A DNA stretch of 62,217 nt, counting the filler, from Choristocarpus tenellus KU-1152 (taxonomy: Eukaryota; Protista; Phaeophyceae), in assembly GCA_964200185.2 (NCBI GenBank). It is 11 parts of 11 records of this genome, joined end to end, with 100 filler letters (N's around TTAATTAATTAA, not from the genome) between each part and the next. Parts side by side here need not be neighbours in the genome. Positions count along the whole stretch, not along the records: positions 46,617 to 50,013 come from CAXNAD020020311.1; 10 more parts are not named here. One strand, written 5' to 3'. This document shows, piece after piece, positions 1 through 62,217 of the stretch; positions within the stretch are counted from its first letter, which is position 1, and each line of letters begins with the position of its first letter. Both the position numbers and the translations under genes were made by a program. The notes beneath the pieces are model-generated. The model searched no databases and had not been told where the DNA came from. It was given only the letters and a program-made list of their open reading frames with translations.

Positions 1-1311
1 GATAAATTTTTACGCGCGCGCCAAACTCGCGTGAATATCTCTGTGATTTTGTGCCAAGTCGCCCGAATACGAGAATTCCGGTACAAAAGTCTATTTTTTT
101 ATAGTATGTCGAAAAAGCGGTACAAAATGGGTTTGGTACATAATATTTGGTATAAAATCGGTGTAGGTACTGTATCTTACTTTCTTCACACTATTTCGAT
201 ATATCGGGTGATGAGTATGGGTATGTTATCTGTGGTGAATATTGATCGTCGATACAATATGAAAATGCGACAAGACACAACTTTGAGGTCTATGGTGTTG
301 ATATGGATATTTGGATTGGTGTGGATCGCATCACACACACAATATAGAGAACAGCAAAACCTGTAATATGTAAATATGTGTAAGGGTTGGCCAAATACAG
401 TTTAGGCTTCCAGCAGACAATATAGAGGATGAAGTAGAGTAATATGTTCGTTCACTTGTAGTAGGATGTTTACGTGAATTCGAATCCCCTCAACACCTGA
501 CTTCTTTTCGGTGAAGCCTAGTTGTGTCTCGTTTAGGACGGTCCCAAACTCATTGTATTGATTCAATGTCTGCTCGGATGTGGATGCCAGCATTTTGGGT
601 CATGATTTCGGGGCCGGTTCCCATATCACCGCGGCTATCCATACCCATATACCACACTAAACTGATTTACACTATGTGTCTCGTATTCCGAGTTTTTGTA
701 GAGTTAGTGTTATACTTTGATGTACGTACTACTCACTCTCTCTCGCTGTCCATTAATGATCTTGGTGTTTATTTGGTCTCTTTTGCATTGATTGCAATTG
801 ATATCGCCATATTTAGGTTGTACGATGTCTTTGAAAAAATCGAGGTGGTTGCAGCTTGCTCGCCTCTACAACTAACTCCTCTATAACCTCGAGACCAAGC
901 AGCAAGCAGAGGAACCACAAGACACTCTCAAATTAGAGCATGAAACAAAGGGGTGGTATAAGTACCTGTAAGGGGATTTAGATGTATTTTCCAGCTTTCT
1001 CTTCGCGATCCACGTCTCTAGAAACTAACCTCGCCTCTTGCCTACTCCTAAATCGCCCATTATTTTTTTACTGAATGTTGGCCCCGCTATAATGTGCCCG
1101 ACCAATCATGAAGGTACAAACAAAATAGGAATAAGAAATGATAATTGACAGTTGTAACCTCAACAACTTCGCGGTGGGATTTTTTGGGCGCCTCAGCAAG
1201 CAAGGGGAACGTTTCCTGGGTGAGCTAGTTACGCATACGGTAGGGGGGAGAAAAACTGGAGGCTATGACAGGAAAGGGCCGGTCAAATCTCGCCTACGAC
1301 AAATATGTCTC

Positions 1312-1600
1312 TGTAACAACGCAGGTGGCCCTGGCTAGACGTGTCGTGCGTTTAAAGCTGGAGTCACCAGGGAAAAGAGCAAGGAGGGACTTGTTAGATT
1401 CTTGGGAGGGTTCCCTAGAGCTCCTCGCCCTGGAGTGCAGGAATGGGTAGGTCAGAGACTCAGAAAAGCAGTGGTACAACATAGATTTAATGTTTTTCGC
1501 ATTTGTGACAACTGTTTAGGGATTTTTCTGATATGTGAACAGTTTTCATTTGTTTTTCCCCTGACACCTCTGGAAAATTCGAGGGCATAATAATAAATAT
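1312..1600. repeat. Isolated copy of the terminal repeat of a tyrosine-recombinase (DIRS/Ngaro-type) retroelement
   Basis: Aligns by eye with 45347-45665 (GTAACAACGCA.GTGGC...CTGGAGTCACCAGGGA...GCAGTGGTACAACATAG...AGTTTTCATTTGTTTT..CCCTGACA). That copy lies at the 3' end of a YR coding remnant. Confidence 0.7.
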
Positions 1601-1807
1601 AATCGATTCTTCAATCCACAATTACTACTGTGGTAAGAATGTTCGTGGTCGATAATGTAAGAAACAATAGTCAACCCCTCGAACTGGTTTGGATTCATCT
1701 TATTATATCTTGGGACATTCTCTAAATTAAGATTTCAACCTGAAGAAATGGGGCATCAAAGTACACTTTTTTCTCATTTGAAATTTGAGAACAATTTCGT
1801 TCAGTAA

Positions 1808-1925
1808 CAGGGGATTTCAAAAATTGAGGATGGAGCTTTTAATTGAGGATACAAAAAAAAACATATCGGCACTTTCTCCCAGTCAATTTTGGGTCAAGCC
1901 CATCCTCAATTTTTGAAATCCCCTG
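1808..1925. mobile_element. hAT-like MITE (118 bp)
   Basis: Perfect 26-bp TIR CAGGGGATTTCAAAAATTGAGGATGG / CCATCCTCAATTTTTGAAATCCCCTG. Flanks TTCAGTAA and TTCAGTGT match at 6/8, consistent with a decayed 8-bp TSD. CAGGG termini are typical of hAT. Confidence 0.75.
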
Positions 1926-2727
1926 TTCAGTGTATATTTTGTCACAAAAAACTCAATCATAACAGATGAAGGTGGAAAGGAATGTATCTGAATGGATTTT
2001 TTACGAGTTGTAACCATCTTTACAACAGTCACTTCAAACATGATGCCAACACAGACAATGAATGGTGTTCGAACTTTTTTCACCCACCTCTTACAACCTG
2101 ACCCTATTCTAAGGAATAAACCTATCTGTCCCTATCCCTCCCAATTATGCCTTGTCTTCAACTTTCCTGTCTTAGTTTATCATACAAATGTGGGAGACAT
2201 CTAAGTCGAGGGTCATTGTTTCTTTCTGTTACACAAACATTCCGTGTTCGCAATTCAATATTCCAACATTGCCTGTTGCAGAACCAACAAACAGTTCGAT
2301 CAGCACCTACTTAGGCGCCGAATCATGGAGTCGGCGTTTCCACAACAGCGAAAGGTAGTTGAAGAAATGACTGCTTCAACATCGCGTACAATGAACATTG
2401 TTGTAGGTACTCGACAGATGCAATACTTGAGATGTATTGACCACATAATCCTCCGGTTTAAAATTGATCGCATAGTACAAAACCGACCCTTCAATCACGT
2501 ACCACTGTGGTTCAGATAGATTGTGAGAAGTAACGCTTCTTCACTAAGAAGACGAAAATCAGAAACGAGAGACGCCAGGGTAGTCAAATGACGAGAATCA
2601 ACTACACAAATGTTCACGGTCGTGCAGTGCGCTAGGTAGAACAAAAGGTGATGTACTCGAAACCCCAAAATGATATTAAACTCAAGGGAAGAAAATAAGG
2701 TAAAGGTCATCTCCCAGGCACGCTTCA

Positions 2728-2852
2728 GACTCAAAGTATCTGGGGGGAGGGGTGGCGGCTGTCCATTTGGGGGCAACTTTTTCATGTCGTGATTTTCGGG
2801 ATTTTATGTCGCATTCATCGGATTGATAATTTAAGTACACTTTTCCTGGTTA
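2728..2852. mobile_element. MITE family A, partial copy
   Basis: GACTCAAAGTATCTGGGGGG...GTGGCGGCTGTCCATTTGG...CACTTTTCCTGGTTA, matching 35463-35649. Confidence 0.8.
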
Positions 2853-4225
2853 ATGCAATCTATGAACATGGTCACTACAGTCAATACCCTGGACAGGACA
2901 ATCAATTTATGGTGGATCGGCTGATGATGTTAACAGAGGGAAGGTAGTTGCGGTCTTACCAAAGAACTATTGAGGGTAAGCGTTGTTCGATGAGAATCAG
3001 CGATGTCAGCATGCGGTAAGTGTCCTAGGTTAAGACGAAACTTTGGAGGTAGTCGCATGAGGAATGTAGGGCCGTGACCGTGTGTTTATTAGTAGTGGTG
3101 TCTTTACAGAGAAAAGCATTTTTGGATGGCAGTAGAGTTCAGGTTTCTCCCAATGGAGTTTGACCCTGCTTGACTTCAACAATATCACAGGTATTAGGAT
3201 TTAGCAAGACTTTTCGAATTTGTGGATGAACAAGCTTCGCATACTGTGGTCGATAAATCAATAGTATGGTCTATTAGTTAACTTTGTAAATGTTTACGAC
3301 GTATGCAGTCGCATATATTTTGATGTGTTGAAATAGATAGGTCAGATTGAATCCTTTCCAATCTAAGCTATTTGCCACATAACTTCTAGGGGGCAAAGCG
3401 AAGGATAGGCTCAGGCACCAGCTGCAGGGTAGACCGTCAGGATTCTTTTTCATGGCTACTTTGGTCTTTGATGAAAATGTTCTGACTCCTGAGAATTCCT
3501 CAAGTATGTGGAAAATATAATAGTAAAATTTTCGATTAAGAAAATATGATTGTCGTACAGATAGCCTTCATAGAGAATTGAATATTATGATAGCAAAGGC
3601 AAGAGTTTCACACTAGGTACTAGGGTTGCCTAACTCATATTTTCCATTCATGCGTAAGAATTGGTTTGCTCTTGTCCCCTAGCAAGGGAATGTTATGACC
3701 CTTGTTGAATTATTCAGTTTACCTCACATCCTTCTATGCTGAGTCCATAACTGTTGTCTTAATATATACCCTCTACTTTATCTCAACTGCATTTCTAAGA
3801 CAAGGTCTCACTAAGAGTATTATGTACCGGAATTATTCCTGATCAATTAATAACATTAAGTTTTACCCTCCGTTTATGGCATTTTATGTTTTGAGGCATT
3901 TGTGTTTAAATAGAGGGAAGTGATGCATGGTCTAGTACAGAAAAGAGTTAATAATACTCTGTACGGTGTTTTTTTTTGCGTGTCCGCTATTCTTTGTAAG
4001 TCAGTGGATTTCAAAAAGTAGTATAGCACCACAATTCATCATAACCTCAACATAACAACTCCAGATGGTGGCTCACGTGATATATATGATAGCATAATGA
4101 CAAAACTACTGACTCGCTGCGACCAGCAAATCAGACAACCCAGACCCTTTGCTTCTTCTATAGCAAATACCCTTTGTCAGCTGAAACAAGAAACTTGTGG
4201 ATCGGATTTCTTCAAACTCGTACAA

Positions 4226-4545
4226 GGGTCAAAGTATCTGGGGGGGGGGGGTGTCGGCGTCCGTTTTTCACCCTTTTTTCGATTTTCACTTTTTNNNNNN
4301 NNNNNNNNNNNNNNNNNNNNNNNNNNNNNNNNNNNNNNTTAATTAATTAANNNNNNNNNNNNNNNNNNNNNNNNNNNNNNNNNNNNNNNNNNNNGTTTGT
4401 GAGGGTGCGTCAGTTTCGGTCAAAAGACTCTTTTTTTTGCTCACATTTCAAATCCGACACGTGCGATCAAATCACATCAAAAGAGTGAAAATCGAAAAAA
4501 GGGCGAAAAATGGACGCCGACACCCCCCCCCAAATACTTTGACCC
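4226..4545. mobile_element. MITE family D: two ends on either side of a contig spacer
   Basis: GGGTCAAAGTATCTGGGGG..TGTCGGCGTCC at 4226 and its reverse complement ending at 4545. The same end occurs at 12026-12064, and related ends at 46617-46637 and 59475-59503. Confidence 0.75.
4295..4394. other. Artificial contig spacer (first of ten; the others are at 11926-12025, 20560-20659, 24148-24247, 37883-37982, 42932-43031, 46517-46616, 50014-50113, 53300-53399, 59375-59474)
   Basis: The same N-run/TTAATTAATTAA/N-run layout recurs each time. TTAATTAATTAA puts stop codons in all six frames. Confidence 0.97.
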
Positions 4546-6058
4546 ATTGTGTTGTACCGTCCATCATGATAGGCTTTGCACTCCAGCGCTTATCAGAATG
4601 CCGAGACTAGCAGCCGTGATAATCCCTAAGATAAAAACCACTTTGTTGCCCATACTAGAGCAAGCCACAATCATAGTTTTAAACCTCATGTATAGGGGAA
4701 GCAACTCAGAACTTATCAAGTTTCACCATCAACATGGAACTAGACCCTTAGAGTAGTGTCCTTGGGGTATACGTGTTGCTGATGTATGTTTCAATACAAG
4801 ACACTAATAAAGTACAGGAATACCATTATAATCTTCAATACTAGGTGAGAGCCAGTCACCAACTCCTAGACTTATCTAAGTATAAGGTATTAATATGTAT
4901 TACTGAAGGCGTAAGTCAAAGCCTCAGCTCTCAAAAGTCTTCCAAGTACATCTGAATAAGCACATGCATACCTGATGTAGAAGGGATTCCTCATTACACA
5001 ATGATCAACTCAGAATGACGAAGGAGAGATTGCGATAATCCAGACGAGTTTTAATTTCCCCCCCACCATACTCAACTGCCACGATGACTGCAGTCGCACT
5101 TTTAGGGGCAGAACTTTTGGTCATGAAGCGGACAGAGCCGGGATTCCCCATTTCATCACCCCGGGAGAAGGAGTAGACGACGTGTCCCACTTTATCTTTC
5201 TCGAGTTTGTATTACACACGTCACTCTCACGTCCACAGCAGACATCATCACCTTCTTGAAGATTTATACGAATATCGTCGCCAATGACAATGGAATTGCA
5301 ACCAATATAATGGTCTTACAATCCTCTGACCTGAGCCCTGGAAGCAAAGCTGCTAAGATCGAGTCTGTGGGAATTTTCGAGTGTAATTCAGTTTGGATCA
5401 AGATCTGCTTGATCATGGCAGTCTTGCTTTCAGAATCCAATTCGGAGGATTGTATGATCACCATATATTGGTTATAAAAGCAGTGTTGTCGGTGGCGATC
5501 TTCACGCCAATCTTCAGGAAGGTGATATTGTTTCCTTTGGACATGAGGGTACCATGTGTAATATAAACGCCATAAAAATTGGTATAGAACTCGTCTACTC
5601 CTTCTCCTGGAACGATGAAACCGGGAATCTCGTCTCTACCCACTTCGGGGCAGAGTTGGTTGAATCGTTGTCATTGAAAGTGGGGTCTGATCGTAAAATT
5701 GTGACCGTAACCATCCTGGCAGTAGCTATAGGTGGGGGAGAGATTGGAATTCATCTGGACGTACTCAATCTCTCATTCGTCGTTATGGGTTGTTGGTTAT
5801 TTAAACAAACATTGCGTTGGTGTTTGGACCGTTGACACCATTGTGCATCTCCCACACCTTTGAGAAATACAATACAATTACCAGTATTGATGTGCGGATA
5901 CCACAGAAAAAGCGGTACATAAAAAGAAGGAATTCTGGGGTGAGGGGAACAAAGATGAGAAACGCCTCTTTACGGAGTGAAATTAGGGTGGACTTTGTTG
6001 ATCTTTCAAACATATATAATGTTACCTCAAGTGCAACTGGATCGGTGAAAGGACACGG

Positions 6059-9000
6059 ATGCAGGCCCTGAAGTGGGCAACAGCTCTAGCCATCGGCGTA
6101 CCCAACGAAGAAGATGGACATGTCATATCGGGGGAGACGCGTACGAGACGCCGTGGCCTTGATGGACGGACTCTATCTCCAAGAGCGAAACATACAGGCA
6201 CCGTTGAAGAAGATGAACAGAGGTTGGAGAAAACTTGGGTTACATTTGGTTGTTGGTATCTTGGCACAGATTGTAGTATAATACCTGTGTGGGAGGTTAC
6301 TGATCGCTGAGAGAAATGAATTGGTATATTGAATACTCGACGTCGGACGAACAGAGATTGATTATGCTCGTGTCAACGACGACGGCTCTAAATAGCAGGG
6401 GATCGCTCGTTTGAAATGAGTCCAGTGCCCGGGTTACAGTTTGGATTGAAGCTCACTAGGGCTGTCACATTGTGATTCGCTCCTTTGGTCGACAGATGTG
6501 TTATTTTTAGTACGTCGAAGGAAAGATGATTCCTTGCCTTGCTGAGTGTTCGGTCTGGACCATCTGTTGAGTCCACTACAGCACTTTACTTCTACTGTCG
6601 ATCCTGGACTCCCTCTACTATTCTCTTGGATGGCAAACGCAAGAAAAGTATTATCGCTGAATCGAATGGAAGCATGCTTACCCGCCCCTCCTCCATACAC
6701 TTGAAGAAATGGAACTATCAGGAATAGCAGTGAGGATAACATTGCTAATGATGGGGAGAACGAGAGAAATAGGCAAGACGAATTGGGCGACGGAATCCGC
6801 CGTTGGATGGAGGATACGTCATCTATGTCATGTCTCCTATGTAATGTGACCTTCACCTTTACGAATCGTCGCCATCACTGCCGGAACTGCCTCAAGCTTG
6901 TCTGCTCTGCGTGCAGTAGTCGTGTCTACCGGCTGAACAACTCGTCCTGGAGAGGGGAGAGTTCCCGTCGTCATCACCATCACCACCATGCACCTTCCGG
7001 TGGCGTAAAAAAGAGGGTTTGCGACAAGTGCTACACGTCACTTGTGGCAACTGGAGAGGTGAGACACAATCCCGTCGAAAGAGTCGGATCTTGTTGTGTT
7101 GCGCACATTGGCAGGCACTGGTTAATCTGAAGTCAGCAAGGGTATACTGTGGGGAAGTAGATGGCGGTGAACACCGCCGAAAATTCTTTGTGCCAAGAAG
7201 GAGATTGGTTTTCGTTTTTCTGTACTGTGTGGTGGTGGTGGTGGTTGGTTCGACAAATGAAGAATGACACCACCTTGAAGGCTCTGGGTGTGAACCTGTT
7301 TTCTTTGAGCTCTCATGGGATACTCTAGTGGAGTAGGACAGATATGGGTTGCTGATATGTCTGTACACCTTATTGGTTTAAAACTAGCTAGGAGATGGTG
7401 ACCAGAGAGAAGGGAAAAGAAGTGCATTCCAACCCTGTTTTGTTTTGTGCCCTTGAATGTTAGCTATCATTGCCATTCATGTCTAGCCAGAGGTACGTGT
7501 AGCAGTCAGTGATCGTTTTGCTTAGGGCATTCATTGATTGGTGAGGATTGTGTTGAAATATTGTTTCTATGGGTGCTAATGAGGTGTGAAAGGTTGCTGT
7601 ACCTGTATGAATGTTGTGTCTTTTTGTGCTAAGTATGCATGCTACTGCATTAATGAAATGTAGCTTTATGATGAAATGTTCTTCATATACTTCCAGTAGT
7701 TGTATAGATATACTCCCAACAACATTTGAAATTAGGGGATATATTTGTGGCAGCCCCCCAGAAATTCGGTCAACTATAAGGACAGGAAAGTATAGTGGAG
7801 GAAATTAAACCAGTGGGATTTTGTTGTATTCTCCTGCTGACCAGATCACTCCAGGAGTAAAAATCCAACACAGGTTCGAAATACATGGGAGCACGTTGTG
7901 CTTTTGTAGAATTATTCTGCTGTTATTTTGCTTGGGAGATGTAGTTTCCTGAACCTGCAATTTTCTGGAAGCATGTAACTAGAAGTATGTAGGCATTTCT
8001 TCAACTGAGACCTTTTTCTATCTCTTTGCACCGTGATGCATCATAATCCCCATCCACACTTTTGCAATTTTGCTTAAAGTTGTCCAAGCCTGTTTGCTTG
8101 TTCATTGATCATCATTATTCATTGCAGTAACGACTGTATTTATGATCCTCCCCTCCCACCCTTCAAAAATCCCCGAAAACTATTGTGACTGACATAACCG
8201 GTAGGTCATGGTTGGAGGTGACAAACTCACCCTCAACTCTGGTGAGCATGCTCATTTTGAGGTTGTTATACATGAGATCTGTGGGAGAATGGTAGGTGTC
8301 CACAGCTGTGCCCCACCCGTGGTCCCGGTTGGACCTTCTTCCCCTCCGACATTTTCTCGATCCTCCATGGGGGAGGGGTGGGATGCAGCTGCAGTGACCA
8401 CGGGGAATGGGTTTGGCACAAGGACAAAAATTCTTGCTGGTGGAGTCGGGGGCTCAAGGTCAGAACTAGAAAAAGAGGGATGGACGGGGGGGACCAGGGG
8501 GTCAATTGCGATTTTTATTATTTATTTCTGTTGTTGCTATGGCACTCTACAGTTCCCTCTCGCTGCAGACTGAGTAATACCTGTGTATATTTGATGGGAG
8601 ACAGGGGTTGGCGCCCTGGTGAGCATGTAGGTGCTCATTTTTGCTTAGGGAGGATTGTTGTTCATGTGTCTCTGTGAATTTGATCGAGAGCGTAAGACTT
8701 GATTCTGAAGATGTGAATCTTCTACCAATTTTGTTTCAGGTGAAGAACTGGAGAATCCTATTGTCAAGCAGTTGCCAAGTATAATTTAGAGCATTACATT
8801 CTTTCTGCTCTTTGTGTGTGTGGGTGTGGGTGTGCGTGTGTGGTAGGTAGGTAGGTAGGTGAACCTTGGTCAAAGTTTGACTTATTCCCATGGATTGATT
8901 GTTGTGAGGAACATAACTTGTGTATGATCGAGCTGTACAGTGGCATTTTTGTGTGGTGGATTGAAGGGATAACTTTAGATTTGTTGATCTTATTTTCATT

Positions 9001-11925
9001 TTTATGGTGATGCGAGTGTATCTTAGTAGGTACTGGACTGATCTTCTGTCTGCTGGAAATATCTCATGTTTCATAGGCATTATTGCTGTGAACCTGTGGC
9101 GATAGGCATCTTGGGCACTTCCCCATCCCCTCCCCCCACTCCCAAACCCCGACCTACTTTTACCTTCTTGTGTGCTATGTTGAAGGTACAGGATGAATGT
9201 CCAAGCGGTGCCTCGCCCACCCTGCTCAGAGGTTCTGAACCGAGCACGTGCCCCATACTGCAGGCTGACTGTTGCCAACAAACAGGTTCGTCACGTATGA
9301 TAAAGCTTGGTTGTTTGTGATCCAGGGTACTGGTGCCATTTTTTTTTAATCCTTTCTAAGTCCACAGTGTGCTCTGCAAAGATTTCTTATTTGGAACCAA
9401 AGAACTAGAACCAGTAGCAAATAGACCTGTATTCCTATGCAAGTCTCTTCTGCCTTCTGAGAGGGCAAGCTTGGTGTTGAAGACACAGCTCAGTTCAGCT
9501 CAGCTCAGCAAAAAGAAAATAATGTAGTGAAGGGAATTCTCTGAATTTTGAAATGCTTTAACTTTGGGTAGAGTACATTCACCTTTATAAAACTTTTGGT
9601 ACTTCAACCAAGTACTTGCACTTTTGACCTGTAGCATGGTATGTATGAAATTTTTCCTTTGGAAATCTCGTTTTATGTGCTTGTCCATTGATACATGCAA
9701 ATGTGTCTCTTTTACTTGTATAGACAACAGAATTGAATATTGCATGGATATGAAGTAAAAGATGTGGGAGTTAAAAGCTATGTCATGTTAAAATATGAGT
9801 ATACATGTTTGGAATAGGCAGGATACAGCAATGCTCCATTTGCATCCCCCTACGACAACCAAGGATCAGCTCCAGTACGCTCATATTTTGCCGCAGCTTC
9901 AATCTCTGAAGATTCCCAGCTCAAAATTGTCTCTATGTGAAGGATTCAATTAAGGGTGAAGATAATAGGAATGTAGAAGCTCTGGGAGTTGTTAATATTG
10001 TCATAGGAAATATTTTGTAAATGTACTACTAGAGCATATATAAGCATGTCCAGAAAAGGCCAAAAACAGCTATGTCTCCTCTGTGTCCTTCCACAACAAC
10101 CACGGTAGGTTATCGACACTTAATAACAAACACAATACCCCAAATTAATCAAAATCGCAACATTGGATTTTGGACCCCAAATATGTTTTGCTACAGCCTC
10201 ACTTTCTGAACCCCTCAGATCTCCAATCCCTGACTTCTCTGGCTAACAAATCTTTCCTGCTCTGTTGAGTACGATGTATGGCTTGGCTCGATGTAGCATA
10301 CAGGGCTACTCCACTAGTTTGAGTGCTACTTTCTGTGTCGTGTCTCTTTCCCGCAACATATTTTTTTGTTTCTTCTCTCAGAACTATTTTTTGCTTTTGT
10401 GGTGGATGATGATTAGATTTTTTGTGTGTGGTGGTTTTGTTTGTTTTATTTCTTCAATGCAAAAACCTGTAAGGTGGGAAAAACACGGAGTGTGCCCAAT
10501 AGCACTCACAACGGTGGGGCAGGGGGTGCAGGAAATGGGCCTGGGGGGGGTTGGGCAGGAGCTTGGGGCGGAGGTGGTGGTGGTGGAGGTGAAGGAGGGG
10601 GCAGGAGAGGGTGCCGTCTGTTATTTGAACAAAACTTTTTGTTTCGAGTTCGTGTCTCTAATGGTGCAGCATCAGGTTACATGGTGGTCACTATATTTGA
10701 TGCTGGGCGTGGCGGAATGCCAGTGTCAGTTGGCACACTGCTGGGTCACTGCCGGGTGCCTCTGTTCAGGACCCCACGGCGGCGGTGAGAATACCACACA
10801 GTGTGACCTGAGGGCTGAGGGAGAGGAGACATGCATTGCATTGAGCAGGAAGGCACTCAACCATTTTCCTTGCAGATTGGGTGCTTTTGGGGGTGCCTTG
10901 GTAATGTGGGATTGTTAGAATAGTGACTTAAGTGTACCATCCTCTGGACATTCCTCAAGTTTCAAGCCCAGCTATTTCGCAATCCGTTAATAACTGTATC
11001 ATTGTTGTTATCACTTGCTCAGTGCTTCTCAACAGTTGTTCACATTCTGAAGATTGTTCCATTCGTCCCTGATGACCTATCCCATGTATTCATGTTCTTT
11101 CTTTTTTTCTTACGTCTTGTCACTTACTGTATTCAAATTAGAACTTCCACTTTTTTTTTGTTATAATTGAAAGAACCAGATATAATCTCATTATTATTTT
11201 GTAATAATGCCTTTTAGCTTTTTGCGATTTCCTCAATTTCTAATGTTTTTGGCAATGGCAAACAAACCACTTGATTGCTCATGCTATGACATAGGGAGCA
11301 CACTATGTGGCACAAACTGATCGAGGCTGATGGGTCTGGTGTGGTGGGCATGCTCAAGGCCACTATTCGAAATCTTGGTGCTGGGCTCATCCCGAGGCCT
11401 GCTCACAATGCATCTCTCCCTCTGGCCAGTGGGCCTGTTGAAGCACAGTCCACTGGAGTCGTTGTACCCCCTTTGGACCTTCCGAACAAGGAAGAGAGTG
11501 CCACAGAAGGTACTGGGCGAGGTACTGGGGAGGGGGCCGGGGCTAGAGTAGAACTTGGCAGTGCTGGTGTAGACCCAGGACCTATTAATGTTGTAACAAT
11601 GGGTGGGCAATCGGAGGGTTTGGAAGTGGCGGGAGATGGTGGAGCAAGCAGAAATATCTTGGGTGAGCATCAGAAACAGAAGGAGCATGAGCTTCTCACT
11701 GTCGAGGAGCTCCCAGACCACCCCCGGTTGGACAGCTTCTATATTGAGGGCAGTGTTATGCACAGGAGACTTTTCTTTCGAGTGGGGTCAAACCAGGGAG
11801 ATGTGGTGCCTGCTAATGAGCTGGTCTTGGAGGTGTTTCCCAAGGTCCGTATACCACTGCACGCGGAGGCATTGACAGGGTTGGGAGGAGGGGGGGGCTC
11901 ACCTGCCCTGCCGCCTGGAGGTGGG
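6059..11925 (+). CDS. FYVE zinc-finger + C2 domain protein, 3' truncated. Exons 6059-6222, 6722-7058, 8205-8458, 9192-9285, 10474-10784, 11295->11925
   Basis: Canonical FYVE motifs WMED, CLLC, RRHHCRNC, VCSAC, RVCDKC. C2 strands are spread over the later exons (FEVVIHEI; PYCRLTV; KTR; FEQNFLFRV; MVVTIFD; LLGHCRVPL; WHKL; GMLKATI). All five GT-AG junctions are phase-consistent. Confidence 0.85.
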
Positions 11926-12749
11926 NNNNNNNNNNNNNNNNNNNNNNNNNNNNNNNNNNNNNNNNNNNNTTAATTAATTAANNNNNNNNNNNNNNNNNNN
12001 NNNNNNNNNNNNNNNNNNNNNNNNNAAACGGACGCCGACACCCCCCCCCCAGATACTTTGACCCATGAACATGATATTCGCTACGATGATATGTCGTTAT
12101 CAAACTTCCCGATTATTTACCTCTCCTTGTCATGCGATTTCTATAAATTTATTTAGGCGGTACCGTCAAACATGATTGTAAGACCCAAAACCCTCCTTCG
12201 CCCCAACAATGAAGAGGATATTAAGCATCTGTGTTGGATATTAGTAGTAATGGAGTCATACCTTTTCATTTGGGTGTTGTGTTGTTCAATGGTTGGTACA
12301 ACAGCAAAAAAAGATCACTGAAATATATATTGGTCGATATCCTACTTCTCATCGTTCTCCCTTAATCTGCAGGCTCTCAGACAGCACACAAGGAGGGGCA
12401 CTGTCTAATGTCAGACAGGAAGCTTGCTCAAAAGCTTTCTATTCCTATAGGTTGTTCAGTATGTTTGGACCGAAGTAATGGACTAGATTATAGTAGTTGG
12501 GATAAGCACTACTCCTGTAATTGGAAGATGGCCTCGAATTATACCTTGACGAAATCCGGGGATCCCTAGAGACCACGTGGCAGTTGCAATTGAACAAAAA
12601 GACACTGTTGGATGCTGAAGTAGCTTGTGAGCAGAAATATCAATACACTGGTACTGAGTAGTATGTTGCCTTTAGTCCGCACAACCCCTTTATCATGTTT
12701 CAAATCGGTCTTGACACCATAGTACAGTACCTAGCAGCTTATCTCTCAC

Positions 12750-15700
12750 CCCTGGCATGCCGAATCGGCAGTGAATACCACGCTGTTCCTCAGGTTCCTT
12801 GAGGAAGATATTTCCCTTGGTGGGGTCATTGATATCTGGCCATTGGAATATTTCTAACTCCTCTCGAATCACCTGGTGGCAATAAAGTCAAGATCAGGAT
12901 CATATTTTTAGTCAACGAGTCAAAGTATCTTAGAGGGTAAAGGCGTGTCCATTTGGGAGGCAAAATCCAATGTTGCGATTATGATGTAATTTTGACTATC
13001 GTGTTTGTTAGGAAGTGTCTATCCATTTTCTGGACACACCTCTTCATAACGTATACATTTTACCTATTGAAAACATTTTGGAGTAGGAAAACGTTATAAA
13101 AAAACCCATGGGAAGTCAAGTCCCAAATTGACAAACAGGTCAAAACTCGTACCCTCTAAGATATTTTCACTCCAACACTCGAACTTCAAAGCATGGGAGG
13201 CTTGTGCACAAGTCTGTTGACCTTTACTCGCCACTCAAATAAGGTTCTCAGAACTTAGCTGTACCGATCGCTTGGCGAATGCTGAGTGGTGATTGATGTA
13301 TCAGCAAAGGGATTTAAATGTAGTGGTCCTCCCAACCTTACTTGAAAGAAACCGAATTTGCATGGCGAAAACTAGAGAAAGAATCAAGTTCGCCTCTTGG
13401 CTTTGTACTATATGCGGGTTGACGACCATTATTAATATTGAACCTTCACGAACCATTCATTGCCATGTTGTTGGAGAAGGTGAACCCATTGACACGAAAC
13501 ACTCAGGGTATGAAATAATAGTTTATACTGCAATTACAGTGGCACAATTGTATTGCACCCTTCACCTAAAGGAACAGGTCAACACACAATGTTTTTTTCT
13601 TAGTCACGTACAGCATACAACCCCTGCAAGTTGACGGGTAGACATAAAGGCAGACACTGTATCGGATACGTACAGTAGGTATAATACAGTAGGTATAATA
13701 AGCACGTAGTACCATCAGGAAGAAGACAGAAAAAAACTATTGGGGGCCGCATGGAGTGTAATGGTGTGTAAATCATTGGAACAGGTGGCACATTTCACCC
13801 TGAAATTAGTCAAGATGAGACAAAACTCTTCACCAGGCGGTTTTGCATTGACGATGTGGGTAGGAACTACATTTGGTAGTTCACCCTCATTGCATGACCA
13901 CACTATTATACTACTAGGGGGCTACATGAGGTGTTCGTTGCCACAATGGGTTAGGTTCACATATTGTCACAGCACTGTCACATCCTCACCAAGTTATCCA
14001 TGTCACCAACTCGGAAATACCAATGTTCTCCATTGGCAGGGTCCCTCCTTCCTCCCCTTGCATAGGCAGTGGCTAGGTAGAGCCATTCCCCATATGAGAG
14101 TTCCACACTATCTGTCGGAGCCACCCACGTTGTGGCATTGCCCTTGGAGTCTACTGTCTGTAATGTAGAGCCCTGGTAGACCATGGCATGATAACACGGA
14201 AATTCTTAGTACTAGAGTGTGTAGATGTAAAGCCCTAAACTCAAGAACTACAGTGTTAATATCGAATGGGAAGGAAGGTGGAGGTAGTCACTATACTCGA
14301 AATAGCACCATATAGAAAGTCCCTGGGGTCGGAACACGCAATTGGAGGTAGAGGGGTGTGGATTGGTGGATAGATATATGGGGAATGAGGGTGGACGGAT
14401 ACAAAGGATAAACTGACTTGAAATCATATGGAGGAGACAGAACATAAGGTCAAATGAAGTAGGGAAGAGAGTGAGGCAGCACGAAAAAAGACTGGTAGCA
14501 TGTGAAGGGGGGAGGAGAACAAGTTGGCATCAGTGTAGGGATTGCGAATGGAGAATGTGAGAAAGAACAGGGAGTATGATGCAGAAAGGGGGAAGAAAAC
14601 ATTTCGGGGTATTCTATTTCGGATTCTGGCATTGATGTTGATGTAGCATACTGAACACTGACTCCTATATTCCATTGCTATAGAGAAGTAGAGTATTGAA
14701 TTGATATATCCCAGAGAATTAAAATTCCCACACTAGTTCCACAGTAGAAGACATCTAGGGCGTTGGAAATTATAGGAGCACAATGCTTGAAGCACAGAAT
14801 TGTATCGAATACCAAGGGCATACTTTGGATTGCGGACATTCAAGGATCATATACAGAAGCCTTCAGAAGTACTCTGCAAGACATGCAGTGGAGAGAGAGA
14901 GAGAGAGAGAGAGAGAGCTCAATACAAGTATTCACTAAACGCTCCTCACCGGCATAGCATCGTAGTACAAGAAGTGATTATTTTTTGAGCGTTCGGTATC
15001 ATACTTCCTCCCGCCTCCCAAGATCTTGTTCATGTAGGCAGGATCACTCCACCTTCCCACCGCAGCATCCAAGGATGGGATATTGTAAAGGATGAAAGGC
15101 TGCGAGGGATAGAGAGAGGAAATAGGCACCGACATATCTTGGTCAGGTATGCAACGGTTTCCCCTATTTGGCGAATAAATGCCGCTGGCCATGATAATAA
15201 AATTAAAAGTGACACCGCAAGGAGAACGCACAGAAGTCTCATTCGACTGGAGGTGATATTGCCAAAGGAACACAATGGTGTAGCACCGAGAATTTATACG
15301 TGGTATACAATCAACCCCAATATTCTAGAAGATTATTTCTTCAATGGATTGAAGTGGTCATGAAGAGTTTTGGGGACACTGCCGAATAATTGGATATTAT
15401 TCACCAGTGCTAGTTTGAAACTCTGGCATATGTGTCACTCCAACCTTCCTTAGCCCTAGACCTGACAAGGTTAAAAAATATAAATTCCTTACTGCTCAGG
15501 CATTGAAACACGGGAATGTACCCCTGGTTGGACACCCCAACCTATGTACTCTGGTGCAGCAGATATGTCGTCACTCGTGCCAACATCCCCAATTGAATTA
15601 ATCATTTCGAATCCCGACACCAACGCTAGACTTGTGTGTGCTTTACCTTTTCAGAATTGTGGTACTTCATGGCCTTTCTCAGTTCTTGCTGGTAGTCAAA

Positions 15701-18700
15701 CCTATACTATGTTCGTTTTATGTATTGGGGATAAGAGTTTGGGTTAGGCAACTGAAAACGTGCGCTGGGGAAATTATGTATCTCGATGTAATATAGTTTA
15801 GGAATGGAGGGAAAAATGATGAGGCGACATAGAAGCCGGACAACCTAATGAAAATGTTAAGGCAGGACACAATCTATTCACTCCACAAGCGAAAATTTGG
15901 AAATGCTTGGACCTTAGAAGCTACCTGTCAAGTTGGCTCATGGTGGACAGACACCCAAATCTAACGACCACGATTTGTTTGAAGGACTCGAAAGAGAAAG
16001 GAGCATAGCACATTGGGTAGTAGGAATGGCTAAACACACTTCCCAGATATATTTGACGGAAGTAGCACGCATCTGTGGTTCTTTCTCCCCCATATGCATA
16101 TATAGCCCTAGTATTTATAGACCATTCCAAATTACCAAGATCATACCTGCAAGTGGAAAGATACATTTTTGGTGCGACGTAGCTGGCATCATCAGGATTC
16201 CAGTTCCTGATGACGTCCAATACAGGGTATCCCTTTGGGTAGTCCTCAGGTGGCTCTTCAGGGCAGTTGAACTCTTCCATTGGAGCAGAGAAATACCTGC
16301 CAGGCAACGGAGTAGGGAGAATATGATGTACAACTGGTTGACGAGGCACCAACAACCAGCACAGATGTCGAAGCAACTGAGGAATGCCACAATCATTTTA
16401 TGGCTCCAGTTTGGACGCGTGATATGTATGGAAACTAAGGATGAAGGTCAGGTAATCGCACGCGCTATATGGAATGCATCTAAGTAAGCTTAGATCGTCA
16501 TTAGACCAGGAAACGTATATCAGTGATAGGACAAAATTCCACGGGGTTCACCATCTCATCCGTCTTGAGGGAATGGGACGTAAGATATGTATCCTTGGCT
16601 TCCCAATATTTTTCATTCATTGCTGCGCTCTATATTAGCTGAGACTAAAGTCTAGGTTTGTGTAAGGGTTATGCACATTGTACTTGAAAGACTACAGAGG
16701 TCTATTGGCAGGATGTGATTAGCTTGGGGTAGTCCAAACACTTCTGCATCTCCAGCATTCTTCAGAAAGAGTAGTTGACCTCACGATATTACTCATCCCG
16801 AATGAAAGCCAAGCTAGCAGTGAACTATTTACAAATTTTTAATCCAGTTCACAAGAATGTTGAAGTTCACATTACTTTCAAATACACAGTAAACCAGCAT
16901 TTAAAAGGGGAAAGAGATAACCACTAGAATGGAACAAGTCTTTTTTTTTATAGTAGGAGTCCTCATTGGATGCTGGACTCACTTCAAGTATCTACAATAT
17001 CATACCTGTGACACAAAACGACAGTATAAAATAAACAGTTCACGGGTGGAGCTTTCTCTTACCTGGACGACATGAAATCTGGTGCGAGTGGGTCAACCAC
17101 CCTCTTCAGGCCCCTCAGATACTCTGGAGTCAATTCTAGTGCAGTAAATCTCTCCTCTTCGGCCAACTTTGAGCTAGTTCCTTCTCTCCCTCCGAGGGTG
17201 TCAGGAATGAACTTCGATGGAATACCATGCTTCTCGAGTTCAGAGTATGTTGGCTGAAGATACTTGCTGGCAGCACGTTTCACTGGCATGGACAGATCAT
17301 AACGACAAGAGTGTGTATCAACAAGTAAGTCATGCCAACATCCAATGGGTACAGGGAGGTCGCACGAACAGCAAGACTTACACCAATGAAATGAAATTTA
17401 TGTCATATTGGGCCACACTATGATTGCAACATTTTAGTTAACTAAAATGCAATCAGATGCGACACAATGGAATTTTGATAACCAGCTTGTCAGCGAGGTA
17501 AGGTATGGTTACTGCAACAATACAGCACTAGATTTGTCCTGTAAAAGGCACATAAATAAACTCGTTAAAATAATGAAGTTAGTGCACAGGTATGCAATAC
17601 ACCAGTGTAGGTGATAGAACATGAAAGGAAGCTGGGGTACAACTCAAAAAATTGAGCATAGGGTGGGTAATCTAGAAGGAAGATTGGCTCCCTTGTCTCT
17701 GAAGAAGAAAAATCACATTTTGTTGTTAGTTATCCCAAGCAGAATGGCAGAGGTCCATCTTATTCCTTGTTCGTGTTCTTCACTATACAAACGAGGGCTC
17801 TAGCGCTCCATAGCTCCAGAACGCTAAAACTCTGCGTATGCACGGTACTTGATCGACCAGATTTTTGGAAGCATACATCACAGGGAACAATTTTCTTTCT
17901 TGTTTATCATTTCTTATGCCTGTTGAATAGCAAAGAGGCTTGTTTTCCTTATCCAAGTGAACACACTATGTTCTGTTGTATATGGGGAAACCTTCGTTGT
18001 GAGCAATGAAGACTCTTTAGCTGCATTCGTTCATTGTCTTGTATGCTGCTTCTTTCTCCTCCATGAAAACACCCACAAAATATCATTTGGCATAGAACAG
18101 TAATATTCATAATATATTACACCTTACTCGCTTCTTGTGCACTTAAGGCCACTGGCATGACACTTATACACGTACAAGTATATAGTCTAAAAACTGTTAG
18201 TAAGCAAGTATGAATTTGTAATGATATACTTGTTTATCACTCGAGCGGTAGCAATACTCACTGGCTTCGGAGGCACGATCCTTGCTGCCAAATGTGTTGG
18301 ATGACGTAAGGTCCTTCACCATTGTCCTTGTGTACCTGACCGAGGCCTTCCATGAAATATATGACACAGGGATATGTACATCATGTATCACAAGCACAAA
18401 ATAGAGAGGAAGAGGTATGTCTTAATTCAGGACAGAAGAGTCGACCCTAGAATGACTGACACTGTAACTTTCCTTTCTATGTGAGTTCATTCAGGCCAGT
18501 AACGAGAGAGGGAGGGGAGGGACGGGTCAATGGCCAGCAGTAGTTAAACTGGGGACAACACCTTGCTCAAAGGCAAATCACAGTTTGTACATGTAATTTT
18601 CCTCCCTAGTTCTGCAGTCCACCACCCACCACCAATAACACTGCAGTGCACATCAGATTCATTCTAATTATACACATTTCCTGATGAAACCACTCTCACC

Positions 18701-19686
18701 CGATCTGTGGCTGATGCACCCGACAATGGAGATGAACATAATTGACGAGTTAGAGAAACCTAGCAACTACCATCACACTAGGGTAAATCAATGCCGTCTC
18801 TCTAAGCATATGTTCCTCAAGTTCAGTCTGCCATGAAATTTTGAGTGATCAAAAGACTTGATAATCGCACAGTTGTACAGCTCAATCTGAGAATAGTAGC
18901 ATTCTTTGATTTGCTCAAGACTTTAGAAATATTGCATATATCATCCTCTACCTTTAGTCTCACAAATTGGTCGTCACCGTGGTCTATCCCTTCATTATAT
19001 ACATACGACATACAGTTGTCCTACCTCTCCTAAATTGTATCTTGATATATTTACGTTTTGGATACTCAATCCACCCTACACATGTAGTCCAAGAAACTGA
19101 TGGACTTGAAAGGTCATGTACTGGTGAAATGTTAGTCCCACATAAAAAAATCAAAGTGAGACTCTACTAGAAGCAAACCCGAGCAGCACTTGCTCTACTT
19201 CACCTGCAATACTCTCTCCTCATCAATTTCGCTGAGTGGGGATTTGAAGTATTGTCTTAGAAGAGGTACAATGCCCTGAGGAAGGGTGTCGTAGTTCATC
19301 ATCAAGCATACTTCCTCCCCTTGCTGGCAGGCCTCCAGTGCTGTCAGCCATATCGCACCCTAGTAGTGAAGAACATACGAGGAAGCACAGGAGGAGAGTA
19401 AAGCGATAGTGATGACTCTTCTCATCGGAATGTGCATATGTGAAGTAACCAAGTCAGAGGATCGACCCTAAACCTACCTCGGAGAATAATAGGAATGACA
19501 AACAAAGTTATACTCAAGTAGACAGGTCAGAACAGGCTATAATGATTGCAACAGCATTGATTTAATGTAGGTCACTACAACAGGGTCATCAACATACAAC
19601 AGAGAATTTATACCTGAGACCACATGGCCGGGAAACAGAAAAGGCATCTTGTACCTCATCGTTTCCCTTCAACAAGCACTATGCGC

Positions 19687-19717
<31 letters not shown>

Positions 19718-20205
19718 TAATAATGTTCCTGCCTTCACCATTTCCTTCCCCTCTCCAATCTCCCTGATAACACCCAAATACCATAATTACTCAGGGTCTA
19801 GGCCAACTCAGAAAAGGTCTTTGGTTCGTTCTATCCCTATGCAATTATTTTGTCAGGTACACTTCAAGAGGAGTTTGGTGTAGAGCCATGTAGTGTAAGG
19901 GCGTACTGTAGTTTGAATTCCAACAAAGAAGAGACGGAGTGTATCAGATGTAACCATCACAGATCTCACACCTCAGATTTATATTGAACCCTTTGAAGAT
20001 GATGCATTAATGAGAATAATCTGATGGAGATAAGTCACGGTAGAACAAAAAACTGTTCAGAGCATACCAAATGAGCAGCGCAGTACTCCTCATCAGACAC
20101 TCCCTGGGCTTCAACAGCGCTCATCCCCAGAATGTCAAGCATTTCCGCAGAGGGTCTCTGGCGTGATCTTAGGCACATAGGATTAGCATCATGATGATGA
20201 TGTGC
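12750..20205 (-). CDS. Sulfotransferase-like domain fused to a cupin/JmjC-like domain, partial at both ends. Exons 20205-20068, 19359-19204, 18346-18262, 17282-17063, 16296-16147, 15701-15647, 15099-14950, 14172-13990, 12872-12750
   Basis: Nine exons join in frame through GT-AG introns. The N-part has CLRSR..EEYCAAHL..MNYDTLP..AASKYLQPTY. The C-part has NCPEEPPEDYP..NWNPDD..CRFDY..PFILYNIP..NNHFLYY..HWYFR..QRGIHCRFGM, which I recognise as the region preceding the HxD motif in stramenopile cupin/JmjC-type proteins. Gene structure is well supported; domain names less so. Confidence 0.75.
12917..13172. mobile_element. MITE family B (Sola2-like), intronic
   Basis: TIR GAGTCAAAGTATCTTAGAGGGTA / TACCCTCTAAGATATTTTCACTC; 4-bp TSD CAAC. 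Confidence 0.85.
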
Positions 20206-20476
20206 CTAGAATATTTTATATGGAATAGAAAGTGTTGTCCACAAATGGTGCCACGATCCATTGCAGTCATCAGGACAGCCAACAGCAATCACAGCACATA
20301 ATATACGCCCACCAAGCATGGAGTAGATTCAACATTCAACAACACAGCACAGCACGCAGAAAACCGTAGGTATTGGGAAGGGGATGTGGCAAGGTTCAGT
20401 GTGAAGCACTAAGAAAACCCCTTGGAACAGTAGCTAAATTCAGAAAGGGTAGTGTGCATGTATGAAAATAAGATAA

Positions 20477-20559
20477 GAGTCAAAGTATCTTAGAGGGTAG
20501 AGCTGCGTCCATTTGGGGTCCAAAATCCAATGTTGCGATTTTGATGTAATTTTGGTTAT
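20477..20559. mobile_element. MITE family B, cut by contig end
   Basis: GAGTCAAAGTATCTTAGAGGGTAGAGCTGCGTCCATTTGG. Confidence 0.8.
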
Positions 20560-21551
20560 NNNNNNNNNNNNNNNNNNNNNNNNNNNNNNNNNNNNNNNNN
20601 NNNTTAATTAATTAANNNNNNNNNNNNNNNNNNNNNNNNNNNNNNNNNNNNNNNNNNNNTGTAGTCACAATGGCCTCGTACATAGTGCTTCGCCCGCCCC
20701 CAGACCATCTCTATCGGGTTCAATTCACGGTGTCCTGTGAGGGGCAGGCGACATCTCGGAGCTCATTGTGTGTCACAGTGTCCTGTGAGTGGCTTAAACA
20801 GTATTAAGCCGAGGTTCGCCCACGTACCGTTTTGGCGGTTACCAATCTTGATGTTTTTGAAAAGGTTGCCCAACGAGTTAATCGAGGGTCAGCATATCAA
20901 ATGAAAGCTCTAGATGTAAGCTATCACTGGTCCAAAGGAATTTTTCGTAAAAATATGTTTGGTCGTGATAATTCATTCCGGAACATTTCCAAGGTTGTGC
21001 GACTAAAATTTAACCTTACCAAAAAAATTCCGAAAAACTTACTTTGCATCAGTGATAGCTGCATCAGTGATAGCTTAGATTCAGAGCTTCCATTTGATAT
21101 GGCCATCGTTGTTTACTTGTTGGTCAACCATTTAAAAAAAAAAAGTGGTCTCATCCTAGAGGCGATTTCCAACACTGTAGTACTATACTACTTTGTGGAT
21201 ATATCTAGGTTCTATTCTTCTTTTTCTTTTCTGGTCCTTGTTCCCTTTCTCGAAATGTTCATAGTGATAAAAAAATTAAGGAAAACTTGTTTCTTTTGCT
21301 GTGGATCCATCTATTCCAGAACTCTCTTTGTGGAACCTTGGTTGTACTTGTTTTGCATATCCTATCTGTCACTACTACTATATCACATAAAGAATGGACC
21401 AGGATCGAGGTGGCAACATGGAGGTAAGTCAACACAATATTTGAAGGAGAAGGCGGAGAAACGAGCGAGGGAATTGATTAACCCAACGTTCGAGAAGCAG
21501 AGCAGGAACGGAGACAGTACAATAAGTCGTAGTGCAAGAGTTACAGTCACA

Positions 21552-21823
21552 CAGTCCAAGTAATAAACAAGAGGTATGCAGGTTTTGGGCGTTTTGCATT
21601 TTAAGCCAGATTTCTAATCCTTCACAATTCACCCATAATTCTATTGATGAAGTGCTAAGGTTGAATTGAGAACTTTGATTTCTCTATGTTTGAGAAAAAT
21701 CGACACTATTCAAAAAATATCCTATACACATTTCTAAAAATAGAACAATTTTGCACATATTTGTCAGCAACCTTCGAGCATCCTTAGATTACAACTCTGG
21801 GTACCTCTCGTGCACTTTGACTC
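21552..21823. mobile_element. MITE family C, degenerate copy
   Basis: AGTCCAAGTAA..AAGAGGTATGCAGG ... CTGGGTACCTCTCGTGCACTTTGACTC, similar to 38358-38706; no clear TSD. Confidence 0.6.
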
Positions 21824-23139
21824 ACGATAGTATTACACTTCAAAGTACTTCGTATGAGAAGTAGTGCAATGTGATGTCGGACTACAGGTCAGGCTAGTCC
21901 CAGACTCAAGTGAAGACAAAAAAAAATGTTTTAATAATAAGAGTGCAATGAGAGGGACAACTGTTTATAATATAGGGAGATCCAAGGATTAGTCTCCACC
22001 AAATAGGAAGAAAGGTAGGAAAGAGGGTGAATGTGCAAGAGAATTGGAAAGTAGGTTGATGAAAAACACCGCAACAAAGAGGACTAAGATTGGGACTACA
22101 GGGGGAAGGACACAAAAAATATTTATTGATAAACACCACGGACATGGACACATTTTATACTCCAGTGTGTAGATGTAGGTGCAACTCAAGGGAGGCAGGA
22201 AGCCTACTGAAAGTTATCGCTGCTCATCCACACAGTTGGGATGTAGTTCATGGTGAATTAAGTGGGGAGAAATGCTCATTTAAAAAGAGAATTTCTTGGA
22301 GGAGCTGCGCCGACACAACCAATAGCTAATAGACATCAACAAGAGCGAGGGGATGGAGGGTGGGGGTTGAGAAACGGAGGAGGAGAGCTGAGAGGGAGGG
22401 GACGACAACTATGGAAACAAAGGGCCGACAAAGATAGTGGGGGGACGGGGACAAAACCCTTCTCGTATCCCTATAGCAGGCAGGGGAATAGAACAGCCAA
22501 GTAGGAGCGTAAAGCAGGACCTTACGACAGAGTGGTAAAGCGGGTACAAAAGTGTGTCAAGCGGCATGTGCCGATAAATTTGGATGAGGGAAACATGCTG
22601 GTGGGGAAAAGTTACAATTTTAGCCATGACGATGCAGGGAAGAGGGGAGAAAAATCACCTGTACCATCTGCAGCAGGAGCGGGGTTGGGGCATGTTGTGA
22701 TTCTGGGGACGCCACTATCTCCACTTCGTTCTGGTGGAGGACATCGACACCAGGCTAGGAATATGATATGATAATTGTTAACAGTTTCACGATCCAACAT
22801 GGGGAAAAACAATTCCTGCACCCCCCCCCCCATATTGCTTTTACTTTGAGCAAGGCGTGAACTAGGGTTGGCAGGGTGGAGAACGCAATAATGTGAAGGA
22901 GATTTTTTTGTGTTTTTCGTTTTCCTTTGGGGAGAAGGCTTGCCAACCTATATTGAAAAGTCGGCACTGGAGACCAATCAGTTTATTGTCTCTAATTCTA
23001 TTTTTTTGTAGCAAATTCGTACATTTTGGTTGAGGCTGTAATTGGTAGTTGGTCACGCAGGTTGGTCAAAGTAATACCGTGCAATTTCTACGAGTGAAAT
23101 AAAATGTTGCTTTGATTGACGCATGAGACTGAGCAGCAG

Positions 23140-24080
23140 ACGCTGTTGAAAGCATTTCTTCCATCTAGACTAAGACTATGACCCATTCTCCACACTCATT
23201 CCTCAGGCGAATGTCTAGAAGCGCACGCTCTACCCCATTTGGGACCCCTGCGCCGAATTGTCCCACTCCACCGAAAAATTCCTCTAGGTAGGGGCGTCAG
23301 TCTGTTCAGGAAGCTGGAGCACACGCCCTTCTGAAGAAAGAGCCACAGGCAACCGGGCGACACTTTTCCCCAATTGCAGACAATCTGGAGTTTGTGTGAA
23401 GTGCCCAGAACTCCAGAGGTAAAGAGTCCGGAGAGGTGTAGGCTAGTTCCCAGAGCTTTGCAAATGCCTCCGCCACTTCTTCATGACCAACACCTGTCAT
23501 GATGGCTGATCTGATGTGGCTAGGGCGCATCCCATCGGGGCCTGGTGTAGAGTTGCTGTTTGCCCTCATGAAGGCCGTTCGAAGGGAGGTGGGAGTGTAC
23601 TCCCCTTCAGGGGGGCAGTACCTTTCCCCCAGATCTTGAATCCCCTTGTACCCTGTATTTTGCATCTGCGATGGCCTGCCTAAGCTCATCCTGGTTCTCA
23701 CTCGGATGCTTGGGGACCAGCACCCTGCTAGTCTCCTCCGTTCCCGCGGCTCTGGGTTGTGCTAGGAGAACACTCGCCCCCTTGGAGGTGCCTCCATGGT
23801 GGCGACCCAAAGCTGCAGCACGTTTCTGGCGGGATTTGGGGTCCTCTCCAGGGACTTCCCTAAGTCTGCTGGTCCTCTGGGATCGTTCTAGTAGCCATGC
23901 TACCAGCTCTTGGATGTTCCCAGATGCCACACGGGCAAACCTTTCCTCCTTCAAGAACATTTGCCAGTAAGAGGCCAGAGATCATATAGAAGAGTTTGGA
24001 CACTCTGATAACCCCTGTGGTTGGTGTTCCCCCCTCCAGCCTTGGGGCGGTTACCTCATGTATCAGGAGATCCACTGTGT
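23140..24080 (-). mobile_element. Decayed non-LTR retrotransposon reverse transcriptase, CRE-like
   Basis: Motifs STPGPDGMRPSHI, RPVACGSFFRR, QFGAGVPNGVE and LDGRNAFNSV, broken by frameshifts and stops. Confidence 0.8.
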
Positions 24081-24247
24081 GCATATGGGGAAGGGGGTAG
24101 TGGAGGTAGGTGGTGGTGGTGGTGGTGGTGACTGGGGTGGAAGGGGGNNNNNNNNNNNNNNNNNNNNNNNNNNNNNNNNNNNNNNNNNNNNTTAATTAAT
24201 TAANNNNNNNNNNNNNNNNNNNNNNNNNNNNNNNNNNNNNNNNNNNN

Positions 24248-24337
24248 GGATGGACAATGTAGATGCACTTTCCTGATTTTGACTCAAATGGACACCCTGA
24301 TGTAGACCCTCCCCCCCCCCCGCAGATACTTTGGATC
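24248..24337. mobile_element. MITE family A, right end at contig start
   Basis: CAAATGGACACCCTGATGTAGACCC..CCCC.CAGATACTTTGG. Confidence 0.75.
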
Positions 24338-24917
24338 TTGCTTAGGACGCAATAGAGGTCAAATCTGCCTACATCTCAGTTTGGCTCGAATCCAATCTAA
24401 TGTAGGAGGAATTTGTGACAAGGGGAACAAAGATTCAGAAGTTGGACTTGGCGGAGTGTCCATGTCATACAACCATAAAACAACAGAAGTCCAAGCACTT
24501 TGGGCATAAGCTTTCGAATCTTAAGCTAAAATGATACATCTGACTTCCTGTCATATAGCACTTGATTGTATTTATTTACAAAACTCCAAGCTCTCTGGAT
24601 CCCCCAGGTGATCTCAGCAGTGATTATAGCACTTCATCGCTGATGTAGCCCCCAAAAGTGAAAAACAACCCTAACAGTACGCTTGAAAGGTAAGGTCCAA
24701 TGCCTGTATCTGGGTGGTATCTGCAGCCTGATTAGGAGGCCGAAGACAGGTGATCTCCGTCTTGGGTGCTGACATGATCAGACCGAAATGTCTGACTACG
24801 TTTACAACCATTGCAATCATCCTGGCCAAACAGTCAAATCAACTGAGAGGTAGGCAGCGTCGCATTTTAACGATGTGGAGAACAGGCTAAAATATGCCGT
24901 CTTGTACATGGATTTAC

Positions 24918-25179
24918 GAGTGAGAGTATCTTAGAGGGTATGAGTTTTGTCCTTTTTGTCCATTTCGGGCTTGGCTTCCCATATATATATATATAATTAC
25001 ATTTTCCTACTCCATAATGTTTCGGAGCAGGTAAAATGTATGCGTTATGAAAAGGTGTGCCAGGAACAAAGATACTGACACTTCCTAACAAACACGATAG
25101 CAAAAATTATATCAAGATCGCAACATTGGATTTTGGTCCCGAAATGGACACGGCCCTACCCTCTAAGATAATTTGGCTC
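24918..25179. mobile_element. MITE family B (reverse orientation)
   Basis: GAGTGAGAGTATCTTAGAGGGTA ... TACCCTCTAAGATAATTTGGCTC; TSD TTAC. Confidence 0.85.
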
Positions 25180-25902
25180 TTACGGTGTCAGTTTGTGTGT
25201 GGAAAGGGGAAATGTTAATTTTGTAAACTGTTGTGCGTATTAAACCAATGAAATATAGTGTATCACACAAGGTAAGAAAGATGACTTAGAATGCAACAGG
25301 TTCCAAACCTGCCTACCTCTCAATTAGTTTGGTCAAAACCTCCTTCGGTCTTGAAGGCAGTGCCCATATGATCAGGATATAGCATACCCCACAATAGTTG
25401 CTCAAGTGTCCCACTCCCCAGTGTTCTCCTCCGAACTATCCAGTTGTTCGTGGCCACTCTCTTGATCACAACAAGGTCCTTTGGAGATAATCGGGTGAGA
25501 GGTGAACTTGATTACAGATTACTTAAGATTGCAGTGAAAAAGATTTTTAAGAGGATGAGAGGAAGACACATCCTTGTACCTGTGATATAGTGAACGAATT
25601 AGTGACGTAACAGGCAGCCATCTGTGTAATCCCTGCGAAGTTGTCTGTGGTGAATGAAAAATCTATTACAGATTTACAAGAAAACAAATTTGGCGTCAAT
25701 GGGGTTCGAACCATGGAATCCATGTATGGTACACACATCATCTAAGGAAGGGGAAGGTTCAAATATGATGAAATTATCATTCCATAATTGACAAGAGTGA
25801 GAGATGTGATGATACATAGAGAAGGAAGGCGAATATCCTACGCACGCTTTTTCCATCCATCGCCTCTAATGTCTACTAAAAGCTATCAAATTCTCGAGGC
25901 AG

Positions 25903-28900
25903 ATGAGTCTAAGACGAACAGGAGATAAAGTAGGCACAGCCCAGCCTCAAGAAATCGGGCAGCCACTAGAGAATAAGGACGATTATGATCGAAGAAGTTG
26001 CCGCACTGTCCTGTGTGGCTCTATTCTAATTCCGGTCCCAAGTCAAAGACACCCCTGGGTACGCCAGGCTGGTATCCTTGTGCGGAAATTGGCTTGGGTC
26101 TGTGGTACGATTGTGGTGGTATTAGTCCTACTGTGGTGTTTGAGATGGCGTGCGTTGGCTGAGCCGGACGACCTGTGTTCAAATTTCTCTTCTTTCACTG
26201 TGGCCTTGAACACCTTTCAGCGACCAGAATACCTGAAGTTGGCCATTGAACACTACGCTACGTGTGACGGGTGAGTCGGTTACAGCTCAACTAATAGAGT
26301 ATCTTTTGTCGCACTAATATTCTGGAAACTGAAGCCTATCGAATCTTGTCCTTGCCTCCTCTCTGTTTCACAGTGTCGACAGCGTGCGCGTGGTTTGGTC
26401 GGAGCAGACTCCCCCTCCAGACCCCAGAAGTGCTCCTCATCTGTTCAACCACAGAAGACCGGTGCTGTTCCATACGCACGGAAATACCAGTCTCAATAAT
26501 AGGTCAACACCTGGGTTCCACATCGCCCCATTGCCCCAGATCTTCATTATTGCAATCGCTGTTTGAAGTCATGGCAATATTGCGTAATCCCCATTCCCAG
26601 ACTCTGCCTTCATCCACATCGAATTGAAGTCCCCTCGTCCCCTCTGTCAGCATCAAACCTGCACAGTGATTTGTTGGTCGGTTATGCGCCTGAATGTGGG
26701 GATCGCGTTGGCATTCGACACCCATCACAAAACTTTCTGTTCTAATCGTACCAACAAACCTTGTATCCACCCCGATCCCCAGGTTTTATCCTCTGCCTGA
26801 TCTCAAGACGGAAGCAGTATTTGTCGTGGATGATGATGTTGATGTGCCTTGCCCTCACCTTTGTGCTGCCTACCAAGTGAGATCTATACATGCGCCTCTG
26901 GGTGTTGTGCCCCCCCCCCTCACCATGGAGCTTGGCAGGATGCAGTGCTGTTATGCTTTGATAGAACCGTTACAATTATCACTCACGTTGGGTGTTGATA
27001 GTGTGAGAATTGTTTTGAGAAGTTCGTTCTAGGAACGCTGACCTGAAACCTAAACGAAAATTATGAGCAAGTTAGCCAAAGATACAGTTGTGAGAAGGAG
27101 TTCTTGACAGCACCACCTGTTTCTTCCCTCTGAGTTAGAGTAACTGAGAGGAGTGTGTGTTTTTTGGCCGTTTTGAAATTCAAGTTGAAACTTTCTTCAA
27201 AGAAGATCAAGGCACTAGTAAGGATATCTTGCTTCTGGTGACTGAATTTGTGGAATAAAAACATATACCATCAAAAAGTCGAAAGAACCGTTGAAAATTG
27301 GTGACTCTCCCCTCCCGATACTCTTACACTTTGTGAATATGCAGTCAGTAGGAGAATAGAAGCTCAGGACTCTGACCATCCTCCATCACTCTTTTCTGCA
27401 CAGACATGGGAGCGCCACAGGGATGCTTTGGTAGGGTTTTACCCTCGGTCACATGTGCACTACACTGGGGAGGGGGTACATAAAGACTCTGGAGACTGGG
27501 AATACCTTTACTTTTGGAGGCAAGATGAAATAGGCAATACTTCTGCAGAGAGAAAGATTTAGGGGTGTTGGTTCTTGAGCACTTGAGTCATGATATGACT
27601 GAGAGCTAAGTTGCATTATATGTTTGCAAGGGGTTATTCCGATTAATGTAGGGATGCAAGATATTTTGACTCCGTCTATTCACTGATCATTCTGTAAGTC
27701 TGATTTCCCAGCCTAAAATTCTATTCCACACAGGGTACTATTCAAGCGCAACTACAGCATGGTCCTCACCAAGGCAGCATTTCTGCATGCAAAGTATCTC
27801 AACCTGTATAGTGGTGTGGATGATGTCAATGGTGGAGGCAATGGTGACTTTGATGTGGTAAGGTTTAATGTTGGAATGGCCATGCAGGAGGCAAGGGCTT
27901 ATGTGGACTCGAATCGCAACTGTGAGGATATTGCTATGCAGATGGTGAGTGCTAAGAAGCACCAGTCTTTGGTAGTAGAAGCAAGATGGGCCAGTAAATG
28001 TTGTATTACCACAACAATGATATCCAGGTAGTGATATTCCGGGAAAGAATAGAGCAGTTCTGGGCAGTTGTTCCATTTGTGCCACATTTAAAGGTTATGC
28101 CATAAATCTGTAGTCCTCATCAAACCACTTGTTAACTCTGCTGTGATGAGACACCTTTGTTCTTTTTAATGTTACAGATTGTGAGGTTGTCTCTTGCACC
28201 TGATACCCAGACCAGAAAGGATGTTTTGGTCCATGTTAATATTGCCTTCATATTTATTGCAATGTGAAGCATAGCTGTTAAACCCATGACCTTTTATAAA
28301 TTTGCATGGGTACTATTGTTGGAGCAAACCAAAGGACTTTTTTTGTGCAGGTTCTTAGTGTACTCATGCATGTGCATAAGATGCTGAGTTATCATTAAAC
28401 TATTTTGTTGAGGTTAGCCTGGTGTCTGTTGTTTGTATTGGTGATTTGTGTGCGTCCACATGTGCATCAAGAAATGAAGTCAGAAAATGAAAAGCAGTCT
28501 GGGCAAATCATTCTGGAGTGTTCTTGGGGTATTTTTTCCACAATGTTCTTTGTGTATGCACACATGCATGAGGAACAGAAACCAACACAGAAGCAGTGGC
28601 AAGGCAGACTGCTTGAGCTGAATCCGAGAGGAGGGGAGTGAGAGCACTTCTCCAGTCAATACCCTTGATATTTCCTCATTCCTCCCAATGTTGAAGTTTT
28701 GTGATATGAGAAAGGGAGCAAGGGTGGCAGAACTTACCGCAGCAGTCTCCCTTGGCCTTGTGCTGGGCCTTGTGTTGGATTCAATTTGTGTAACTCCCAG
28801 GGGCAGACACTACCGTATGAATGTCAGGGGAGGATAGTAGGACTGACATTGTGTATTTCACTTGGGTGAAGCACATTTGGCAGAGGCTCGCCAGTGGATG

Positions 28901-30128
28901 CCATCATGTTTGGTTGGCTAGGATAGGAACTGGAGGTCAAGGTTAGGATCAGAGAGGAGAGGAGGCTCCACCATGTGGTAATGACAACTCTCCTGCAGCA
29001 CCAGGAGGACCAAAGGGGTGTGGCCTGTGCTCAGCTAAGGATAAATGTAACAGTCACTTGTGTATGGACCACACAACAGGGTTGTGCCAGCCACCATCAC
29101 ATCGAATTGTTTCCTAGGTCTGATTTTCCAGTTTATGTTTGGATCACACACAGGTAGTTTTTAGGGAGGAGAGGAACCTGATGGCAGTTGCAGCTATCCA
29201 CGCTGCTGTGCTTCCAGCGAAGGCTACTCACGTAGTACTGTGCTACTGTCGATGGTGCTAGCAGTATTACTTTTTTACTGACCTGTGCTGTGTGGGCTTG
29301 GGTCATTATTGTCTTTCAGGTCGTAACAGCTGCTTCAGGACTCCCTCCAGTGACCACATTTGCACCACTCCATGATCATGGCCTTTTGAGTGGCATTAGC
29401 ACGGGGGAGGGCTCGGGGAAGTGGTGGCGGGCACCTCATGCTGTGAAGAGATCCAAGTGAGATGAAAAAGAGGAGTTGGGTTTACGTTTGTATTGTTGCT
29501 GTGACAGCTTTGCTGTGCTGTGTTGATAATGTAGAGTCACTTTTTTATACTCACTTATCTGTGCTGATTGGCTGGCCTCTTCCTCTATCCCTTGCACAAA
29601 TTGTTTTTTCTTGCTTAAGAGCTGACTCTATGCCCTGGTTCATAGGTCTTCAGTGTCTGTACACGACATGTAGTGGGTGTAAGTGTTTATTCCGTGTGTG
29701 CGTATATATATATATATATTTGCTTGTTGTATTATAACTGTATATTTTACACTGTGTGTCTGATACATACCTTCCCCATACTCTCTGTATTACCTTGTCA
29801 CCTCCACCATTTTTGCCCTTTCAGATGCCTGGCCGACCTCAATGAAATATTCTGCAAGTACGCAGTTGCAGGCCTTCGTCCTCTTCCCAGAAGCCCTGAA
29901 ATAGCCCCTATAGAAGAGTATTGTAGTGTTCTAAAACACACAGAACTCTTTGCAGTGTCTAGATCTGCAATCACCAATGACGAGGGGAGTGACCTTTCGT
30001 ATTTATCAGTCTGGGGATTAGCATTACGGGTCCCCACAGTTGCGGAGTTTATAAGTGTCGACATGGTTCTTATTCCCGGAAAGTTGTGGCAGGGACTTGT
30101 CAGGTTTCTTGGATTGGTGCCAGTCTAG
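25903..30128 (+). CDS. Glycosyltransferase family 64 (EXTL2/EPC1-like alpha-1,4-N-acetylhexosaminyltransferase), apparently complete. Exons 25903-26270, 26374-26502, 26783-26876, 27404-27519, 27734-27944, 29320-29456, 29825-30128
   Basis: N-terminal TM anchor, then FTVALNTFQR, VRVVWS, SLNNRF, TEAVFVVDDD (DxD), LVGFYPRSH, YSMVLTKAAFLH, NRNCEDIAM, GIS..H..RSKCL. Splice phases are consistent if intron 4 is GC-AG. Confidence 0.9.
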
Positions 30129-33100
30129 GTTTCCTGCTGGCCACCACGATCTTATATCGTAGATAGGTCCGACAATGACGTGAGGTGCTCGGAGTTTTTC
30201 GTTTGTACTGATATGGTTGTATTTGTGTGTGGAGTGCTGCAGTAAACACTTATTGTATTAGAGGATCTACGCTTGTGTATATAAAGTCTGGCAGACGATT
30301 ACGTCACACTAGTACAAATTTGTGAAGCTTGAGTGCTTAGGAGTATTGTCCGTTATTGTTGTGGTACAAAGTAGCATTGCAGCATAATCAAGCCTGGATT
30401 TAGCGTGGCGGACTAATTTTGTGTCTGAAGTAGGAAGAATCGAGGATCTGTTGTACCAGTGGATCTTGAGATCTCTGTACAGATGTATGTATGGAGTATC
30501 TTTATCTGTCCTTGATTTCTATTGCAGGTTTATCCATAACATACTTTTTTTGCTTGATGCTTGAAGTGGGAAGCTGTTTTGTGTAGTGGTTGCTTATCAC
30601 TCCATAATGTTTAGCAGGAATGTACACAATATGTAAGCACAATCATCATCTTGTGCTTCTTGGCAACTCACCTTGCCTTGTTTGAGACAAGGAGTAGATT
30701 ATAGCACCCATGGTCAACAGTATTAGTCACTGAGAGTCATCACAATGTGTGTAGACAGTATTACCACCATGAAATATCATGTGGACCTAGATGAACTGGA
30801 CCCCATGACCAAGAATCAACCCTTCCTGTGATATTGTTTAATGTTTCAGATTACGACAATTCAAGAGTAGTTGATTGTTTTCTTGTGTATGTATACGACC
30901 ACATTTCACAAAATCGTTTATCTTTCTGGTGAGGTTGAGTGATTCTTCATGGCTCGCCTCACCCACTCTGTAAACGCCTCAACTGAATGAAGGTCAAATA
31001 ATTTTATTGAGCCTATCTTGTTCTTACTAATGGTTGCTTTGATTCTCAACTCTACTATTGTATTGATAGTGATAGGCCTCGTAGGTGATTCTGTTCACAC
31101 TGCACTCAGAAGAACCATGCATGGCTGAATTGTTTCTGGTTCTTGCTCTAGGAAGTAGGACATAGATTTAGTAATGAACCAATGAAGCAGGGGTACTCAA
31201 ACGTTTTTGAACAGTGTTAAGACATTCAAGCCTCTCCTTAGACTGTACACCAGGAAAAGGAGATGATGAGGAGGCAACAATTCCTCATTGAACTTAACTC
31301 TATCATAACTCAAGGGAAACAGAGTATGCATGCTTGAAAGGAGTTCATAGTAATGTTAAAGTTCTTGTGGTTGGTGTGTGTTTGTGGGTATATTGCAATG
31401 AGAGACGAAGGACCTAAAAAGGAAGATAGTAGCCTTACTTGACACCTCCCGGTCAATGGATGGTCTGGTCTGGCTGTTATTGGTTGTTGTGAGGCAGCCT
31501 TCATTATTTCTTGATGTGCGTGTGTGTTCTGGACCTTGCTCAATTTTGTAGTGCTGGTGTCTCTTTTCTGGAACCGAATGGTGTACGTAGCTGGATCCTT
31601 TCTTCATTTGCTCTAATTTCTTTATATTTAAAAAAAATATGTTGTACCCTCTTTCTCAAGTATTGTACATTAATCGTTTGTTGCTTTCCTCTGTGTTGGC
31701 ATCTATGACCACGAGCTTCGAGGAAAAATCAGGCTAAGAATTCGAAACTCTATACAATACATGCAATATTCTTTCCCCGAGCAGATATAAAATATGGGTA
31801 AAGCTCCACCAAACTAAATCCTTCCATGTAGGTAGCTAGATGAATATTATCGTAGTGGATGGACTGATAATCTGCATCCTGATTCGCTCTGTCCACCAGT
31901 CTTTGATATTGTATTGTAGTTGATTATCCTCGAGGTCTAGAACACTTGAAAAACTTCGCTGTCACATGACTGCACCCGTATTTAGTATCGTCTTATTATT
32001 ATGGGAGGCTGTGAAATTATTATAATACTGTTCTCTAGTAATTCTTACCATATTATTGTTATTATCTGCACTTGTTCAGGCTGTGGGACCAGAAACTTGG
32101 GTTGACTCAAGGTTAGAGGCACTGCACATTACACCGCTTCTCATTACCTACGAAGTAACTGTTCTTGCACTGCGACAAGTGGTGCTAATGCCCCATGTTT
32201 GCCTTCCTTGCATTTCCAGTCATGCGTTGGGTTCAGTCATTTCACTGCTCGTTGCTCTGTCTCTTCCCTCGGATCATATACAGTACTCGCCTGACAGTAA
32301 TTAAGACTTACCACACCATGGTTCAGTCTTTTTATTTGTATTATTTTTGTAGTTTTTTAACTTGGCGACACACAGAAGAGAGAACCCAGGCAGGTCTATC
32401 ATCATTGCGTTGTGCTTATCATGTAGTCTGCTGATGAGGGTTAGAAAAAAACTGGCCAGGGTTGAACCCGCTCATTCCTCCTTTGACAGAAGAAGCTCTT
32501 ATCAATAGTATGCTTAGACTACCGCCACCAGTTAAAATATTGATAATAGTTGTATTAGTAACTATGATTCGTCACTCATCATAAATTGCCTGCCTGTGGA
32601 CTCTCATACACTGTGGTCAGAAGAGACTCTACACACTACATTGCTACCACTACAACTGCTTTTCATACTACCCACTACTACTACTATTGTCGCTAAATGT
32701 TGCACTAATAAAACCACTTCATACCTCTCCGTTCATCCCTGCCACCCTTCCTGCGTGTAGGGTTTAGCCATCCTACTACTCATCACACACACCCTGCCCC
32801 CACATCTTATGCTTGACCTGCCTCGGTGTTACTACTGGGAAATGGACTCTTGCGATCTCATTCATGGTCTGGCGTTTTTGTAGTGTAGCCACATAGAGGA
32901 TGATAGTACAAGTAGGTTCCTAGTATTGGTTCCCACTTGAACTTGGGATAATTGAAACCAGATATTGTCCAGATTTCAAAAAGAGTCCTTACTTTTATTA
33001 CTATTATTACTGTTACTATTGCTATTATCATTATTAGTAATGATTCAAAGTAAGTGACAGGTATATTTTTTCTATTACTGTGAGAGCCATCTTCCAAAGA

Positions 33101-34048
33101 AGGTATACCTTGAAGGTAACCTATCTTGAAGAATCTGATATTCGTACAACATTTGTTTTTGACATGTTGAAGGTAGCATTTGCTTGAAGGAAATAGCTGG
33201 TGGTTTGAGGGGAACTTGCAACTCCCCCTCATTCACTTTACCACTACTTGTTCACTCTTTTCCTGAGTGATGTTCAGAGGGATTGCTCTCCCTCTTTTCT
33301 TGTCTCTCTCCTTTTCCTTGCCTCCTGTGGGTCTTCCCAATCCCCTTCATTACGAAGAACCTTTCGGCTTGTTTCAACCTGTTTCACGTTATTCTAAAAA
33401 TGTTACTAGCAGTAGCATTTTTGTCTTGTTATTCTATCATAAGGTAGCAGTATTTTTTCTAGTATAAATACTATTATTGTGTTTACTACTGATATCATTT
33501 CCCAAAATGACGAGTAGAACCTGCAGGAAAAAAAGCTAATTTATCACTCAAAAGTTGTAGGAAGTTTTAAGGGAAGGACAATGTGAACAACGGATACAAG
33601 AAAACTAACCCAAAAAGGAGATATGACGACCCCAAGCAGCATTTAGGAGGAAGTAGTGATGGTAGTGGTGTTGGTGGCTCGGGTGATTGTAGCTGCTGCT
33701 TTTGCATTATTTGCGTATTTATTTGCGATCGTCACAGCTTCCTGGGAATCGACTCTACCATGAAGTCCATTGCGTCTGCAGTCACGCACTCATCATCGTA
33801 CCACTTTTTATGTTGGTGGCCCTACCATGATAATAATAGTGCTACTCCAACCCTCCTCTGCAATGCCAACCTTCTCCAGCAAGGATGTCTTGGAGGCGAG
33901 TCTACCGGTTCTTCTCCTTCTGCCTACCTTGCTACCGTTTTCCAGTCGCAAGCTCCCCAAACATATCAACACCTTGGCGAGCTACTTATCCCCCATGCAT
34001 TATCTTCACTTAGAGTCGAACCAACTGAGAGGTAGGGCTGTATTTTAA

Positions 34049-34305
34049 GAGTCAAAGTATCTTAGAGGGTAGAGCCGCATCCATTTGGGGGCCAGAACCC
34101 AATGTTGCAATTTTGAAGTAATTTTGGCTATCGTGCTTGTTGGAAAATGTCAATATCCTTGTTCCGGACACACCTTTTCATAAGGTATAGCTATTACCTA
34201 CTCTGAAACATTTTGGAGTAGGAAAATATAAAAAAAATTCGTGGGAAGCTAAGCCCCAAACGAACAAACAGGGCAAAACCCGTACCCTCTAAGATACTTT
34301 CACTC
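34049..34305. mobile_element. MITE family B
   Basis: GAGTCAAAGTATCTTAGAGGGTA ... TACCCTCTAAGATACTTTCACTC; TSD TTAA. Confidence 0.88.
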
Positions 34306-35462
34306 TTAAGGGTCCCGAGAAAGGGTATAATGATAAATGCCATTTTGTACAACTATAGGAAGAGCCTTTAACAGCATAAACTACTTTTTAGGACGACGTT
34401 TTTTTAGGAGGCCCATTTTTTCCCACACCAAAAAGGCACAAATTTGTTCTCCACGAAAAATATTTAGTCATCCATACCTCCACATTACGCGAAATGTCAG
34501 CCATTATTACTTGAATCGAAAGTTATTTACCTGAATGAAAATCGAAATCTATCTGCTCACATATACATCCTACATACATTGACCTGTGTGCTCTATATGC
34601 TCTCTATCTTGTGCCTCAAAGCATTCCACACACACATGGATACCTTTCTGAAACAATAGTACTCACCTCTATCGAGTGTATCTTGCCTGTTACGGCACGG
34701 CTAATCTGCAAGTCATTCACCAGTGCTTCACTGCATGCAATATGACACCCCTTCACCACAACCAACCTGCCACCGTACAAGAGCACGATTCATTAAATCC
34801 CAGGTTTCAACAGACAACACCTCACTGTGAACGCTGGAGAAGGTATTGGAGGTAGCAGACTCAGTGGGAGCCACTGACCCTATCTGTGGGGCTCATATAG
34901 ATGACTTATGATAAGACTCTCCATGAGGCTCTTGTTGCCTTGCTAAAGGGGCGAGGAGAGTGACCACCAGTCATCCTACATTTTTTTTTTTATGGCTGCA
35001 TGCTGGCGATGCTTCATACAGGATAGGCCTAACCCCCCCAAACTTGCGGGCATCGGTGCTTGTACTTGTTGATATGTTTCCAGGCGAAGAAACCAATTTC
35101 ACACACCCCTTCAAAGTGTTTGGTGTTTGTGGCAGGGAAGGAGTGCGATTTCCTGAGGAGGTATGGGTTCTGCAAATTCGACCACTTCAAAGAAGGGGAG
35201 AGAGGAGGGAAAAGAGGCAAGGAGAGGAGGGAGAAAGGTAAAGGGGAAAAGACACAGGGAGTACCGACTAAACAGGACCCCTGAGGATACAGACCCATCC
35301 TCTGCAGGGGTGGGCCGGTAAAATAAGACCCATGGACGTCAATGCTACCCCAGCACGCACACCTTATAACAGGAATTCCAAGACCAGGGTCTTTACACCA
35401 GGCAATCAAAGATAGAGGGGGAGGGGAAGGTGTTGATAGAGACAGAATGGAAAGAGTGGTTT

Positions 35463-35649
35463 GACTCAACGTATCTGGGGGGGGGGTGGCGGCTGTCCAT
35501 TTCGGGTCAGTTCTTTCATGGTGAGATTTTTGTGTGATTTGGTTGCATACGTCGGATGGATAATGTAAGTGCACTTTTCCTGGTTAAGGCCCAAATGGAC
35601 ACCCTGGTGTAGATCCCCCCACCCCCCTCCCCCCCAGATACTTTGGGTC
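35463..35649. mobile_element. MITE family A, full length
   Basis: TIR GACTCAACGTATCTGGGGG / CCCCCAGATACTTTGGGTC; internal inverted GTCCATTT / AAATGGAC. Confidence 0.85.
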
Positions 35650-36010
35650 TTTGGGACCTCGGAAAAGTTAAAAAGAAAGGAAGAGATATCCACAAGTACA
35701 AAGCAGGAGTTGAAGAAGTTAGCAAGTAAGGGAGAATGGTTTGTCTTGACGAATGTGGGGGAGATTTGGGGCGATTGGTAGCGAGGCCGGAATGGAGATG
35801 GAGCCTTGAACATACGAAATGGGGCAGGATTGAAGGTCGTTCTAAAATAGGATAGGATTTACACAGATAAAAAGACTGTTACAAGTAGTTCAAATAGGGG
35901 TACTGCTAAGCGTGAGAGAGGAGGACAGGGTAGAAGGGAGGCTAGAGTATGGGAACCATAGGATTGCAGTCCATCACAGAGGGGCATTGTTATAAAAGGC
36001 GGTAGGGGAC

Positions 36011-37368
36011 GTGGTTCAAGGTAGGGCATTGATGTTCCCAAAAAGGGGGACAGCAAAGATTCCAGGACTTTATTTGTCCCCAATGGGGAAAGTTCAAGAA
36101 CCTATCAAAGTTAGGATTATTCATGATTTGTCATGTCAGCAAGAAAGTTGGAGTCCGAGTGTGAATGAAGAAAAGGACTTTGAGGATGCCCCCTCTGTGC
36201 ATTGCGGTACTGTGTTGGGAGATGTGATGAAGAGGATAGTAGACTTACGGAAGGAGTTCCCCAAGGCGAGAATTATGATTTGTAAGATAGGTGTTAAGGA
36301 TGCCTTTCGTCAGGAACCAATTGAACCAAAGGGAGAAGCTTGGTCTGTTGAAGACGTTGTGGTGATAGACTTCAGACTTCAATTTGGTCGGAGGAGTAGC
36401 CCAGGATAGTGGGACCTACTGGCAAGTGCTCTAGAAATCCCCCGTCTGCAGTCGTAATCCCTGAAGATCGGCTTTACTGCAAGTGTGAGACATTCCCCAC
36501 AGATAGATAAGAGGAATATATGTGAGTTGGATGAGAAATGGAAGGTTCCAAAAGATGGGGGGGCGGGGGCGGGGGGGGGTAGATAACCCTTTTTTTGGTA
36601 GGATATACGTGGATGACAGCATTTTGGTGGAGATCCAAAAGGTGGGAGGAGATTGAGGCTAGCAAACAAATTCCTCAGTGTCTGACCATATACAACTGCT
36701 AGGTTATAGGAAGGTAGAGGAACGCCCCATCTTGTCGACTAAAAGCTGACTGGGTGGCATACCGCACAGGTAGTAGTAGGGCGGAAGATAGATACTGAGG
36801 TCATGACAATTGAAGGGATTGCTAGAGTAGTGGCTAGAGTTGAGGACAGGAGCAAGGGTGTGGGACGTGTGAGTACTGATGGGGAAACCTTTTCGCGTAT
36901 CTTATATTTTGCAATCGGGACAATTTTTCCTTTGGTGGCTGGTGTAACTGTCAGGGTTACACCAGAAGGGGGGTTGGCTGAGGAGGATAGCCAATCGTAG
37001 TGGTCAGAGAGAACAGAGTGCAGGGGTGAGGGCAGGAGATGGGGAGTTCAGGATAGGTAGGGGATTCAAAGAAGACTTGTATTTATTGATGGAGGTGTGC
37101 AGTAGAGTGGGCACTGAAAAAAAAGGGGGAGACCTGACCTCACCTTTTCTGGGACTTGGGGTGAGACCACCAGTGACGATTTGGTTCTCAGATGCGTATT
37201 AAACAGCAGTAGGAGGTTACAATGTAGATACAGTTAAGTGGTGGAGGTGTGATTGCCTGTAGTGTGTGAAGAAGGATATTGCACGGAGTGTATTAAAAGA
37301 GGAGGGAAGGAAATATATCAATTACTGTATTGGAACTGTTGGGGATGGTAGTGAATGCGTGGCTATTG
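36011..37368 (+). mobile_element. Decayed RT-RNase H of a DIRS/Ngaro-type retrotransposon
   Basis: RIIHDLS, VKDAFRQ, DFRLQFGRRSSPG*W and IYVDDSILVE (~36603); RNase H-like WFSDA..AVGGY and VLELLGMVV; several stops and frameshifts. Confidence 0.8.
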
Positions 37369-37805
37369 TGTTGAGAAGCTTGGTGCAAGTAAGGCTCGTC
37401 GCCGGAAGCTAGCAGTTGAAGTACATTGTAAAACATACACTGACTTATATTGATTGCCCATCAGCCATACATCATCACTGACGTGTGAATGAATGTTGAC
37501 TTATTATATTTTTATGCACCTTCGAACTTTGTATCATACCTAACCAATTATAAACATACGTATAACCTATGTTATATACTTGTGTCAGCACAAATAACAT
37601 AAGGATAACACTAGGTTATTCAACATCCTCCCCTTGCTGAAAATATGTATTAACTCTCAAAAACAATCATAACAAAAAAATAAAACACACATGTTGTCTC
37701 ACATGTTCATCAAAAAGTTCACATGTTGTCTAAAACTCAAACTGGCAAATTCTTGGTCAATACATCTGCCCTCTGATTTGCAATACCAACAAAAACAACA
37801 CAAGT
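37369..37805 (-). mobile_element. 3' end of a Copia LTR retrotransposon: LTR 37369-37625, PPT 37626-37635, RNase H tail
   Basis: The LTR is bounded by TGTTGA...TCAACA. The adjacent TCCTCCCCTT is a purine tract on the minus strand. The minus-strand peptide VVFVGIANQRADVLTKNL matches the Copia RNase H C-terminal motif. Confidence 0.82.
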
Positions 37806-38357
37806 CTCTGTTACAGGCGAATAGCGCGATTATTTAATCTTCATGTTTAGGAAATACGAACATTTGTAACAGACGTACATTGNNNNNNNNNNNNNNNNNN
37901 NNNNNNNNNNNNNNNNNNNNNNNNNNTTAATTAATTAANNNNNNNNNNNNNNNNNNNNNNNNNNNNNNNNNNNNNNNNNNNNAAAGAGGGGGGACTGGGA
38001 TGAAAAAGGGTACGCCCGACAGTGGTAGAGATTTTTGGGGGGGGGGGGGGGGGGGGGGGGGGCAATAATAACGCCTGATTCCGGAACTGCGAGTAGGCAA
38101 TGCCCCCACATGTGCTTCTTTCCTTTCCAGTCAAGTCTCTTGACAATTATCGACATGGTCAAAGTGGAGGGTTCAGCATGATGGCTATATTGCTAAGGTT
38201 TCCAATGCACTTTCTCTAGCAACTGTACCATACAGCTAATTCCCACTCCTTTGGACAAGACTGATATTCTTTGAACAATGACATTAACCAACTTGGGCTG
38301 ACCCTGCCAAGGCAAAAGGGGGGGGGGGTGAAATGATCAAAATTGCGGATTTAAAAC

Positions 38358-38706
38358 GAGCCAAAGTAATCAAGAGGTAGCCAGGGTTACATTTCAAGGA
38401 TGCCCGAAAAAAAAAATGAGTAAAAATTGTCTTTTTTTTTACAAATGTGTACAGGATATTTGCAAAATTGAGTCGGAAAGTTTCAAACAATGGAGAAATC
38501 AACCCCATTCAGTCCAACTTAGCGCTTAATCCGTAGAAAGAAAATATGGGTAAATTGAAAAAGATTGAAAAACCCCCATGAAGTAAATCTTAAAACTCCA
38601 TTTGTAGAAATAAAATTTGAGTAAATTTTAGAAAAATGAAAAAATGGCTTATAATGCCAAAATAAAAACGCCCAAAACCTGGGTACCTCTCGCTTACTTT
38701 GAGCTC
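38358..38706. mobile_element. MITE family C (Sola2-like)
   Basis: TIR GAGCCAAAGTAATCAAGAGGTAGCCAGG / CCTGGGTACCTCTCGCTTACTTTGAGCTC; TSD AAAC. Confidence 0.85.
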
Positions 38707-39037
38707 AAACCTACTTCCTCAAACCCCTGCTCCCCGTCTCGTTTCTAGAAAAAAATATATATGAGAACTGAAGGACGCTATTACTACAAGAGCAGACAAG
38801 CTGGATTTTATTTTTTCCAGTGTCACCGGCTCCAGCACTGTCAATAGTGCCCTGGAGCTGTGATTGTATGTACGGCATGTGTAAGGTGTCTGTTTGTTCT
38901 GATGAAAAAGGTACATAAAAAACATTTTTAAATATATTTAAAAGAAAAACTTGTGTTTCGAGAAAAAGAAAATTCATCGTCGAATAGTCTAAATGAAGGT
39001 CAACAATACCCTATTTCCTGGCCTTCCCTTCCCTCAC

Positions 39038-41428
39038 CCGCAATGATGTGTTCCTTCTTGACAGCAGCAAGGCGTTCCTTTGTGTAGGCAGCTTCTTGGG
39101 ATGTCTCACCGGCCATTTTTCTAAGGGTACTAATTTCCTTGTCGGTTGCAGATAGGGCATGCCTGAATGAGAAATAGGAGGCACAAGGAAAACCAAGGAG
39201 CAGCAGCATGCTGAGGACAACAGCACAGGTGTATCTAAAGAAGGGCAGAGGATAACCCATGGAGGGGAGGCATTAGCCAGCGGAGAGGATGGTGGAGTGA
39301 AAGGAGCGTGAGCACGCCTTGTGCAACACTGGTTTCTTCCCATCACATAAATGCAAGCACTTACGAATTAGTTTGAAAGTATGTGGGTATTATTATAAAT
39401 TATATATATTAGGTGATCGTAAAAATGTCCTTCAGAATGCCATGATCTCTGTGCAAGGTAAGATAAGCAGAACCTCCTTTGTTGAGCGAAGATATTTGAG
39501 TGGAAAAAATAGGAAAGTGCTTGTCACACACCAATCATAATTAATCCGTGGTGAGGAATCTACTTTTAAGTATTTCGTGGCATCAGGGATCTGTCAGACC
39601 TGGAAAAGGACTATCGGGGGTTTACATGTGATTGCAATCCTCTATTGTGATCCAATCAGGTTGTTGGTGAGCTGTACTCACTGCCTTATCCCTGTACTTC
39701 AACTCCTTTGTTGACATTTTACAGAAGTAAAGGCCCTCGTCTTTCCATTGCCCAAGCAAAACGCCCTCCCACAGTTTTTTGGGGATCTATATACCTGGTA
39801 CAAAAAAAAAAACTTGGTATACGTGTATGGATACCACTGTATGTGGGGAAAGGAGGACCAGTCACCTTAAGGATTCTTCCTTTTTCTTTGCCTGAGAAAG
39901 GACTTCCCTTTGCTTGATGAGGAGGTTCTCATTATTCGACAGCACCACATCACGCTCGGCCAGGGCTGCAGTCACTTGATTTGCCTGTGGTTGAAGTGAA
40001 GGGGGGAGTGATACAATATATGCGGCTAGTGTCAGCCTCATCAGGCAGGCATACTCCGTCTCATTTTCGGCCGGATCTTTCATATCATGCCTTCTCTCAC
40101 CCCGTGTTATAATGTTTAACCTTCTGTCTGGTTCAAAGTAAAGGTTGAATCGTGTAGAAAGATGCAGATGGTTCTCAATTGGAGTAAAAGTATGACAAGC
40201 AAGGCACATGTAGGATGGTGCGGGGGAAATATATGCTGTACTTTGAAATCATGCAATACTGTGAGGGAGAGACTAAGGAATGCTGTCACTATCACGACTC
40301 TCTCTTGTAGCTCGTGGTTAAACTTGTCTCAAAACTTTAGTTACACAAAAATCCTAAATCTGACGTTGGCTTACACACCATGCAGCAATTTATCTGATTG
40401 CAAATATTAAAATGAAATGCTGGTTTGTTCACATCCTGGTGGTGACCATCGGATCAACCTATCCTGCGTTCCTATGTTTAAAAGGGATCCTTTGCCGGTA
40501 GTTACGTTTTATTGGAAAGTTTTAGACATGCATCTGGGAAACATGACAAGGTTCATTTGAGTCCGACGAGGTGTGCACCATGTATCCCATCCCATCATCG
40601 ATGAGGTGAAGATACGCTGGAGCAGAAGGAAGATTGACCTTCTCAGGCTAAGATCAACTGAACGACGACTGAACGACGACTGAACGACGACTGAACGACG
40701 AAACGGAAATGCTTTACATTAACTGATCCTACACCCATAATTCTAACGGAAGGCGGCAAGGTGCTCGGTCACTTCCCTAAGACAAGGCAATTCTTGAAAC
40801 AACCTTCCCACCGAAGGCCACCTGCACTTGGTCATGAGCATCGTTTTCTTTGAGAATCTCCGCTAAGCCTTTCTCCCTCTCTTTCAGTTCCTCGATAATA
40901 GCAGTAAACTCAGTTGCCTTGGCCTCGGCGCTCCGAGTTTTCCCCACCTGCGATTGTGACCATTGAGATGTTCGCCTGTTCGATGTGTTCCTTGAGTGAA
41001 GACTATTATTGTGGTCGTTTGGTTGGGACAAAATCAATAGCAAATAGTGCCTTTTTTTGCTGGAGTGGTACCTTTTTCCGAAGCTCCTCCTTTGTTTCTA
41101 AAAGAAGTCCCGAGATATCCCGCCTACTTCTGCCTTCTCCCAGTAGCTGGTTCCTCTCTTCACAAATGGCGTTGCTACGCTTTAGATCAATGATCTCTTT
41201 CTCCATTGTTTCCTTTTTCGACATTCCAAGGATCTGTCTCTTAAATTGACCCTCCCTCGACCCTGGCTGTACCATTGCAGAGAATCTACTTAGCCTTTCC
41301 GAGTTTTCAGGGCACCAATCTGAAATCGTCGCAATCACGCACGTCGAATCCCCATTTGGTACTTCCTCTCTATTCCTGTGGACGTCACAGTCGTTACCCT
41401 GAAACGCAGATCTGTAATTTAAAGACAT
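39038..41428 (-). CDS. Coiled-coil protein of unknown function. Probable exons ~41428-41072, 40947-~40825, 39984-39866, 39162-~39038; ends uncertain
   Basis: E/K/L-rich heptad-like peptides bounded by AG/GT. The junction 39866/39162 is phase-consistent (ESLR|HALS). Confidence 0.5.
40657..40700. repeat. Perfect minisatellite (ACTGAACGACG)x4
   Basis: Read directly from the sequence. Confidence 0.95.
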
Positions 41429-42513
41429 GAAAAAGAAACAAGAATTAAGTCTGACTATTATATTATTAGAGGATTGAAGTTCGTATTTGAAGTACAGGAG
41501 TTTATTCGTATTGGATAATGTGTATTATTTTTCTGTCTGTGAAAGTGCCAACACTCGTTGTGCAAGATTGCCTGTTCAAGCCCTGGCAGGAGTACCAATA
41601 CTACTATTGCTACTGCTACTGTACTGTGAAAGTGTGAAGAGTTCGGTTCTCTGCAATGGAGGGGTAACTACAATCAATCATTTCACTGAGGACCTTCGAA
41701 ATAATGGGACGTCCCAGCTTGATAGGTCTTGACCCCGGCTTCTTAAATTCAGATATTGAGGAAATCAGAACAGAACAGAAATCTCTCCACACAACACATT
41801 GATGTCTCGGAATGGCTGGGTAATTCAACAAGAGAAAATAAGAGAATAGTTAGAATCGGAATGGAACTTCGATATGATTTACTTTTGCTGATCGTCTAGA
41901 TCTGAATACCTTCTACACTACTACAAACGCACTCCCCTGAAGGTTGGTAATTACAACATTATGTATGTGTACATTACTACTATTGGGGAGATGACAGCAT
42001 CCGTATTCATTTTGACAATATCCCTCATTTATCCATTATTTATTTCCGACTAGATCGGGCAGGTAAATACCATTAACCATACATGAGGCAAGCGAAAACT
42101 TTGTTGTCGTTCGTTCCAACGAATAATCACACGCGTCAAGTCTTCTATAAAGTTTTATCATGCGTCCAACTGAAAACCGGGTTCAAGCGGTGGGATACGA
42201 GTTGTGTGGACCTATGGTGGGGTTGGAGGTGCATCCTTTCTTTCCAAACTACATGATGAAGCTTTGGGCTCTGTTTTTTTCTACTATTTGGGGAACGAAT
42301 ATACTTTATGTGTGTGTAGGCTGTTAACTGGAGTGTGTCACACGATGAACAAGGATGACAAAATTATATGATATTTATTCATGGCTGTCGCCGTCAGCCT
42401 GTTCATTATTGCTGCTGGATTTTCTTTGCATTTTGCCACATAATATATACGTAGCCTGGAGCTCTAAATAACAATGTTATTAGGTACATATAATATCGGT
42501 GAAAGTGCCGAAT

Positions 42514-42694
42514 GACCAAAGTATCTGGTTGGGGGGGGGGGGTCTACACCAGGGTCTCCATTTGGCCCATAACCAGGAAAAGTGCACTTCCGTTATCCAT
42601 CCGACGTATGGAACCAAATCACCAAAAAAATTGCGACATTAAAAAATTGTCCCTAAATGGACAGCCGTCACACCCCCCCCAGATACTTTGAGCC
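42514..42694. mobile_element. MITE family A (reverse orientation)
   Basis: GACCAAAGTATCTGG ... CCCAGATACTTTGAGCC. Confidence 0.85.
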
Positions 42695-42795
42695 AAATTT
42701 TTGATTAGGCAAAACTTACATTTTTTCTACCTGTTACGTGTATCACACGTACGGATGTATGTGAAAATCACAACAAACAACCATCGACCATCAAT

Positions 42796-42931
42796 GGTTT
42801 TGAGCAGTGTCTGATTGACCCGTGTATATTTAGATTCAGGAAAGATGGTATTGTCAAGATGATGCTCGCCGTCCATGTGGATGATATGATGGTTTTGGCG
42901 CCTTGTGATGATTGCAATGATCTTTGTGCTG
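42796..42931 (+). mobile_element. Copia reverse transcriptase fragment
   Basis: GFEQCLIDPCIFRF...MMLAVHVDDMMV. Confidence 0.8.
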
Positions 42932-43069
42932 NNNNNNNNNNNNNNNNNNNNNNNNNNNNNNNNNNNNNNNNNNNNTTAATTAATTAANNNNNNNNNNNNN
43001 NNNNNNNNNNNNNNNNNNNNNNNNNNNNNNNCCATACCCCCCCCCCCCCAGATACTTTGAGCCTGACCA

Positions 43070-45345
43070 TAGATTGTCACACAAGCAACCGTTGATATCT
43101 TAAAGATGGCACAAATAAAACAGTAAAACAACTGTTTGGATTCATCAATATAATTTGCAACAATCATTTCTGAAAAAAGCTTGAACATATTGCTGCTCAA
43201 GTCACCATTGGTATCTTGCGTGTAGTATCTTGGACTTGAACTCTTGGGCCCAAGTGAGTCGCAAGTTGCGAGTAGGGGGAAGATGACTTGTGGATTGGTG
43301 TACTCAGGTGTCTTGATTATCTTACTCTTGACTGTGCCTGTCTTCTATCCACGTAAGAACTAGGATGTATGACCTGAATAGATGGTATAACTTAGTTGTG
43401 TGGATGATCTTTGAAAACAGAGGGAACACAATACTGACAGTTGGTGATGGTCAACTTGGAGAGTTGTGATGTCCATGAACCTGATATGTCAGTCAAAGGG
43501 TTAGTCTATGACATGTATATGTCTTCACAGCTACCAGTGATACTCTCTTCACGCCCAGTAAAAGGATCATACCTAGCTGTAATACTCTATTTCAGTGTAC
43601 TTGATACGTTGCACAAAGCACACGTCTGCAGAATACTGTGATTACTCTGATAGCTTGTATGACGCTACAGAACTAGGCCTGTGACTTCTCTGCCTCAAGT
43701 GTGTGTTGTGGACCTTCTTGATCTCTTCCACCTTGATTTCTGACATCTTATGGGTATGGTACATTCAAAACAGTAAAAAACTGCTTGGGGTCCGTTCAAG
43801 CCACATCTGACTGAAGCATACGTTTAATGCGACAAGTTATTGTCGCTCCAGTACCATTGATATCTTATGGATATGGGGCATTCGAAATGATCAAACAGCG
43901 GTTTTGATTCCATCCAAGCAATGTGCAACAGAAACCTCTCTGAAATGATGCCAAAACTTTGCTGTTCAAGTCAACATTGATATCATAATTGATATGGTGG
44001 GCATTTGTAACAGTCGAACCACGGTTTCAGATCCATCCTAGTAATTTGTAAATGACACAATTAGTAAAATATTGCAGAGTGCTGTTGCCCAAGTCACCAT
44101 TGGTTTTGGTATCGCATGGATATGAGGTAAACGGTCAACCAGCGGAATCGAATCTATCCAAGCATCGTGCAACTGACAGTTTGGCGAGAAATAAAAATAT
44201 GATGCCGTTGGAGTCGTTGATATCTTATGGATACGGAGAACGAAAACGGTCCGACATAAGTTTTGGATCCACCCAATCATTACGTAACTGAAATTTCTGT
44301 AAAATGTTGCAAACTGTCACTCATGCTGTCATCGAGATCCTATACATTGTATATGGGGTACTTGTATGTGTAACAGTCAAACAACGGTTCTAGATCCATC
44401 CAAGCAATGTGAAACTGACGCTCCTATAAAGTCCTACAACCTGTTGCCACTCCAGTCACCCTCGATATCTTACGATTACGGGGCATGTACAACAACAAAA
44501 AAACAGCATCGGATCCGAGTCCAAGTAAACGAGAGGTACGCAGAGATACATTTTAAAGGTGCCACCAATAGATGTGTAAAATTCGGCTTTTTTTACAATT
44601 AAGTATAATAGGGTATTTTCCGAGTTGTCTCCAAACGTTTAAAACAATCGAGAAATCAACCCTCTCAAGTCAAACGTAGCGCTTCATGCATAGAAATTTG
44701 GGTGAATTGCGTAAGATTGAGAAACTGGCTAATAATAAAAACATCAAGAAAAGTGGGTACCTCTCGTTTACTTTGGCTCATCCATCCGACCTAAATGTAT
44801 CCGACAGTTTGTGTGTATGTGCAAAATTTTCCTCTCAAGTCACCATTGGCATCTTACGGATATGGAGCGTGTGAAGTATTGAAACAACGATTTTGGATCC
44901 AAACGAGAAAAGGGCAATCGACACTCTCGTGACAATTCAAACATTCTTGTTGCTCAAGTCACAGTTGGTATCTTGTGGATATGAGGCATGCAAGACCATC
45001 AGACAACGTTTTCGGACCCATCCACCAATGTGCAACTGACACTTCCTGAAATGCTGTAATACGTTGCTGCTCATGTCACGATCGGTATCTTTTGTGGTAC
45101 GTGAAACGGCCAAACAACGGTTTGGATGTATCCAAGAAGGATATAACTGACTCTTACGTGAACTGTTGCCTAACGTTGCCACTCAAGTCACCATGGATAT
45201 CTTACGGATATGTCGTGGGTAAAACACCAAAAACAACGGTTTTTGATACATTGGAGCAGTATGTATCTCACGACTTGTTGTGATAAATTGCAAAATGTTG
45301 CCAGTCAAAACATTTTGATTCTTATGGATACGAGTACATAGTATC
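43070..45345. repeat. Degenerate tandem array with ~120-bp unit, roughly 13-15 units; interrupted at ~43230-43730 and by a MITE
   Basis: The core CAAGTCACCATTG.TATCTTA.GGATATGG...CAAACAACGGTTTTGGATCCATCCAAGCAATGTGCAACTGA recurs near 43198, 43850, 43968, 44091, 44212, 44328, 44453, 44837, 44955, 45073, 45185 and 45303. Confidence 0.85.
44517..44779. mobile_element. MITE family C inserted in the satellite
   Basis: GAGTCCAAGTAAACGAGAGGTAC ... GTACCTCTCGTTTACTTTGGCTC; TSD ATCC. Confidence 0.88.
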
Positions 45346-45346
45346 A

Positions 45347-46516
45347 GTAACAACGCAAGTGGCACTGTCAAGACGTGTCATGCGTTTTAACCTGGAGTCA
45401 CCAGGGACATGGGGGCGGAGGGGTTTGTTGGACTCTTGGGATGCCTCCCTAGCTCCTCACCCTGGGGTGCAGGAATAGGTAGATTGGGGGCACAAACAGG
45501 AAGGCAGTGGTACAACATAGTAGCGAAATAAGAAATAGAACAGTGTTTCTCACTTTTGTGACATATTTTACTTCTTTAGAGTTTATACTGATATGTGAAT
45601 AGTTTTCATTTGTTTTCCCCCTGACAAATCTTTTGCTCACGAATTCTGGATTATTATTATTATTTGCATATTCATTGTTTGCCATTTCTCTATTCTCTAT
45701 TCCCCATTTGACGACCAACCAGTGCGAATGCCCTTCGCCACTGATTGCCAGCCATCCCCCACATTTGATGACCAACCAGTGCAAAACCAGTGACCAACCA
45801 GTGCGAATGCCCTTCGCCCCTGATTGCCAGCCATCCCCCACCTTTCAACCCCACACAAGTTACCACTCCCCTCAACCCCACAGCAGTTCCCACACCACTC
45901 AACACCGCTCCACAATGATCCAAGAACACCCCTTCATGATCCACTTCAACCCGTGCCTTTGAGCTAGAAGACATCTACCCCGCCGTAACTTGACCTCCCC
46001 TCCCCTTCGGGGTTGATTTCTTTCTAGCTCATCCCTTACCTCCTGACCTGGTTAGACCCAATCTTTCTTACTCTCTGCCAAGCCCTCTGAACCCACACTG
46101 GGTCCCTCTGATTAGCCCTTGCGTATATCATAACTGCACCCGACTTCTATCCTCCTTCCTTCTGTATTACCAATACTGCTACCCCCATGGTCGTCAATCT
46201 CGTAGCTCCCCCTATCCTATCCGAATGCCAGGCATACTATTCTGGTCTCAACTCAAGTTCCTTTTCCATTCTCCTCTGGACACGTGTCGCTTGGCCCCTC
46301 GTGATCACCCTCCATGCCCCTTCTTGCCTACATATCATCAGTGGTGCATCAAGGGGGAGTTCTGGGAAACATTCCGTGAGAGTTGTTACCACCTCCCAAC
46401 CTCCCATACTTTCTTCACCCCTTTAAACCTGGTCAACACTGCTCCCTTCCTACCCTAGTCCCCTTTTGACCCTGTGAACGTTACCTCTACTTTTTCTGCT
46501 TGGTGTCTATCCTCCC
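45347..46516 (-). mobile_element. 3' part of a DIRS/Ngaro-type element: decayed tyrosine recombinase (~46516-46075) and terminal repeat (45347-45665)
   Basis: The minus strand reads VEVTFTGSKGD*GRKG...YAWHSDRIGGAT.L..MG...IQKEGG*KSGAVMIYAR, containing the K, HxxR and catalytic Y motifs. A short internal tandem duplication lies at 45705-45845. Confidence 0.82.
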
Positions 46517-46779
46517 NNNNNNNNNNNNNNNNNNNNNNNNNNNNNNNNNNNNNNNNNNNNTTAATTAATTAANNNNNNNNNNNNNNNNNNNNNNNNNNNN
46601 NNNNNNNNNNNNNNNNCCCCCCCAGATACTTTGACCCCCAAGGCACCTTTGCCTCATCGTCGCCTGTGGAATTGATAGGGTAGATAAATGTGCGCAATCA
46701 AGGCGTTTATTGTGGTATGGCCTTACACGACGAACTGAAATGCGATGGATAGGCGAAGTCATGAACTAATACAAGTTGA

Positions 46780-49410
46780 GTACCTTGTCGCTGATGGTGT
46801 ATTGCTTGGTAGGAGGACCCTCTGCTGCAGACTCTCCTGGTGAATTGTCGGCGTAGCGGTCTATCCCGAACCTGTCCTTCTCTTTCAGGTCCTTCATAAC
46901 CTGAACTGCGACCTGCAGGACGGCCCCCTTGATGAGTACATCCTTGGTATGCATTCGTCTCAGGTATGCCAACTGCACCCTCCAGGGTTACACTTCCCAA
47001 TCCTCCTCCGCCTTCGCGGCAGACGCCGGGTCTGGATCGCCGACTCCTGGTTTATTTTTCTTCCCCTTTCCCCTTGTCTTCTTCTTTCCTTTGTCTTGGT
47101 CGACTGGGGGCCGTTTGTTCCGGACGCCCCTATGGGTGAGGGAGAACTGTCGTGGAGAAGCACATGGGAGCTGGAACGGTGAGTGACATGGATGACACGG
47201 GTGTCTGTCTTGCGGGGTATGAACTAGGTGGTAAACATTGCGGTTGTTGCAGGGTCAGGAGGGGGGTATACGCATATACATCCATACGCTACTTCAATCG
47301 TCACGGTCAAAATCGACTTACCCATTCCTCTGGAATGTCTCCGTCCCGACAACGTACGTTAACGCAAGCGCGTCAGTAGGCAGTTTTCTGACTGCCTTAT
47401 CTGAGAAGACGTGCGCAGCCACTTCGACAATGTCGCGCCATCGATGACCTTGGGGAGTCTCCCCTCTCAGGATGGATAGTCCGACTCCAGCGAGAACATC
47501 AGTGCACATTCTAGCGAAATACTGCTCCTTGACCTCGTTCGTGAGCTGCATATACATCAAATGTGCGACAGAGTGCGGTTAGGATACCCGTACAGAATGA
47601 GCTTCGAGGATGTCGAGGAATTAAAATCGGCAGTGTATATGCCAGGGAGGGAAAAGCCGGGTATGCGCGTAGCGCATCGAGACCTTACGGGCATGGGGAT
47701 CGCTGGAAATGGGTCACTCTTCCGTTGGTCAGAACACGTCAAAACATCCAATTACTGTCTGCCCTATGTCAAGTGGAGACAAAATGGTTGGGAACGTTTA
47801 TCCCACCTTTGTCCTGCACATGTGATTGAATCCCCCACTGTTCTTAAGGGAATCCATGGCAGCGTCTGGGTTGGCATTCCAGAGCACAGTGAACATGTGA
47901 ACCACTCTGAAGTCGAATTTTTCCTGGTCGGATGCGCGTTAGGTGAGTGGAGGATAAGTTAATATGATCAGGACAGAAGAATGTGGGAGTGGGTGCGTGT
48001 TTGTTGGTTGATGGTGTGTTCATCATATGGTCGATAGCGAAACACATGTCTACATCGCCAATTCAAACTCACAGTATTGGAAGGCAGGGTTACTACTGTG
48101 TTGTTGTTGGACTGTTGGTGATGGGGGGTATTTCATGTACTAATAATAAAACGGGTGCATCGCGCGCACATTCGATCCCTCGCGCTTCTTGTGCTCTCTC
48201 CACACGCCGAGAAGGATCTCCTCCAGTCCTTTTGTCTCTGTTGGAGCATCGCGAGGGGAAGAGAGGGGTGGGGTATGTTAGACCAACGACACGGAATTAA
48301 CATGGATATATTAGACGAAAGGTACGCGGTGCTTGACAATCCTTTTACGAAAGGATTGTCAAGGGTGCCGTGAGAATCTCACCTTCTCTCGCGCATATGT
48401 AGACAAGGGTGGCGATTGCGTTGAAGAATTGGACGGAGGTCTGGTCTGTGAGTCTATTCGCCCCGGCTTCCATATGTGTGTCCTCCCAAGCTTCTTTAAG
48501 GAATGCCTTTATCTTGGCAGCTACCCTCCTCTTAATAGTCAGCTGTAACGCGGTGTCATCACTCCGGAAGTCTACGTCACCTGGACAGTACTGGTTGCAC
48601 TTGGTGACCAATGTCGCCATGCGCGCGCGACGATCAGGATCCTCCTCTATGTCATTGACAAAAGGGCGGGGCCTGTCGCAACCGAAGTCGCGCCTATACT
48701 CCAGGATAGCGGCGACCCAGGACACCATCCAGTGGAAAATGTCGAGGATGTTGGGCACATGCGACCTACTGGCCGCCACACTCTCTCCTATCGAAATGGA
48801 TTCAGCCTTTTCGCGGTTGCAGTGAGGATAGATCTTCCATATGAAGGTCCTGTTATCGTCTCCCTGGAGGTTCTCTCCGATGTCCGAGGCCCATCTCGCT
48901 GTGACATGTGGCGGGAGGTTGATGCCACCTGGGATATTTTCCTCTTGCGCGACGCAATGGATTGTCCTCAGCACCATTAAGCGGTGCTGTCCGTTCAGGC
49001 AAAATAAGAGGTTGTCGTCGTCATCTATATCCCTCTCGCCGCCATTCTCGTCTACGTCGAGGTTGCCGTTGGTGATGTAGGTTGCAAGTAGATCACCATC
49101 AGGCACATCAGAGGGTACGTTCGCCCTGCGTATGTCAGCTTTCATGTCGCTTATGGTCTTCCATCTGTAGCACATGGGAAAAGGCCGTCCACTCAGGATA
49201 CCTGCAAGCCTATCGACAGCGACAACTGGATCCGGTCCTAGCTTGGAGAACATGGACTCCACTCGATCGGTGTCCAGGAGGTTAGCATTATACCTCTGTG
49301 TCATGTAGGCAGATGTTGCAAGGTCCATCGTGCAGGTGGCGCTGATGTTGGACGTTACGATGTATGTCGTCCTTAGGTCTTCAGTAGTTTTCGGGCCTCC
49401 GGTGGGCTGT
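46780..49410 (-). CDS. Spliced gene for a ParB/Sulfiredoxin-fold (DGQHR-like) protein. Exons 49410-48383, 48237-48170, 47923-47807, 47545-47322, plus an uncertain K-rich exon ~47145-46780; start codon uncertain
   Basis: A 327-aa ORF contains LLFCLNGQHRLMVLR. Three downstream GT-AG junctions are phase-consistent. The last segment has a phase problem and an in-frame TAA (EDWEV*PWRVQL), so the gene may be decaying. Confidence 0.65.
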
Positions 49411-51286
49411 CTGTGAGGACAGAGGGGAATGTTGGGACAATGGTATCAGCCAAGATCAATGATGTCCAGAAAGGGGTGGATGCGACGGTTAGCCGAGCGC
49501 ATGAGGGGTATCTTCATATGAACAGCGGTGGACCATGTGATTCATGATGACGCGGGTTCGGCACGGAGTGCGGTGTTCGTGTCCGTGAATGGGCTATGCA
49601 AGGGAGATATGAAAAGAGCGTAGCGATTGCGTGGAAATGGGGACGGCGTAACGCTTTCCTACCAGGAACCTATTTACCAATAAATATGAAACTGTTAACG
49701 CGGTCGCCCTGGGATGGATATGAATATCAATAAAACGTAACAATATCTGACGCAACCTGGAGTGAACCTACGCGCAGATCAAGATCAGATATAGCTGGGC
49801 CAATCATGCACAGGTTTGCGCTTGACACTAGGCTGATAATAATGAATGAATTTAATGTGTTCTGACCAACGGCAAAGGCGATGAAATAAAGGAGCGCGGC
49901 TATATGGTCGAGGCCGTGTGTGTCGATTTGAACTTGTAAAAACCCGAGCAGATAAACATAACGTCTAACTGAGAAGGTGATATAAGAAGATGAAAGGAAT
50001 TTACGTGCTGCCCNNNNNNNNNNNNNNNNNNNNNNNNNNNNNNNNNNNNNNNNNNNNTTAATTAATTAANNNNNNNNNNNNNNNNNNNNNNNNNNNNNNN
50101 NNNNNNNNNNNNNGCTTGACTAAAGTTATAGGGTTCGCCAAAGCAGCACATGTATATTGGGTCGACCCTATGGTTGCGTGGGTACTATTCGATTGTTGTG
50201 GTGTCCACTGTCTGTTGTAGTACTCCAAGTACTGCATAGTGATATTTCTCCGCCTCCTTGTTCTGTCACTGTCATCTTTGAGCATCTCCCTTCATGGCAT
50301 CTCACCAGACAAGCTGTATGGGTATCACCACAAAACGCTCAGGGCACTCCATAGCCTATGACATGCAATTCTGACCAACTTCCTGGTCTCTTACCTGGAT
50401 GCACAGCGATCTTTTATTGGGATAAAGATCCACCTGTGTTGAGTAGTTGCGTGCAGGAAAGGCTCGTGGCCAGAAACTGCTTCTGGGTTGCATTGGTGAA
50501 CATACGCTGTTTATCAATTATCCGCTGGGGCGTTCTATGTCTTAGCCATCCATTATTTCTGGCGTACGACCAAAGACTGACCATCATGTCGCTATGGACG
50601 TTACTACTCTGTATTGTACCAAAACTATAGATAAACGTACATTAAAGTGTGTTATCTGCTTGTATCGGGGCACACAACGTGAGTATAAGACTATATATTG
50701 CGACAAACAGAGGCTGGCAGGACTATGTTCTGCCTTGGACATCAATGAAAACGACATATATTTGGTCAAGTTTAGCTTGCTGAGGTTCTCTCTCCCCCTC
50801 TTTCTCTCAGTTGCCGGTGAAAAGGAGTATGCGTAACTCTGTGTGTGATGTGGCCCTCTAGGTGGTGCTTTTCCGATGCCTGGGACACCTGCTTCACCAA
50901 GATCAATATTCACATCGAAAGCGGGTGTTGTCATTTTTGGCGTGCAGTCTTGTAAGGAAATCACTGCCAAAATCCCAGCTCCCTGCCCGTGTGTAACATG
51001 CCCAGCCAGGCATGGCCCAGATGAAACGTGCAGAGAGGACAGCACATTGTGGTGTAGGGTGATGTTACTGATGTAACAGATTGGGAAAGTATAGTGAATT
51101 GTACAATCCGTAATGGTTTTCACATCAACTTCTAACAAATGAAACCAGATTTCCATGAGAAGCATAGATTTGATGCACGCGAACACGTTCGATTACTATG
51201 GGTGGAATGATGTACGTCCATCATTCCTTACATTTACAGTTACTATTGTGTGTTACTTGTATAGGAAATATATCCAAAAACAAATT

Positions 51287-51366
51287 TGACCCGGGTGGGA
51301 TTCGAACCCACGCTTTTTCACACTGCGACCTTAACACAGCTCCTTAGACCACTCGGGCACCTGGTC
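51287..51366 (-). tRNA. trnL-AAG: tRNA-Leu(AAG)
   Basis: GACCAGGTGCCCGAGTGGTCTAAGGAG-CTGTG TTAAGGT CGCAG-variable arm-GTGGGTTCGAATCCCAC-CCGGGTCA; downstream TTTTT terminator; one acceptor-stem mismatch. Confidence 0.85.
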
Positions 51367-52146
51367 GTCATATAACTATGACTAGTGGCAATTTTGGAGC
51401 ACGAGTTTGTGAAGTCCAAGATCACTGTGGTCGAGGACCAGTGGTTGTAGCAAGTGTGAAGGGTTTGGGTAGGTTGAGGATAGTCGGCCTAATGTTTCAG
51501 GAACGAGAACTTCATAGAAGGGATGGTATTTTATATTAATAATCGAGTCATCAGTCGGCATGATCTTACCTTCCAGGCTGCTGTGCCAATAACCATGCGG
51601 TTCTGCGTGTGGTCGTGTACCAGTCAAGAGTGATATGTCGCACTTATTATTATAGTTAAAGGGTACACATATCACCTTTTCCCCAGATGTTTGAGCACTG
51701 TTTCCCCATCCATAGGAATTTACTATTGTGCATGTTCATACTTACGTAGATGGGAAAGGATTTTGTTCCTCGCATGAGTTTTGCGAGTTTAAACCCCATT
51801 GTTCCCAGACTTTTCGTAGAATTCTGGTTTCGACTACACAAAATCCATATTACAAACAATATTGTTTGTACACCTGTACTATCTCTCCTATTATTCGCTG
51901 TGTCGTCAATGCCAGATCCCACCTGCGCTTTTCTTCTCGATGCTGCTTCAGCATTGTGACTGGTTAGTGGCACATGTTCTCCTTCGCTTTTCCCCCCAGC
52001 ACAGCATGATTTACCCAGACCCAGTCTCCCCACTGTTCCTTTCCTCCTGGGGCTAGTGTTCATCGCGTACTACCATATGGTGTACTGTCCGTTGTTATCT
52101 GATGAAAATCAGTTGCAGCTGTCGCCATGCTGTGAGACATTTGTCG

Positions 52147-52405
52147 CAAACACCATGCGTCACTCCCTTCTAATTGGTGTTGTGATGGATAATGTGCATT
52201 TTTTCACCATATATATGTGTTGGATACAGGTTGACTGGACTTCCCCTCTTCTCTCCCCCCCCTTTCTCTTCCCACTTGCAGCATTGTGCAGTATTTTGCA
52301 TTTGTTACAAACACCATGCATCACTCCCTTCTAATTGGTATTGTGATGGATGATGGGTATCTTTTCACCATATGTGTTGGATACAAGTTGGCTGGACTTC
52401 CTCTC
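52147..52405. repeat. Imperfect direct duplication of ~100 bp (52147-52250 and 52308-52405)
   Basis: CAAACACCATGC.TCACTCCCTTCTAATTGGT.TTGTGATGGAT...TGTGTTGGATACA.GTTG.CTGGACTTCC occurs twice. Confidence 0.85.
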
Positions 52406-52440
52406 CTCTATCTAGAGAGGTCTAGTTCTGTTCGCAAAAA

Positions 52441-52704
52441 GGGTTAAAGTATCTGGGGGGGGCAGTGGCGGCTGTCCATTTGGGACCAATTTTTTCATGT
52501 CGCGATTTTTGTGTGATTTGGTTGCATATGTCGGATGGATAATGTAAATACACTTTTCCTGGTTATGGTCCAAATGGACAATCTGGTGTAGACCCACCCT
52601 GCGCCCCACACCCCACCCNNNNNNNNNNATGTTTCTGGCATTTGTCGTTGTCGGTGTGCCTATCCCCCCCCCCCCCCCCCCCCCCCCCCCAGATACTTTG
52701 GGTC
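52441..52704. mobile_element. MITE family A (contains a small N gap)
   Basis: Same TIR and internal sequence as 35463-35649. Confidence 0.8.
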
Positions 52705-53225
52705 AAACGTGCCGCAAATGATTGCAACGTGAGGTATGGGGACCAAAACACATAAGAGATTGTCGTTACAATAGACACCCAGGAAAGAAATATTGTCATC
52801 GCAAAATGTTGGGCTGGGACCGAGATATGAACACAGCAACACAAACGGAGCACAGGCTACACTTCTATCACAGTCCCTTGAATCCCACAGTTCCAGTCTC
52901 CAACACTGCTTCTTTCGGGTAGGAAGGTCTGTTGAAGGGAAGTCCTTACCCTCATGTACCCACATAGACCTTGAATGCCCATTTTGATTGGCAGGAAATA
53001 GGATGCCAAAAAGTGTTTATTGGTAGGATTGCTTACGAACTCACTTTCTCGCACGTCATGAAGGACCTATTTGCAATTAGTGCAAGGACAGTGGCAAAGA
53101 ATGTCAGATCGCCAAAGAACATTGGTTGCCAAGGGTACCAAGTGCAAACCAAGTCAGATATCCCCGAGGATGCTCATCTGCCCAGTGTGTGGCATTGACG
53201 ATGCCTCTTGGTAACATTGTGGAAA

Positions 53226-53299
53226 GACCCAAAGTATCTGTGGGGGGGGGGGGGGTCTACACCAGGGCGTCCATTTGGGTCATAACCAGGAAAAATGGA
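53226..53299. mobile_element. MITE family A end at contig break
   Basis: GACCCAAAGTATCTGTGGGGG..TCTACACCAGGGCGTCCATTTGG. Confidence 0.8.
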
Positions 53300-54495
53300 N
53301 NNNNNNNNNNNNNNNNNNNNNNNNNNNNNNNNNNNNNNNNNNNTTAATTAATTAANNNNNNNNNNNNNNNNNNNNNNNNNNNNNNNNNNNNNNNNNNNNA
53401 GGGGACGGTGGGTGGGCGGGTGGGAGGGGTGCAGGCGAGCGAGCTGGGGTGGGGCGGGGGGGGCGGGGGGTTGATTGATGGGAACAGTAATCTATGAGGA
53501 GTACTCACTGTCCCCTCCCCTGCCATGGTTCAAGTCTTTTTTGGGGTGGGTGGGGGAGGGACTGCACAGAAAATGGAGAATTCCCTGATTTATCTATTGT
53601 ACCCCTATTATTCACCATGTCTGTCCACATCAAGAGTTGTATCTTCTATATATAGGGTTAGGGTTTTTGTTTGGTTCCACATCAGATTCTACTGTTGTAG
53701 GGTTTTTGTGAAAGAGTTCACGATTCCATTTTGATGTACCAGGTGATTGATACTGGCATGAAAAAGCCTCTTCGTATTACAAAACTCCTGAACCTCAATA
53801 GTTACAAATGGGTTCCTTCAAATCTTAAAGGGTATACTTGTGCATTAGTTTGGGTGGTAGGCTTCTGACATTGTTGGGGATTCAACTATCAGCAAAAGGG
53901 TGAGGGATTGATGAGTTGTGATGCCGAGGACGAGGGCTCTGCTGTCCTATCACCAGGTGGTGGTATATTGGAGACAATTGATAATTGAGCGGAGGACTGC
54001 ACAAGATGATTTTGAAAATGATACGCATTTTTCAACATGGTTTGTGTCGATTTTCCAATAATTAAGTACAAATTATTGATTATTGTCTTGTGCATGGTGC
54101 TTGAAGACGTAGAGCTGGGGAATACTTGCAACAAGAGCGTTGCCATTCAAGACAATATGTTTATGGACTGTGATTTGTGAGGTAGGAGGATCATCTTAAC
54201 TCGTGGAGTATGAATCTCTATAGGTATAGGTATACATGCATACATACGTGTATTTGATCTGTCTGGTTTTATAGGATTGAGTTGTGTTTTGTGCCCTACG
54301 TGTTGCCATGCATTCCTTTTCGAGTAGAAGACTCTAGCAATAATTTCTGCGTGTGTGTGTGTGTGTGTGTGCGTGTGTGTGATAAGTTAAAAGATAATAG
54401 CAGCTACTGATCGTTCCTTCCGAACCCCGTAGGGTAGGTGAGTGTTTTTTTCTTTTTCCTTTTGTAACTGACAAGTCCACACCATCACATTACAA

Positions 54496-54527
<32 letters not shown>

Positions 54528-54635
54528 CGCTACAGCACTAGCCCCCACTCCACTGTCTCTGTTAGAAAATGTGATGAGACACTTATTATTATTATTATTA
54601 TTATTCTCTTTCGACTGACAATCCTCCAATATCAG

Positions 54636-57535
54636 AACGGGAACTACAGTACTGATCTCCACACGGACCGAGCCATCAGCATCATTCGGGATCACTCTCC
54701 CGGGGGCTACCTCGAGAATTCGCCGATGATGTTGTACCTGGCGTATCAGAGCCCGCACTATCCGCTGGAGACGGACGAATCGATTGACTACGTTGAGGAT
54801 GGAATTATGGACATTTTGGACAGCATTCATGACACTGACCGCAAAAAGGTGACAGGTTTGCTACGGCGAGAGGCGTTTGTTGGCTGCATTGTGTTTATTG
54901 TCGCTTGAGGTGCTGTGTCACGCCGGGTGTGCTTGTTTGTGTGTGTGTGTGCGTTCGTGCGTGCGTGCGCTTGTTTTTTTTAATTTTTTTTCGTGGTGTT
55001 TTTTTGTGTCCGATGAAAAATAAAGTAGGGTGTGAAAGAGGCTTTTTACAGCGGGTCGTTGGCTCTTGAAAAATACCCCTTTTTTTATCATTGTATTTTC
55101 TTGTGTAGCGAAGGGGGGGCGGCTGTTGAGCATCGACGAAGGCGATCGTCTTAGCCCCTTCACTTCCGCACCCTCTCATCGTACTGTGTCTTGGGAAGGT
55201 CGCTACTGTTGTTTTTTGGTTGGGTGGTCTTGTGTGTGTTTTCTGAGTTTTCTGAGTTTTTAGCGTCAGATTAGATCTTTTCTGTTTTCTTGTTGGATGG
55301 AGTGTTCTCTTGCACTGATGGTGTCCATGTGGTTGAATGTTTCGAACTGTGTCCAGAAGATGCTATTGCTTTTCTCGCTATCGTGCAAGAGTCTGTGGTG
55401 TCATTGGTGATCTGCTGGGGAGGATGTAGATCAACTGATCGTTTGTGCTCCTCTTTTCTCCTTGTCCCACCTATTGTGTTCTTTTTTGAGTGTATTGACA
55501 ATTTCTTTTGAAATATCTGATCTCATTTTTTTCACTCTATTTTTTTTTTTTTAATCTCTGGGCTCTTATTTTTTTTTTTTGTCATGTGCCACGCGTTAGG
55601 GATATGCTTTGATCTCTTAGTTCCAACAAGAATATATTTTTAGTAATATATGCTTATATTCTGAATGGTGCTCTCCTATTCATTTTTAATTAAAAAAAAT
55701 AATTTAGCAGGTGTTAGGGATTCGCAGCTATCACCTCGTGTGAAAAAGAGAAAAATAATTTTTAGATGATCGTGTATGTACATATATTGCGAATGGTGCT
55801 CTCCTACTCACTTTTTTATTTTTTTGCTCTTCTCTTTTTCTTTTTAAAAACAAAAAAAATTAGGTTGGTATGATGGTGTGGGGGTTAGACAAGGAGATTG
55901 GTCGCCTCTTGGATGAGCTGGATCAAAGTGGAATGATGAGCAACAGTATCATCGCCTTCGCTTCAGATAACGGAGGGTGTCCTCTGCATGGGAATTCAAA
56001 CTATCCTCTCCGGGGTACAAAGGTAAGAGTACTGTTCTTGTACTGGTCGTAATCGTCCAGAGTTTTCTGCGGTGAGATGTGAGGTAGTAGGGGAGGAATG
56101 GAGTAACCTGTGGGACTGTTGTCCTTTCTTTTGAGTTTTCACGGAGGAGAAGGCGTATTTTGTGGTTTTATGTTTTGGTCCCGTCACAGTTTTTTTGTTG
56201 TTGTACACAGCTGTCTGTTTCGCTTCGGTTGCGGTCTGATAGCATGGTTTTTGGTTGTGTTTATCTCCGGCGATGTTTGTTTTTGTTGGATTTTTTTGTT
56301 CTTTTTTGACCCACCTTCAACACAGCAACTTGACACGGCACATAGCATAGACGATGTAACAATGTTGTCGCAACAACTCAACACAGCACGTAACACAGAC
56401 GATGCAACAGTGTAACACAACAACTCAACACGACACGCAACACAGATGATGTAATGATGTAACACAGCAGCTCAACACAGCACGCAACACAGACGATGCA
56501 ACAATTTAACACGACCAAGTATCATAGAAAACACACCAGTACAAACACAGGCTCACACAAATACAACAACTCAGCACCAACCTCGTTGCTACTTATTAAA
56601 AAAAAAAAATCTGTCATGCCATATCCAGCATTACCTCTGGGAAGGAGGATCCCGTGCCCGGGCGATCTTCTTCAGCAGCAATTTATCCAAGACACGGCGA
56701 GGTGCTCAATACGATGGATTGTTCCATGTGACAGACTGGTTGCCTACCATCCTTGAAGGTGTTGTAGATAGCAGGAGAGAGCAGAATGAGCATGGTGTAT
56801 CAAAGGCTTGGGAGGCAGACAAGGAGGAGTTGGATGGTGTCAGTCAACTGAAGGCGTTGTTGGACACAGAAGGCGTGGTTGAAGACCCAAGGTACTGACC
56901 TGCTGTCGTTGTAGGTTGGGGTGATCTAACTTTTTTGAGGGGGTTGGGAGGTGTATGGATTTGGGAAGATCGACTCTGTGGATTTTGGAGGAGAGGGGTG
57001 AGGTTTGTAGGCTCTTGAGATGTACATTGATCTTCAAGGGTTGTGGAAGATTATTTTTGATTTGTCTGGTTCTAACGTGGGCTAGGGTACGTTTTTTTTA
57101 TATTTAAAAAACATTTATTTTTTTTGCTTTTGTTTTTGTATGGTGACCTAAAATGAATCCTGTGTGTCTTTTGTCAGTGAGGGAATCTTTGTCAGAACAC
57201 TAGGCTGATTTTGTTTGAAGTGGTTGTTTTTGGGGGGTTGGGTTGCACGTAAGAGTACATAGGGTTAGGGTTGAAAGGATCGTGTGTTGGTTCATTTCCT
57301 TTTTTTTTTCTTTGAGGTTATGGTTTGTCAGTCGTGGATGAGTTGAGTTGGTGGAATAATTCCCATTTTGTGTTTTTGTTGTAGTTCTCATATGAAGGGT
57401 TTGTTACACTATTTTTTATTTATTTATTTTTTCCCAAGTGTGATGATGCACGGCAGAGGCTGTTTTTCAAACGAGAATATGTGCTTTCCGTAGGAGAGAG
57501 CACTTCCTCGAACCAAAGGAGGAGGAGTGGATGTT

Positions 57536-57572
<37 letters not shown>

Positions 57573-58656
57573 TAGTTGTACACACACACGTGCGTGCAGT
57601 GTGATTATTCATTCCTTGTAACATTTTTGTTTTTGGCACTTTGTGGAGAGTAGAATGGAGTTATATGATAGTGTGGCATTTCAAAGTGTGGCATGGATGT
57701 GACATGTTGTCTCCGTGTAAGGGGTTACACTTTGATGTTACCAACGGCTAGAGGCACAAGAGCTCACTCGTCTCTTTCCTACCCCCCGCCTCCCACACTC
57801 TTTTCCCCCCTGCTACATTGTTCCCCTGCCCACTTACCTCGCTGGAATGGAAGGTTGGAGGTATTGTACAACATAATGATGGAGGAAGACACAGAGACAG
57901 GACTCAATACAATTCGTGGGGTATGTCTGTGATGGTTATTGTGTCCACAGTACATAACAATATTATTATTTTTATTATACTGTCCTTTTTTGGAATATGG
58001 TGGAGGGTCAGGGTGTGTACAAGAATGTAGTCAATGAATTCACTCAAGAGGAGAAAATTGTGACCAAGAATAGAAGAAAGTTCCTTACCTATGTACATGG
58101 AGCGTCTGTACCTCACCAATTGAATTGAGAACGTGTAGCCCTAACCCTTTCCCCCCCCCCCCCCCTCACCCCCAATTGCTCAGCACATTCTAGTACTAAG
58201 TGCAAGAAGAATTGACAAGGTAGGCATAAAGTGGAGTTAGGGATAGTATCTTGAGGAGGCTTGAAATGTTCACGTTTGATCTGCCTCAACTTGAACCTGT
58301 GGTGATTCTCCTGCTGTATTCTCTTTCCTGTGGGATAAATGCCCGCCGCCACCCTTCCACCCTGCCCTCCCTCCCACAATGTCTATGCCCCATTGTCTCT
58401 CAACACTCATCATCAGGCACTTCGGGTGGGTGATTGGAAGTTTATATCTGATGAGTACTGCCAGGTGTGGCTCGATATTAGTGGGAGATATGAACACACA
58501 GAATACCTTGAGGCTTGCAACAGTATGGGGGGCTCTGTGGATTCCTGCGGGGTAGCTAGCAACAGATATATCGCTGGCGATTACCTGTTTAACGTGAAAG
58601 ATGATCCGTATGAGTTTGTGGATTTGTACGATGCACACCCTGAGATAGTGGAGCAG
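54636..58656 (+). CDS. Formylglycine-dependent sulfatase (arylsulfatase B-like), C-terminal half. Exons 54636-54848, 55864-56022, 56629-56891, 57854-57920, 58417-58656
   Basis: YSTDL, LYLAYQSPHYPL, SDNGG..SNYPLRGTK, LWEGG, LFHVTDWLPT, LDGVSQ, ALRVGDWK, LFNVKDDPYE; all junctions are phase-consistent. The catalytic CxPxR exon is not found in this contig. Confidence 0.92.
56318..56510. repeat. AC-rich ~47-bp minisatellite, about 4 copies, intronic
   Basis: CAACTCAACACAGCACG.AACACAGACGATGCAACA.TGTAACACAA recurs. Confidence 0.8.
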
Positions 58657-60407
58657 GTGAGAGCTGAATCGAACGCGGTTTGAGATTTTCAGGGTATGCT
58701 GCTGCTGATGGGGGGAAGGAAGTAAAGAGTTGTGAAATTGTTCTTGGTGCACAGGTCTTGCGGACTTTACAACCTGTCAGCTGAGTTTTTTTCGAGGGCG
58801 TTTCCTCGGGGTGGAGGACAAAATGCCGGAAGAGTTAAATTCCTCTGGGTGGGATTGTATTGCAGAGGACAATGCCTCCTCTTGTGTTGTTTGATACTCT
58901 ACTCCTCCACCCCAGGAGCACACCAAACGGACTGGAGATCTGTAGCAAGAAGAATAACTCGATCTGGACTTGAATGCTTCTATAATCCTACACGCCATGC
59001 AGTGCTGACTGGTGCTTTCCTTCAGAGCTGCGGGCATGTACCAACCGCATCATTGCACCTAACAACTTCCCCCTCCCCTGCCTCCCCTGCCCCTCTCGAC
59101 TCCTGTGGTGTTGTCTCATCGATTACATGCCTTTGAAACCGACTGGAAATAACCGATTGACTTTTGGGGGGGGGGGTTGATCCACCCAGCTCTCGTCCCG
59201 ACTGTCGGACCTGGCATCTGAGGGGATCAAGAGGGTCTGGGAGGGGGGCAGACCGGTGCTTTCAACGTCGCGTTGGGCGAACTTTGGTTGCATATCACCG
59301 TTTAGATTAAGAGGGGGGGGCGACGGCATTCGCATCATCGATTATCGTGATTAGCTGTGGTGATTGAGAGCATGNNNNNNNNNNNNNNNNNNNNNNNNNN
59401 NNNNNNNNNNNNNNNNNNTTAATTAATTAANNNNNNNNNNNNNNNNNNNNNNNNNNNNNNNNNNNNNNNNNNNNCCTCCCCCCCCCCCAAGATACCTTGA
59501 CCCACATGTTATACAGTAAGTCAACGCAGTCATAGGGAGTGAACTTCAGGAGGAGCTACCGCTCTGTTCAGCTCCCAACTGCGTACTGAAAAAAAAAGAA
59601 TTGAATCACATTCATTGCACTGCATACGGGAAAACAGGGCTGCTCACCTCACTCCAAGACATGTTTTGAAGGTTTCCCAATATTTGGTAGGACTCGCTGT
59701 TGGTGGTGGTGGAGACAGAAGAGGAAGGATCTGGATCCTAGCCACCACCCCAGTCTAGCACTGATTCCTGTTGGGGGATTTGCCCCTCTCTCGGACAAAC
59801 ATGTCTAGATACAAAACGAAGAAGGTTGCCAAAATACCCTGTATCTACTATATAGCGGCTAATCGGCCATACATAATGTTCAGGAAGCCAGAAAGAAGAC
59901 TGAATCCCAGGCAAGGGAAGGGGTATTCACCCCATTCCCAGCAGAAGGTCATGCCCTCATTTCAACGATGGTCAGAGTCACAGTACCAACCTGGTAGGGA
60001 CCCCACCCCTTAAGTGAAATCCGTATAAGTCGCCTTCTCACCCCAACCAAATTTGGTCGGGGCAATCCAACAGTGAGGATATTGTTCAAATAGTTAAGGA
60101 GTGTTGACAAGATGCTGGACAAGAGGTACCTTAGCAAGAACATCAAATAATAATAATGCTACGTCACACTGTTGTCTTGGATGCCTGGCAAACCACACGG
60201 CTCAATATGAGGGTATTGCTCCCAAGATAGGCAGGTTGGCGGGTTGTAAAGGCTTCCATGACACGATACCTTCAACCATCCTGAGGAGCAGGGACTTGGA
60301 CCTGCAGGATCTGTGCCGTTTATAGAGGTAAGTAAGGGAGCTGTAGTAGCGGAAAATGGCGTCTGGATCTGATGTGAGATGATCCAGCAATTCTCATGAT
60401 AGTTTTA

Positions 60408-60594
60408 GGCTCAAAGTATCCGGGGGGTGGGGTGGGGGGCTACACCAAGGTAGGGTGTCCATTTGGGCGCTGACCAGGAGAATTGCACNNNNNNNNNNTT
60501 ACCCACCAGGCACCCAAATCCACCCAAAACCCCCGACATGAAAAAAGGGCCCCTGAAGGGCCGGCCGCCCCCCCCCCCCCAGATACTTTGAGCC
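60408..60594. mobile_element. MITE family A (reverse orientation)
   Basis: GGCTCAAAGTATCCGGGGG ... CCCCAGATACTTTGAGCC; TSD TTTA. Confidence 0.85.
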
Positions 60595-60762
60595 TTTACG
60601 ATCTGGGTCTAGCACAGTGGGAGCAAAGAAGACACAAAGAGTCCCACGGTGTTTTAGAGTCCTCAGGACTCCTACAACTACTAGGTGTCTGTATTTTGGG
60701 CATTACGTACAGTTCTAGAAAAACACGATGATGTTTGTGTTAAGTGTGAAGATTAATAACAA

Positions 60763-60844
60763 CGACGATGGCAGGACTCGAACCTGCGCGCGGGGTCCGC
60801 AATTGATTTCTAGTCAATCCCCCTAACCACTCGGGCACGTCGTC
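60763..60844 (-). tRNA. trnS-AGA: tRNA-Ser(AGA)
   Basis: GACGACGTGCCCGAGTGGTTAGGGGG-ATTGA CTAGAAA TCAAT-TGCGGACCCCGCGC-GCAGGTTCGAGTCCTGC-CATCGTCG; long variable arm; one C-A acceptor mismatch. Confidence 0.85.
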
Positions 60845-60887
60845 GTGCTAATATTGTACTCTAGCCAGAATATAATACATATCTGAG

Positions 60888-61004
60888 CAGGGGTGGCGGC
60901 GGTTCATTTGGGGTCGATTTTGCCATGCCGCGATTTTGGGGTGATTTGGTTGCATGCGTCGGATGGACACTCTGGTATAGACCCCCCCGTAGATAATTTG
61001 AGTT
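60888..61004. mobile_element. MITE family A, internally deleted copy
   Basis: GGGGTGGCGGCGGTTCATTTGG...GATTTGGTTGCATGCGTCGGATGGA...CCCCCCGTAGATAATTTGAG. Confidence 0.65.
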
Positions 61005-61460
61005 CGCTCCCCACATTAACTTTTTAGTGGGTTCACATAGACATTCTTTTGAGCAAATCCGGCTTCAATGATCTAATACAGTCCACATGGCAAGCACTAC
61101 ATATTGTATACACACCTACCTGTACTATCCTACCTATCTTTCACTATTTTTGCAGCAAACCCCAAACGAGATTGCAAGGCTTTATTGCAGAACAACGCTG
61201 AAGTGGGACAAGCATAAGATTCAAGGGAGGAGGCGGCTGAGCTCAATGCATGAGAGGTAAAGTAATTAGTCAGTTGTTGTGGCACAATGGCGTTCATTGG
61301 TTTCAGTAGTGGTATGACAAATAGTGGATTGTGTAGTTCCTCTGACTACTGATGGGGATAGCCCCTAGACAAAAAATGAAGGTCGAAATATTAATGAAAG
61401 AAGAACAAAAAATGTTGTCATATAAGTAGGGCCGTTGTTGTGAACCAAAAGAGGTTTCGG

Positions 61461-61676
61461 GAGCCAAAGTATCTCAGAGGGTAGAGCCGCGCCCACTTGG
61501 GGGCCCAACGTCAATGTTGCGATTTTGATGTAATTTTGGATATCATGTTTGTTAGGAAGTGTCAAAATCAATGTTCCGGACACACCTTTTCAGGACTTAC
61601 ACATTTTACCTAGGGGAAGTCAAGGTTTAAATGGACAAACAGGGCAAAACTCGTACCCTCTAAGATACTTTCACTC
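61461..61676. mobile_element. MITE family B
   Basis: GAGCCAAAGTATCTCAGAGGGTA ... TACCCTCTAAGATACTTTCACTC; TSD TCGG. Confidence 0.88.
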
Positions 61677-61787
61677 TCGGATGAAAATTTATCAGGTAGA
61701 TTTCTATTCACTGCATGGTGCATGGGCACTGTGAGGGGAAAAGGCTCCCTGGCTGGAATGGGGCCTTTATTGGAGGAGTGAAAGTTC

Positions 61788-61977
61788 TGTTACTACAGGC
61801 GAATAGCGTGAGCGTTTCTTCTTGTGTTCCAATGAAGTGCAAGCATTTGTTACACTCGAATAGCGCGAGGATTTTCTCCTCATGTTTTAGGAAATACGAA
61901 CATTTGTGACAGACGTATAGTGTGAGGGTTGTTTCTCGCGTTCTAACAAGAACGAACTATATACAATATTAGTAACA
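61788..61977. repeat. Solo-LTR-like interspersed repeat; second copy starts at ~37809
   Basis: Bounded by TGTTAC...GTAACA. Shares CAGGCGAATAGCG and TAGGAAATACGAACATTTGT.ACAGACGTA with 37809-37882. Confidence 0.55.
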
Positions 61978-62160
61978 CATAGGTAGCCTCACAGAATAAT
62001 TGATGATTTCGTAGAAGATGCAGAGTAAGATTCAGAATACCTACGTAACATTGCAGAAGAAAATGTCAAAATCGCTAAGAAGTTGAAGAATAAAGGATTG
62101 TGATTGGAGTACCTATAGAGCAGTTGATAGAAGATCAAAGAAATTGGGTCGATGATGAAA

Positions 62161-62217
62161 GAGCCAAAGCATCTTGGAGGGTAGAACCGTGTCCATTTGG
62201 AGACCAAAATCCAATGT
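62161..62217. mobile_element. MITE family B, cut by window end
   Basis: GAGCCAAAGCATCTTGGAGGGTAGAACCGTGTCCATTTGG. Confidence 0.75.

What the first reader, a model, noticed from the sequence alone, without database searches (positions are those of the whole stretch)
46780..49410. Spliced eukaryotic gene with a ParB/DGQHR-type catalytic motif: candidate cargo of an undescribed large mobile element
Seen: a ~1-kb exon in a visibly more GC-rich contig encodes LLDTDRVESMF...LLFCLNGQHRLMVLR...FIWKIY, followed by helical exons and a K-rich NLS-like stretch (KGKKKTRGKGKKNK) with one in-frame stop. Known: the hhhDGxHR motif marks the ParB/Srx nucleotide-binding fold (ParB CTPases, DndB/DGQHR proteins), which is mainly prokaryotic. 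From recall, fungal DUF3723 proteins carried by Starship giant transposons have a similar CLHGxHR motif. Inference: a nuclear ParB-like protein that is either horizontally acquired and intronised, or an accessory gene of a large algal mobile element or endogenous virus. This is the best candidate for a novel system here.
Basis: partly seen in the sequence, partly recalled or inferred. Interest (0 to 1): 0.8.

Follow-up and report, generated by a model that had tools for sequence, protein, structure and literature searches.

The report
Decayed ParB-like algal transposon accessory gene
This is a broken copy of a many-copy, intron-containing gene, likely of a brown alga, whose protein likely has a bacterial-type ParB nucleotide-binding fold and likely rides in a large DNA transposon where it would bind the element's own repeats, a design already reported in algae but not for this sequence family.

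Summary
A 3.4-kb contig, richer in GC and CpG than the rest of the window, carries a minus-strand gene of at least five exons (about 600 codons) with CLNGQHR in a 1-kb exon. The whole contig is a divergent multi-copy repeat in three public runs (1,342 contigs in one). Contigs of one run lack introns 1, 3 and 4 exactly, and differences show coding constraint (dN/dS about 0.4). The only clear protein relative is from the brown alga Choristocarpus tenellus. The ParB/Srx fold is likely but unproven: nothing aligns beyond the motif, and only a DUF3723-guided model matched ParB/Srx structures (Z 4-6). No transposase, element ends, viral gene, methyltransferase or oxygenase motif is in view. Best reading: accessory ParB-like gene of a giant algal DNA transposon, a kind already described (Ectocarpus Sola1-1, red-algal PAG3) and noted by this scan on other DNA. 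New here: an unrelated sequence family, no visible enzyme partner, a DUF3723-like motif, and no CpG loss in a CpG-depleted genome.

The parts
46617..50013 (.). Whole contig: one decayed copy of a multi-copy, GC- and CpG-rich repeat; both ends are assembly breaks
48383..49406 (-). Exon 1 of the model (1,024 nt; acceptor at 49406 or 49410; start codon unresolved, first in-frame ATG at 49328): predicted ParB/Srx-like domain followed by a helical region
   Evidence: helical half 42% identical to Choristocarpus tenellus CAM9531802.1
48981..49010 (-). LLFCLNGQHR, the ParB/Srx-type nucleotide-binding signature; the one listed difference inside it (48987) is synonymous and is carried by 14 contigs of run X1
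48238..48382 (-). Intron 1 (145 nt), removed exactly in 3 contigs of run X3
48332..48363 (.). Perfect 14-bp-arm hairpin in intron 1, the longest in the window; 0 of 100 shuffles of the contig give an arm of 14
48170..48237 (-). Exon 2 (68 nt)
47924..48169 (-). Intron 2 (246 nt), predicted only; 6 of the 12 listed indels fall here
47807..47923 (-). Exon 3 (117 nt)
47546..47806 (-). Intron 3 (261 nt), absent from 2 contigs of run X3
47722..47773 (+). 52-bp non-coding motif (16-bp exact core), inverted copy of 49821-49872; candidate binding site, untested
47322..47545 (-). Exon 4 (224 nt here; one base short near 47333, where 13 contigs of X1 and 7 of X2 carry one more base)
47147..47321 (-). Intron 4 (175 nt), absent from contigs of run X3, one of them using a second acceptor at 47129
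46784..47146 (-). Exon 5: K-rich NLS-like stretch (47092-47051), in-frame stop (46990-46988), short helical tail; ends at a possible donor (46783) or reads on to a stop at 46766
49802..50013 (.). Last unit of an upstream tandem array (unit about 233 bp in other copies); holds the 52-bp motif at 49821-49872
   Evidence: head-to-tail joints in X1, X2 and X3
46617..46637 (.). End of an unrelated ~190-bp MITE-like repeat inserted downstream; its outer end faces the gene, so it is not the end of the gene's own element
   Evidence: joined to other places of the repeat in other copies

Best explanation
The contig is a decayed copy of a multi-copy spliced gene that likely serves as the accessory gene of a large cut-and-paste DNA transposon of a brown alga, and its protein is predicted to use a ParB/Srx-type nucleotide-binding domain to load onto repeats in the element's own DNA. 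Shown: exon structure, many divergent copies, coding constraint, decay of this copy, an upstream tandem array, a motif shared between that array and intron 3, a hairpin in intron 1. Inferred, in falling order of confidence: brown-algal host; ParB/Srx fold; residence in a DNA transposon; nuclear import through the K-rich stretch; binding of a nucleoside triphosphate through G-Q-H-R; recognition of the element's repeats, which would hold element DNA together for transposition or shield it from host silencing.
For: 1,342, 1,036 and 70 contigs of runs X1-X3 lie on the 3.4 kb, introns and upstream DNA included; in X1 98 are 99% alike or more, 311 are 95-99%, 547 are 90-95%, 386 under 90%. Introns 1, 3 and 4 are missing at the predicted borders in X3 contigs. 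18 of 38 listed coding differences are synonymous against 27% expected, P 0.005, and 1 of 12 listed indels is exonic, P 0.002. Nested MITE ends sit at different places in different copies and an upstream tandem array is present, features reported for giant algal DNA transposons (PMC12477816, passages and supplement rows; bioRxiv 10.1101/2025.02.11.637652, section 8). All named Atlas neighbours are DUF3723, ParB_N, DUF6551 or GmrSD_N at 0.92-0.93. The DUF3723-guided model (pLDDT 62) has six ParB/Srx-fold chains as its top six among 48,161 (Z 3.9-5.7). The equivalent motif binds nucleotide phosphates in sulfiredoxin (PMC4619093, passages).
Against: No transposase, terminal repeat or target-site duplication can be seen; the contig is 3.4 kb and no genome is held, so dispersed versus clustered copies is untested. 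Profiles of DUF3723 and of viral ParB-like sets score the protein no better than shuffles that keep the motif (156 of 500, 357 of 500, 159 of 500; 16, 12 and 12 of 40; 68-141 of 300; best small cluster 11 of 300). The unguided model failed (pLDDT 34); the guided one is partly circular, had no control, and gave no Foldseek match at E 0.001 or better. Atlas recognition 2239 is under the 2300 mark and only 3-4 of ten named hits share a family. Unlike PAG3 the array has no inverted-repeat units (fold energy -11.9 against -17.8 for shuffles), only one perfect palindrome exists in the contig, and no methyltransferase or oxygenase motif is present. In X3 alone 7 of 12 listed indels are exonic, two of them frame-breaking.
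Confidence: 0.55

Rival explanations
1. A host multigene family expanded by tandem or segmental duplication with birth and death; the protein is ParB/Srx-like but not tied to a transposon.
For: Ordinary GT-AG introns; a relative in Choristocarpus tenellus whose similarity stops at the exon-1 donor (shared border inferred); divergent intron-less or spliced forms in X3; no transposase seen.
Against: Introns and upstream DNA are repeated along with exons at 85-99%; composition departs from host contigs even in non-coding parts (CpG o/e 1.01-1.13 against 0.54); no relative in any other organism among 1.84 billion representatives; broken copies are common.
Confidence: 0.2
2. Transposon cargo, but the domain works as a small-molecule or protein-directed enzyme like sulfiredoxin, SerK or SbnI, or the motif sits in another fold, and the repeats are not its target.
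For: The best structural matches include sulfiredoxins, SerK and SbnI as well as ParB-like chains; there is no sequence signal outside the motif; the FxxxN motif of DGQHR domains is absent.
Against: K-rich NLS-like stretch; tandem array, shared motif and hairpin next to and inside the gene, as in described ParB accessory genes.
Confidence: 0.15
3. An intronised gene of an endogenous giant virus, or a recent horizontal gain from bacteria or phage.
For: Atlas neighbours include Nucleocytoviricota, phage and bacterial clusters; distinct composition; brown algal genomes hold much inserted viral DNA (bioRxiv 10.1101/2024.02.19.579948, passages).
Against: No relative in viral contigs, phages (best E 5), plasmids, PHROGs or 1.84 billion representatives; four spliceosomal introns; the same paper reports two Discosporangiales genomes without viral regions (passage), the order of the one relative (order recalled).
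Confidence: 0.1

Closest known systems
ParB-like/DNA-methyltransferase accessory gene of Sola1-1_Ec32, Ectocarpus (PMC12477816; abstract, passages, section 5 part 1, rows of supplement 1)
   Same: Brown-algal repeat family with a ParB-like accessory gene; nested insertions and broken genes are common in these giant families.
   Different: That protein has 1,104 aa with an N4C/N6A methyltransferase domain and lies opposite a Sola transposase; here about 600 codons show no such motif and no transposase is in view. Its sequence was in a FASTA supplement that could not be read, and no such protein came up.
Plavaka accessory gene PAG3 of red algae (bioRxiv 10.1101/2025.02.11.637652; passages and section 8)
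   Same: N-terminal ParB-like domain detected only weakly, adjacent tandem array, proposed to bind its own element.
   Different: PAG3 adds a putative 2OG oxygenase and its array is of inverted repeats; here the array units are not palindromic and no oxygenase motif is seen. Supplements closed, so no direct comparison.
DUF3723 (PF12520), conserved cargo of fungal Starships (bioRxiv 10.1101/2021.12.13.472469; passages)
   Same: C-L-x-G-x-H-R motif, similar order of strands and helices in a forced alignment, helical C-terminal part, carriage on a large mobile element.
   Different: No Pfam hit; invariant H and WW of DUF3723 are missing; no similarity beyond the motif; host is not a fungus.
DGQHR/DndB and GmrS domains, sulfiredoxin (PMC4619093; passages)
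   Same: G-Q-H-R signature after hydrophobic residues; an upstream QR pair.
   Different: N in place of D, no FxxxN, no NCBIfam, Pfam or PADLOC hit; spliced and nuclear-looking.

Membership tests
ParB/Srx superfamily | Nucleotide-binding signature (GxxR type; DGQHR, DGQQR, FGGCHR variants) after a hydrophobic strand | tested here: met
   CLNGQHR at 49001-48981; 26 of 200,000 shuffles; motif definitions from PMC4619093 passages
ParB/Srx superfamily | ParB/Srx fold | tested here: inconclusive
   Unguided model pLDDT 34; DUF3723-guided model pLDDT 62, top six VIA-align hits ParB/Srx at Z 3.9-5.7, rmsd 4.0-6.7 over 82-94 residues; guided, no control
ParB/Srx superfamily | NTP binding or hydrolysis | not testable with these tools
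   needs assay
DGQHR/DndB domain (TIGR03187, PF14072) | DGQHR pentapeptide, QR pair and FxxxN motif; family HMM hit | tested here: not met
   NGQHR and QR present, FxxxN absent; no hit at E 10
DUF3723 (PF12520) | Pfam hit above cut-off; invariant CLHGxHR and WW | tested here: not met
   No hit; N for H and no WW
DUF3723 (PF12520) | Remote profile similarity outside the motif | tested here: inconclusive
   No signal, but the same methods also link DUF3723 to viral ParB-like sets by the motif only
ParB accessory genes of giant algal DNA transposons (PAG3, Sola1-1_Ec32) | Part of a multi-copy repeat family | tested here: met
   1,342 contigs of X1 and 1,036 of X2 at 85-99% over all 30 bins
ParB accessory genes of giant algal DNA transposons (PAG3, Sola1-1_Ec32) | Tandem array next to the gene | tested here: met
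   Head-to-tail joints at 50010 in all three runs, unit about 233 bp
ParB accessory genes of giant algal DNA transposons (PAG3, Sola1-1_Ec32) | Array made of inverted repeats | tested here: not met
   The one unit in view has no perfect 8-bp-arm palindrome and folds less well than shuffles; one hairpin in intron 1
ParB accessory genes of giant algal DNA transposons (PAG3, Sola1-1_Ec32) | Fused DNA-modifying domain (amino-methyltransferase or 2OG oxygenase) | tested here: inconclusive
   No such motif or Pfam hit in exons 1-5, but the gene may continue beyond the contig end
ParB accessory genes of giant algal DNA transposons (PAG3, Sola1-1_Ec32) | Linked DDE transposase, terminal inverted repeats, target-site duplication | not testable with these tools
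   3.4-kb contig; no genome held
Starship | Tyrosine-recombinase captain at the element's 5' end | not testable with these tools
   Flanks not available
Endogenous giant virus | Viral relatives and viral neighbour genes | tested here: inconclusive
   No viral relative found; neighbours not available

The most novel reading that the evidence does not exclude
A stand-alone ParB-fold protein of the DUF3723 motif type, without a fused DNA-modifying enzyme, is carried by a giant brown-algal transposon, loads in a nucleotide-dependent way on the element's own repeats and keeps it free of host CpG methylation (its non-coding DNA keeps CpG at o/e 1.0-1.1 while LINE- and DIRS-like fragments in the window are at 0.37 and 0.47). 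Starship DUF3723 would then be the fungal counterpart, making ParB-type self-recognition a shared device of giant eukaryotic mobile elements.
Probability: 0.15. Interest if true: 0.8.

Novelty: new variant of a known kind. Interest (0 to 1): 0.48.

Why it matters
ParB-like accessory genes of eukaryotic transposons were described only recently and none has been tested in the papers read here. This family adds a sequence-unrelated member with no visible enzyme partner, comes with short candidate target sites, and keeps its CpGs in a CpG-poor genome, so self-binding and anti-silencing can be tested directly. It also gives a lead that the Starship cargo domain DUF3723 begins with a ParB/Srx fold; no paper in the library holds both terms, and the four papers holding 'Starship' and 'ParB' are, by their listing, on other subjects.

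Tried and rejected
No whole genome held. Family libraries gave no hit for exon 1: Pfam, PADLOC, NCBIfam, PHROGs; weak hits for P0001 and exon 4 there were taken as chance. Word-based protein searches found nothing at 201-641 aa (2,824 candidates) or 30-189 aa (91 candidates), and only P0001 itself with a two-sequence profile (7,050 candidates); proteins over 641 aa were covered only. The second hit (P0002, a repeat protein, 29 residues matched) was rejected as chance. PDB sequence searches were blank or E 0.3 and worse. Related-locus scans of viral and metagenome contigs found none. No RNA holder was listed; the kind of X1-X3 is not on record. Profile tests outside the motif were negative; sets were motif-selected and thinned: 37 of 85 fungal and 65 of 92 viral frames, 182 frames of 217 viral loci. 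Single-sequence AlphaFold failed. Foldseek gave no match at E 0.001. Rfam: two matches far below cut-off. The MITE-like end at 46617 was considered as the element's own end and rejected (orientation; same end at nine other window places). A CpG-decay test did not discriminate: 8 of 35 listed transitions at CpG against 26% expected in the element, 47 of 253 against 16% in other repeats. A palindrome array like those in earlier findings was sought and not found. CTTGACA occurs 4 times (2 of 1,000 shuffles), but 18 different 7-mers reach 4 against about 9 in shuffles, so it is a weak lead. No complex prediction was run.

Full report
Setting. The window is a string of 11 short contigs joined by linkers, so neighbouring contigs are not true flanks, and no whole genome is held. 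The finding fills one contig, 46617-50013. Its GC (0.511) and CpG o/e (0.90) are the highest of the 11; 0 of 65 overlapping 3.4-kb windows elsewhere reach either value, and the CpG excess is strongest in non-coding DNA (introns 1.01, upstream 1.13, rest of window 0.54). The host is inferred to be a brown alga or close relative: the only clear protein relative is CAM9531802.1 of Choristocarpus tenellus.

Gene model. A 366-codon open frame on the minus strand holds all peptides quoted for the big exon. From splice signals I modelled exons 49406-48383, 48237-48170, 47923-47807, 47545-47322 and 47146-46784, all GT-AG, introns 145-261 nt; exons 1-4 give 477 open codons. Exon 4 is one base short of exon 5's phase and exon 5 holds a TAA, so this copy is a pseudogene. 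The start and the 3' end are unresolved: the gene may stop at 46766 or splice on at 46783 into DNA cut off by a MITE-like insertion and the contig end.

Independent support. Three public runs of one coded organism and one study hold 0.34, 0.23 and 0.07 of the contig's words; their kind is not on record. In run X3, 3 contigs skip exactly intron 1. Joints 47544-47840 with 34 letters between and 47131-47334 with 28 letters between equal, by hand count, the exon remainders with introns 3 and 4 gone; a second intron-3 joint is one base short of that count, and a second intron-4 joint uses an acceptor at 47129. These are spliced RNA or intron-less copies; the alternative acceptor and the much lower number of contigs in X3 (70 against over 1,000) favour RNA, but this is inference. 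Intron 2 has no listed joint. One more base at 47333 in 13 contigs of X1 and 7 of X2 keeps the frame, and a loose end of 2 X3 contigs reads a sense codon at the stop (read by hand).

Copy number and constraint. 1,342 contigs of X1 and 1,036 of X2 lie on the 3.4 kb, over all 30 bins, mostly 85-95% alike; up to 24 contigs show one variant at a single place; summed depth in X1 is 370-2,800 against 9.5-21 for the 8 long pieces listed. The tool warns that this is no copy number; I read it as tens of divergent copies. At many listed places no contig has the window's letter, so this very copy is probably absent from those runs; I could not lay a host contig as a control. Of the best-supported differences (40 of 585 rows shown, 40 of 345; 57 distinct, 38 coding) 18 are synonymous against 27% expected (P 0.005, dN/dS about 0.4), and 1 of 12 listed indels (of 28) is exonic (P 0.002). 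Against this, in X3 alone at 80% likeness 7 of 12 listed indels are exonic: two compensating pairs, the frame-keeping base, and two frame breaks, one of them within the motif. So the family was under coding constraint and many copies have decayed.

Non-coding anatomy. Joints from 50010 back to 49802-49814 in all three runs show an upstream tandem array of about 233 bp per unit. A 52-bp motif with a 16-bp exact core occurs in that unit and, inverted, in intron 3 (E 2e-4). Intron 1 holds a perfect hairpin with 14-bp arms, reached by 0 of 100 shuffles. The array unit itself is not palindromic. The contig's left end is one end of a ~190-bp MITE-like repeat found across the window; the same end joins other positions of the repeat in other copies, which marks nested insertions.

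The protein. No Pfam, PADLOC, NCBIfam, PHROGs or PDB sequence hit for exon 1. phmmer over 1.84 billion representatives gave 2 hits: the Choristocarpus protein (E 7e-22, 42%, helical half only, similarity ending at the exon-1 donor) and a chance repeat protein. The motif is rare by chance (26 of 200,000 shuffles) and matches the nucleotide-binding signature of the ParB/Srx fold as described in PMC4619093 (passages); of the three DGQHR-domain marks, QR is present, D is N and FxxxN is absent. The ESM Atlas puts DUF3723, ParB_N, DUF6551 and GmrSD_N clusters nearest among named ones (0.92-0.93), with warning signs of weak evidence. To test further I fished fungal DUF3723 exons (4 of 4 tested hit PF12520) and viral G-Q-H-R proteins by motif. 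Their profiles score the query no better than shuffles that keep the motif, though these methods also fail to link DUF3723 to the viral sets beyond the motif. AlphaFold without alignment failed. With 37 DUF3723 segments as alignment the model reached pLDDT 62, with 70-86 in several core blocks, and its six best matches among 48,161 chains are Atu1540, two sulfiredoxins, SerK, PadC and a pNOB8-like ParB-N domain (Z 5.7-3.9); Foldseek lists many ParB/Srx entries but none at E 0.001. This says at least as much about DUF3723 as about the query, so the fold is likely, not shown. Exons 2-5 show no methyltransferase, oxygenase or Walker motif.

Mechanism. I commit to a transposon accessory protein (0.55): imported through the K-rich stretch, binding a nucleoside triphosphate at G-Q-H-R, loading on repeats of its own element, and thereby pairing element DNA or shielding it from silencing. 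Only the anatomy is shown. The retention of CpG fits escape from methylation (DNMT1 is reported in Discosporangium and outgroups but not other brown algae; bioRxiv 10.1101/2024.02.19.579948, passage), but recent arrival explains it equally, and my CpG-decay test did not discriminate. Rivals: host gene family (0.2), cargo with another biochemical role or fold (0.15), viral or bacterial gain (0.1).

Comparison with what is known. An earlier finding of this scan led me to PMC12477816, which reports giant KDZ, EnSpm and Sola-1 transposons in Ectocarpus with nested insertions and accessory genes, one a 1,104-aa ParB-like plus methyltransferase protein (abstract, passages, section 5 part 1, rows of supplement 1; its FASTA supplements could not be read). 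bioRxiv 10.1101/2025.02.11.637652 reports PAG3, ParB-like plus oxygenase, beside tandem arrays of inverted repeats (passages and section 8; supplements closed). bioRxiv 10.1101/2021.12.13.472469 describes DUF3723 as Starship cargo and relates it to TIGR02168, not ParB, in the passages seen. Seven earlier notes of this scan describe ParB-plus-palindrome transposons in other genomes, none sequence-similar to this one; they are unchecked and not counted as support. Searches for DUF3723 with ParB, Plavaka with ParB (only the red-algal paper) and ParB-like cargo with CTP found nothing further. The locus works like these accessory genes; membership cannot be filed until a transposase and ends are seen.

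Verdict. Observation confirmed, interpretation partly supported. A real, previously uncatalogued sequence family, most likely a new variant of a recently described kind. Interest 0.48.

Noticed in passing
L001-L113 (metagenome loci); alignments A4, A5: The N-terminal part of Starship cargo DUF3723 looks ParB/Srx-like: invariant C-L-H-G-x-H-R, and a model guided by 37 such segments matches only ParB/Srx chains at the top. Not folded on its own.
   Followed up: partly
window 35460-35652, 42516-42703, 52435-52615, 60412-60595; ends also near 2732, 4230, 4528, 12047, 43046, 46620: A ~190-bp MITE-like family with inverted ends and inner poly-G tracts at which several contigs break.
   Followed up: partly
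window 12917-13172, 24914-25182, 34046-34309, 61461-61677: A second ~265-bp repeat family, about 81% alike, with inverted ends (34045-34071 and 34283-34309).
   Followed up: no
window outside 46617-50013: CpG depletion (o/e 0.54), strongest in retroelement-like fragments, suggests a host with past or present CpG methylation.
   Followed up: partly
window 23306-23981, 35996-36409, 42709-42930: Fragments that read by eye like LINE, DIRS/Ngaro and Copia reverse-transcriptase regions (labels recalled); no Pfam hit at E 0.05.
   Followed up: partly
window 6705-7130, 26694-27032, 58339-58683: Host exons: FYVE finger (E 1e-16), glycosyltransferase family 64 (E 3e-5), arylsulfatase C-terminal region (below cut-off).
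   Followed up: yes
window 51287-51366 (-), 60762-60845 (-): tRNA-Leu(AAG) and tRNA-Ser(AGA).
   Followed up: no
window 5006-5792: A long degenerate inverted repeat, 65% over about 830 bp.
   Followed up: no
window 43857-45250 and 56319-56512: Degenerate tandem-like repeats (about 110-120 bp spacing) and a 47-bp tandem array of 4 copies.
   Followed up: no
window 47634-47853: One X2 contig shows a 230-bp head-to-tail duplication here, nearly the size of the upstream unit and covering the same 52-bp motif.
   Followed up: no
Atlas result: An unnamed 141-aa eukaryotic cluster, commonest taxon Cnidaria, shares the most features (155 of 256) with the motif-bearing domain; a lead for animal relatives.
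   Followed up: no
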